A stretch of 64,000 nt of DNA, from the NCBI GenBank assembly GCA_010909165.1, contig MU008174.1, positions 558,001-622,000 of the forward strand, given 5' to 3'. This document shows, in pieces, positions 1 to 64,000 of the stretch. This stretch comes from Anthoceros angustus (taxonomy: Eukaryota > Plantae > Anthocerotophyta). Position 1 is the first letter of the stretch; every line of letters starts with the position of its first letter. A program made the position numbers and the translations under genes. Under the pieces are notes generated by a model. The model made no database searches, was not told the origin of the DNA, and saw nothing but the letters and a program-made list of their open reading frames with translations.

Positions 1-3000
1 TCAAAAACTCACGTACATACCTCAAAAAGCGTAGCGAGAGAATAAGAACTTACGCCTTCAAGAGATACCAGGTTGCTTGCTCTCCCAAGCTAGATTATCC
101 AAGACTTATTGGGCAGAGGCCATTCTTTCAGCAACCTATCTCATCAATAGACTGCCGACATCTGCAGTCCAAGGTATGACACCTTATGAAGCCTTTATTG
201 GTAGGAAGCCTTCAATCGACCATCTTGAGTTTTGGATCTCCGCTTATGTCTTTATACCTAAAGCACGGTGAAGCTAGATCCTAAGGGCCAAGTATACTTT
301 CATTGGCTACAGAAGGCATCAAAGGATACAAACTATTTGATCCTGCTGGAAGCTCTTATATGCGAGTGTCACTTTTAATGAGTCCCATATACTTTCACCT
401 TGTTAGCTCCTGCGGACACTCCTCATGATGTTCTTCCTCCCGAGAACACCGAGTATTCATCTTTTGATGATCATGATTTCATAACTCAACATATTGTCCT
501 GCTCCTGTTCACATTGTTGCACCTATCTGCAGAGGAGGAGGAGCTACATATCCTCGGCCTCGTGGGCCTACGACTCGGATCCCGAAGAACCTCAACACCT
601 TGAGGACATCCCGATCTCAGAGGACACCAAGAACCTCTTGAGGATGATTATCAGTCGAAGATGAGCCCGCTTCTCCTATACGAACCACTCATGAAGAGGT
701 CGCGTTGATGATGAACAACACCAAGGTACAACGAGAACTAGACCGATTATTTGGGACCTGGGATGGAAAGAACCACCCCTGGGATACCTTGCTACCTTTG
801 ATGATCCTATTTCTCCCTTCTCCCTTTTTCACCAGGCTGTCTATAAAGCCACTGTTGATCCCGAAGAACCTCTGACCTTGAAACAAGCATTTTCCTCTCC
901 AGAGAAAGACTTGTGGAAAGTAGCAGTAGATTCTGAGTATAACTCATTAGTTAAAAACTCGACATGGGAATTGGTGAAACCACCTAAGGGCAGAAAAATA
1001 GTGACTAGCAAGTGGGTATTCAAAATCAAACGAAAGGGTGATGGTTCCATTGAGAGATACAAGGCACGATTAGTGGCTAGAGGGTTTACCGGATCACAGT
1101 TTAGATTATCTACCCCATGCCACTTATGCACCGTTGCCAAGTTTGCCTCCCTAAGAATGATCTTAGCCTTAACCACACAACATGACCTTCACCTCCACAT
1201 GATGGATGTCAACCCGCATGGACGTCTACAAGAGGAGATCTATGAGAGACAGGCTATGAGGTCAAGGGAAAGGAAGATTGGGTGTGCAAACTTATTAATT
1301 TTATGGCACAAGCAATCGAAAAGAATGGAATGTCATCATACATGTCAAGCTAGTTAATCGTGGCTTCAAACGAAGCAAAGCCGATGCTAGCATGTACATA
1401 TTGAAATCGAAGTGATATAATTTACCTTCTACTTTATGTCGACGACTTGTTTATGGCCTCATCTTCCTTATCCCTCCCAGAAATCAAGGCATGGTTACGA
1501 AGTCATTTTGAGATGGTGATCTAGAGATGACCTTATGCCCTTGGCGTTAATATCATCGGGGATAGAGGCAACAAAACTCTAAGCTTAGTTCAGACTAAGT
1601 ATATTAAAGAGAGTTTAACAAAATTTGATTAGAAGAAGCAACCCACTACCCCTTTGTTAGTGGCATTAGGCTCACCTCAAATATGAGCCCTAAAAGCGGT
1701 CACGAAGCATGATATCGGCGGTACCATGTAGACATCTTTTGACACCACGATTTGCATGCCGCTTCCAAGGGCACGACAAGCAGAAGTTGTTGCATATTCC
1801 AACATTCGTGCCACCGGAAGGAACATTGGCTATCGTCAAACGTATCTTGATACCTCAAAGGAACTATGCACACCGGATTGACTTACAAGTACAAACCCGG
1901 CATACCCAATTTAATCCTAACGACCGATGTCGACTATGCGTGATCCGCATAACAGAATCAGATCCGGCTATGTTCTACTATTGGGAGGTGCTCCAATCTC
2001 TTGGTCAAGTAAGAAACAACCTACAATTGCTTTGTCATCACGAGTCAGTATAGAGTTCTAACCTAGTCTCAAAGATATAGTTTGGTGTAGGTTAGCTTTG
2101 GGCGAACTTGGTCACCCCAACATAATCCCACACCTTTGTTCGTGATAGTCAAGGGGCCATAGCCTAGCTAGAAATCCTGCCTTCCACTCAACAAAGCACA
2201 TAGCAATTGAATACCACTACATTCGAAATGCTAGAAAACAAAACAATAGACATAAATTACATCCAAACTCGGGAAAATAAATATATTAACCAAGTCATTA
2301 GGTCGTGATTTACATCTTAGACACATGAAGAGTTTAGGAATACATGAGCTCAAGACTAACATAGTAAGCTAGTGGAACTAACTACAAACCACATAGTCGG
2401 TCTAGCATCTCAAGATCGCCTCTTCTTAAGTAGTCCTCCATATCCTTAGCTTCCCGCTCCAATGCCCAAACAGATTCTATACATAAAACTTAGAAGTCAA
2501 GTTTGGAAATAGTGAAAAATATTGAAGTTACTAACTTGTATGTAAACTTACTGTAAAGGTGTTTCGTATGTCCTTCATACTCCTCACATGGGGAAGCACC
2601 TAGCCATACCATCTTTATTCCCTTTTTATGGCATATGTACTCAGTGGGAGCCTTATGATCATTTGGACCCCCTGGAAATATGAGGTAGGTAGCCTTTACT
2701 AGATTCCCGGCCGGTAGGTAGGAATCAACCACTTTCTCTTTAATATTCTCCTCATGGGATGCACGTAGTGGGATAGCAAACCTCACATGGCTTGTGCCCA
2801 CACATTTATCATCATCTGCATCAAAAATATTTTTCTTTTTAAGTATGCTTGAAACCAGCTTACAAATAGGGGAACCTTCTACCCTCACTCACATTTCTTC
2901 TCAAAGATATAGTTTGGTGTAGGTTAGCTTTGGGCGAACTTGGTCACCCCCAACATAATCCCACACCTTTGTTCAGTGATAGTCAAGGGGCCATAGCCTT

Positions 3001-3217
3001 AGCTAGAAATCCCGTCTTCCACTCCAGAACAAAGCACATAGCAATTGAATACCACTACATTCAAGAAATGCTAGAAAACAAAACAATAGACATAAATTAC
3101 ATCCAAACTCAGGAAAATACGGCCGATATATTAACCAAGTCATTAGGTCGCGATTTACATCTTAGACACATGAAAAGTTTAGGAATACATGAGCTCAAGA
3201 CTAACATAGTAAGCTAG
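1..3217 (+). mobile_element. Ty1/Copia retrotransposon pol remnant (integrase C-terminus, RT, RNase H), frameshifted
   Basis: ORF pieces YWAEAILSATYLINRLP (integrase), [32 protein letters not shown] (RT), YVDD at ~1435-1446, DSQGAIALARNPVFHSRTKHIAIEYHYI..ADILTK (RNase H). Domain order INT-RT-RH. Confidence 0.93.
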
Positions 3218-3299
3218 TGGAACTAACTACAAACCACATAGTCGGTCTAGCATCTCAAGTTCTGCCTCTATTTCTAAATAGTCTTCATAGTATTCCTTA

Positions 3300-4303
3300 G
3301 CTTCGCTCCAATGCCCAAAGCAGATCCTATTCACATAAAATTTAGAGTCATGTTTGGAAATATAAAAATAAATAAGTTACTAACATATGTAAACTTCTAT
3401 AAAGGTGCTTTGTATGTCCTTCATACTCTCACATGGGGCACCAACCATACCATTTTGATTCCTTTCTTATGGCAAACATATTACTGGGGGGTAATGATCC
3501 TTTTGGACCCCCACATATGTAGGTAGCCTTTACAAACTTCCCAGGTAGGTAGATCAACCACTCTCTTTAATATTCTCCTCATGGGATGCTTTGTGGGATA
3601 GCAATCCTCAAGTGGCTTGTGCCACACACTTTATCATCATCCATCAAAATATTTTCTTTTAAGTATGCTTGAAACCAGCTTACAAATAGGGGAACCTTCT
3701 ACCCTCACTCACATTTCTTCTCAGCATATCCTACTCCTATGCTCTCCTTGAGGGCATTGGCCCCATCGGCATCACCGAAGTCTTCACCGACACAAGGGTA
3801 TGATCTCCAGCTTGGGCTTCCCTCACATACAGCTTGGCGAGGTGTCTTCATCGAATCACCGATGAACTCATCTTCATCAGGCTCCACTTCAAGGTCGTCA
3901 TAGCATGGTGGATCCGTCGTCATTGGTGAACTAGGCGACGAAGCTCGGATCCTGCGAAAATTGGGCAACTCCGGTATGTTATGATCTTCACTACGGCTCC
4001 TTGATGAAGGTGGTGAAGATTGTCGATAGGGGACTTCACCGGCACCTAATAACAAGCAAAGTGATTAGGAAAGAGAACCAATGAAAATGCAGAGATATTT
4101 TGGTAATTTCGAAATACTAGAAATAAGGTGTTTATTTTATGGGACTCACGTTTGCTAGCTGGATTCTCAAGAGCTTCAACCAGGACTTGTGATTTGCTAA
4201 TCCTTGTCTGAATATTGAGGAAATCCAGCCCATCATCAGCATCTTCAGCCTCATCCCCGATGCGATAGACTGGACTCCAAGGATTTGCACCAGGAACATC
4301 CAC
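3300..4303 (-). CDS. Antisense, intron-containing extra ORF in the Copia 3' region, unknown function
   Basis: ORFs 4046-4303 and 3705-4055 join in frame (..ASK R AGEVPYR..) across a GTGAGT...TTAG intron at 4149-4046. A continuation (VRVEGSPICKL..) is readable in the duplicate at 2490-2888. Confidence 0.55.
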
Positions 4304-4759
4304 GCCGGCAGAATCGTGGAGCCCACATGATAATCACATGCCACAGAGAATTGTGGCTGGACTCCTCAGCGCCCCCGACACGGGGGCGGCCTTGAAGCGG
4401 AGCGCGCGGGAGGCCACCGCCTCACCATGGAGGGATCCGCCGGGTGGGGGAGATATGAGACTGAGCCTAGAGTGCTTAATCTGAGTTTGCGAATCTCGAC
4501 CCATTTTTCGAAAGACACACTCGCAAGTCCCCATCCAGTCGATCTGACCTTTTAAGCTGCGAGTTTCGATGAATCTCTGCATATTTACCCCGTATGACCA
4601 CACGGATGACAACTATGCAAGGGATTTGGTATAGATTTTCTTTCAGCTATTAGGTTTAATTCTTTTAAGCTTATAGCTTCTCATTAAGTGGGAGCTTAAG
4701 CATGTTTTAGGCCTCATTTTGAAGCTAGTTCTCACCCCTACATTCATAGTGAGTGGGAG

Positions 4760-5026
4760 TGATGAAATATATCTAGGTTAGGGCAATATTCATTAGGGCA
4801 CCTTACTTAAACATTATTATATATCTAGGGCATTAAGTAGTTACTTAATTAGTTGCTCTAGGTAGTTAGTTGTTATATTAGTTACAACCAACTGACGGTT
4901 ATAACAACTTATGGTTATAACCGCCTAACCACCTAACCACCTTGCCTATAAATAGGCTTTGTACTTTCTATTATATACATTGTAATGCAAACATCTTTAT
5001 GCTAGAGCTTAGCATGATTTTCATCA
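4760..5026 (+). mobile_element. Copia LTR flanked by both a PPT and a PBS
   Basis: TGATGAAA...TTTCATCA terminal inverted repeat. Purine tract GAGTGGGAG at 4751-4759. TATAAATA inside. TGGTATCATAGC (tRNA-Met-type PBS) at 5027-5038. Confidence 0.88.
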
Positions 5027-5229
5027 TGGTATCATAGCGACTTTCTCTTGATGCTAGAGCTACTTTCCTATTTCCTCTAAGGCATCCATTCTCCTATGCT
5101 TCCTTTCCAATTAGATTTTTAAATGGAACTTCGCGGTGGAGATCTCGCTTTTGGTAGCAAATGGATCAAGCTCAGCATCATGCTTTAAGGATGCACAATT
5201 TGTGCATCAAATCCTTGCCCTTGCACCAT

Positions 5230-8200
5230 GGATTTTCATCATTCTCCTCCGACATAAGAGTGAGGCTTTCGACTGCTTCAAGTCATATGTGGCCTATGCA
5301 CAACGACAGACATCCAGCAAGGTTCGAATTCTTCGAACGGATAATGGTGGTGAGTACACCAGCAATGCCTTTGCTTCTTTCTGTCAGGAGGAAGGCATCC
5401 TGCATCAATTCACAGTACCCTATACACCAGAATAGAATGCTTTTTCGGAACGCAAGAACAGAACTTTGCAAGAAGCCACCTTAGCTTCCCTTTCCTTTGC
5501 TGGACTTACCCGTGGGTATTGGGATGAAGCTTTGATGGCAGCTAATTATGTTCAGAACCGTCTTCCCACTAAGGAGCTTGGTGCAGTCACTCCCTTTGAG
5601 CGATGGACTGGCAAGAAACCCCGAATCAACCATCTTCGCATCTTCGGAGCGCCAGCATATGCAAGACTCTACTGATGAAATAGTCACGACTGATACAAGC
5701 CATGATGATGAGGAGGCTACTTCAGGTACTCCTGATATTGAGGAGACTGTTGCTGTTGACAATCTAGAGTCTGACCCTGAAGAAGAGCGTCCTACCTTAC
5801 GTCGTTCTACACGTATTCGTAGACCTATGTCAGAGTGGAAGGAGCCTCCATACACTGCCCAAGTAGTTACATCCTCGCCTTAGCACTCAGTGTTTCAGCC
5901 TCTCTAGGAGAGCCCGCTACCTATAAGGAAGCCTTAGAAGGTCCGGAGGCACCCTTTTGGCAAGCTGCTATAGACTCCGAGTACCAGTCACTTATTAAGA
6001 ACCAACCTTGGAAGCTAGTTGACCTTCCCAAAGGTAGAAAACCTGTAGCATGCAAGTGGGTTTTCAAGAAAAAGCTAAACACTGATGGTACTGTAGGGAG
6101 ATATAAAGCACGCCTTGTGGCAAAGGGATATAGCCAGATTCCAGGTCTTGATTACAATGAGACATTCGCACCTGTAGTCAAGTCCACATCTCGTTAGGAT
6201 TCTCTTGGCAGCGACTCATTACAATCTCCTAGTACACCAACCGGATGTTAAACGCCTTTCACGAATGGCTTACTCGAGAGGAGGACATTTACATGAGTCG
6301 GCAAGGTTTGTCATCGACGAGGACAAGGTTTGTAAACCTCAAGACACTTTATGGGCTTAAGCAGGCCTCCAGACCCTGGTATGAGGTATTTCACAAGCTT
6401 CTCATCGAGCTAGGATTCACTTGCCTAGATGCGATACAAGCGTATACATCCCGTGGGATGGAAATGCACTTTGTAATTCTACGATCTATGTGGATGATAA
6501 CTTCCTATTTAGTAATTCGCCCACCTTATGGCTCGTGATTGCATATCCCGCTTTCTCTTTGAAATGACCCGTAGGTATTGGGCTGAGCTTTGATGGCGAC
6601 TGTTCGAACCGTCTTCCCACTAAGGAGCTTGGTGCAGTCACTCCCTTTGAGCGATGGTGGCAAGAAACCCCAACCATCTTAGCATCTTGGAGCGCCGGCA
6701 TATGCAAGACTCTCATGAAATAGTCACGGCGTGCAAGCCATGATGATGAGGAGGCTACTTGGTGTCACGATATTGAGGAGGCATTGCGTTGACAATCTAA
6801 GTCGACCACGAAGAGCGTCCTACCTTACGTCGTTCTACGCGTGTCGTAGACCCTATGTCGAGTGGAAGGAGCCCATACACCGCCTGTAGTTACATCCTCG
6901 ACAGCACTCGGTGTTTCAGCTCTAGGAGCCCGCTACCTATAAGGAAGCCTTAGAAGGTCAGGAGGCACCCTTTTGGCTGCTAGACTCTTTGAGTATCCGG
7001 TCACTTATTAAGAACCAACCTTGGAAGCTAGTTGACCTTCCCAAAGGTAGAAAACCTGTAGCATGCAAGTGGGTTTTCAAGAAAAAGCTAAACACTGATG
7101 GTACTGTAGGGAGATATAAAGCACGCCTTGTGGCAAAGGGATATAGCCAGATTCCAGGTCTTGATTACAATGAGACATTCGCACCTGTAGTCAAGTCCAC
7201 ATCTGTTAGGATTCTCTTGGCCATAGCAGCTCATTACAATCTCCTAGTACACCAACTGGATGTTAAAACTGCCTTTCTGAATGGCTTACTCGAGGAGGAC
7301 ATTTACATGAGTCAGCCCGAAGGGTTTGTCATTAACGAGGACAAGGTTTGTAAACTCCTCAAGACACTTTATGGGCTTAAGCAGGCCTCCAGAGCCTGGT
7401 ATGAGGTATTTCACAAGCTTCTCATCGAGCTAGGATTCACTTGCCTAGATGCTGATACAAGCGTATACATCCTGTGGGATGGAACAGACTTTGTAATTCT
7501 CACAGTCTATGTGGATGATAACTTCCTATTTAGTAATTCGCCCACTCTTATGGCTCGTATCAAGCATATCCTGCTTTCTCAGTTTGAAATGACTGACTTG
7601 GGCGAACTCACCTTTTCACTGGGTGTACAGTTTCACCTCAACAGGACTGAAGGTACCATAGACATTCATCAGGAGCACTTCGTCCATCAGCTCCTTGAAC
7701 GTTTTCATATGCTTGATGCCAAACCTGTTGCCACCCCTATGGCCCTTGGCGAGAAGCTGTCTCTGGAGCAATGCCCTGTTACTGATGAAGAGAAGTCGAT
7801 TATGAACAAGGTTCCTTATAGACAAGCTGCGGATCCTTGATTTATCTTGCTGGTTGGACTCGTATGGACATAACACGAGCAGTGGGAGCTGTAAGCCAGT
7901 TTTTAGAGAATCCTGGGCAGCCCCACTGGACTTCTTTTTAAGCGGATATTTAGATACCTCAAGGGTTCAGCTCGTAAAGGACTGCGTTTTTCGAAGGCCA
8001 AGGATGGTTTGAGTCTCACAGCTTACTGTGATGCGGATTGGGCAGGGGACCCAGACACCCGTCGCAGTGTGGCAGCCTATTGCACATTCATGGGCAACTC
8101 AGCTGTTTCATGGAGCAGCAAGAAGCTATTTACAATCTGTTTATCGTCAACAGAAGCTGAGTATGCACCATGACTCATGCTGCGAAGGAGATTATTTGGA

Positions 8201-8460
8201 TCCGAAGTTTTTGAAAGGACTTGGCCAGCTACAGCCTGGACCCACCACCTCTCGGGGTGATAATCAATCCGCAATCGCACTCATTAGAATCCGAGTGTTC
8301 CATGCTCGATCAAAGCACATCGAGATCAGTCACCATTTCATACGTTAGGCAGCTGAACAAGGAGAGGTAATTGTATCCTATGTTCCTACAGAGGACAATG
8401 TTTCAGACTTGCTTACAAAAGCACTCTCCAAACCTGTACATGATAAGCATACACTAGGCT
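5230..8460 (+). mobile_element. Second Ty1/Copia pol (integrase, RT, RNase H); gag/protease missing
   Basis: LRTDNGGEY, VPYTPE, YWDEALMAANYVQNRLP (integrase); QLDVKTAFLNG, LYGLKQ, VYVDD (RT, ORF 6989-7840); DNQSAI..HARSKHI (RNase H). Confidence 0.95.
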
Positions 8461-8787
8461 GAGGCATTTGCTTGATTCCTGCTGTTTCCACCAAGGGCAC
8501 TGCCCATTAGCTAGGTTTTAGGTTCTAATCATCCAGTGGGAGTTGCTTGCCCTGTCTCTTCAGGATATTCACCAGGTCTTCTCGAGCCTGATCTGCTTTG
8601 GCAAATTCTTCCTTGAGGGCTGCACAACCACATGGACAGTTAAAGTTTTTCCTAGCATAGGACAGAGTTTTAGAGCAATGTTGTCATACAGTCACTTACA
8701 TCCATATTCCACTCTCACCCCTCTCAGTAACATGAGGGGTAGGTTTCTCCTTTGCAGTTGTGTCACAGTTCTTCTTTTCTCCATGCT

Positions 8788-9270
8788 TCAGAGAGTCGTT
8801 GCTGCTGTTCTTCTTGCTTGTTTCTTCACAGTCTGCTTTGGGCTCTTCCTAGCAAGCTTCACTCCCCATTCCTTTTCCATGTAAGCTTCATCATCCGAGT
8901 CCACTGGCAGAGGTATCTTCATGTAGGTCTTCAGCTCTTCCTTGTCACAAGCCACACTAGCTACTCCCTTCTTTCCCCTTTGCTCAGTCTCCTTGCAAGT
9001 TGCTTGGTGGAAGTCAGCAGCTGGCGCAGCATACACATTTCGAGGATTTCCCTTGCCATCGAAGTTCTGGAGTCGCCTTGCTGTCTTCGCCTTCGACCCT
9101 TCAGCTGGGAATGGAGCGCCTCTTGGGGAGTAGAAGGACACTAAGCTGGACTCAAGACAGTACATTGCGTGAAGACAGGACTGCCTCTCAGTGAACTTCT
9201 GGACGGGTATCCAGATCCTCTCGCAGTTGAGGCATCTCAATCCTTGGATTGAATCACCCATGGAGCACAA
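8788..9270 (-). CDS. Antisense extra ORF in the 3' region of the second Copia
   Basis: 160-aa ORF between the RNase H stop and the PPT, with a CLNC motif and a basic/acidic tail. Position mirrors the antisense ORF of the first Copia. Confidence 0.4.
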   Translation of the reverse strand: MCSMGDSIQGLRCLNCERIWIPVQKFTERQSCLHAMYCLESSLVSFYSPRGAPFPAEGSKAKTARRLQNFDGKGNPRNVYAAPAADFHQATCKETEQRGKKGVASVACDKEELKTYMKIPLPVDSDDEAYMEKEWGVKLARKSPKQTVKKQARRTAATTL

Positions 9271-9544
9271 GTCAAGTCTAATGTGGGAGGCGGCCAGGAT
9301 CCGAGAGCCGGAGAGGAAGGAGGTGAGCCGTGGCAGGAGATCACTAGCATCAACAGATTACATGTAGGCGGGGATCAGCCATCGCCTAGTTATAGGGAGA
9401 GTGGAGCGCAATTAGAAGTGAGCGTAAGGCACAACTTCACGCTCAACTTGTGGAGCGCAGGACTCATTGCCATTCAAGGCCAGCCTGCCTTAAAAGGACA
9501 GAATCTTTCAGACTTTAGTTTACTTCCCATTTTTGAAAATTAGA

Positions 9545-9695
9545 ACTAAGTGGGAGTATTAGAATAGCTTAAATAACTGGATAAATAAGATCAGTTATAT
9601 AGCTATGGGTAGTTACTTATTTTCAGTTCAAGCAGTTTAACTACCGAAGCGCTACTATGCCTATATGGCTTATTTCCCCTTTATTGAATATAACG
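9545..9695 (+). mobile_element. PPT and start of the 3' LTR of the second Copia (LTR end not found)
   Basis: AAGTGGGAG purine tract followed by AT-rich LTR-like sequence starting TATTAG. Confidence 0.5.
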
Positions 9696-10324
9696 CTTTT
9701 CTCTCGTACTTGCTTCCTGCCTTCTTGCACATGCCCTGGCTTGGTTTGACCACCGCCTAGAGCTAGATCCCGCCATCCATGGCGTACACACACCCGCTTT
9801 TATGCCAGCCTTTGTAGGCCTCTTACTCTATCTTGCGTCTAGAGACGCCATAAAGCAAGCCTGATTGTGCTTGAAGCAAACACACCTTCTGAATCATTGT
9901 AGGCGCATTGATCAATCCATGCCAAAAGACACTACAATATGCTCGCTCTCCTCCGACCAACACTTCTTTTGTCCCTTCTTGCCTTTCTTTCCAACTTTTC
10001 CTTCCTTCTTACGATGAATTTGCAATAAATTCCCCATCATTCTTCCACGTCTGATCCCAATCCTCTACCACCAATGCCTTGCAGTGACTTGACCCTGAGC
10101 AAATGCTCTTGCACCTTCAAAGGTCCCGTGCTCTTGTCCCCACACTGCCATCCATCTCAGCTAAATAACAACTTTCCGCCACAGTTGCTCCCACATTCCT
10201 TCGGCCCCTAGCTCATTGACTTCCCCCCACTCGACGAGTGTTCCTCCGTCCCAAATTGTCACGATCCACCGGTAGCGGCTATTGGATCCGCCACGATCAC
10301 CACTCATGTCCAAACTCACGAAGA

Positions 10325-10697
10325 TGTAATCGGCATTTCTCGGAGACGGGAGACCAAAACACGAAGGGCGCAGCAGGATGGAATGCGAGAGAGAGTCTTG
10401 ATTTTTGGGAACGGGCTGAAGTAGCCCCCGCTCCTGTCCATGCACGTGTCCTTTTCTCATATTTGGGGTTATAAGCAGTTCGTAGCTAGGTTAGTGTCAT
10501 CCAGGTTAGCCTAACTCATCCCAACTCGCTGGCCTATCTGCCTCAACCTTCCTAATGTGTGCCTTAGCCCGCTCATTGCTGCGTCTTCCTACGCTAGCCT
10601 GTAGTCCGTCTAGCTACTGATCACATAGCTAGCATCTATCATCAAGCTGGCTTGTCATGCTTGTCCGCTCACAGTCTGTATATATCTGACTGTGACA
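10325..10697 (-). mobile_element. Solo LTR of the chromovirus family at 29392-32560
   Basis: TGT...ACA ends; closely similar over its full length to 29392-29768; no matching TSD. Confidence 0.85.
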
Positions 10698-10699
10698 GT

Positions 10700-12985
10700 A
10701 ATGGGATCCTTGTGGAGCTTGGAGTAAAACTACCATATGCAACAGAAGACGGTTCTATACAACTAAGTGCTTTAGAGGACATGTATGAAGTAGTCCTTGT
10801 TTATATTTGGTTAGCGCAACGCTTTCAGCACCATTGATTCCCTTGCGTAAAAATTGTGATTGGATTGGAAAATTAATATTTCTAAATTAATTTATGAATC
10901 CTTAGCTCATTGGAAACAAATGTCTAGTGATCCACCTCCTAAGGAAGATGAATACTCGTGTATGTAATGACGTAGCAACAACAAGATCCTCTATGCCATT
11001 TATTATGATTGAAATCAACTTTTCATTTAATTATTATTATAAAAATATTATTTTAATATAGCATATATAATTATTAATTACGTTTAAAATTTTTCTAAAC
11101 AACCGGCCTAAGTTGCCTCTCACATACAATCCATCCATATCTCTTGAGCATATCATTGCATCCGGGAATGCCTCAAAAACCAGCCTTGAAAATGGTTAAG
11201 CCATATCCCTTCCAAAACATACCCATCCTCAAGCACTACTCAATCTACGCGCCCATATAGTCTCGCAAAGTACCAAGAAAGAAACAAAGGTCGAAAGTAG
11301 AATGATGCGACGGAAGGCACCGCGGTGCATTGAATGATGGATTCAAGAAACGAGCACCAAATAATATGCTTGCAGTTAAAGCTTACGATCAATGCCTCCA
11401 AGACACGCTCAAAACCCGTAAAGAAAGAATACGTGTGCCGGTAGGCTGGCGCATTTGTTTGTTTGTTACGGCCAATTTTCTTACGGCCTTGTCTCAAGGC
11501 ACCAAAAATTTGAACCATCGGATAAGTATGTAGGTACTAATGCTTTCCATTTCTTGAGGGATTGGTGAGTTTTTTCAAAGATTATTTTGCATTGTGCATC
11601 TTGATTAATTTTTTTTAGAATATTATTTTTTCATCTTGAGCCTAGATGAGTTTCTTCAAAGATTCGTTCATGTTCCACAGTTGAATCAATAAGTTTTATA
11701 AAAAATATTAAATATGAAAATTAATTTTTCCTGTATATGTTACGTTGTATTATTCATAGCATATTAAGCATAAGATACGGCTTGCACACATCTTGGCATG
11801 GTTTTAATTTGTCCAAGTAGAATGGTGGTTTCAATGCACTAGCTGCTTGCAACTCATGTGCAATTGTTTGCAAGAAGATAATTAAATTATAGATTAAAAA
11901 GGTAAATAGCTCCAGATCTATGGGATGTAGCTTTTGAAAACATTTACACCGTAAAATGAAATAGAATGCCTTATATATCTAAAAATAGTTCTCTTCTCCT
12001 GGTTCCCATTCTATTGGTGGCCATGTCAAATTAAGTTTCTCGCTTATCTCTTTGAGTACAGTGACACAACTCTTTTTTTTTGGTACTATGTCTTCTTCTT
12101 GTGCCCTATTTATCTCATGCACTTTTCGTTTCTTACTACCATTTAAATTTCCTTGGTCGTCTCCATAAATAACTGGGTTGTGCATATTACGCGTTGATCC
12201 ATTTGCTCGATTAGCATCTCCAATCCACTTGAACCATCTTCTTGTTGATTCTCTTTCCTTCACATGCGACACACCCACTTTCTTCATCACATCACTTGAG
12301 TGGATGGAGTTTATCACAAATTCATATCTCTTTTGGAGGCTCTTAAGGTCAGAAAATTCGGGACGCTCGCGTTTGTTTGGAACGGGTGCAACTCGATAGG
12401 TCTGATACACACACTGAGATGAGTGATCATGCTTGTCATTTCTTTGATGATGCATCTCAAATGGTCTAGCATGAGGGTGCTTCATTGTCTTCTCCCTATT
12501 TAAATTTGGTGGAGCATTTCAAGTGGTCTTACCTGAGGGTGCTTCGATGTCTCGTCCCTACATAGTTGGTGTATTTCAAGTGGTCTAGCGGGAGCAGGCT
12601 CTATTGTCTCCTCCTGAATTTGGTGGCGCATTTCAATTGGTCTAGCTCGAGGGTGCTCCATTGTCTCCTCCCTACTTTGGTGGCGTATTTCAAGTAGTCT
12701 AGCCTGAGGGTGCTCCGTTATCTCCTCTTCTCTAAATCTGTATCTTCTCTAGCTTTGTGTTGCCTCCTCTGAGAGTGGCTTACGAACGACCTCAAGATTC
12801 AAAGCGCAAAAATAAGCTTGATAAAAAGTTATAATATAATAAAGTAAGTGGTCTCTTATATATATTTGATGGGGAATTATGTGGGACAATATCCAAGGAA
12901 TATTTAATGTCTCAAGAGTCGTTGTTCAGGATCTTTAGAAGTCTATTGCATCAAAGAAAACATTACGTGATTTAGTTATTGTAGG
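10700..12985. repeat. Paralog of 45535-48207 (SUV3-like 3' end, spacer, convergent repeat-protein ORF)
   Basis: Colinear high similarity, e.g. GILVELGVKLP..LEDMYEVVL, and ORF 11979-12485 versus 47000-47704. Confidence 0.9.
11979..12485 (-). CDS. Hypothetical protein, paralog of 47000-47704 with one C-terminal repeat unit
   Basis: 168-aa ORF nearly identical to 47000-47704 apart from repeat number. Confidence 0.45.
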   Translation of the reverse strand: MKHPHARPFEMHHQRNDKHDHSSQCVYQTYRVAPVPNKRERPEFSDLKSLQKRYEFVINSIHSSDVMKKVGVSHVKERESTRRWFKWIGDANRANGSTRNMHNPVIYGDDQGNLNGSKKRKVHEINRAQEEDIVPKKKSCVTVLKEISEKLNLTWPPIEWEPGEENYF

Positions 12986-13089
12986 CTAGTTTATATTCTA
13001 ACATATATTAATTTTTTATAACATATAAATATTATTTTTAAAAACATACTAAAAAGAGAGTCGTTATCAAAACATTGCAAGCTGGTGTG

Positions 13090-13300
13090 CAAGTCTGTGA
13101 TTTCTGAAGGAATTTTTGGCTGCTGAGGGTGTCTATTGTGGTTGATGGAATTGAGGAACTGAAGCTTTTTGCTAGAATGGGTGTCAGGATGTGATGCTAC
13201 GGTGCTTTTGGGGATGCATATGTGTTGTTGTAATATGATTTCTCATATGGTCGAGTTGCAGTTAAAGTTCGTGAAATCATGCTAAATTATGGTGGCTCAA
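13090..13300 (+). pseudogene. Highly decayed PPR E-domain remnant
   Basis: Readable pieces DAYVLL and AVKVREIM..GG resemble E-domain motifs; broken frames. Confidence 0.3.
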
Positions 13301-13399
13301 TGTTTTCCCAAGAGATGAGTCTTGTTTGGGGGGGGCTCAGGCATTGCGGTCGCTTACAATGCACCGAACACACACGCGTGACCTTATGTGTGTAACGAC

Positions 13400-13740
13400 T
13401 TGTATATTTTGCACATACATCCATCGAGCAATTACAAGCACACTAAACCCCAGGGCCCCAACACATCCGCATGCACTTGCTGCCTAGTTTTCACGTCTCC
13501 TGCTACTGCTCTATGCAAATATGGCGAATCCCTCTAGACACATGGGGCTTAGCGGAAGCATAGGCTGAACCCAAAAGCCAACTGCAGGCTACACCTGCGT
13601 CAGCCTGTGCTTAGTCCAGTAGGGTTTTTGTTGTCCATGAGATGATCTTTGTCGGTTCTAAAGCTTTCAATATTCCGGCTCATATAGGCATCTGGTGTTG
13701 GTGCTGATGTCGACACCTTGCTCGTTGCTATAGTCAGTCC
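13400..13740 (-). repeat. Inverted paralog of 41590-41930 (5' part of a PPR relic)
   Basis: The reverse complement of 13600-13680 matches 41665-41740 (GCTTTAGAACCGACAAAGATCAT..AAAAACCCTACTGGACT). Confidence 0.75.
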
Positions 13741-13999
13741 TCAAAATTATGCCCCTCTTCAATCGTCCTTGAGGGGTTATGAAGGAAAGTCCCACATTCC
13801 AAGGCAACCACCTATCATCAAACAAAAAGCAAAAAGGAAGATAATCATAAACTTAAATCCGCTACCCATCATCAAACAAAAATCACAGAAGAGGATAGTC
13901 ACAAACTAAAATCTGCTACTGTCTTCCTGAGCCCTTTACTATAGAATATCTTTAGGGAGACCCCAAGGATCACACTAATTAAGGACCATATATTCTCTC

Positions 14000-16900
14000 C
14001 TTGGGGAAATACGCGGGTGGCTACGTGGTCCGGACCTCCTCCGCTTCTTGCTCACGGCTCTCCGCCTCCCTGGCCTCAGACGCCTCCCTGAGTTCCCTCC
14101 CACCACACGTTCCGGCCCACCCCTGCACCGCCCGGGACGGGTCTCCGGCCTTTATTCACCTGATGCCGAGCGCTAAGGGATCGATATAGAGGGATACAAA
14201 CTCGCTAAGTGAAGGTGTGTTCTTGAATTTCTTGACCTGCATAGAGGCCATTCCCAACGCCCGCCTCCGAGTGTACCTGCTCCGTGGATGCCTTTCCTAA
14301 GATAGTAGATTGATGATCCTCCGCCCTTTGATCTGAGCACCACCCGATGGCGAAGGCCGACACGGGCGCCTACATACACATGGAAACCGCTTTTACTCGC
14401 AAACTGGACTTTTAATACACCTGTGAGCGCTTATCAGTGGGTCAGGTATCTCAGATCTCTCGAAGGCTCCTTCTCGTGTCCAGTCCACCTCCTCCCCTTC
14501 CCGAGTAAAACTATGGAACATGCCTCATTTGGCCCCTCTGAATTGGGTCCTGACCGAACTTCAGAATAACTCTACTCACAGCCGAGGGAACCCTGCAGCC
14601 TTCCAGTATCTAGTATACCGGGCAGGGACCGGAAATGACCTCGACCTTATCTTGGTCCACTGGTCCTCATCAACGACACACACGATGTCCCAAATAGGAT
14701 TCCTCCGTCATTCCAAAGTAGCATTTCTCCATGTAGACACAAACTGTGTTTCCTTACAACGCCTCCAAGTACTTCCGCAGTGCCCAACGTGCTTGTCTTC
14801 TCTCCTCCATGTACGCAAAAGTCATCCAGAATACCTCCATGAAGTCCTCGAAAATCCTCAAGACGTTAGTCACCATCCGCATGAATGATCCAGTTCTCTG
14901 CATCCTGGAGGCGTCATTAGAAGCGAACGCTCCCACTGGTGAACTGTCTTATCCCAATCCGACTCTTAGGTGCGCTTGGTTGTAGTTTATATCCATCCAA
15001 GGAGTAAGGTACCGTCCCCGCCACCTTGTCCAAAGAGTGTCGTCCACGGAAGGGCATGGGGAAAATGGTCCTTCTCGTATGCTGAGTTTCCTCCAATCCT
15101 GGCTGCATACGGATCCCTTCGTCAGTTTTTGGGCACGACAATGGGTGCTACCCATTCCGCCACGATTGGAAAGATGATGTCCGCCTTTCCGTATATTTAT
15201 CCAGACCTCCTTGACCTTGAGCGAGTGCTTGGGATCTAATTTATACCGCCGATCCGAATAGGCACCGCCTCCTCGGCTCGTCTATCCGTGTTCGCCCACC
15301 GCTTCGGAATGCCTTCATATCCGTGACTTTGAAAGCAAACACTCAACACGTAATTCCCCAACAAATGTACCGGTGAGGCCGTCTTGCTTTCAACTTCACG
15401 GGCATGCCTTGCGGAATTTTAAGAATTTGCCCAAGGACTTCCACGCCTTCCACATCGCCGACTACCGCCTCCCTTTCCCTCGCTGCTCGCGGTGGCGCGA
15501 TTACCGACGGCCACCGCGCCGCCATAATCCCGTGTCAAAGCTGTAGGAAGGAGTCCGCTCCTGGAATGATAGGTCTGCTTGCCGCTTCGATGATTCTCAC
15601 TTCACTTTGTCTGCTCGCCTCAACGCACATTCTACCGCCTCGCATCTAACTACTCGCAACGTTTCACCGCCCGTGCCCGGTGGCTAAACGTTTAAGGACC
15701 TGCTCAAGGCCCTCAGTATCGCTCACATCGCCACTGCACTCTAGTCCGCTCTCTCCCACACCACATTACCGCCTTAGGAAAACGCGGGGCTACATGGGCC
15801 CGACCTCCTCCGCTGCTCGCCGGGCCTCTCCGTCCGGCTCTCGCCTCCCGAGTCCTCCACCACACGCTCGGCCTGCTCGACGCCGGGCTGCTCGACGAAC
15901 ACGGTCCCCGCCACCTTCCTCGCACACACCACCACACGCTAGGGTCCGCCACCAACCTTGACTGGGCCTCCCGAGCTGCGGCTCGCCATGACTCAGACTC
16001 ACGTTAGCAAGAAGACGACAAGGGTCTGCAAGAAACGCAGATCAACACCAAGAGAAAGATACTTTAGAGCAAATTTCAAATTTCTCTTATACTACCGAGG
16101 TCGGCGCCTTTATTACACCCCTATTCGAGCCGGCCCTCAAGACGCCTTAATCGCCGCCTACCATCCTATTCCTCCTCCTATCTCCTTCGCTTGGGCTGGA
16201 AGGTCCTGGTTCCGCCTCGGATTGGTGGTCCAATCTCCGGCCCGATAGCTTGGGGCAAGACCCAATCGGATGATCCGCGAGGCGGACCCTTCCTCTTCCC
16301 TAATCGCCGTTATTAATGGGCCGACGATCAGCTACTAACGCTGCTTCTCGTTCCTCGGTCCTCGTCCCGAGGGCCACCGACTGCCCCGCTTCCCCAACGT
16401 AAGCCTGAGGGGACTCCTCCATTTCCCGAGTCCGACCTGGTCCGGCCTCGACCGAGTCGAACTGGAGTCTCGCCTTCCCGAGTCCCACTGGTCCGGCCTC
16501 ATCTTCGGGTTCTGACCTCGGTCCGATCTTATTACCGGGGTCCGGCCTCCACGCCCGACTTTACCGGACCTCATCGCTAGGTCCTCATCCTTCCCACCGA
16601 CCCTTGTCTTGGGCCTTTGGCTTCCTCCTTCCACCTTCAAGGCCCCCGCCTATCTTCCCGAGAAAGGTGCTGACGACTCGGGATTCGCACGCGCCCCGCC
16701 TCCTCCGATGCTCTTCTCCCCGCCACTGCTCTCCAAACAGGCCACTAGAGTCCCCTGTGGCGTCCCTGATGCCCTTCATCCCTCTCGAGCCTTCCAGGTC
16801 CGCCTATTTGCGGGCGCCGAGGTCGCCAATGTCTTAAGGAGCTCGGTGGTAATAGTAAGTCCGAATCAACTTGTCAATTGTCTTCCACGGTGCCCGAGCA

Positions 16901-19900
16901 CCCGATACTCCCTTCGCCATAGGTGTTCCGGTCGGGCGTGGCTGCTTTTTGTTACCACCTCCCCGCCAGTTTGACAAACGGAGCCGGGCCAGATCACGCG
17001 AGGCTACAAGGGCGGCCTTGGCCACCTCCTGCAGCTCGCTGCTCCGCCCGCCTCAGCCTCCTGCTTTTCCACCGCTAGCTTACGCCATAGCGCAGCTGCT
17101 CCTTCCGCCTTTCTCAATCGGACCAGCAGCTTTTCTTCAGTTTCGCCTCCTCCGCTCATTCTCGCCGTTAACTCCGCCATCTCCTCTCCAAAGCGGTCGG
17201 CAACTCGCTCATCATGGGCCTCGCCTGTGTCCTTCTCCATTTCGCGACGCCCCGCCTCCTGCTCCATCTGCATCGCCTCCGTCCGCCAATGTAGCCGGAG
17301 CCGCTTATTGCCTCGTGATCCTCATCACGCCCGCACTACCATTCCTCTCAATGGTAGTTTGAGCCGCAGCCTGTGGTCTCCTTGTCTTCCATCTCCCGCC
17401 ACTCCACCACGCACCGAGACCGAGATCCTCCATCTCCTGCGCGGCTTCCTCCTCCTCGCATGGCACCCTGCACTGCCCGCCTCCCGCCTCCTTCTTCAGT
17501 TAGCCAGCTTATCCCCGCCTCTCCACCGGCCGATCACTGATAGTGATCCCGGCCTAAGTACGGCTTCCGCCTCCCTTGCCGCTTTCACCGAAGCCCCCAT
17601 TTGGCGCTGGTCCGGGCCAAGCCGCCCGCCAGCACGAGCCTCTCCGCTGCGCCGGCCTCCTCGCCTCCCGCCACTCCTCCGCCGCAGAGGTCTTCCGCCT
17701 GCTTGCCTCCAGCTCGCCCACCGCCACCCCAAGGAATTTAGTCCGGCCTGCTTGGATGGACCAGATTCCTCCGCCTCCCCGCTTCCTTCCTCGATGCGCC
17801 GAGAGCTTCGGCCTCCTGCCTCCCGGCCCTCCAACCGCCTCCCTGAGGAGCACCATACGCCTCCCGGGTGGCTTCTACCTCGGGTCTTCTCGGGTCCCCA
17901 GAGACCCTAAAGCATAGTCCATGACTGCTGTGACTCCGTGGTTTCTTCCACGGCCGACCGTGAGGCCCCCACAAAGTCCGTGAGGGAGCGGCATTTCACG
18001 TCCGCCAAGGACCTCCATACTGCAGCCCGAGTAAGTCCTGACTGGTTCTCCGACCTAATCAGACCCTTAGGTCCCGAGGCCGAGCTGAGCTTCACCTCCT
18101 TGGCCCTCTTGGCGCCAGCTCTTATTTGCCCTCTGCCCTGGGCCTGAGGTGAGGGGTCCGGAGCTAGCCCTTTTGCCCTTCCCCGGGATGTGGACTGCCT
18201 GTGCGGCTGCCGCTGACCTCCTCGCCTTCGCTGCCCCTTCGCCTCCTTACCGCCACTTCACCAAGGGGTAAGGGCACTGCACCGCCCGAGGTGCCGCCAG
18301 ACGCTGCCTTGCGCCGGGTTCCCGCCGAGTCCGGCGGCCCGCCGCTGGCTGTCGTCACTGGCTACTGAGCAACAACCGCCTCCGCTGCTCCTCCCGCTGG
18401 TTGCTCCGTGAGGAGGCACTGTGAGAAGGGAAGCGATTTCTCCCATACCGGGTGGTGAGGGGTCCGCCTGCACGATGGAGTCCTAATCCTCCCCGCCCCT
18501 CCCGGTCCGCTTGGCCTTAGAGGGTCGGCCCCCACCCTGCCTTGCACGCCCACTTCCTGCCTCCACCCTTCCCCGGCCTCCACTCCCGAGCGCCTCCTCT
18601 CCCTCCTTCAGAGTTCAAATGTCCCCATACATGAATCGTATGGGGATGATGGCGAGGGCTTCGCCTCACCATGGGCCTCCTCGATCGAACCCAAGATAAT
18701 CCTTCCCTTCTTCCTCAGAACGCATGCAGAATACTAGTTATCACCAAGGTGATCCACCTGGTGAGCAGTGTTCCAATGGATAATAATCCCTACCTCATTC
18801 AAGCAGTCCGATATCAACCACCTGGTTGTCCGCTGCCTTCTCAAGATCGCCTGCTGTCGGGCCCTATCTTCCCTTCTCGCCTGAGGGCCTGACCACGCCC
18901 CTTCTTCCTCCTTTGGTTAGGCCTCAGACCTCCAAGGTCCATCGCCAGATCCTCCCGAGGTTCTTGGATCGAACCTCCTTGTTGGCCGCCGCCAACATCT
19001 TCCGGCGAACTCTGACTGTGAGTGACGTTAAACGTCGCACCGAACACATCCAGTGCCACTCTCGACTAATTCCCCCGCCTCCTCCAGGCCCAAAGTCCGG
19101 ATAGCGCCGGTCACAATGTTGCGCCTACGAGGTTCCATGGCTCCTGACCTCCCCGCAGCCTTTTGGGTGCCATCGCCTTCTTCCCCTCGTCAGTCACCTG
19201 GAGTCCGCCGGCACGATGCGCCTCCTCGCTGCCGCGCTCCACACGAGCCGCCTGCTTTGGCCAAAGAGATAGCGCCAGAGCCGGGTTTGAGCGCAAGAGA
19301 TCATGAGAATTGTCTCGAGGTCACAGAATGAAATGACCTCCTCTCACCGCTTTGGGAGTAATCACGGAAGGCTCTTCCTCGTCTGTGAATCGCCAGAGGT
19401 CTCGCATGGCTTACTCGACTTTACGCCCGCTTACGCCGCCTTACGCCTGCCACAGATTGCCTTACGCAAGCCGCTGGGCGTGAATACTATAACGGCCTCG
19501 GCTACTGGCCTCCGTGATGCCCGACCTCCACCTGTGGCTGGCCCACGGCGCCGCTTAGTCTGCCTCACGACTCAACTCTAAGTTACCGCGTATTTATCCT
19601 GCTTTTGACCGAGTGGGTCCGACTTATCCTGCTACACCGACGTAGTCCCAAGGCTCGCCATGGTGGTTCCGGCACGTTGCCCACTCCGAGTCCAAATCGA
19701 GTGCCATCCGCTTTATTCCTCCTTTCCGCCTTTATTTTACTATCCCAACCTACCAAAAAAACAAAGCCCCCCTTAATTCCTACCCCCCAAGGGAAGTCCA
19801 TAGCCCACACTTCGCTATGCCCAAAGCCGTCATCCTCTATCCGAGGTTCATCCTCACGCATTCCCCACTCCCGAAAAAGCTCGTCTGAGGTAAACCGGAT

Positions 19901-22900
19901 CACTTCATCTGGGTCCTCCCCTCCCTCGATTGGTGGGTCTCCTCCTCCGCCTGCCCCCCTGTCCCACGCCTACTGCTAATTGACCACCTCGCCCAAGGTG
20001 TCCTTCCCAATCCATCTCTTCTGACTACCACGAGATTTTTTGGGAAGGGGTAGTCCTCATTCGTATCCTCGCGCTCATCGTCCCCACTGTCCTCGTCGGA
20101 GGTGTACCCCTCTGTGGTGCTTACGGTCACCACAAAGATATGTCCTTGCTCCGTGATCGCCACTCCGCCTTCCTTACCTTCATCCCGCCAACCGGGTTTG
20201 AAGTGTATCTCCTTCCTTCCGAAGTGTAGTTTTGTCTGAGCGAGTCCCAATCAAGGACGCCCCAACAAAGACTGACTCAGCAGGTCCATGGGCTTGATGA
20301 CCACGAAGTCCAATGTGTAGGTGCCCCGCTATGGTTGCTTGACTCGGACAACTCCCCGGCTGCGACACATGTCCGCCATCCCGAGGGTTTTGGTGGATGG
20401 TTCAAATGTCAGAACTCCTAACCGCCTTGCGGTGGCCTCCGTGATGAGGTTGACTCGACCGGTCCAGTGGGCACGCTTAATCACGCACCCACGATTTCAC
20501 CAACCACCGCGCCCGGTCCGTGATGAGATACCACTCTTACCTCCACGTTTTTGGCCCCACGGCCCGAGGCGTTTCGGCGTGGTTGTGTCTCCTTGATGGC
20601 CTCGGACTTCCCACGATACTTCGATTGTCTCAACAATCCCCGAGTGACACCAAAAGGTTGTTGGTCCATCATTGTCACCACCTTGAAGGCGGTGGCTTCA
20701 GTCGCTGCGGTCCGCCTGATTCTTCTAGCCCGCCCGCCTCTCGGGTCCACCTCCGGTCCTGGCTGATCCTCCTCAAGCATCTCCGCCACTTCTCGAACCA
20801 CATCTCGTGGAAACTGGGGTGTTGCCTTGGGTGGGTCCGTTTCCTCTTCTAACGTTTCAGGAGGTTTCTGGTCGGGTGCTTCCTCTGGCAGAGCGGCCCG
20901 ATCTCTCGCCTTCCCTTTCCTCCTCCTTCGCGAGAGTCCCGTCCTCCGTATCCGTGGTGCTCTCTCCATTTTTCTTCCTCTTTAACTGCCTTCTCTCCTT
21001 CCTTCCGGCTGGTTGACACCTCCAGCACTCCTGTCTACCTCTCCTCTTTAGCCGAACCCGCCTCGTACCACTTCATCCCAAGTTCCTTCGGCGCCTCTTT
21101 CCCACTCCGCCACTGCATCTTCAATCAGAGCACCGCGCGGTTTAGGGAGAGGGGCGAGGGCGGTCGTGGCTCCCACCGGGTGGCGAGCACCGCCTCGAGC
21201 GAGGGTTCGTACACAAGGTAGTGCCCGCCATGTGTCCCGCCTGCTTGCAATCCCACACAAAGGCTCAAAATCCTCTACCTTGCCGAGGGGTATGGACACG
21301 ATTGGAGTAGTGCCCGGTTCCCAGTTCCAGCAGACCACCGCGAGAATTTGGAGGGGCTCCTGCGCATCGACGGGGTCGATGCAGGATGGTCCTACGCCAT
21401 ACGGGTACATCGCCTTGGGATACCGCCCCTGGCGCCTCGTGACTTGGTATGCGCCTCCCACCGCCTCCTGACTCTTCCCGTAGTCGACTCCACTTGGTTT
21501 ACGGGTCCGGAGCTAGCCTTGAATGCCCATGCCGGTGGCACACCGACACCATAGATGGGTCCAACTGCAGTGGCCGCCGTTCTATCCTTCACCGTTGATC
21601 GTCAATTCCTCCACCCTCTTCATTACCGTTCGGATCTTCCTCAACCCCGCTACTTCTTTCAAAATTTGGGTCGGTGAACCTCCCGTGCCGATGCGAGGCA
21701 TCATAACCTCCTTCTTCTCGACCCTCACCCTTCTGGGCTTTTCTTCCTTAGTGAGGTTCCTCCTCTTCCATGGCATCCTCGGATTCCTCTTCGGAGTCCT
21801 CCTCCTCTTCCTCCGAAGCTACCTCGGTTTCGTCGTCCTCCTCTTCCGAGGGCTCTTCATCCTCGGATTCCCCGTTCTTCTTTTCTTCTTCCCTTTGGTC
21901 CGCCTCGTTGGTGCATCGATTCCTCGTAGTTCTCCGCCGCCCGGACCGCCTTACTCACATCCTTTTGCAGCGAGCACATGTAGCCATTGGCTTGGGTAGG
22001 CCAGTGAACCAACGTACACTTTGCATGGTGGTGTGGGTGGGGTGCGGTCCAGGCGTAGGCGTTCAATCTGACGATCCAACTTCCGTCTTGCCTCGCTTCT
22101 CGAGCTTAGGCAGGGGCGTAGCCTTCTTGGTCAATCCACGGAATCTTTCCAGAAGGCATCCTTCAATGCTTGAAGGTCGTGGGGAGGCGTTAGGGCGGCG
22201 GTACTTCCTTGGTACCAGCAGGCATGTTCCCGAAGGACCCTTGGAACATTTGGATAATGCGCATCCGAACCTTCCGTTGAAGTTGCACGGACCGAAATCC
22301 TCCACAGGTTTGCGTCCCTCTCCTTCTTAAGAAATCGCTTGCTTGGTCGATGTTGTTGCCATCGCGACCGGAGGGTTGAGGAACCGCTCCCTTCTTCGCG
22401 ACTTTGTGCTACTTCCTCCTCACGATCCGACAAGTCTACTGCCACTGCTTGGCCGAGCTCTCGTTGAGCCGCCGCCCTCATTTGCCTTGCTCCGGCTTCT
22501 GGCGGTCACAACGTCCGCCCACTCAAAGAATTCGCTCTTGACTTCCCCACGCCCCTCCACGCATCCACACCTACCTTCCCACCAGGCTACGAGCCACTTC
22601 ATCTCGCAACGCGCCAAAAATGGCGTGACTTTCGCCGATGGCCACCGGCCACAACCCGTGTCGTTGTAGTGGAGTCCGCCTCCAAGAGAATGACCGGCTG
22701 CTTCACTGCTTTCAACTGCTTCTCACCTACACTTAGTGTCCGCTCAGCTCAACACTTATTTATCGCTTCACTAACTACTCCGCAACGTTTCACCGACAGC
22801 CCGTGCGGCCAAACGCTTAAGGACCTGTCACCTGCAGGTTGCGCTCAAGTTCGCCACCATCCATCTAGTCCGCTCCTCTCACCCTCGCCTCACTACACTC

Positions 22901-25900
22901 GTCCTTGGGGAAAAAACGGGTGGCGGTCCGGACCTCCGTCCTCCGCTGGCCTCCCGCCGGCCTCGTGACGCCTCCCGAGTTCCTCCGGCCACACGCCCGG
23001 CCCGGCCACCGCCTGATGAGCAAGGGTCCTAGGCGCTGCTTCCTCGCACACACCACCACACGCTAGGGTCCGGCTACCAAGACCTGACCGCCTCCGGCTG
23101 TCACCGCCTGACTCGTGACTCAGTAACAAGAAGGCACCCAAGAGCCCAAGATGCATCAACACCAAGAGAAAGATACTTTACTCGTGAGCACTCATTTTTT
23201 ATACTACGCCCAAGGCGCCTTTATTACACCTCTATTCGAAATGAGGGCTACCGGCGCCTAATCGCCTACTATTCTCCTATTCTCCTATCTCCGCTTGGTG
23301 GGCTGGATGGCCCCCGATTCTGCCTTTGGCACCGTGCCCAAAGCCGAGCCCGACGATCATGGGCAAGACCCAATCGGATGATCCGCGAGGGACCCCTACC
23401 TCTCCTCGAGGGTCTGCCAGCGCCACCGGGCGGCGGCCTCGACAACGGCGGCCACCACTAAGTCCTCCTCCTCCTTATCTCTCGGGCCTCGCGCGGCCCT
23501 CCAAGAGATGGATCTTGGGTTGGATGGTGGCTCTCCCCACTCCCGAGTCTGACCTCGGACCTGCCTCGACTCTGAGTCCTGACCTCTAGGTCCGCCTTCC
23601 TCCGGGTCCCGTGTCCGGCCTTCTTCGAGTTCGACTGGGTCCCGACTTGCCTCCGGGTCCGGCCTCCGGGCCCAACCTTCCTGGAGTCCTGACTCGTGGT
23701 CCGTCACACTAGAGTCCGGACCTCAAGTCCGCCTTCTGACTTCGATTCGGCCTCAAGAGTCTCGGACAAAGTCCCACCCACGGTGCCTCGGGGCCTGCCT
23801 CACGGGCTCACCCATCGAGCCTCCTTGGTTCCCGAGTTCCCGGCCAGCCCCTTCCACGGCCTCCCAGGCCCTCCTCCTTCCTTCCTTCCGCATGGAGGTG
23901 CAGAGTGCTTACTGCAGTCCTTCCTCCGTCTGCCTCCTGTTTCCTCACACATTATCAAACAACAGCTCCTAGGGTCCCCTGTGGCTGATCCCCTGGTCCT
24001 TCCTCCCCTCCTTCCGACCCTTCCGAAGTCCGCCACCGCCTAGAGTGGCGCAAGACCAGCCTTGAGGAGCTCAAGGTAGTAGGCAAAGCTCAATCGACTT
24101 GTTGAATTGCCTCCTCCACATGGGCCCGAGCACCCGTGATTCCTCCGCCAGAGGTGCTCCGGCATGTCATCTGCACCCCACCTGCCTGCTGCTGTTACCA
24201 ACCGCACCGGACTCGATGCCACCAAAGCGGCCTCCGACACCTCCTCGCAGCCTTCCCGCCGCCGACGCTCTCCTCCAGCCCGCCCGCTTGCCGGGCCATG
24301 GAGCCGAGCTCACCTCCGCTTCTCAGAACCGGACGAGCACCGCCTCCTCCGCTTTCTTCCTCCGCTCATCCTTTCCCGAGGTCCGCCACTCTTCTCCAAA
24401 GTGGCCGGTATCCCCGTCCGACTCGGCTTCCTCCACCGCAGCCTCGCGACGCCGAACTCTTGGACTGCCGCCATTCTCCTCCGTCAAGCCGAAGCCGAGG
24501 CGCCTATCTCCCGCTCAAGTCTTGGATTCTCTCTGAGAACCCCGCCTGCCCGATGCCTTGGAGTTGCAGCCCAAGGTATCCGCCTCCAGCCCCGCCGCCT
24601 CTTCTACCTCCCGCACTGACCCCGAGGTCCCCATTTCGGTCCTCCGCCTCCTCCTCACGGCCGACTGCTTGCTCACGCCACTGCTGGCCTTCAGTTGGCT
24701 GCCACTCCCAAATGCCTCCTCCACCGGCCCGATCACGCCGATAGTGATCCCGGCCGACCTTCGCCATGCTTCGCTTCTCGTGACCGCCTTCACCGAGCCT
24801 CGCTGTCTCGATGTTGGGCCACTGGCCGCCTCACCGTGTCGCGAGCCCTCTCCGCCTCCTTCTCGCGCCTCTTCGTCTAGAGATCTTCACCTGTGCTTGG
24901 GCCTCTCACCGCCACACATGCACTGGAGGACCTGGTCCGTCTTCTCCTGACCGCTGGACCAAGGCCTCCGCCTCCCGCTGCTTCCTTCCTCGATGCGGCC
25001 GAGGACTTCCGCCTTCTTCGCCTCCGGCCGCCCATCTCGCCTCTGGAGGAGCACCATGCGCCTCCTGTTGCCTCCACCTCGGGTTTTCTCGGCCCCAGAG
25101 TCCTCAGAGCATACCGCCCACGTGAAGCTGTGACCCGCGTGTCTCTTCCACGGCCGCCACCGGTGAGGCCCCCAAGAAGTCCGGCTGGGGCGGGCATCTC
25201 TCGTCCGCTAAGGACCTCCATACCGCAGCCCGGAGTGAGTCCGACTGGCTCGACCTAATCAGACCCTTAGGTCCCGAGTACCGAGGTCCGAGTCTCACCT
25301 TCTTGGCCCTCTTGGCCACCTTTTTGTCCGCCTCTTTCTCGGGCTCGAGGGGTGAGGGGTTCGGAGTCGACCTTTGCCTCTCCCGCCGGAGACTGCCCGT
25401 GGGCTGCCGCCGCTGGCCTCCCGCCCTCTGGGCCCCTTCCGCCTTCAGACCGCCTCCTTCGCCACCCGCTGGCAGGCACGGCGCCGCCCTGGTGCCGGTT
25501 GGCGGTGGCACCGCCTTCCGCCGTCCCCGACGAGTCCCGGGGCTCGGCCGCCGCTGGCGGCTGTCCGCTTGAGCTGAGCCGCCAACCGCCGCCTGGGCCT
25601 CGCCTCCTCCTGGCCGCCTCCGCGTTTCCCTTCCTCGATGCGGCCGAGGACTTCCGCCTTCTTCTTGCCTGGGCGCCTCCATCTGCTCACGGAGGAGCAC
25701 CATCGCCTCCTTGTTGCCTCCACCTCCACAGGTCTTCTCGGCCGTCCCGCGAGTCCCAGGCATACCGTCCATGATGGCAGGACCCCGTGTCTCTTCCACT
25801 GCCGGTGAGGCCCCAAGAAGTCGTGGGCGGGCATCTCTCGGTCGAGGACCTCCATACCCGCCGGGTGAGTCGGTGGCTCTCGGACCTAATCGGGACCCTT

Positions 25901-27760
25901 AGGTCACAGTCCGAGTCAGGCCTCACCTTCTTTGGCCCTCTTGGCGCCAATTCCTATCCTCTTTCTCCACAGGGCTCGGAGGGTGAGGGGTTCGAGGCGA
26001 CCTCTTTCTCCCGGTCGGAGGCAGGACCCGGCTCGGTGGGGCTGATGGCCTCCGCTCCTTGGGCGGCGTCCCTTTCCGCCTCCTTCCGCCTCCTCGGCTT
26101 CTTGCCACTCCGTTGGCGGCGAGGCAAGAACACAGGCGCCGTAGGTCTTTGCGTTGGTGGCACCGCCTTCCGCCTCTTGGAGGTCCGTCGAGCTCGCCTC
26201 GTCGTTCTTTGGCGGTGATGCGCCGGGCTGGGCCGCCACTCTGGGCCGCCTCTTCTGCTGCTCGGTGGGGCACCGGGAGGAGGAAGCGGGATGTCCTCCC
26301 ACACTTCCCTCGGTGGCGAGGGAGTCCGCCCAGACGATGATGGAGTCCGGGATTCCTCCCACTGCCTTCCTCCCGCCTCTTGCTCCGGATGGACGGGCCT
26401 CCACCTCCGCGCCTTCCTTCCCCCTGAGGGGGCACCCCTTCCCGAGTGCTGCCTCTCCCTCCTTCGTGGAGGTTCGCGCCCCCACACATGAATTAAGAAC
26501 GGCGATAACGCCGACGGAGGAGGCTTCTCACACCTCAGCTTGTGAGCTTCCTGATTGATCCTGGCGAAGATGATCCTTCCTCCCGCCTCCTTCCTCTCTC
26601 GCAGCATGCAGAACACTAGAGATTGTCACCAAGGTGATCTACCTTGGTGAGCATGTTCCAGTGGACAATGATCCTGCCACCGCCTCACCCTCTGGCCCAG
26701 CAAGTCCGACATCAACCACCTGCTGGTTGTCTGCTGCGCCCTCGAGCTTCAGCACCTTGCCGCCTATCTTCCTCCGGCCTTGAGAGGTTCCGGACTACGC
26801 CCCAATTCTCCTCACTGATGCCACATCGCCTCAGACCTCCACGGCCCACCTCCTAGGGTCCTCAAGGCTCTTAGACCGAACCTCCTTGTTGGCCGCCAAC
26901 ATCTTCGGCGATTCTGACTAGGGCGACGTCAAGGTCCAGACACTGAAAACGTCCAGTGCCATTCCTTGACCAGCCCCCGCCTCCTCCAGCCCACGGCCCG
27001 GGTCCTGCTTGGTGACGATGTTGCGTTCCACTAAGCTCCATGGCTCCCAAACCTCGCCGCTTCTTGGGTCCCATCTTCCGCCTCCCGCCTCCTCCGCCTC
27101 TTGGAGGTGTGAGGGCTCGCAATCGTCTGCCTTGCGGCCGCTGGTTCTTCCCTCGCGAAGTCGAGCGACGCCGGAGGGTGCCTGAGCGATCACAAAGACA
27201 ACGCCAGAGGGCCGGGTGTTCCGATCATGAGAGCATGCGAAGATCAGCGGTTGCTTGGAAGAATGACCTCCGCCTTGCCTCGCCATAGTCAACTGCTCGC
27301 GTGAGGGGTGGCTCTTGCTCAGAATCGTATCTGTATGGCTTACTCCCACCTTACGCTTCCGCCTACTCCAGCGCTTATAAGGCGTTTACTTGGTTGCGCG
27401 GATCTGTGAGCGTGAATACCGCTATAACGGCCACCGCAATGCTACGGTCTCCGCGTCATGGCTCGCCTTCATGGCTCAGTGGCCGCCCACGTGGCGCGCT
27501 CTGTCTAACTCACGCCCCAACTTCTAAATTACCCATCATGTATTTTATTCTATTCGACCTGTGAGTGGGGTCGGACTTATCCCTTGTACTGCAAAAGGTG
27601 TCCGGGGTCTGGAGGGCACCTGGGTCACACTTACCCCGGAGTCCGAGTGCCGTCCGTGCTTATTCCTCCTTTTCCGCCTTATTTTACACTCCATACCTAC
27701 GAAAAAAAAGACCAACCCCGCTTATTTCCCAACCCCAAGGGGAGTCCGTTGTCCATAGCG
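14000..27760 (-). mobile_element. Tandem GC-rich Gypsy-like LTR retroelements sharing LTRs, with long 3' extra regions
   Basis: Decayed RT at 14170-15200 (FMRMV..FEDFMEVF). Retropepsin-like region at ~20230-20480 (LDFVV..GRP). Repeated blocks 15640-16300/22770-23400, 16640-19600/23870-27560 and 19560-19810/27520-27750. LTR-like blocks start at ~14024, ~15795 and ~22925. Confidence 0.7.
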
Positions 27761-28731
27761 CTTATAAGGCGTTTCTGCACTGGATTCTGTGATATTTTTG
27801 TCTCTCCTTCAGGTATGTGCATGGGGTGCCCCAACCATGGAGAATGGAATCAATCTATGCAAAGATCATGATAGATCAGGGTCCCTACTCACGGTTGATG
27901 TCGGTGTATGTCGCTGTCAAGTGACAACATATACATCCACATAGAGTGTGGCAGCCTAGCCCTAGGGTACGCTTCGAATGTGTGTGATCCACTTTGTCAA
28001 ACAAATGTGCAAGAACACGAAAAGAAGCCAATTGTTGCACCCAACCTTGGGTCACACTTGTGTGCCTTCTACAGGAATGTGCAAACTTGGCAAGCATTGC
28101 ATCTGGGAAGGCTAGCTCAGTACACAGATCCAAGATGAAAGTCTGATCTTCTGCACATGTCCTTAAAACGACCCAAGCAAGTATTATGTTGCATCTAAAA
28201 TGCCGGTAACTCACACCAAAGAGCCTAGCTCTGCGGAATGGAACTATTATTGTCACAACCCATATATCCCGACCCCAGCCATCCCTCCTTTACTTCAGGA
28301 ACACTCGTCACTTGTTCCTTCAGGTACCTACATAAACTACACTTTCTTTGCGAGGAATTCCCTGCCAGTCACATATTATTGTATACCGTCCCATACGATC
28401 ATGACAGGCCAAACAACTGGCACGGTTTTGGTCGAGCATGATGGTGCGATGATTTGATCCCTACCCTATTTGATATGCGTTCAATCAGAACAGATTGGTG
28501 TCCAGCAGTGGTTCTCCACCTCATATACACATACGAGCTATGCTGGCCAGATGTGTGCCGCCAATCACTTCCTCTCTCACAATCTAGCCACCACTGGTCG
28601 AAAGCTCCAAAAAATCCTCCTTCCACGACCAGCTACTTGTAGATTAGAAACAAGCTCGTAGGTTCATAGTCCGCCATGCCCAAAACAACCACCAGAGCAG
28701 CACCTTAGCCATGGCCGCTGTGGCCACACTT
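27760..28731 (+). pseudogene. Paralog of 42035-42970: PPR relic plus 5' end of a dirigent gene, cut by a Copia LTR
   Basis: Colinear with 42035-42970; ends at ATGGCCGCTGTGGCC (dirigent start) just before the LTR. Confidence 0.8.
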
Positions 28732-29391
28732 TGAGTTTGGAAGACATACAAGCAGTGTTTAATGGGCGTGATCGGAAGATATAGTGACTTAAAAGGCTAT
28801 TGTAACTAGGTTTTAGTTTGAGGTGCTTTGCGGAAGCGTTTGATCAAAGTTTAGTGCTTTACTAATTGATACAATTAATTACAAGAGGTGGGCTTTTATA
28901 GCTTGTGTCTGGAGAGTTGTACAAGATAGCCTCTTCGGTACAAGATACCAAAGGGTATGACCACGTTGGGTTAAGCTAAGCTAACCATAACCAATGCGGT
29001 CTGTACTTCTAACTCTCCCTCTCAGACTAGTTGGGTTATCTAAATCAAAGAACTAATAATCACTTGCCCCTGGAGTATTGTATAAGTACTACGGTCTTCA
29101 ACTAAACTCAACCCACCGATCGTCACCGGTCGCAAGTAAGATTGAAGCAAGCGGTCTACAATAGCTGTCAACTTCAAGTAACTGAACGTTTTGAGATAAG
29201 ATGCGCCTCACCAAATGTGTGACTAGTCCAACTGCAAAAAGCTGCTACAGTCAACCAATCCAAGCCGTTCTCTGTGGAAGCAGTGTTTGAACTTGAAGGA
29301 TTTTGTCAAGATATCATCAGCACACCAGGGTACATACTGTACCTTAACAATTCTTCTCTCAGCAGCGTCACAAATATTATGGTGTTGAATC
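28732..29391 (-). mobile_element. Copia 3' end (RNase H tail, PPT, LTR ~28732-29013)
   Basis: Minus-strand VQYVP..ADDILTK..FHRERLGLV; purine tract GAGAGGGAGA adjacent to the LTR. Confidence 0.75.
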
Positions 29392-32300
29392 TGTAATCGG
29401 CATTCCTTGAAGACAAGAGACCAAGACACGAAGGGCGCTGCAGGATGGGATGCGAGAGAGAGATGTCTTGATTCTTGGGAGCGGGCTGAAGTAGCCTCCG
29501 CTCCTGTCCGTGCACGTGTCCTTTTCTCCTTGACTGGGGTTCTGAGTCTGGTTACTAGCTAGCTAGGTTAGTGTCATCTGGGTTAGCCTAATCAGACTTC
29601 CATTTAACCCTGGTTGGCCTATTTGCCTCAACTAGCTTCCTAATGCGCGCCTAGTCGCTGCGTCGCCTTCCTACGCTAGCTCTTTGCCTAGCTACTGATC
29701 ACATAGCTAGCATCTATCATCAAGCTGGCTTGTCTCTGTCCGCTCCACCGATTTATCCGATCGTGACATCCTCTCCTTCCTCTAGCGAGCATCAGGAGGG
29801 CCTCGTTCTTCATTCTCTGCTTTGAGTTTGCTAAGGTGTTGAACAGTTTCGATGAAGGCTTCAGTTTCCCAACTCGGGTCCTCTTGATGGTCGCCCTCCC
29901 ATCTCACCAAGTATTCCTTCACGCCCCGCCGCAACACTCGCTCGACGCCGAGAATCTCGGGTTGGAAGATGAGCTGGTCACCGCTTGAACTTGCCTCTCT
30001 GCAAGTTGCCGCACTCCTTCCTCTAGCGAGCATCGAGGGCCTCGCTCTTCATTCTCCGCTTTGGGTTTGCTAAGGTGTTGAAAGCCATGAAGGCTTGCTT
30101 CCCAACTCGGTCCTCTTGATGGTCGCCTCCATCTCACCAAGTATTCCTTCACGGTCCCGCCGCAACACTCTCGACGCCGAGAATCTCTGGGTGGAAGATG
30201 AGCCGGTCACCGCTTGAACAGATCTTCTGCAAGTTGCCGCACCCTTCCCTCCTCCTTCTTCCGCTAGCCTCGGCCACGCTTGTGGTTGGGTCCTTCTCTC
30301 CTAGTCAGAAATTCAAAGGTTGCAACACCGCACTTCCCTCCATCGGCCGATGTTGCGCTCTTCTTAGGCGATGCTTGGCCGGTGGGTCCATCGTCTAGGA
30401 ACTTCGCTGTGGAGGCTCTCCACAAACTTCTTAAGCAAGGACACATGAAAATCTGCACATCTTCCGGATCGGGCAAGTCGAGTTGGTAAGCAATCGCAGA
30501 AATTTTCTTACTTACGGCAAAGGTCCCACTCAGATGCCAACTTTGCCTTACCTTCTTGAGACGGAGTAACGATTTGGCTTGACTCTCACCTGACGAGATC
30601 TCCTACCGTCATCGCCTCTTCTTGTTGGCATGTGCGGCTCGATTCACGACTTGCATACGCAGGATGGCATCGTTAAGGGCTTCATGCATCTCTTCACTTA
30701 GCTCCACCGACTTTGGCTCGCCACCCAACACCGCCACAGACTGAGGGGCAAGTTCTGCCATAAATCATTTTGAAGGGTGAGTATCCTGCTGTCGAATGCT
30801 TTGCAGAGTTGTAGGCAACCCACCAAGGGCAGCACTTCTTCCCACTTGCTCTGCTTGTCATGGCAGTAAGGTCTGAGCAAGTCCTCCATGGTCTAGTTCA
30901 ACTTCTCGCTGGCTCCATCGGATTGTGCATGGTACGCTGAGCTCAGACATTGCTTGATGCCTAGGCTCTTGCAGAAAGTAGTCCAAAACTCAGATGTGAA
31001 CTTGGAATCTCGATCGCTCACTATCTTCTGTGGCACCCCGTGCAGTCTCACTACTTTCTTGAGGAAAATGGGAGCTAATGACTTGGCCTTTATAGTACCC
31101 TTTACCGGAATAAAGTGAGCCAATTTAGTAGCTCTGTCCATGCAAACCGGATGGCGCCATTTCCTCTCGAGTCTTGGGAAGGCAAGTCACGAAATCGCAT
31201 GACATGCTTTGCCACTTCTCGCAAGGGACTTGCGCATCAAGAGTCCCATCGAGACTTCCTTTCAACCTTCGCTTGTCGACAAGGTAAGCATGTTCTTACA
31301 TACTCTATACACTCGCCGCATGCCCTTCCACCACACATGTTCCTTCAAACATAAGTTCTCCATGCCCATGTGCCTCTCAGGAGCATCATGTGCATCATGG
31401 AGCAAGGTTAGCTTCAAGCTTGAGCAACATGCGGTATGCAAAGCTTCCTTTCTATATAGTGCCTTGATGAGTCTTCTATCTGTCCCCAAGCTCTGAGGGT
31501 CTGCCAGTAGTGACACTGTCCTCCAACTTGCGTAGGATGTTACTCAAATGCTCATCTTTCGAGGTCGACTCCCTCACCTCCTTCCACATGTCGGACTCCA
31601 CTCTGAGCAGCACACTACACCTTCTTCTGCTCAGAGCATCAGCAATTAAATTTGCCTTACCTGGGGAGTAGGAGATCGTGAAGTGGAAATCTGCCAAGTA
31701 CTCTACCCACCTTCGTTGTCTGGGGTTCAACAAAAGTTGCTTGAAAAAATGCTCCAAGCTACGATGGTCTGTGTATACCACAAACTCACTCCCATAGAGC
31801 TAATGTCTCCAAGCTTTTAGCATTTGGAAGCGATTTTTGACGGTTGTTGCATTCAGACCCCTATAGTCAATGCACATGCGGATTTTACCGTTTCGATGTT
31901 TCACGATGAGCACTGGTGCAGCATATGGTGATACAGATGGCTCCACTAATCCTTTCTTTAACAAGCCCACCGCTTGGACTGCATATTCTCACCGGAGCAA
32001 GCCCGTATGGGGCTTGCACGGGACCTCCGCCACCAAGTCTATAGCATGATCTACGTCTCTTCGGATCGATCCTTGGGGGCAGCCCCTGCATCTCATAGAA
32101 GACATCTTCAAAGGCGTCCAAGACTTCTTGCAGCTCAGAAGGTACCTCTCCCACTGCTGGCTGATCAATTTGTACGTGCTCTACTTGGCAACAACTGTAG
32201 AGAACAGCAGCATACTCCAACTTCTCTCTTTTGAGTGCCCTCCTAGCATTTCTTGTTGAGAACAACTTGTCCTTCGACTGCAAGGAGGCTCCTTGCAACT

Positions 32301-32560
32301 TCAACTCTTTGCCTTGCCATTGCAACGCTATTTCGTGCTTCCTGAACGAGATGTTGGGATCCACCTTCCACAACCAATCTTGCCCCAGCAGCACTTCATG
32401 TGCTAGAGCATCGATAACCTCGAGTCTGACCTGGTCAGTGTATCCTTGAATATTGATGCGGATCTCAAGAGGCCGACGAAGAAGACCCGGTCCAGCGTGC
32501 TCGCCAGAGGCTAGGCGTAGTTCTCCATCGCCGAGGCCACCAGCTTCAACAGCCTGTCTT
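29392..32560 (-). mobile_element. Ty3/Gypsy chromovirus, 5'-truncated, RT core deleted
   Basis: 3' LTR 29392-29768 preceded by PPT GGAAGGAGAGGA. Chromodomain KEYLVRWEG..PSWE. Integrase HGVPQKIVSDRDSKFTS..YHAQSDG. RNase H VYTDHRSL..NLIADALSR. Protease tail LLGQDWL. Confidence 0.92.
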
Positions 32561-33074
32561 CAGCTTCATGGTCCGACTTCATTTTAGCAGAGACTGGTCT
32601 CATTTGGGGCCTATATTTTCCTACGATTTTGTTTTTAAACGTACAAAATTGGAATTGGTGTAAAATCGGTCTGTGTCATATATGGCACATACGACCATAA
32701 TGTAGAAGTAGGTAGACCACCAGCTTAACAGCTTGGACAGTTAGGAGGGGCTGAACTTAGGCCGATGTATGCCTGACCATTTATTCGTGTTTCAAGCATT
32801 CATGATCTTTGTGATTTTGAGCTATGTATTGTGTATGATCATCGGCAGGTGCAACTGACAACTATTATAGCATGGACTAATTACATAGGACAGACCCAAT
32901 AACTGAACTTTCGATGTAGTAGATAGGCGTTAGAAGGTAGAACGGCGTCATGGTCATGGATCTCATGATGTGTGCAAGATGCATAACAACATCTCATCGA
33001 AGTAGGGATTATCTCCAATCTCCTTTTCCACCACTTGCCCGTTTAAAAACCAAGTCGAATTCGCAATATTTTTC

Positions 33075-33690
33075 GTACCTCTTCTTGAGCATATCCTTGC
33101 ATTCGGGAACTCCTCCAAAAATAGACTTGAAATTATTTAAGCCATATCCCTTCCAAAACATGCCCGTCCTCAAGCACTATTCTATCTACATGCCCATATA
33201 GTCTCACAAAGGACTAAGAAAGAAACGAAGGTCGAAAGTAGGATGATGCGCCGGAAGGCCGGTGCATTGAATGATGGATTCAAGAAACAAGCACTAAGAT
33301 GCTTGCAGTCAATGTTTACGATCAATGCCGCCAACATGCTCAAAACCCATGAAGAAAGAATATGTGCGCCAGTAGGCAAGCGCCAGCTTTTGAGTGTTTG
33401 TTACGACCATTTTCTTACGTAGGCAAGCGTCAGCCTTTGGTTGTTTGTTGCGACCATTTTCTTACGGCCTTGTCCAAGGCACCAAAAATTTGGACCCTGG
33501 GATAAATATGCAAGTACTAATGCTTTTCATTTCTTGAGGGACTGGTGAGTTTTTTAAAAGATTCTTTTGCATTTTGCATCTTGATTAATTATTTTTTAGA
33601 ATATATTTTTTTCATCTTGAGCCTAAGTGAGTTTTTTCAAAGATTATTTCACGTTCCACGTTTCGATTAATTAGTTTTTTGAACATTCTT
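33075..33690. repeat. Third copy of the spacer downstream of the SUV3-like gene
   Basis: Matches 11140-11710 and 45975-46440. Confidence 0.85.
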
Positions 33691-33789
33691 ATAAAATATT
33701 TAATATTTATTATAAAGATAAAATATTTAATATTTAATATTTAATATTTAATATTTTGTAAGAATGTTCAAAAAAGTAATTGATTGAAA

Positions 33790-36700
33790 GGGAGGAGGTT
33801 CCTAAAGCTGAGGAGTTGGAGGAGGCAAGGATTGAGTCGTCCTTGGTACTAGTAGTTGAAGGGGAGCCCGTTCTAGCGATAGAGAACCCGGAAGAGGTAG
33901 AGGGCAGACCACCACCAGCCATTGATTAATTTGGAAATACCAAATTAATCAATGAATCCTTAGCTCATTGGAAACAAATGTCCAGCGATGCACCTCCTTG
34001 GAAGGATGAATACTTGTGTATTTGATGACGTATAAACAACAAGATCCTCTTTGTCATTTATCATAAATGTTATCAACTTGTTATTTAATTATTATCATAA
34101 AAATATTACTTTAATATAGCATTATCTAATTATAAATTACGTTTAGGGTTCGTCTAAAGAACTGGCCTAAGTGGCCTCTTACATATAATCCATAAATATG
34201 CTACAGAGTTTACAAACATACCCTCGACCAAAACTTTGACAACTGTCTCCAATATCGCCCTTACAAACATACCCTCGACCAAAACTTTGACAACTGTCTC
34301 CAATATCGCCCAGTACCACATCTCCCACCAAACTGGCCAGTCTCGAAACCTTCTAGCCCTAGCTATATAATCTGGAACAAGTAAACACACCCTAAGATGG
34401 AACGACCCACCGGAAAAGCATTTCAACCATGGTCACTGTGGATCGATCCCAATCCGACCCTACTATCTCTCCTCATTCTGGGTGCATTGTTTTGTACACT
34501 AGCTAGACCTCGTCGCTCCCATCTCTCCATAGGTTGCCCAAGCACAGGCCGAGCGCCATGGCCGCTGTGGTCGCATTCCGACCGTCGACTCTACTACCTC
34601 CCCTCATTCTGGGTGCATTGTTCTGTACACTAGCTAGACCTCGTCGCTCCCATCTCCCCATAGGTTGCCCAAACACTGGCCAAGCCCCATGGCCGCTGTG
34701 GCCGCATTCCGATCGTCGACTCTACTACCTCTCCCCATTCTGGATGCATTGTTCTGTATACAAGCTAGACCTCGTCGCTCACATCTCCCCATAGGTCGCC
34801 CAAGCACAAGCCGAGCCCCAATTACCAGAAGCTCATTGAGCTGAGCTTCTTCCTGCACGATGACGTGGATGTGGCCCACTCGAGCTCCTTTTTCGCGCAG
34901 ATTAGTCCCATGACGAAAATCCGTGCTTAGTGGACTTAAATAAAATTCTTCTTCTTCTTCTTCTTTTTCGTGCTGCAGCCCGCAATGGGCTTCCCGTAAA
35001 GTCTCATGTGTGTGCAAATGGCTTAGGCCAAATGGACACACATTTATAAGAACGTGATTATTAAGCATCCTGCACTTAGATCGGTACTTAGATGGGGTGC
35101 CTAAAGAAAATGGATGCCCTTGGTGCTAGTAGCTTAGGTATACTTGGATCAGTACTTAGATGGGGTGCCTAAAGGAAATGAATGCCCTCGGTGCTAAGTA
35201 GCTTAGACATACCATAGCCTCGGTGCTAAGTAGCTTAGACATACCATAGTACAAGTTGTTAAGTACTAAGTCCCGTGATGGAAATCTGTCCTTAGTGGAC
35301 TTAAATAAAATTCTTCTTCTATAACTATAAGTCTAACCCTTAAATCTTGCCGTGCCCGATCTAAAATCTAAACAGGCCAGTCTTCTTTAGGATATAGTAA
35401 TTCCCTAGACTAGACTGAGCTGCATAATCAGCGAACCCTTTTGTTCCCAACGGAAAAACTATGCGCCAGTCCGTCCATGTCTGTCCACCAGCTTTGACCG
35501 GGCTGCTTCCATGCCCCTATTCGTTTCCTCCTCGCCTGCATCTCCTGTGCCTGTTCCCACATCTGGGCACCGGTGTATATGTTCGACATCAACACATATG
35601 CTGCAGCATCTTCCTGGTCTAGCTTCACGGCTTCGTCAAAAGCATGGCATCCCAACTCCACATGGCTCCACTTTCGACAGGCAGCCAGCAGAGTGTGCCA
35701 AACTGCAGCATCATGCATTCCAGGCACAGTCCTTCCAAAGCTAGTGCCTCGTCCAGTCGACCTGCACGACCCAGGAGATCCACCATACACGTGTAATGGT
35801 CCAGTGTGGGAGTTATGCCATGGTACCTGCTCATAGACTCAAAGTACTGTCGCCCTTGCGTGACTAGACCTGCATGACTGCATACTGTTAGCACATGAAG
35901 AAATGTGATGCCGTCTGGCTGTATACAATCCTCTCTCATTCTCCGAAGCAGGCCAAAGACCGCCTCACTATCTCCTTGACGAGTGTGGCCTGCTATCAGT
36001 GCATTCCAGGCCACAGCGTCTCTCTGAGGCAATGCTTCAAAGACCTTGTGTGCGTCAACCATGCTACCACACTTTCCATACATGTCTATTAAACTGCCAG
36101 CTACAAGCACATCAGCTTGGAGCCCTTGCTGCTTAATCTGGACATGAAGCTGCCTTCCCAGATGTAAAGCTGCAAGATTTGCACATGACTGCAGGAGAGA
36201 CAAAATGTCACACAATTGGGTGTAGCTGTGCTTCCTGTTGCATAGCGCTGTAAAGAGCAAGTGCATCTTGCCCCATCCCCTGCTGGGAATATCCTGCAAT
36301 AAGGGCATTCCACGTCACCAGATCTTTCTGAGGAAGTCTGTCAAACACGGCCTGAGCACATTCCAGGCTTCCGCACTTGGCATACATGTTTACCATGCTG
36401 TTGGCTACAGACACATCCCCAGAAGCCCTCGTTCTCTAATCTGTGAATGAAGGTCTTTGCCCTTCTCCAAAGCCGGGGTGCCCACACTTGCACATGCCTG
36501 CAACATGCACACAAATGTCACAGAATCAGGTGTAACCGTGCCTTCTTTCTGCATTTTGTTGTAAAGACGAAGTGCTTCCTGGCCCATGCCCTGCTGGGAA
36601 TAGCCTCCCATAATGGCATTCCAAGTCACCACATCCTTTTTGGCAAGTCCGTCAAAAACTCTCTGAGCGTCCTCCAAGCTGCCACACTTTGCATACATGT

Positions 36701-37805
36701 TCACCAAGCTGTTGGCCACAAACAAATCAGTCTGAAGCTCTCGTTCTCTGATTTGTGCATGAATGTGCTTCCCATTCTCCAAAGCCGAGGCGCCCACACA
36801 CACACACGCCTGTAGGAGGGACACAAACGTCACAGAATCGGGTGCTGCCAGGCCGTCTTCTTGCATAGCCCTGTAAAGATTGAGGGCTTCCTGGCCCATG
36901 CCCTGGTGGGAATATCCTGCTATCATGGAACTCCATGTCACCACATTTTTCTGACCAAGTCCATCAAACACGCCCCGAGCATCTTCTAGGCTCCCACACT
37001 TCGCGTACATGTGCACCAAACTGCTAGCTATGAACTCGCCAGTGTTTACTCCGTCTTCTCTGATTCGTGCATGCAGGTGCTTTCCCATCTCCAAAGACGG
37101 GGTGCCGAAACTTGCACATGCTCGGAGGAGGCTCACATATGTCACAGAATCTGCAACCAAGCCTTCCTCTTCCATAGCACTGTAAAGGCGAAGGGCTTCC
37201 AGTCCCATGCCTTGCTGGGAATACCCTCCTATCATGGCATTCCATGTCACCACATTTTTTTCCCCAAGTCCATCGAACACTCTTTGAGCATCTTCCAAGC
37301 TACCACACTTTGCATACATGTTCACCAAACTATTAGCTACAACCACATCGGCAACATATCCACATTCTGTTATGTGTGCGTGAAGCTGCCGCCCTTTCCC
37401 CATCGCTGGGGCGCCCAGATTTGCACATGCTTGCAGGAGGCACACAAATGTTACAGAATCGGGCACAGCCATGCCTTCTTCTTGCATAGCATTGTAAAGA
37501 TGAAACGCTTCCTGGCCCATGCCCTGCTGGGAACACCCTGCTATCATGGCATTCCATGTCACCACAGTTTTCTTACCAAGTCCGTCAAATACTTGCTTGG
37601 CGTCTTCCAAGCTGCCACACTTGGCGTACATGTCCACCAACGAGCTACAGACAAACAAATCGGGCTCTACTCCAGTGGCCAGCACATCAGCGTGCACCTG
37701 CTTCCCAGCTTGCAAGTCTGCTCCCCTCGCACAGGCCTGCAGGGCTGCCACAAACACATGCCCATCTGGCTTCACACTTGACTTCCCCATCCGATGATAC
37801 AGTTC
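33790..37805. repeat. Segmental duplicate of 59800-63470
   Basis: Same order in both: LTR-element ORF tail fused to SUV3-like tail, dirigent 5' repeats, then a near-identical PPR gene. Confidence 0.9.
34428..35000 (+). pseudogene. Dirigent pseudogene with a triplicated ~131-bp signal-peptide segment
   Basis: Three units starting 34428, 34558 and 34689 (MAAVVAFRPSTLL..LILGALFC), followed by ELSFFLHDDVD, then truncated. Confidence 0.8.
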
Positions 37806-38425
37806 TATGGCTTCCTGGCTGCACCATGGTGAACATGTGCAGAAATGATGGAAGACCACATGAAGGAATCTGGTTCGGGAACCATGGTGAACACATCCAT
37901 CGCTTCTTGTAACCTGCCATGGGCAACATACATTCGCATAACGTGGTTGCACAAGAACGTATCCGATTCATACCCCGTTTTCACCGTGCAGGCATGTACA
38001 CAGCGAGCCAGAACAAGAGCCTTCTTGACTGCACATTTCTTCAAGACAGAATAAAACAGAGATGTAGAAATCCAACAGTCTGTCTGCACCAGAATTCCCA
38101 AAGCCTCGACAGCCTCCGTGAGCCGCCCCTCACGACATAGCTCGCTCACGGTTTCAGCCGTAACAGCCCTTTCGTGTCCTGCAAGCCTACCAAGGTCACC
38201 AGCCTCCAATGCGCTCCAGTTTGATGCAGGGATAGCACAACCCATCTGCATATCCAGAGCAGCCATCGCAGCATCCACCCAAGTTGGCTTGTTCACCCGG
38301 ATGTCAGGCGACCGGGACGCAAAACTGCTGCACCTGGTGGCTCCGTTGGTGGCTAACGGTTGGTTCCTAGAAGTCAGGTGAGCGCTAGCTCTTCCTAGAA
38401 TGCCTATTAACCTCAAGACACGCAT
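35428..38425 (-). CDS. PLS-class PPR protein with E domains and a truncated PG-box (WW-type); four frameshifts (pseudogene or sequencing errors)
   Basis: Repeated MYAKCGSLEDA..VFD, VVTWNAMIAGYSQQG and DSVTFVCLLQAC motifs; HYTCMVDLLGRAG; C-terminal KQPGQSWWTDMDGLAHSF; R/S/A/L-rich N-terminus resembling a transit peptide. Breaks near 37815, 36418, 36230 and 35735. Confidence 0.9.
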
Positions 38426-38575
38426 GGCTTGCAGGAGGACACCTGAAACTGGGCATGCATCATGCAGCAATGATCAGATCACCAGTCCATCTTCGTGAGC
38501 CTTTAGTACGTCTGTCAATTGCCTGCAACGTGTCTGGGCCAGCAAACCTTATCGTTATGCTTCCATATCCCTCCT

Positions 38576-41020
38576 TCATGGTGGAGAGCACCTGTTTCTT
38601 TCAACCGTGCTGGATGCTTCCCCTGCCAGGAAACTATGCACCAGACCATCCATATCTGTCCACCAGCTCTGGCCTGGCTGCTTCCATGCCCTAATTCTTA
38701 GTCTCCTCACCTGCATCTCCTGAGCCTGCTCCCACATCTGGGCACCAATGTATACGTTTGACATCAACGCATATGCTGCAGCATCTTTACTGTCAAGCTT
38801 CACTGCTTCATCGAAAGCATTACAAGCAACCTCCACATTGCTCCACTTTCTACAAGCACCCAATAGAGTGTGCCAAACTGCAGCATTTGACAGTTCAGAC
38901 ATTGTTCTTACGAGAGCTAGTGCCTCGTCCAATCGGCCTGCACGACCCAGGAGATCCACCATGCATGTGTAGTGGTCTACTGTGGCAGTGATGCCATAGT
39001 GTCTGCTCATAGCCTCGAAGTACTCTTTCCCCTTGTTCACTAGACCCGCATGACTGCATACTGTCAGTACAGAAATGAACGTGATACCATCTGGGTGTAT
39101 GCCATCCTGCCTCATGTGCTCGACCAAGCCAAAGACCATTGCACTGTCTCCTTGGCGAGTGTATCCTGCAATCAGTGCATTCCATGTGACAATATCTCTT
39201 TCAGGCAATGCCTCGAACACCTGATATGCATCGACCATGCTCCCGGACTTCCCGTACATGTTTATCAGACTGCCGGCTACAAGCAAATCAGCTTGAAGCC
39301 TTTGTTCTTGAATCTGTGCATGCAGGTGCTTTCCAACCTGCAGAGCTGCCACATCTGCACATGCTTGCAAGAGGCACACAAATGTCACAGAAGTAGGTAC
39401 AGCAGAACCGTCTTCGACCATTGCAGCATAAACATTAAGGGCTTCCTGACCCATGCCCTGCTGACAATACCCAGCGATCATGGCATTCCATGTCACCACA
39501 TCTTTCTGACCAAGTCCATCAAATACCCTCTGCGCATCTTCCAAGCTGCCACACTTTGCATATGTGTTTACCAAGCTGCTGGCTAGAAATGCATCGCCTT
39601 CAAGCCCTCGTTCTTTGATTTGTGCATGTAGCTGCCTCCCCTTCTCCAAAGCCATGGTGCCTGAATTTACATATGCCTGCAGGAGGCACACAAATGTTAC
39701 GGAATCAGGGGAATCCATGCTGTCAAAAGCCCCTTGGGCATCTTCCAAGCTGCCACACTTTGCATACATGTATACCAAAGTGTTGGCTACAAGCACATCA
39801 GCTTGATGTCCTCGTTCTCTGACTTGTGCATGAAGGTTCTTTCCCTTCTCCAAAGCCAGGGAGCCCACACTTGCACATGCCTGCAGGAGGCACACGAATG
39901 TCACAGAATCAAGTGCAACAAATCCTTCTGTTTCCATAGCACTGTAGAGATGAAGGACTTTCTGTCCCATCCCCTGGTGGGCATACGCTGCTATCATAGC
40001 ACTCCACGTCACCACATCTTTGTGATCAACTCCGTCAAACACTCTTTCAGCGTCTTCCAGGCTGCCACACTTCGCATACATGTTTATCAAACTGTTGGCT
40101 AAAATCACATCTGCTTCATGTCCGCGTTCTCTAAGTTGTCCATGAAGCTGCCTCCCTTTCTGCAAAGCCGAGGTGCCCACACTTGCACAAGCCTGCAGGA
40201 GGGACACAAACGTTACAGAATCGGGTGAGGCCACGCCTTCTTCTTCCATAGCACTGTAAAGTCTAAGGGCTTCTTCGCCCATGCCCTGCTGGGAAAACCC
40301 AGCTATCATGGCATTCCATGTAACCACATCTTTGTGACCAAGTCCGTCAAATACTCTCTGAGCGTCTTCCAAGCTGCCACACTTTGCATACATGTCCACC
40401 AAGGAACTACACACAAACAAATCAAGCTCAGCGCCACTGGCTATCACATCACTGTGCACCTGCTGCCCAGATTCCAAGTCTGCTCCCCTTGCACAAGCCT
40501 GAAGGGCTGCCACAAATACGTGCCCATCTGGCTGCACGCTTGACCTCCGCATTTGATGATACAGCTCTATGGCCTGCTTGTCTTTTCCTTGTTTGACATG
40601 GGCAGAAATTATGGAAGACCACATGAAGACATCTGGTTTGGGGACCACGGTGAAAACATCTATGGCTTCTTGTAACTTGCCATGAGAAGCATACATTCTC
40701 AGAATGTGGTTGCACAAGAACGTGTCCGATTCGTACCCCTTTCGCACCGTGAGAGCATGGATACGGCGACCCAGGATAAGATCCTTCTGGGCAACACAGC
40801 TCTTGAGGACAGTATAAAGGAGAGATTTAGATATACGTGTGTGTGTCTGCTCTAGAACTCCCAAAGCCTCCACAGCCTCCGTCAGATGGCCGTTTTCACA
40901 AAGCTTGCTCACGTTTACGCCGGTTTCATATCCTGCAGGCCTGCGAGGCTCACACTTATCCAGCACGGTCCAGTTGGATGTACCCATCTGCATATCCAGA
41001 GAAGGAAGCTGTGCATCCAC
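38576..41020 (-). CDS. Intact PLS-class PPR protein (E domains plus truncated WW-type PG-box), probable organellar RNA-editing factor
   Basis: 814-aa open frame of P-L-S triplets, E1/E2, ending KQPGQSWWTDMDGLVHSF; no HxE..CxxC DYW core. TAG acceptor at 41021 suggests an upstream exon. Confidence 0.96.
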   Translation of the reverse strand: MDAQLPSLDMQMGTSNWTVLDKCEPRRPAGYETGVNVSKLCENGHLTEAVEALGVLEQTHTRISKSLLYTVLKSCVAQKDLILGRRIHALTVRKGYESDTFLCNHILRMYASHGKLQEAIDVFTVVPKPDVFMWSSIISAHVKQGKDKQAIELYHQMRRSSVQPDGHVFVAALQACARGADLESGQQVHSDVIASGAELDLFVCSSLVDMYAKCGSLEDAQRVFDGLGHKDVVTWNAMIAGFSQQGMGEEALRLYSAMEEEGVASPDSVTFVSLLQACASVGTSALQKGRQLHGQLRERGHEADVILANSLINMYAKCGSLEDAERVFDGVDHKDVVTWSAMIAAYAHQGMGQKVLHLYSAMETEGFVALDSVTFVCLLQACASVGSLALEKGKNLHAQVRERGHQADVLVANTLVYMYAKCGSLEDAQGAFDSMDSPDSVTFVCLLQAYVNSGTMALEKGRQLHAQIKERGLEGDAFLASSLVNTYAKCGSLEDAQRVFDGLGQKDVVTWNAMIAGYCQQGMGQEALNVYAAMVEDGSAVPTSVTFVCLLQACADVAALQVGKHLHAQIQEQRLQADLLVAGSLINMYGKSGSMVDAYQVFEALPERDIVTWNALIAGYTRQGDSAMVFGLVEHMRQDGIHPDGITFISVLTVCSHAGLVNKGKEYFEAMSRHYGITATVDHYTCMVDLLGRAGRLDEALALVRTMSELSNAAVWHTLLGACRKWSNVEVACNAFDEAVKLDSKDAAAYALMSNVYIGAQMWEQAQEMQVRRLRIRAWKQPGQSWWTDMDGLVHSFLAGEASSTVERNRCSPP

Positions 41021-41559
41021 CTACGGTCCTTTAGATAGCCCAAGAGTGAACACAGCCTACAGCCACCGGCAGAACCTCATAACCACATGCAAAACAACAA
41101 TGGGTTGCCACACAATTTCTGTGCTTTGCTTGTGTCAAACTCCAGGTGATGGGACTATGTCTAGAGCACGCCATACACTAGAACCTACAAAAGCACGCTC
41201 CTTTGGAGGACTAGCCAGAACTTTATTACAGTCCACTACGGATGGTCATCCACCATGGACTTACACTAGGATCCTAGGACCCTGTCGGGTGGGCTAGAAG
41301 ATTGCTGATACAAGACGCAATGATCTCCCAGATCTAGCACGTAACCTTCTTTCCTCATTGAAGCAATAGCAGTTTGGGCCTTAGCCGGGGATTCTAACCA
41401 ACAAACTGTACACCGATCATTGACCTTCGCGTTTGGTGATGCAGCTCTATGGCCTGCTTGTCTTTTCCTTGTTTGACATGGGCAGAAATTATGGAAGACC
41501 AGATGAAGGCACGAAATTATGGAAAATCACATGGAATGTGGGACTTCCTCCCATAACCA

Positions 41560-42450
41560 CCCAAGGCCGAGTGAAGAGGGGCAGAATTTTAAGGACTGAC
41601 TATAGCAACGAGCAAGGTTTCTACAGCAGCACCAGCAGCACCAACACCAGAAGCTTGCACGGGCCGGAATGTTGAAAGCTTTAGAACCGACAAAGATCAT
41701 CACATAGACAACAAAAACCCTACTGGACTGAGCACAGGCTGAAGTTGGTATAGCCTGGAGCAGGGTTTATGCTTCCGCCTATGACTCCGCTAAGCCCCAG
41801 ATGCCTGGAGGGATTGGCATAGAGCTGCAGCAAAAACTGGGCAGCAGGTGCGGATTTGTTGGGCCCCGTGGGGTTGAGTGTCTTTGTACTTGGCTTGGTG
41901 GATTTATGTGCAAAATGCACCAGTCGTTCCATCGACTCAATGGTTGTAGGAAAGATGTGGTGCGATGGACTTCCAGTATAGCAAGATGTTCCCAGAAGGG
42001 CAGAAGGCAGGAACTTGCTTCCTTCTCTTGAGGCGCTTATAAGGCGTTTCTGCACTGGATTGTGTGACATTTGTGTGTCTCCTTCAGGTATGTGCACGGG
42101 GTACCCCAGCCATGGAGAATAGAATCAATCCATGCACAGATCATGATAGATCAGGGTCCCTACTCACGGTTGATGTCGATGTATGTCGCAGTCGAGTAAC
42201 AGCAGATATATCCATGCAGAGTGGGGCAGCCTAGCCGTAGGGTACGCTCCGAATGTGTGTGATCCACTTTGTCAAACAAATGTGCACGACCGCGAAAAGA
42301 AGCCAATTGTTGCACCCAACCCTGTCACACTTGTGTGCCCCCTGGAGGAATGTGCAAACTTGGCAAGCATTGCATCTGGGAAGGCTAGCTCAATACACAA
42401 ATCCAAGATGAAAGTCTGATCTTCTGCACATGTCCTTAAATCGACCCAAG
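41560..42450 (+). pseudogene. Decayed PLS-PPR gene relic
   Basis: KDVVRWTSSIARCSQKG, AEWGSL and PNPVTLVCPLEECANLA are recognisable degenerate PPR motifs. Confidence 0.65.
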
Positions 42451-42911
42451 CAACTATTATGTTGCATCAGAAATGCCGGTAACTCAAACCAAAGAGCCTA
42501 GCTGTGCCCCCTTCACTTCCGGAACACTCGTCACTCGCTCCTTCAGGGACCTACATAAACTACTAACACATTCTCTGCGAGGAATTCCCTGCCAGCCACA
42601 CATTATTGTACATCGTCCCATACGTTCATGACAGGCCAAACAACTTTGTGCTGTCGGCTTTCGGCTGTCGGTCAGAGCACGATGGTGCGCACTGATGGAT
42701 CCCTGCCCGATAAGACGATATGTGCGTTCAATCAGGCGACCAGATTGGTGTCCAGCAGCCTCTCACTCCCACGTGGGTCCCGGCAACGCAGCTCGTATGT
42801 GTGCCACCATTCGCTTCCTCTCTCACAATCTAGCCACCACCGGTCCAGAGCTCCGAAAAATCTCTCCCTCCACGACCAACTACATACAGGCTCGCATACT
42901 TATAGTCCGCC

Positions 42912-43550
42912 ATGCCCGAAACGACCCACCAGAGTAGCACCTCATCCATGGCCGCTGTGGCCGCACTCCGAGCCTCGGCTCTACCATCTCTCCTCATTCT
43001 GGCCGCATTCTGGGCCCCGTCGCTCGCATCTCCCCACAGATCGCCCAGGCCGTACACGCGCCCGAGCCCCAAGCACGAGAAGTTCACCGAGCTCAGCTTT
43101 TTCCTGCACGACGACGTCGATGCGGCCAACGCCAGCGCCTTCTTCGTGCTGCAGCCCATAACGGGCTTCCCGAAGGATTTCACGGCACGGGCGCTGTTCG
43201 GGGCCGTAGTGGTGATGGACGACCCGCTCACGAAAGGCCCGGACCCGGCCTCCACGCTCATCGGCCGGGCCAAGGGCTTCTACGTCTGGGACAGCATCAA
43301 CGGCCAGCCCGCCCTGGAGTTCGTCTTCACCGCCGTGTTGAACCACAAGAGCGGCTTCCAGGAAGGCACCACCGTCTCCTACCGCGGCTTCGACTACATC
43401 CCGGACGTCGTGCGGGAGCTCTCCATCGTCGGAGGCACAAAGGATTTCAGGCTCGCCCGAGGCTGGGCGCAGTTCTCCGTCGTCGAGACCGTCGGCTTCA
43501 ACGCTGTCCTCAACTTCACCTCATTCATCTTCCACGGCGCTTATGAGTAA
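42912..43550 (+). CDS. Dirigent family protein (secreted), single exon
   Basis: Hydrophobic signal region; FFLHD, FGAVVVMDDPLT..LIGRAKGFY and RELSIVGGTKDFRLARGWA dirigent motifs. Start may be the ATG at 42948. Confidence 0.96.
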   Translation: MPETTHQSSTSSMAAVAALRASALPSLLILAAFWAPSLASPHRSPRPYTRPSPKHEKFTELSFFLHDDVDAANASAFFVLQPITGFPKDFTARALFGAVVVMDDPLTKGPDPASTLIGRAKGFYVWDSINGQPALEFVFTAVLNHKSGFQEGTTVSYRGFDYIPDVVRELSIVGGTKDFRLARGWAQFSVVETVGFNAVLNFTSFIFHGAYE

Positions 43551-43764
43551 AAAGCGCCGGCGCCAGCAGAGCAAAATGGCTTAGGCCAAGTGGAGTGGAC
43601 TCCCTCTACACCCCAAGGGGGACCCGAATGGGGAAGTCTAGGGATGCCTGCGGTGCTAGTAGCCCAGGGTGCTTGGGTGCACTTCAAATAAATTTTTGGA
43701 TTTATTCGTTCCCATGGTGGTGGATGTTATATGTGTGTAAGATGTATGTAGATCATGTACCATA

Positions 43765-43866
43765 TGTATGTGGATGGATGGCATGTGGCATGTGGTGGAT
43801 GGTATGTGGCATGTGGTGGATGGTATGCGGCATGTGGTGGATGGCATGTGGCATGTGGCATGTGGA
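43765..43866. repeat. Minisatellite of 7/21-bp units (TGGCATG / TGGTGGA / TGGTATG)
   Basis: Directly visible tandem repeats. Confidence 0.9.
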
Positions 43867-44239
43867 GCTACATGACCATGGTCCCACATGTCCATTTATT
43901 TAATTAGTTCCATATAATCGATTTTAAAAGATATAGGATAAACGGGTAGGAGGATATCTTTAAGTAAGATATCTAGAAATACATACAATATTTGGTAGGT
44001 TATCATCGAGAATAAACAAAGAGGGTATTGAGCATAAGGCCTAAACATATGTATGCAGGAGCTGCAATCCAATATATTGCATCTTCGAATCTAGGCTCCC
44101 ACACTAAGCATATATGTGTACCAATAAGTTTTCTGCGAACTCTCCATTATCCACTCCTACTTTTGTGATTCGTGCACATTTCGCGTAATGAATACTTCCT
44201 CTCCATCTTCGTACTATATTATAAAGACCAAAGTGCAGA

Positions 44240-45803
44240 TGGTGATGAAAAAAGAAAAATTGTGTGAGTACAAGAAGCAACAAACTTAACACAACCAGCA
44301 AGTTGGTATCCCAAAGCTAGAATGATCAAGCGCCAGGTAATCTACCATTTTGGTCCGACTAATAGCGGAAAAGCATACAATGCATTGCAAATCTTAATAC
44401 TAGCAGGTACTGGTATTTATTGCAGCCCCTTACGTAAGTCTTCTTGCTATGGAAGTATTTGAAATGATGAATGCGAAGGGAGTTCCTTTTATTCTACGCA
44501 TTGGTCAAGAGCATGTAGACAATCCTGCGGCTCATCGTCTTTCTTGCACCATGGAGATTGCTTGCTTGGAGTAGTATTGGGACGTGGCTGTTATAGATGA
44601 GGTTCAAATGATGAGCAACAATGAGCGAGGAGGGGCATGGACAAGAGCATTTCTGGGTCTACAAGCAAAGGAGGTACATTTATGTGGAGATGCAACCTCG
44701 ATTGAAGTGGTCCAATCCCTTTGTAAAAATATAGGAGATGACTTTGTCATGAAGCAATATGAGAGGATGAAACCTTTAGAAGTTTGTGAACCCCTTTGTT
44801 CATTAGAACATGTGCCAGCAGGAGATTGTTTCATCGTCTTTTCAAAAAGAGACATTTTTACAGTGAAAAGTATGATTGAGACAAACACTAACCACAAGTG
44901 TTGTGTTATTTAGGGAGCTCTCCTCCCTCAAGTACGAGTGGAACAAGCAGAGTTGTTCAATGAGCTGAACAACAGATATAGCGTTCTCGTGGCAACGGAG
45001 GCCATCGCTACGAATTTAAATTTGAACATTAACAAGATCATATTTTTGACACTAATGAAAAGAGGATCTGAAAGAATTGACATGTCTTTATTAAAACAAA
45101 TCGTTGGAACAGCTAGGCGTTGGAGTAGCCCTTTCGAAAAGGGTTTTGTAGCAATGGCAATGAATAGCACAATAGATGACATCAATTGTATCACTGAGTG
45201 CTTGGAGAAAGAATTGGCTCCCGCCACATATATAAGTTTGCAGCTCACATTGCAACAGATTGAAACTTAGGCTACTCAGTACGTGCTCCGGTGGCAATCA
45301 CGTAGTGTAAAGTTGATTGATATACTAGTGGAATTTTTATCTTTTTCTAAAATATATAAATGCACATACAAGATCGACAATGTTACCACAAATATAATTT
45401 CTATTGCAAGATCTTTTGAATATAACATATCTATATCAGACTTGTACACGATTTCTTGTGCACCATAAGGCATCCTTGTCGAAATCAAACATGCAAATCC
45501 ATAAAGATGCTTCAATGTTATGTGAAGGCATTCAAAAATGGGATCATTGTGGAGCTTGGAGTAAAACTACCAGATGCAACAGATGATAATTCTACACAAT
45601 CAAGTGCATTAGAGGACATGTATGAAGTAGTCCTTTTTTATGTTTGATTAGCGCAAGACTTTCAGCAGCATTTATTTCCTTGCGTGAAACTGCGATTGAA
45701 TTGGAAAATCAATATTTCTAAGTTAATCAATGAATCCTTAGCTCATTGGAAACAAATGTCTAGCGATCCACCTCCTTGGGAAGATGAATACTTGTGTATG
45801 TGA
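44240..45803 (+). pseudogene. Intronless SUV3-like SF2 helicase pseudogene
   Basis: WYPKAR, GPTNSGK (motif I), GIYCSPLR, AVIDEVQMM..RGGAWTRAFLGL..EVHLCGD, GDCFIVFSK, VLVATEAI and KQIVGTARR are SUV3-type motifs; several stops and frameshifts. Confidence 0.88.
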
Positions 45804-46999
45804 TGACATATCAACAACAAGATCCTCTATGTCATTTATCATAAATGTTATCAACTTTTTATTTAATTATTATTGTAAAAATATTATTTTAATATAATAT
45901 TATCTAATTATTAATTACGTTTAAAAAAATCGTTTAAAGAATTGGCCTAAGTTGCCTCTCGCATACAATGCCTCCATATCTCTTGAGCATATCCTTGCAT
46001 CTGGGAACGCCTCAAAAACCAGCCTTGAAAATGGTTAAGCCATATCCCTTCCAAAACATGCCCGTACTCAAGCACTACTCAACCTATGCGCCCATGTAGT
46101 CTCAAACCAAGAAAGAAACAAAGGTCGAAAGTCGAATGATGCGTCGGAAGGCACCACGGTGCATTGAATGATGGATTCAAGAAACAAGCACCAAATAAGA
46201 TGCTTGCAATCAAAACTGCGAGGACACGCTCAAAACCCGTAAAGAAAGAATACGTGCGCCGGTAAGCTGGCGCCTTTGTTTGTTTGTTACGGCCCATTTT
46301 CTTACGGCCTTGTCCAAGGCACCAAAAATTTGGACCATCAGATAAGTATGCATGTACTAAATTAGCTTTCCATTTCTTGAGGGATTGCTGAGTTTTTTTG
46401 AAGATTCAGATCAATCACTGTTTTAGAACATTCTTTTATAAAAATATTTCACATTAAAATTTATTTATTTTCTTTATACATCACATTATATTATACATAG
46501 CACACTAAGCATAAGTAAGATATGGCTGGCTAGGCTTGCACATATCTTGGCCTGGTTTTGACTTGTCCAAGCAGAATGGTGGTTTCAATGCTCTAGCTGC
46601 TTGCAACTCATGTGCAACTTTTTGCAAGAAGTGTACGCTGTCCGGCAATGTTGAACATTTGCCTTATTAAACGTGGCATTTTCACTCCTGGCCTTGGGAA
46701 TGGATGTATGAGCTCTATCTCAATTTTGATGGAAAGCCACTCTAGGAATCATAGGCCTAAGAATGGGCAAGTTATGCTTCCACTTTTCCCAAGCATAATA
46801 TGATTATAAATGTCATTAGGTACTACAATTTTTTAAGTTAAGACTTCAAAGACAAGAGAGTGTATATGATATCTAACTAAAAGTTCTGGTACAATGTGAT
46901 AATTAAATTATAGATTAAAAATTTAAATAGCTCTAGATCTATTGGATGCGGCTTTTGAAAGCATTTACACCATAAAATGAAATAGACTGTCTTATTTAT

Positions 47000-47704
47000 C
47001 TAAAAATAGTTCTCTTCTCCTGGTTCCCATTCTATCGGTGGCCATGTCAAATTAAGTTTCTCGCTTATCTCTTTGAGTATAGTGACACAACTCTTTTTTT
47101 TTGGTTCTCTGTTGTCTTCTTGTGCCCTATCTATCTCTTTGAGTACAGTGACACAACTCTTTTTTTTTGGTACTATGTCTTCTTCTTGTGCCCTATCTAT
47201 TTCTTTGAGTACAGTGACACAACCCATTTTTTTTGGTACTATGTCTTCTTCTTGTGCCCTATCTATCTCTTTGAGTACATTGACACAACTCTTTTTTTTT
47301 GGTACTATGTCTTCTTCTTGTGCCCTATTTATCTCATGCACTTTTCGTTTCTTACAACCATTTAAATTTCTTTGGTCGTCTCCATATACGGCTGGGTTGT
47401 GCGTATTATGCGTTGATCCATTTGCTCGATTAGCATCTCCAATCCACTTGAACCATCTTCTTGTTGATTCTCTTTCGTTCACATGCGACACACCCGCTTT
47501 CTTCGTCACATCACTCGAGTGGATGGAGTTTATCACAAATTCGTATCTCTTTTGGAGGCTCTTAGGATCAGAAAATTCGGGACGCTCGCCTTTATTTGCA
47601 ACGGGTGCAACTCGATGAGTCTGATACACACACTGAGATGAGTGATCGTGCTCGTCATTTCTTTGGTGATGCATCTCAAATGGTCTAGCCTGAGGGTGCT
47701 TCAT
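47000..47704 (-). CDS. Hypothetical protein with four 22-aa C-terminal repeats
   Basis: EI(D/N)RAQEEDIVPKKKSCVTVLK-type unit x4 (66-bp repeats). Confidence 0.5.
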   Translation of the reverse strand: MKHPQARPFEMHHQRNDEHDHSSQCVYQTHRVAPVANKGERPEFSDPKSLQKRYEFVINSIHSSDVTKKAGVSHVNERESTRRWFKWIGDANRANGSTHNTHNPAVYGDDQRNLNGCKKRKVHEINRAQEEDIVPKKKSCVNVLKEIDRAQEEDIVPKKMGCVTVLKEIDRAQEEDIVPKKKSCVTVLKEIDRAQEDNREPKKKSCVTILKEISEKLNLTWPPIEWEPGEENYF

Positions 47705-47960
47705 TGTCTTCTCCCTACTTTAAATTTGGTGGCGCATTTCAAGTGGTCTTACCTGAGGGTGCTTCGTTGTCTCGTCCCTACATAGCTGGCGTATTTCAAG
47801 TGGTCTAGCGAGAGCAGGCTCTGTTGTCTTTTCCCAACTTTGGTGGCGCATTTCAAGTGGTCTAGCTCGAGGGTGCTCCATTATCTCCTCCCTACTTTGG
47901 TAGCGTATTTCAAGTAGTCTAGCCTGAGGGTGCTTCGTTATCTGCTCTTCTCTAAATCTG
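47670..47960 (-). repeat. Five ~60-bp tandem repeats (also at 12450-12735)
   Basis: Core TTTCAAGTGGTCTAGC..GAGGGTGCT repeated; reads in frame on the minus strand as 20-aa KHPQARPLEMRHQ-type units. Confidence 0.85.
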
Positions 47961-49511
47961 TATCTTCTCTAGCTTTGTGTTACCTTCTCTTAGAGTGGCT
48001 TACGAACAACCTCAAGATTCAAAGCGCAAAAACAAGCTTGATAAAAAGTTACAATAGAATAAAGTAAGGTGGTCTCTTATATATATTTAATGAGGAATCA
48101 TGTGGCACGATATCCAAGGAATATTTAATGTCTCAAGAGTCGTTATCCAAAGATCTTTAGGAGTCTATTGCATCAAAGAAAAAATTACGTGATTTAGTTA
48201 TTGTAGGTGTGCAACGGAAAAGTTTGGTCATCTAAGTTTTTGGCAAAACGCGAAAAGAATTGATGCCAATATCGGAAGGTTCTAGTAGGAAAGCTTTGTG
48301 CGGATGGTTGATGGGATAATGACTACCATTTGGGTAGGCAGTAGAAGGCTTGTAAGCCTCCAAACCGGTAGGGTCGTGTCTTGGGATGCAATAGGTAGGT
48401 GGTAGGTACGTCGTTCCGTAGGATGTCCGTAGGTGGACCAGGACTTAACTGATTTGGGACACCTGTAGGGGGTCCGGGACTTGCTAGTTTGTGGGCAGAA
48501 GGGTTAGTAGGGTAGGATATGTTAGAAGTCCACTTAATATGCATATATAGGGGAATCAGAGGTTTGAAACACCGACGATCGAGGACCAAAATCTCCTTGG
48601 ACTTTGGCTAGGAATATTCAAGCAGGTAGGAAGTCCTTGGCCTTTGGGGTTTCGGTAGGAAGATCCTTGGTTTTGGTAGGAGTAGGATGAGGATGAAGAC
48701 ATGCATGTCAAAGACCAAGGAGAGAAACTTCCTTGGAATTTGGGGGTTTCATTTCCTCGAATATTGTGCAGTAGGGCTATATATGCATGTTAGTTAGACT
48801 ATATATAGAAAATGGAGCCAGTTGATCGAAACCATCGAGGAGGACACGTGGCGCACATTGGGATGAGGCGCAACTGAAGGACCAGGTCGGTTTTGCATGT
48901 ACCTGCGCCCTTTGGGATGTGACCTGACAAACCTGGCGGCTGCGAGCACGAGAGAAAGAAGGCAAATCTCGAGCGCGTTGCCAGAGAGCGCAAGCTGAAG
49001 CTGCGTGATTGAGCGGACGTGCTCGCAAGGTAGAGATTGAGGAAACATAGGTCTTGCAAATGCCAAGGCGGGGCAGCGCTTGGAGCGAGGTAGCGGTGAA
49101 GGCACGAAACGGCGCAAAAGCTCCTGGCAACCCTAAGCTGTGCATGTTGGAGTGGAGCGAGCAGGGGGCATCGTGGAGCTTGGAGTGGAGTTGGAGTTAT
49201 GCTGGTGTGCGCACTCGTGAGCGGGGGCGTCTATTAGGGAGATGATGTGATAGGGATTCCTTTCTCGCCGGCTTCAAAGTGGGAGTGTTGGAGGGGAGAC
49301 TGAAGGGAATTTTTGAGGAGTAACAGTGTCTAGGGAAAAACGGCTTAGACCACAAAGCCCTTTAAGGCTATGGGGGATACACAATGCGCACCCTCCCCAA
49401 AGGTGACGTTAAGCCCATCTTTAGTTTTGAATGTTTGGGTGCTGGGAGGAATCCCATCAAAATAGACAAAAACCATTAAACTTAACGATCGGAACAAGAA
49501 GATTGTTTATG

Positions 49512-49535
49512 AGTGCGCCGGTATACCGGCGCACT
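49512..49535. promoter_or_regulatory. Perfect 24-bp palindrome AGTGCGCCGGTATACCGGCGCACT (duplicate at 50686-50709)
   Basis: Sequence equals its own reverse complement; function is unknown. Confidence 0.7.
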
Positions 49536-50791
49536 GACTTTCGACTCACTCCAAGTTCGGCATGTCTCCACCTCCGATCATGCTGTTTTAAACAAAACGA
49601 AAGGTATCACACGTACTTCATATTTCTAAACTATCGCCAATCGCCTTTGTACGCCTTGTCGATCGAGTCCCGCATAAATGTCACATTCTCGAGTTCGCAT
49701 CATCGCTGCCTTCACCAAAATAGTCTCCTTCGATATTCATTAGTGAAAACGCAGGATCTTCGGTTGTTTGTTGTGGCAGTCCTGCTCATCCCATAATCAC
49801 CGCCAAGAATTCGCTTGAGGGGCCGCTGTCTCTTTGAGTTCTTTCTGCCTGCTGACCCTTCTTACCCATTAAGTCAGAACCTGCAACTTCCTTTCTGTGG
49901 TACCGTTAGCGAAAATTTCTTTTGCTCAGAATTTTGATATCCCTCTTGTAAACTTCTCTGTTGTGGTCTCCTCATCAGCATCTGGAAGCTGCTCCAGGCT
50001 GTTCACCCTCTGTGGAATGTACATGGCACACCTGGGATCATTTTCGACTGCCACAACATTCCTCCCACTTCTGATGGCAGCCACCAAAAAGCTGCCTGAC
50101 CCGGCGCAAGCATCCACCACCCAGTCCTTCTCATTGCTGAACATGTTAACAAGCATGGTCATCAATCCCTGTGGCTTTTGATATGGACAAACCACCGCTT
50201 GTCGTTAGCCAGAAAATGAGTTTCTTCACGGCCCATGCCGGATAACTCGAAGGACATCGGTTGTATTCGCTTGCAAATGCCAAGGCGGGCGCGCTTGGAG
50301 CGAGGTAGCGGTGAAGGCACGAACGGCGCAAAGCTCCCGCAACCCTAAGTCGTGCATGTTGGAGTGGAGCGGGGGCATCGTGGAGCTTGGAGTGGAGTTG
50401 GAGTTATGCTGTGCGACTCGTGAGCGGGGCGCCTATTAGGGAGATGATGATAGGGATTCCTTTCGCCGGCTTCAAAGTGGGAGTGTTGAGGAGATCAAGG
50501 GAATTTTGAGGAGTAAAGGTCTAGGGAAAACGGCTTAGACCACAAAGCCCTTTAAGGCTATGGGGATACACAATGCGCACCCTCCCAAAGCCCATCTTTA
50601 GTTTTGAATGTTTGGGTCGGAGGAATCCCATCAAAATAGACAAAAACCATTAAACTTAACGATCGGAACAAGAAGATTGTTTATGAGTGCGCCGGTATAC
50701 CGGCGCACTGACTTTCGACTCACTCCAAGTTCGGCATGTCTCCACCTCCGATCATGCTGTTTTAAACAAAACGAAAGGTATCACACGTACT

Positions 50792-53782
50792 TCATATTTC
50801 TAAACTATCAGTTGCACTGTCTTTGTACGCTTCCTTGTCGACTGAGTCCCGCACAAATGTCACATTCTCGAGTTCTGCATCATCGTCGTCTTCACCAAAA
50901 TAGTCTCCTTCGATATTCATTAGTGAAAACGCAGGATCTTCGGTTGTTTGTTGTGGCAGAGTCCCGTTCTCATCCCATACTGTCACTGCCAGCAATTCAG
51001 TTGAGGGGCCGCTGTCTCTTTGAGTTCTTTCTGCCTGCTGACCCTTCTTACCCATTAAGCTGTAAACCTGCAACTTCCTTTCTGTGGTACCGTTAGCGAA
51101 AATTTCTTTTGCTCAGAATTTTGATATCCCTCTTGTAAACTTCTCTGTTGTGGTCTCCTCATCAGCATCTGGAAGCTGCTCCAGGCTGTTCACCCTCTGT
51201 GGAATGTACATGGCACACCTGGGATCATTTTCGACTGCCACAACATTCCTCCCACTGATGGCGCCACCAAAAGCCGCTCGACCAAGCATCCACCACCAGT
51301 CCTTCTCATTGCGAACATGTTAACAAGCATGGTCATCAATCCCTGTGGCTTTTGATATGGACAAACCACTGCTTTGTCGTTAGCCAGAAAATGAGTTTCT
51401 TCACGACAGTTCCATGCCGGATAACTCTGGGAAGGACATCGGTTGTATTCGCCTTTGCAAATAAAGAGGCCCTGGGAACATTCGATATACTCCGTACTCC
51501 GCTGCCGACAGTGATGAACTCCACAGTCTCCACTATCCCTGTGTTCGGGGGAATATTTGTTTTTTCCCATACCAACGTTTGAATCGCTCCTTTCCTACAC
51601 AGTCGCTTCAGAGCCTCCCTCGCCAAGGACAGGTCATCCACGCCATGCATAAGAATGACTCTAAACACATCAGAAGTTGCCTCTAAACCTCCAGAGCTTT
51701 GCTGCTCGCCTTCGTCTTCTGTGGATAACGGCAGAACTGGGACCTCATCCTCTTCAACCTCGGCTTACATTCTCCTGACCATTATGCCTTCCTCTTCCTC
51801 GATTGTGAGAGGCTGCGCAAACTGGACTTGAGCAGAAGATTGCCTTGCCAAGACTGCAAGGCGCTCGACTTCCGCACGGTTTGATTGGACTCCTTGTGAA
51901 ACAAACCGTAATGCTCGATAGAATTGCTCCCCGTCATTCACCACAACATAAGTTCTTACAAACCCTAAAAATTCAAACATGCATATCGTATGGCAACGCC
52001 GCACGCACGCCTTCCAATCGAACGGAAAACCGAAGAGGGTCTCTAATGTACGCCGTTCACATCGCCGAATCGCAATTGTTTGCGTCTAGCACAAACATGA
52101 TATGACTATCTACATCATCAGTGATATGAAACTGAGGATGTAAAGTTACCAAAAAGTGAAGGAACATTTCGTCATCCACTCCATCCACCGTCACCCACAT
52201 GATCCACCCTACACGCTTTCTCATCCTCGGATTTCCTTCATAGCCATTTACCCATAACGCCATAAGTGGATTCCAAGGAGTTGACTCGTCTTCCGGCTCC
52301 ATGTCATCGTGAGACCACTCCTTCTCTATTAAGAAGCGCTTTTTCAAACTTTCTGCAATCGCCTCACCTTCCGCAATTCTTGGAAGTTGTAAGGATTAGG
52401 AGAACCCAATCCAGCCCACTTCCCCAGTACTCCCTCCTGCTGGATTCCATTGTGCATCCCCAATCATGTCCACATTACCGGCTTGCTTTGATGTGGAAGC
52501 ACGCACTTCCATGAGACGATCTTTCCTCGCGAAATCGCCTATGCCGGAATTGGAGGCGAGATGCCGTGAGCACTGTGGATTTATTCTGCCAGACGCCGCT
52601 CTTGCCTTTGCCTCGAGCTTCATTCCTTGTTTTCTTCAACCGTTTGGGCAGCTCCAGAGCCTCCCTCGCCAAGGACAGGTCATCCACGCCATGCATAAGA
52701 ATGACTCTAAACACATCAGAAGTTGCCTCTAAACCTCCAGAGCTTTGCTGCTCGCCTTCGTCTTCTGTGGATAACGGCAGAACTGGGACCTCATCCTCTT
52801 CAACCTCGGCTTACATTCTCCTGACCATTATGCCTTCCTCTTCCTCGATTGTGAGAGGCTGCGCAAACTGGACTTGAGCAGAAGATTGCCTTGCCAAGAC
52901 TGCAAGGCGCTCGACTTCCGCACGGTTTGATTGGACTCCTTGTGAAACAAACCGTAACAGCGTTCGATAGAATTGCTCCCCTCCCTGTCATTCACCACAA
53001 CATAAGTTCTTACAAACCCTAAAAATTCGAAACATGCATATCAGGTATGGCAACGTCTGCACGTACGTCTTCCAATCGAACGGAAAACCGAAGAGGGTCT
53101 CTAATGTACGCCGGTTCACATCGCCGAACTGCAGCTTGTTTGCGTCTAGCACAAACATGATATGACTATCTACATCATCAGTGATATGAAACTGAGGATG
53201 TAAAGTTACCAAAAAGTGGAGGAACATTTCGTCATCCACTCCATCCACCGTCACCCACATGATCCACCCTACACGGGCTTTCTCATCCTCGGGATTTCCT
53301 TCATAGCCATTTACCCATAACGCCATAAGTGGATTCCAAGGAGTTGACTCGTCTTCCGGCTCCATGTCTACTGTGACAGACCACTCCTTCTCTATTAAGA
53401 AGCGCTTTTTCAAACTTTCCTGCAATCGCCTCACCTTCTGCAATTCTTGGAAGTTGTAAGGATTAGGAGCGAACCCAATCCAGTTCCACTTCCCCCAGTA
53501 CTCCCTCCTGCTGGATTCCATTGTGCATCCCCAATCATGTCCACATTACGCTGGCTTGCTTTGATGTGGAAGCACGCACACTTCCATGAGACGAATCTTT
53601 CCTCTGCGAAATCGCCTATGCTGGAATTGAGGGGCATGCCGTGAGCACCGTGGATTTATTCGCGACGCCGCTCTTGCCTTTGCCTGAGCTTCATTCCTTG
53701 TTTTCTTCAACCGTTTGGGCAGCTCCAAAGCCTCAACCACCTTTGTATCTACAGCTTTCTTGCTCCTGCGTCCGCTCGCCAT
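50792..53782 (-). CDS. Beta-class N4-cytosine/N6-adenine DNA methyltransferase-like gene, broken by frameshifts and duplications (duplicate 3' part at 49620-50270)
   Basis: TLVWEK..ETVEFI, then CPYQKPQGLMTMLVNMFSNEKDWVVDACAGSGSFLVAAIRSGRNVVAVEND, match the HPxxKP..S..GD.VLDPFxGSG..AA..GR..GxE signature. Catalytic (D/S)PPY not located. Confidence 0.8.
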
Positions 53783-55442
53783 GGAAACTAACGGCCTTGT
53801 TTAGGAAGGGAAAAGAAAGGAAGGTGGCATGTGCTGGTAAGAGTGTCTTGTCTCTTCACCAAAATGAATTGGAGGGAACACTCATTTCAAACACCCAAAT
53901 TCGTCGGGATATTAGGGAACGGAAACATGTCCTTGTAAAACCAAAATTAGTAATGAAACAACAAACCTTTGAAGGCGGATCAGATTTGAGTGGATCCTGT
54001 TGGCACCAAGAGAATGACAACACGAATCACGACATATCTTCCAACTGGAAACACTCATTAAGAAATGGGGTTTCCCATACAATTATATCCTCGCGGTTTC
54101 TTTGAATCTGCAGTCATCGCGAACATGTTGCGTGCTTGGAAAGAGTTCGTACAAAGCATCCCCATTCCTCCCCCTGTGAACCATTTGGAGGAAGGAAGAC
54201 AAATGGAGAAGTCTGCAGAACAAGTTGGCGATATATGTGCTGAAAGTAGCGGAGGGAAACGGGTGGAAACGCTGAGCCATTCTGTTGTGATGTGTTGATG
54301 ATGTCTTCATTTCTTTGACACTCCGGACGTCCTTGTTTACAGAGGCGAGATGGTGACCAAAGGGCTCCTAACGAAGTGACCGAAGATGAAAGTGATGAAG
54401 GTGAGGCCACTGCATCCCCAATCATGTCCACATTACGTACCGGCTTGCTTTGATGTGGAAGCACGCACACTTCCATGAGACGATCTTTCCTCGCGAAATC
54501 GCTATGCCGGAATTGAGGGGCGATGGCGCGTGAGCACTGTGGATTTATTCGTGACGCCGCTCTTGCCTTTGCCTCGAGCTTCATTCCTTGTTTTCAACCG
54601 CTTGGGCAGCTCCAGCCTCAACCACCTCTGCATCTACAGCTTTCTTGCTCTCGCCGCCATGGAAACTAACGGCCTTGTCTAGGAAGGAAAAGAAAGGAAG
54701 GTGGCATCTGGTAAGAGTGTCTTGTCCCTTCACCAAAATGAATTGAGGGAACACTCATTTCAAACACCAATTCGTCGGGATATTAGGAACGAAACATATC
54801 CATGTGCAACCAAAATTAGTAATGAAACAACAAACCTTTGAAGGCGGATCACATTTGAATGGATCTGTTGGCACCAAGAGAATGACAACACGAATCACGA
54901 CATATCTTCCAACTGGAAACACTCATTAAGAAATGGGGTTTCCGTTGTACAATTATATCCTCGCGGTTTCTTTGAATCTGCAGTCATCGCGAACATGTTG
55001 CGTGCTTGGAAAGAGTTCGTACAAAGCATCCCCATTCCTCCCCCGTGAACCATTTGGAGGAAGGAAGACAAATGGAGAAGTCTGCAAGTTGGCGATATAT
55101 GTGCTGAAAGTAGCGGAGGGAAACGGTGGAAACGCCGAGCCATTATGTTGTGATTTGTTGATGATGTCTTCATTTCTTTGACACTGGACGCCCTTGTTTA
55201 CAGGCGAGATGGTGACCAAAGGGCTCCTAACGAAGTGACCAAGATGAAAGTGATGAAGGTGAGGCCACCGCATCCAACAACGCAAATACGACCTCACATC
55301 GCTTAAAGTCGTGTAATATGTTTCATGTCATTGGATCAGAGCACAGAACTGTGAGCGTCTGCGGATCTCCAGCAATCTCCAAATCCTTAATGATGTCTCC
55401 AAGAGCGCCTTTTGATGCCATTCACAGTGTGCACCAAGAGTA

Positions 55443-58304
55443 TTGCCACCATACAGTCCGGAAGTTCAAAAGACCACGCCGCTGGGAATGCGAAGACGGG
55501 AAGAAGAAGAGCCTCGTATCATATTCAGTGCTTCTCTCGGCGTAAACGTGAATGCAGATGTCAGGCCCCCCATATCTCGACGACATCTGTTTAAACCTCC
55601 GGAGGCACATACACTTCAGTGTGATGATGATCTTTCCAGCAGTGACTCAGGGGATTTCCAAGTCGAGCCACCTCGCAGACGGACTTTTAATATGAAGCCA
55701 AGATCAGAAACATTTATTGAAACGCGGACCCAGCGACAGGGAAAAAAGAAATCCAAGGTGCCGGAACTCAAATGCTTGGAAAGTCGTATCTCGTGATTTG
55801 AAAGTTGTATTGTGCTAAATCTTATACCGCTAGGTAAACCCACCTTCCGAGACACGAGATATCGCTTTCCTTCGGATGAGTAGGCGGAGCAGAAACGTTT
55901 TGCAATCACTTTTCTTTTCATCAAGCGTAAACATAGCGGAGTGAAGGTGGAGACTTTAGTTGGAAGAGCGAGTTCATCTTTGTCAAGCATTTAGGAGGGT
56001 GTTTTGTATAGGTTCAAATCGGCACGGCGGCCAAGGAGAGAGCCGCAGATAATATACCATGGTCTGCCCTCCTCCGGTATGAGAGGCAACCGACGTACCA
56101 TGCTTCCACTGCAGTGGCGTGGATGAACCTGTTGTTCATGTTAATCGCAGAGCGGGTGCCAAATGTTGAATCGTATCACCTTCCGGACTCTTATACCAAA
56201 GGAGAAATATTTCAAGAATACAGCGGGCTGGCCAGTACAATATTTCACACTCCTACTTTTGCCAGTTGTGGCAGAATCACTTCCCGAAAGTAAGGATCCC
56301 AAAAAATAATCGTTTTGCAGCTTGTGCTACATGCGACTACCTTAAACGGAAGATCAGGAGCGAGAAAGAACGCGTGAAACAAGGTACGATGTTGTTTGAA
56401 AATTGAGTGCGCCAGATACCGCGATCCGAAAGGTCATAGCCAAGTGCGCCAGATACCGCACTGAGTCGGCAAGTGCGCCAGATACCAACAAGACTTGGCC
56501 ATTCTCATTTGCACTTGCTACAGATGCCATGTTCCCAGATTGTTGCCATATTAAACAGCATGTTGTTCCTTGGTTCATTGAGCGTGTAAGAATATGAAGC
56601 CGATTTGCGAAACCACAGAGAGCGTTTAAAAGCAGAGAGGGAAAAGTGCATGAAGCATCGGGTCAAGTGTTATGCAAACCCCGCACGGTATCTCGGACTC
56701 TCTATAGACGGAATGGACCAACAGAAGACACAGCTTCCACATTTCATGCATCTGCCAAAGAATATGGCAGACACTCCGCTTCTTGACGTCCATGTTGTTG
56801 GCTGTCTTGTATACAACTATACTATGTCAGCAAAATTGTTCATCGAGTTTGGAAATATCAGGAACGACGCAAACCTGACAATCGCCATCATACAACATGT
56901 TATATTGAACTACAAGGGTTTACTTCCGAAGGTGTTATATTTGCAACTGGACAACACGACACGTGAAAATAAAACGCCTCGCTCGCCTACCTTAACATGT
57001 TGGTGTCATAGTCTTTGAGAAGATCAAGGTAGGCTTCCTCCTTGTTGGCACACCCATGATCAGAGACCAAATGTTCTCCGATTGACCGCTAAGGCATAAG
57101 GAGGCTTTTACCTTGCCCAAACTCACCTATGTGTTGGAAAGTGCTTATACGCCAAACCCACAGATTGTATTGGTGCCTGAAGTCCCTGATTTTAGAAGGT
57201 ATGTTTGGCCCATCCCTAATGGCAGGGCTGGCTACCAACGGGTAGTCAGTGCATCGATTGCACAACATTTCTTTTCAAAGATCCCAAAATAACTCGAGAG
57301 GAGAGGGAGGAACGCGGTTTCATTACGGTGATGCGAGGTAAACAATATTCAACTGATAATTACTGGTCCACCAATGAAGGCCTCGAGTTCTTGAAGCATG
57401 TGCCAGAATGACCAATTTTTGCTGCCCCTCTGATGTCTTTGGAAGTAAGGAGCAAAAAAGCACATGCTGAAGGAAGAGATGCTGAAAGGTCATTGTCAGT
57501 TATCCGGGCCAAATTGGAGGAGAAATTAAAAGACATTTTGGGCGACGGCGAAGATGTGTGGTGGAAATCGTTTTGGGAAGAACAAGAGGGCATTGTGGAA
57601 AATATAAATTCAGGGTCCGTACAGGAATTGAAGAATCCTTGGCGATGGTATAATCGAGAAGAAGCAGAGATCCTGCAGCATCCTGTTTCTGCTCCGGATG
57701 TTGAAGTCCTTCCTCATCCATTGCTGCGAAAAGTGCATAGACGAGACATGTATGTAGGAACCTATCGGAACAATGGTTTCCGACGAAGAGAGCAAGAGAG
57801 GTTAAATGGTGATATTTCGGAGATTGCGGCGGAAATATGATAGCGCCTTGCGAAATGATGCGCCAATCGTCCTTTTCTCGGATTGCAAAGGTCCTTCACA
57901 TAGATTTCGAAAAGCGAATCACCTTTCATGAAAGTTCACCGTGGGTGACACAGAACACAGACGCTTTTGAAGGAAGGTACATGGAAGAGATGATATTGCC
58001 AGACGAAGTGCTTTTAGGGCACGGTACAAGGCGTTGCAGGCAAGGCACTAGAAGGTCAAAGAAGAATGTGCAGATGCTGATCATTGCTGATACATTTGTT
58101 TTGGCCTATGGGTTTGAACTAACTCGAACTAAACAGCTGAAGGCCCAAACACGTTCAATCATCAGGCGAAATCTTATGACGCTCCGCTCCGTGCAAGAAG
58201 ATGTGCCAATGGAGGCGAACCAAGACCGTGGAAGGGCGAACAACGACGACGATCAGGTGGCTATTGAAGACGACGATCATGTGGCTATTGAAGACGACCC
58301 TTAG
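55443..58304 (+). CDS. DDE transposase, Sola-like, spliced, frameshifted; 5' exons may extend to ~53990
   Basis: YHLPDSYTK..LWQNHFPKVRIP..ACATC; in-frame GT-AG intron 56384-56590; LSIDGMDQ, LYLQLDNTTRENK, and FLLVG(H)THD..DQMFS at ~57032-57080. Confidence 0.85.
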
Positions 58305-58351
58305 CTTCATGTACATCCTTTTCTTGACCGGTTTACATGAGTGTGACGTGG

Positions 58352-58373
58352 GGGCCCCGGTATACCGGCGCCC
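58352..58373. promoter_or_regulatory. 22-bp palindrome GGGCCCCGGTATACCGGCGCCC with one mismatch
   Basis: Same CCGGTATACCGG core as 49512; lies just after the transposase stop. Confidence 0.65.
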
Positions 58374-60342
58374 TCCCCTCTCATTCATGTATACCGATGA
58401 AGCCAAATGCAACCATTCAAACGCACGTATATGCACTTGGACGACACACATGAGTCGGAACATGATGGAAGGACAAGAGGGAAGTACGAGAAATTTGTGC
58501 GGCTAAATATCCCACAAACATGTCCAAGTCGCCTCTCTGTCTGGAGTACATGTCACAGCTCATACACCACCCCCGATGCGGGTAAATGGATTCCAGCCTT
58601 TGACAGTGTAAACAGGGTACAAGTTTATCATGACAATAAAATGTAGTTTTCTTGACTTCCATCGTTCCATCGGATCCAGAGTTGGCAGATTCGTGGATCC
58701 CAGCATGTAAGGCCATGATTTTGTTGTATCTCAGTTTTGGCCTGTTTTTACAGGAGAAATTGGGTTGTTTTGCATAAAAGCCCAAAATAGCGGAATAAGC
58801 CGTTTTTCCCTGGACACTGTTGAGTTTAGAGGTTGGAGCGAGTTGGCATGTTGACTGAGGTTCTAGAGTGGAGCTTGAGGGGCTAAAGGCCACCCCTTGG
58901 TGGTTGTGCGGGAGCATTGGCGTTGTGGGGCACAAGGAGATCTCCTTGTTTGCTGGCCCACCCTCGTCTCTATCTTTTGCTCACCCGCTTCCTTAGTCTG
59001 ATAGCTTGCTTTTCTTCCTCTCCAACTACTATCCTTATTTCTGCTCAACTTGTGTAGATGGTGAAGATTGTAAGGACAGGAGGTGGAGGTACTCCCACCC
59101 ATGGCCAATGGGCGGGCAGGAGGCCAATGCCTCGTACACCTCCCAGTAGAGGCAAGGGGAAGAAGAACCCCATTCCCGAGCTTGATTGCAAGAATATCTA
59201 AATCTCACCTCTAGACTTGGATGCTTTTGAGAGATATGCTGAGGAGTTGAAGATGGAATGGCTGTACCTAATGCCAGGATGGGATTATTCAAGTCCTGCA
59301 TTGGTACAGGAGTGTGCCCGACGGCTAAGAGCCACGAGAGGGGATTCAAAAATCCCAAAAGATACAACCATTCGGAGCCATCTAGGGATGTGGAAAGTGT
59401 GACACTTCCAACAAACCTATTTGATGTCAGAATTGCGCACAAGGGCAGAAACATATCATCCGCCGAGTTCTCAAAAAGTCAAATTCCGTAGGCAGCCATG
59501 GAAATGTTCTTACGGCCTAAGGAGGAAGTTTGGTCCCATCGAAATGGCCGGAGGGTATCCATGTTTAAGGAGTGCAAATGGAACCTATTTGCCAAGATAT
59601 GGCTAGGACTCATTTGCGTAGTCAGGAAGACCTATTTGGTGAATTCTCATCTTATGATGATATATGAGATGTCTGAGGGAAAGTTGGTGGATTGGGCAAG
59701 CGTCCTATATGAGCAGGCCGTTGCTCACAGGAACCATCTGACATCGGACAAAGCAAAGATCAACTTCATATAGATCAGCCTGGTTCATCTGTATCAAAGG
59801 GAGGAGGTTCTCAAAGCTGAGGAGTTGGATCGAGACCTCCTTGGTACGAGGGAGCCCGCTCTTGCGACAGAGGACCCGAAAGAGATAGAGAGCAGACCAA
59901 CTTCACCACCACGAGCCATTGATTAATTTGGAAATCCCAAATTAATCAATGAATCCTTAGCTATTGGAAACAAATATCTAGCGATCCACCTCCTTGGGAA
60001 GATGAATACTCGGGTATTTGATGACGAATAAACAATAAGATCCTCTTTGTCATTTATCATAAATGTTATCAACTTGTCATTTGATTGTTATTGTCAAAAT
60101 ATTATTTTAATATAATATTATCTAATTATCAATTACGTTTTAAAAAAATTGTCTAAAGAACTGGCCTAAGTGGCCTCTTACATACAATCCATGAATAGCT
60201 ACAGAGTTTACGAACATACCCTCCACCAAAACTCTGACAAATGTCTCCAACACCACCCAGTACCACATCTCCCACCAACCCGGCCAGTCTCAAAACCTTC
60301 TAGCCCTAGCTATATAATCAGGAATAGGTTAACACAACCCAG

Positions 60343-60760
60343 CATGCCCGAAACTACCCACCAGAGCAGCACTTCAACCATGGCCGCTGTGGCCGCATTC
60401 TGACAGCATTCCGACAGTTGAATCTACTACCTCTCCTCATTCAAGGTGCATTGTTCTGTACACTAGCTAGACCTCATCGCTCCCATCTCCCCATAGGGCG
60501 CCCAAGCAGAGGCCAAGCCCCATGCATGGCCGTTGTGGCCGCATTCCGACCGTCGACCCTGCTACTTCTCCTCATTCTGGGTGCATTGTTCTGTATACAA
60601 GCTAGACCTCGTCGCTCCCATCTCCCCACAAGTCGCCCAAGCACAGGCTGAGCCCCAATTGCGAGAAGCTCACTGAGCTGAGCTTCTTCCTGCACGATGA
60701 CGTGGATGTGGCCAACTCCAGCTCCTTTTTTGTGTTGTAGCCCATAACCGGCTTCCGATA
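60343..60760 (+). pseudogene. Dirigent pseudogene with a duplicated signal-peptide segment
   Basis: MPETTHQSSTSTMAAVAAF*, a second MAVVAAFRPSTLL unit, ELSFFLHDDVD, then a stop. Confidence 0.82.
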
Positions 60761-61076
60761 AAGTCTCTTTGTATATCTATAGGTCTAACCCTTAAATCTT
60801 GCCTAGCCCGATCTAAAATCTAAACTGGCCAGTCTTCTTTCGGATATAGTAATTCTGCATACTTAGAAGAAAAGAAGAATTTTATTTGAGTCCACTAAGG
60901 ACGAATTTCCGTCAAGGGACTTGTACTTCACACCATGGTGTGCCTTAACTACTTACACCCAGGGCATCTACTCCCTTTAGGCACCCCATCTAAGTACCGA
61001 TATATGCGCAGGGTGCTTAATAACGACGTTCTTATGAATGTGTGTCCATCTGGCCTGAGCCATTTGGACATTTTGA

Positions 61077-64000
61077 CTAGACTGAGCTACATAATCCGCG
61101 AACCCTTTTGTTCGCAACGGAAAAACTATGCGCCAGTCCGTCCATGTCTGTCCACCAGCTTTGACCGGGCTGCTTCCATGCCCCGATTCGTTTCCTCCTC
61201 GCCTGCATCTCCTGTGCCTGTTCCCACATCTGGGCACCGGTGTATATGTTCGACATCAACACATATGCTGCAGCATCTTCGTGGTCTAGCTTCACGGCTT
61301 CGTCAAAAGCATGGCATCCCAACTCCACATGGCTCCACTTTCGACAGGCAGCCAGCAGAGTGTGCCAAACTGCAGCATCATGCATTCCAGGCACAGTCCT
61401 TCCAAAGCTAGTGCCTCGTCCAGTCGACCTGCACGACCCAGGAGATCCACCATACACGTGTAATGGTCCAGTGTGGGAGTTATGCCATGGTACCTGCTCA
61501 TAGACTCAAAGTACTGTCGCCCTTGCGTGACTAGACCTGCATGACTGCATACTGTTAGCACATGAAGAAATGTGATGCCGTCTGGCTGTATACAATCCTC
61601 TCTCATTCTCCGAAGCAGGCCAAAGACCGCCTCACTATCTCCTTGACGAGTGTGGCCTGCTATCAGTGCATTCAGGCCACAGCGTCTCTCTGAGGCAATG
61701 CTTCAAAGACCTTGTGTGCGTCAACCATGCTACCACACTTTCCATACATGTCTATTAAACTGCCAGCTACAAGCACATCAGCTTGGAGCCCTTGCTGCTT
61801 AATCTGGACATGAAGCTGCCTTCCCAGATGTAAAGCTGCAAGATTTGCACATGACTGCAGGAGAGACAAAATGTCACACAATTGGGTGTAGCCGTGCTTC
61901 CTGTTGCATAGCGCTGTAAAGACGAAGTGCTTCCTGGCCCATGCCCTGCTGGGAATATCCTGCAATAAGGGCATTCCACGTCACCAGATCTTTCTGAGGA
62001 AGTCTGTCAAACACGGCCTGAGCACATTCCAGGCTTCCGCACTTGGCATACATGTTTACCATGCTGTTGGCTACAGACACATCCCCAGAAGCCCTCGTTC
62101 TCTAATCTGTGAATGAAGGTCTTTGCCCTTCTCCAAAGCCGGGTGCCCACACTTGCACATGCCTGCAACATGCACACAAATGTCACAGAATCAGGTGTAA
62201 CCGTGCCTTCTTTCTGCATTTTGTTGTAAAGACGAAGTGCTTCCTGGCCCATGCCCTGCTGGGAATAGCCTCTCATAATGGCATTCCAAGTCACCACATC
62301 CTTTTTGGCAAGTCCGTCAAAAACTCTCTGAGCGTCTTCCAAGCTGCCACACTTTGCATACATGTTCACCAAGCTGTTGGCCACAAACAAATCAGTCTGA
62401 AGCTCTCGTTCTCTGATTTGTGCATGAATCTGCTTCCCATTCTCCAAAGCCGAGGCGCCCACACACACACACGCCTGTAGGAGGGACACAAACGTCACAG
62501 AATCGGGTGCTGCCAAGCCGTCTTCTTGCATAGCCCTGTAAAGCTTCAGGGCTTCCTGGCCCATGCCCTGGTGGGAATATGCTGCTATCATGGAACTCCA
62601 TGTCACCACATTTTTCTGACCAAGTCCATCAAACACGCCCCGAGCATCTTCTAGGCTCCCACACTTCGCGTACATGTGCACCAAACTGCTAGCTATGAAC
62701 TCGCCAGTGTTTACTGCGTCTTCTCTGATTCGTGCATGCAGGTGCTTTCCCATCTCCAAAGACGGGGTGCCGAAACTTGCACATGCTCGGAGGAGGCTCA
62801 CATACGTCACAGAATCTGCAACCAAGCCTTCCTCTTCCATAGCACTGTAAAGGCGAAGGGCTTCCAGTCCCATGCCTTGCTGGGAATACCCTCCTATCAT
62901 GGCATTCCATGTCACCACATTTTTTTCCCCAAGTCCATCGAACACTCTTTGAGCATCTTCCAAGCTACCACACTTTGCATACATGTTCACCAAACTATTA
63001 GCTACGACCACATCGGCAACATATCCACATTCTGTTATGTGTGCGTGAAGCTGCCGCCCTTTCCCCATCGCTGGGGCGCCCAGATTTGCACTGCTTGCAG
63101 GAGGCACACAAATGTTACAGAATCGGGCACAGCCATGCCTTCTTCTTGCATAGCATTGTAAAGATGAAACGCTTCCTGGGCCATGCCCTGCTGGGAACAC
63201 CCTGCTATCATGGCATTCCATGTCACCACAGTTTTCTTACCAAGTCCGTCAAATACTTGCTTGGCGTCTTCCAAGCTGCCACACTTGGCGTACATGTCCA
63301 CCAACGAGCTACAGACAAACAAATCGGGCTCTACTCCAGTGGCCAGCACATCAGCGTGCACCTGCTTCCCAGCTTGCAAGTCTGCTCCCCTCGCACAGGC
63401 CTGCAGGGCTGCCACAAACACATGCCCATCTGGCTTCACACTTGACTTCCCCATCCGATGATACAGTTCTGCCAAGCTGTCTTCTTGCATAGCCCTGTAA
63501 AGCTTCAGGGCTTCCTGGCCCATGCCCTGGTGGGAATATGCTGCTATCATGGAACTCCATGTCACCACATTTTTCTGACCAAGTCCATCAAACACGCCCT
63601 GAGCATCTTCTAGGCTCCCACACTTCGCGTACATGTGCACCAAACTGCTAGCTATGAACTCGCCAGTGTTTACTGCGTCTTCTCTGATTCGTGCATGCAG
63701 GTGCTTCCCATCTCCAAAGACGGGTGCTGAAACTTGCACATGCTCGGAGGAGGCTCACATACGTCACAGAATCTGCAACCAAGCCTTCCTCTTCCATAGC
63801 ACTGTAAAGGAAGGGCTTCCAGTCCCATGCCTTGCTGGGAATACCTCCTATCATGGCATTCCATGTCACCACATTTTTCCCCAAGTCCATCGAACACTCT
63901 TTGAGCATCTTCCAAGCTACCACACTTTGCATACATGTTCACCAAACTATTAGCTACGACCACATCGGCAACATATCCACATTCTGTTATGTGTGCGTGA
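61077..64000 (-). CDS. PLS-PPR (WW-type) duplicate of 35428-38425, frameshifted, incomplete at the window edge
   Basis: Near-identical to 35428-37805; 63469-64000 re-copies 62510 onward. Confidence 0.88.

Follow-up and report, generated by a model that had tools for sequence, protein, structure and literature searches.

The 64-kb window, the whole stretch of DNA analysed here, carries a cut-and-paste DNA transposon of a land plant, genuine but long dead. The element holds two genes arranged head-to-head, a transposase on the plus strand and a methyltransferase-type accessory gene on the minus strand. Both are pseudogenes, each with several frameshifts and stops, and the present copy is itself incapable of any activity. 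With a probability of about 0.75, we read the locus as an old insertion of a two-gene transposon that was followed by duplications and decay, and whose accessory protein would have acted on the element's own DNA.

The element is bounded by 26-bp terminal inverted repeats (TIRs) at 49322-49347 (+) and 58796-58821 (-), which are complementary at 25 of 26 positions. The flanking target site duplication (TSD) GAGT can be read directly from the sequence at 49318-49321 on the left and 58822-58825 on the right. A first-pass annotation had proposed 26-bp TIRs with one mismatch, a 4-bp GAGT TSD and a head-to-head gene pair. All three hold: similarity between the two ends breaks off at exactly 26 bp, the TSD is present on both sides, and the genes are recognised by Pfam matches on opposite strands (DUF7869 on plus, N6_N4_Mtase on minus). 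The TIR 26-mer occurs at two sites only in the 64-kb window, where 0.00 chance matches are expected, and no alternative register of TIR and TSD fits at the element ends. A CACTA assignment does not fit a 4-bp TSD and termini that read AACAGTG inward, and was rejected.

Three tandem duplications lie between 49053 and 55275. Duplication 1 (49053-51462; units 49053-50278 and 50270-51462) is joined on the 8-bp microhomology TTGCAAAT, and each of its units pairs 269 bp of host flank with ~957 bp from the left part of the element. It arose after the insertion, since it contains host flank and a second copy of the left end, the latter visible as a degraded junction and TIR at ~50519. Its units differ by 61 substitutions, 42 of them transitions, and by 28 indel events. 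Duplication 2 (51605-53734; units 51605-52663 and 52651-53734, 95% identity) is located inside the accessory gene, and its end is overlapped by duplication 3 (53524-55275; units 53524-54417 and 54411-55275, 92.6% identity). At all three junctions the units abut at microhomologies of 6-9 bp. Removing one unit per duplication leaves 9500-1217-1046-887 = 6350 bp, so both the internal tandem duplicates and the length of ~6.4 kb estimated earlier for the element without them are corroborated.

The transposase pseudogene (56012-58304, +) is detected as two collinear pieces of the Pfam family DUF7869 (PF25273). The stronger match, window:56605-57018:+, covers profile positions 1-74 (E 8e-16; 58.6 bits, cut-off 26), and a weaker one at 57089-57214 covers positions 118-159 (E 0.013). 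The gene retains the catalytic-type motifs DGMDQ (56707-56721) and LDNTTRENK (56947-56973), together with HTHDQ / DQMFS at 57049-57079 in shifted frames, and ends in an acidic tail with a 24-bp tandem repeat (58245-58298). A 207-nt GT-AG intron whose removal preserves the frame is predicted at 56384-56590. Decay has introduced no fewer than five frameshifts, along with one in-frame stop. These features support a transposase gene of the DUF7869 DD(D) type, interrupted by one or more canonical GT-AG introns, in agreement with the spliced DDE transposase initially proposed for this strand. The closest Atlas clusters are eukaryotic DUF7869 fragments. A homologue search with the 142-aa core among proteins of 0.55-1.75 times the query length returned no relatives, and a scan of viral sequences with the transposase gave no match.

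The accessory gene ends in what profile matches support as the AdoMet-binding module of a beta-class (PF01555) DNA amino-methyltransferase of bacterial or phage type. This C-terminal coding piece (49926-50204, -) is matched in Pfam, PDB, PHROG and NCBIfam. The Pfam N6_N4_Mtase (PF01555) match, window:49926-50195:-, has an E-value of 3.4e-10, scores 40.7 bits (cut-off 26.7) and spans profile positions 163-213 of 221 only. The piece contains CPYQKP at 50172-50189 (motif X region) and DACAGSGS at 50091-50114 (motif I), and terminates at a stop codon at 49926-49928. It matches TTHA0409 (2zie, E 2.8e-5) and M.RsrI (1eg2) in the PDB and PHROG DNA methyltransferase families with E-values down to 5e-14, while an NCBIfam CcrM-like match falls below the cut-off. 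The matching Atlas clusters are PF01555. The first-pass annotation had assigned the beta-class N4C/N6A pattern to the C-terminal half of the gene; the AdoMet module stands, with a Pfam match above threshold, but detection is confined to the final ~55 residues of the domain. A second, frameshifted copy of the module (51116-51370, -) in unit 2 of duplication 1 keeps CPYQKP (51346-51363) and AVENDP (51221-51238), and its motif I is destroyed.

The matches of the module in metagenome and viral scans are bacterial or phage methylases. Phage methylases are at most 42% identical to it (~40% over ~65 residues), and a viral scan recovered distant phage methylases. A metagenome scan found prokaryote-like methylases only, mostly via motif I alone, and no relatives of the 92-aa methylase piece were found among proteins of 0.55-1.75 times its length.

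The catalytic part can only be upstream because the ORF ends ~55 residues after motif I; the AdoMet module then lies downstream of it, which is the beta-class order. A putative N-terminal (catalytic) half was placed by eye and spacing at 51339-52085 (-), which forms one 249-codon frame with a single in-frame stop (51765-51767). It reads GFPFDW (52014-52031), then an acidic insert, then LVWEKTN (51555-51575). The spacing from W.K to QKP is 71 aa in the accessory gene and 68 aa in a phage enzyme. A canonical (D/N/S)PP(Y/F/W) motif IV is absent from all minus-strand frames; GFPF, at 52014 and 53072, comes closest. The putative catalytic half has no match in Pfam, PHROG, NCBIfam or PDB, or by hhalign. 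The present copy is too decayed for the past activity of the enzyme to be decided.

The upstream part of the accessory gene (52060-55330, -) is duplicated and frameshifted and includes a 185-codon open frame (52991-53545) and a basic patch, KRLKKTR. The pieces of the broken gene were searched separately, each as its own frame. Upstream pieces had no match in Pfam, PHROG or NCBIfam and only chance-level matches in the PDB, and hhalign against a small beta-class alignment gave a probability of 0.1. No ParB domain was found in Pfam or PHROG for minus-strand pieces of at least 40 aa, nor in the PDB. An exhaustive HMMER search with the 185-aa frame against 1.84 billion representative proteins returned 0 matches, and its AlphaFold single-sequence model is unusable (pLDDT 36).

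The element carries an 18-bp palindrome near both of its ends. On the left, it forms the core, GCGCCGGTATACCGGCGC, of a perfect 24-bp palindrome at 49512-49535, 190 bp inside the end, for which 0.01 occurrences are expected by chance; a duplicate is found at 50686-50709. On the right, the same core is embedded with one mismatch (58354-58371) in an extended imperfect palindrome at 58323-58402, ~450 bp inside the end. Three direct copies of the palindrome half-site AGTGCGCCAGATACC occur at 56406-56486 (+) inside the transposase intron. AGTGCGCC occurs seven times in the 64-kb window, every time within the element.

A two-gene cut-and-paste transposon, originally ~6.35 kb long, inserted with a GAGT target duplication. 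The sequence indicates that three abutting, microhomology-mediated tandem duplications followed, one of them copying the left junction, and that later decay added ~3-5% substitutions, mostly transitions, plus many small indels. Both genes are now pseudogenes. In intact relatives, the transposon's accessory protein may be a DNA amino-methyltransferase that acts on the element itself, or it may descend from one and have kept the ability to bind AdoMet and DNA. It would most likely target the GCGCCGGTATACCGGCGC palindromes near the ends, which are specific to the element, and the AGTGCGCC half-sites. Dam methylation governs the use of the ends by the transposase in IS10 and Tn5, and by analogy action at the palindromes could time transposase use of the ends here. 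Alternatively, the protein could interfere with host 5mC silencing. The first-pass annotation had suggested end-marking, a counter to silencing, or the carriage of such methyltransferases into plant genomes as possible roles. Across the family, an active self-marking methylase is less likely than not, a catalytically dead binding protein is slightly less likely still, and a passenger gene without function takes the probability that these two leave. It is improbable that the full scenario applies, in which a family of autonomous land-plant transposons writes 6mA/4mC on its palindromes with its own amino-methyltransferase, thereby times transposition or blocks 5mC silencing, and also delivered PF01555 enzymes such as the Marchantia sperm 4mC methylase to plants.

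The structure of the locus and the class of its transposase each allow another interpretation. Between the units of all duplications together there are 133 substitutions and 68 indel events, and this indel:substitution ratio of ~0.5 is above that of usual neutral decay, so that some local assembly error may be present in the duplicated region. Exactly abutting units with many 1-2 bp indels could even suggest that noisy long-read overlaps were joined end to end by the assembler, in which case the duplications would be artefacts, many frameshifts would be sequencing errors, and the element would be 6.35 kb long and perhaps less broken. We regard this as unlikely. Transitions make up 73% of the substitutions and 46% of the transitions are in CG or CHG context, a mutational rather than an error signature; homopolymers hold only 15 of the 68 indels; the junction microhomologies of 6-9 bp are too short for assembler overlap; and neighbouring PPR ORFs of 404-814 aa are intact. 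Given the abutting microhomologies and the predominance of transitions, the three duplications look like real and old events. As for the transposase, the Sola signature is reportedly a 4-bp TSD combined with a D-D-D triad, as Bao et al. are said to have described in 2009. The element resembles Sola1-3 in being TIR-bounded and cut-and-paste, in its 4-bp TSD and perhaps in a D-D-D triad, whose candidate residues, picked by eye rather than by alignment to Sola transposases, are the D of DGMDQ, the D of LDNTTRENK and the D of HTHD in the frameshifted stretch. The label Sola-like given in the first-pass annotation is consistent with the TSD and the apparent triad but fits poorly with the target: GAGT differs from the AT-rich AWWT reported for Sola1 and Sola2 (PMC3845634, PMC3627910), although a single insertion is a weak test. 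The second large gene with its methyltransferase module is a further difference from Sola elements, whose plant listing includes a Sola1 of Physcomitrella (PMC9033089). The Sola comparison draws on the TSD and the by-eye triad, and the only family match is to Pfam DUF7869. This sole match and the misfit of GAGT with the AWWT preference would suit another or unnamed DDE/DDD group that makes 4-bp TSDs outside the Sola superfamily; with a 4-bp TSD, a triad whose third acid would lie in HTHD, and termini unlike those of CACTA, we find such an origin rather unlikely.

The role of the accessory protein is the more delicate question. GFPF replaces (D/N/S)PP(Y/F/W) in both duplicate units, the canonical motif occurs in no frame, and the AdoMet module matches methyltransferase profiles while the catalytic half matches none. 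These observations would suit a protein that is catalytically dead throughout the family and whose accessory role lies in binding DNA or AdoMet, perhaps by recognising the palindromes, instead of writing 6mA/4mC. The two GFPF copies are not independent, however, because they stem from one duplication that postdates the insertion. Furthermore, GGT TTT CCG TTC is only three transitions away from GAT CCT CCG TTC (DPPF), and since transitions dominate the decay, GFPF may be a mere mutation in the present copy. We hold family-wide loss of catalysis to be rather unlikely. The gene could also be a passenger with no role in the life cycle, a methyltransferase gene fragment captured once from a host, bacterial or viral source. 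The recognisable domain is only partial, no additional copy of the element was found in the 64-kb window that could show linkage, and uptake of foreign genes is known, as in the Fanzor and methylase genes of giant-virus Mariner elements (PMC3627910). We consider a one-off capture very unlikely. The published surveys consulted do not count PF01555-type enzymes among the usual genes of land plants (PMC4738411, PMC8885841). Once the duplications are removed, the accessory gene fills over half of the element and is regularly arranged in divergent orientation to the transposase, and long stretches of its reading frame survive (one of 185 codons and one of 249 codons with a single stop). An accessory protein that acted on the DNA of its own element remains our preferred reading.

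Few transposons bring modifiers of chromatin or DNA of their own, and those that do reveal how elements escape from or exploit host silencing. The mark 4mC has been detected both in the sperm of Marchantia and in bdelloid rotifers. If our preferred reading is true, a bacterial restriction-modification-type amino-methyltransferase in a land-plant transposon would extend the transposon-borne modifiers by a new enzyme class and would give a tangible explanation of how writers of 4mC or 6mA came into plant genomes. The value of the find is at the family level, as the present copy documents only the insertion and death of such an element.

Several known systems resemble parts of the element. Fungal DNA transposons carry TET/JBP genes (PMC12730594), HarbingerS elements with SET and the anti-silencing VANC of VANDAL elements are both cited in the same paper, and giant-virus Mariner elements carry methyltransferases (PMC3627910). 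Each encodes, beside the transposase, a protein that can alter DNA or chromatin marks, a concept shared with the element described here, but enzyme class (an amino-methyltransferase), transposase family and host (a land plant) differ. A PF01555-bearing plant transposon is listed neither in PMC12730594 nor in PMC3627910, and a literature search for a transposon paired with a PF01555-type methyltransferase found no published description. MpDN4MT1a/b of the land plant Marchantia (bioRxiv 10.1101/2021.02.12.428880) and N4CMT of bdelloids (PMC8885841) are PF01555 host 4mC enzymes of proven activity and are likewise bacterial-type enzymes in eukaryotic nuclei. Their genes belong to the host, stand alone or in tandem, and encode a TSPPY-type motif, whereas the accessory gene is transposon-borne and broken, and a TSPPY-type N4C catalytic motif is absent from all of its minus-strand frames.

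With the PF01555 enzymes M.RsrI (1eg2), TTHA0409 (2zie), CcrM and the phage methylases, the accessory gene shares the C-terminal AdoMet-binding module of motif X and motifs I-III. It differs from them in its location in a eukaryotic transposon, an unrecognisable catalytic half with GFPF at motif IV, a long acidic insert and the lack of a restriction partner. Phage ParB-methyltransferase fusions carry a module of the same family; ParB is undetectable in any frame here and may have been lost or decayed, or may never have been present in this subfamily.

The window also encodes intact PPR ORFs of 814, 515 and 404 aa, a sign that the assembly is otherwise of good quality. A PPR protein bearing an E motif and a Dirigent gene mark the host as a land plant; the closest match of the Dirigent protein in a homologue search was only 43% identical. 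An Rfam search of the window gave no match, and exact look-up of 15 of its ORFs in a protein collection gave 0 matches.

The element at 49322-58821 is a bona fide insertion bounded by terminal inverted repeats (TIRs) and a target site duplication (TSD). The TIRs, at 49322-49347 and 58796-58821, are 26 nt long and depart from perfect complementarity at a single position, and an alignment of the left and right ends loses similarity exactly after these 26 bp. The TSD, GAGT, occupies 49318-49321 before the left TIR and 58822-58825 after the right one, and no alternative register at both ends yields a matching repeat plus duplication. The TIR 26-mer does not recur in the 64-kb window, where chance predicts no occurrence, and no second copy of the element was found there. 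The first-pass annotation had described these same 26-nt repeats and the GAGT duplication enclosing two genes, and that observation is confirmed as a whole. Its interpretation, a Sola-like transposon paired with a beta-class amino-methyltransferase gene, is partly supported. The copy is a dead, rearranged member of a seemingly undescribed kind of two-gene plant transposon.

The plus strand encodes the transposase (about 56012-58304), which matches Pfam DUF7869 in two frames. The frame at 56590-57015 covers profile positions 1-74 (E 8e-16), and that at 57086-57289 covers positions 118-159 (E 0.013). The profile stretch absent between them corresponds to 56976-57088, a segment with several changes of frame. 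Catalytic-type motifs include DGMDQ at 56707 and LDNTTRENK at 56947, and VGFLLVG, HTHDQ and DQMFS at 57029-57079 are divided between two frames; the third acidic residue appears from these motifs to be an aspartate. A predicted intron with canonical GT-AG borders (56384-56590, 207 nt) would link ...ERVKQ to (E)YEADL... in frame. The gene carries at least five frameshifts and one in-frame stop, as well as a 24-bp tandem repeat in the acidic C-terminal tail. Among the Atlas clusters, the closest consist of eukaryotic DUF7869 fragments, found in arthropods and molluscs. A preference for AWWT targets has been reported for Sola1 and Sola2 (PMC3845634, PMC3627910), from which the GAGT of this element differs.

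The accessory gene lies on the minus strand (49926 to about 55330), and the claim that it encodes a beta-class amino-methyltransferase holds for its C-terminus. The final 92 codons (49929-50204), intact in the first unit of a tandem duplication, match N6_N4_Mtase (PF01555) above the Pfam threshold (E 3.4e-10, profile positions 163-213 of 221) and align with two beta-class enzymes, TTHA0409 and M.RsrI, in their C-terminal AdoMet-binding region. This piece also matches several PHROG DNA-methyltransferase families (down to 5e-14) and, under that model's cut-off, a CcrM-like NCBIfam model, and it is ~40% identical to phage adenine methylases. By itself, this copy shows only the AdoMet-binding module of a methyltransferase and no catalytic motif, the canonical (D/N/S)PP(Y/F/W) being absent from every frame of the gene.

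The accessory reading frame ends ~55 residues past motif I, so that a catalytic region is possible only upstream, in agreement with the permuted order of beta-class enzymes. A 249-codon frame with a single stop (51339-52085, minus strand) reads by eye like a putative catalytic half, with TLETLFGFPFDW followed by an acidic insert and then FRVILMHG...LVWEKTN. The W.K element and CPYQKP lie 71 aa apart here and 68 aa apart in a phage enzyme (L011). GFPF occupies the expected motif position in both duplicate units, which share this state by descent, and its codons, GGT TTT CCG TTC, are three transitions away from a DPPF string. Both a degenerate motif of the family and decay of this copy alone therefore fit. 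The upstream pieces gave no match in Pfam, PHROG, NCBIfam, PDB or hhalign comparisons, and no ParB domain was detectable when the pieces of the accessory gene were searched against Pfam, PHROG and PDB. No relative of a 185-codon frame lying still further upstream turned up in a search of 1.84 billion representative proteins, and the structure model of this frame was unusable.

Self-comparison revealed three abutting tandem duplications inside or at the edge of the element. Their units lie at 49053-50278 and 50270-51462 (5.1% substitution difference), 51605-52663 and 52651-53734 (3.4%), and 53524-54417 and 54411-55275 (4.2%). Subtracting one unit per duplication leaves an element of 6350 bp. 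The first duplication starts 269 bp outside the element and so repeats the host flank and the GAGT, together with a degraded left TIR at ~50519; because the host flank and left junction were copied, it arose in place, after insertion. Each duplication junction carries 6-9 bp of microhomology, with TTGCAAAT at the first.

The high share of indels between units (68 small events) keeps alive the reading that the duplications are an assembly artefact. We consider this unlikely, since the differences are unlike read errors: 97 of the 133 substitutions (73%) are transitions, 45 of these 97 in a CG or CHG context, and just 15 of the 68 indels fall in homopolymers. Outside the element, PPR reading frames intact over 404-814 codons further indicate good base-level assembly. 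The pattern fits the decay of methylated plant DNA, and we thus read the duplications as real, old and microhomology-mediated. Across 49053-55275 they are serial, partly overlapping, ~0.9-1.2 kb in size and similarly diverged (3-5%), and one of the three copied the transposon-host junction. Their appearance suggests a single complex template-switching event or several in a burst.

The element also contains candidate cis elements. Located 190 bp in from the left end is a perfect 24-bp palindrome (core GCGCCGGTATACCGGCGC), which recurs in the second duplication unit. The core recurs with one mismatch ~450 bp inside the right end, within an 80-bp imperfect palindrome (chance expectation, 0.01). 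The half-site AGTGCGCCAGATACC occurs as three direct copies in the transposase intron, and all seven window occurrences of the octamer AGTGCGCC fall inside the element. All of these are good candidate binding sites for the transposase or the accessory protein. We favour a mechanism in which, in intact relatives, an element-encoded protein would amino-methylate, or bind, the element's own palindromic sites, by analogy and from the cis elements of this copy.

Conceptual analogues of the element are giant-virus Mariner elements that carry methyltransferases (PMC3627910) and fungal DNA transposons with TET/JBP dioxygenases (PMC12730594). The introduction of the latter paper names VANDAL and SET-bearing elements and no amino-methylase (PMC12730594). 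A survey of eukaryotic adenine methylases includes no clade carried by plant DNA transposons (PMC4738411), and the rotifer PF01555 enzyme is stated to have no eukaryotic homologues (PMC8885841). Literature searches covering DUF7869, DN4MT1, N6_N4_Mtase in connection with transposable elements and ParB in connection with transposons turned up no plant DNA transposon with an amino-methyltransferase.

The element's pieces were searched separately, as they stand and not as a joined, spliced or frame-corrected protein. A length-limited protein search with pieces of up to 185 aa, whose length window lies below intact relatives, found no relative, and the metagenome and viral scans returned only prokaryote or phage methylases. 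In one metagenome contig, two beta-class methylase ORFs lie side by side (L002:2010-3909), a locus of probable prokaryotic or phage origin; the second ORF has the exact peptide MFSNEKDWV in common with the plant module, and its motif I is divergent. An exact look-up of host proteins from the window found none in the protein collection, so other copies in the same genome are unreachable by protein search. Public protein sets cover the host lineage poorly.

The window represents nuclear DNA of a land plant and contains several PPR genes of the PLS type, one of them encoding an E motif, along with a Dirigent gene and a Copia reverse transcriptase. The Dirigent-family gene (42912-43550, Pfam E 2e-31) has a best relative just 43% identical among 5.8 billion proteins. 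The Copia-type ORF (6989-7840; RVT_2, E 5e-78) is part of an LTR retrotransposon. A 14-kb block (14000-28000) has 56-66% G+C, compared with ~40-50% elsewhere, and a strong C-over-G skew on the plus strand; it contains no tandem repeats or Rfam match, and its ORFs of 186-231 aa have no Pfam match. The minus-strand PPR cluster (35625-41020 and 62007-63739) comprises an intact 814-aa ORF with the E motif and ORFs of 515 and 404 aa. The 814-aa PPR gene has a CpG observed/expected ratio of 0.41, versus 0.82 for the transposon.
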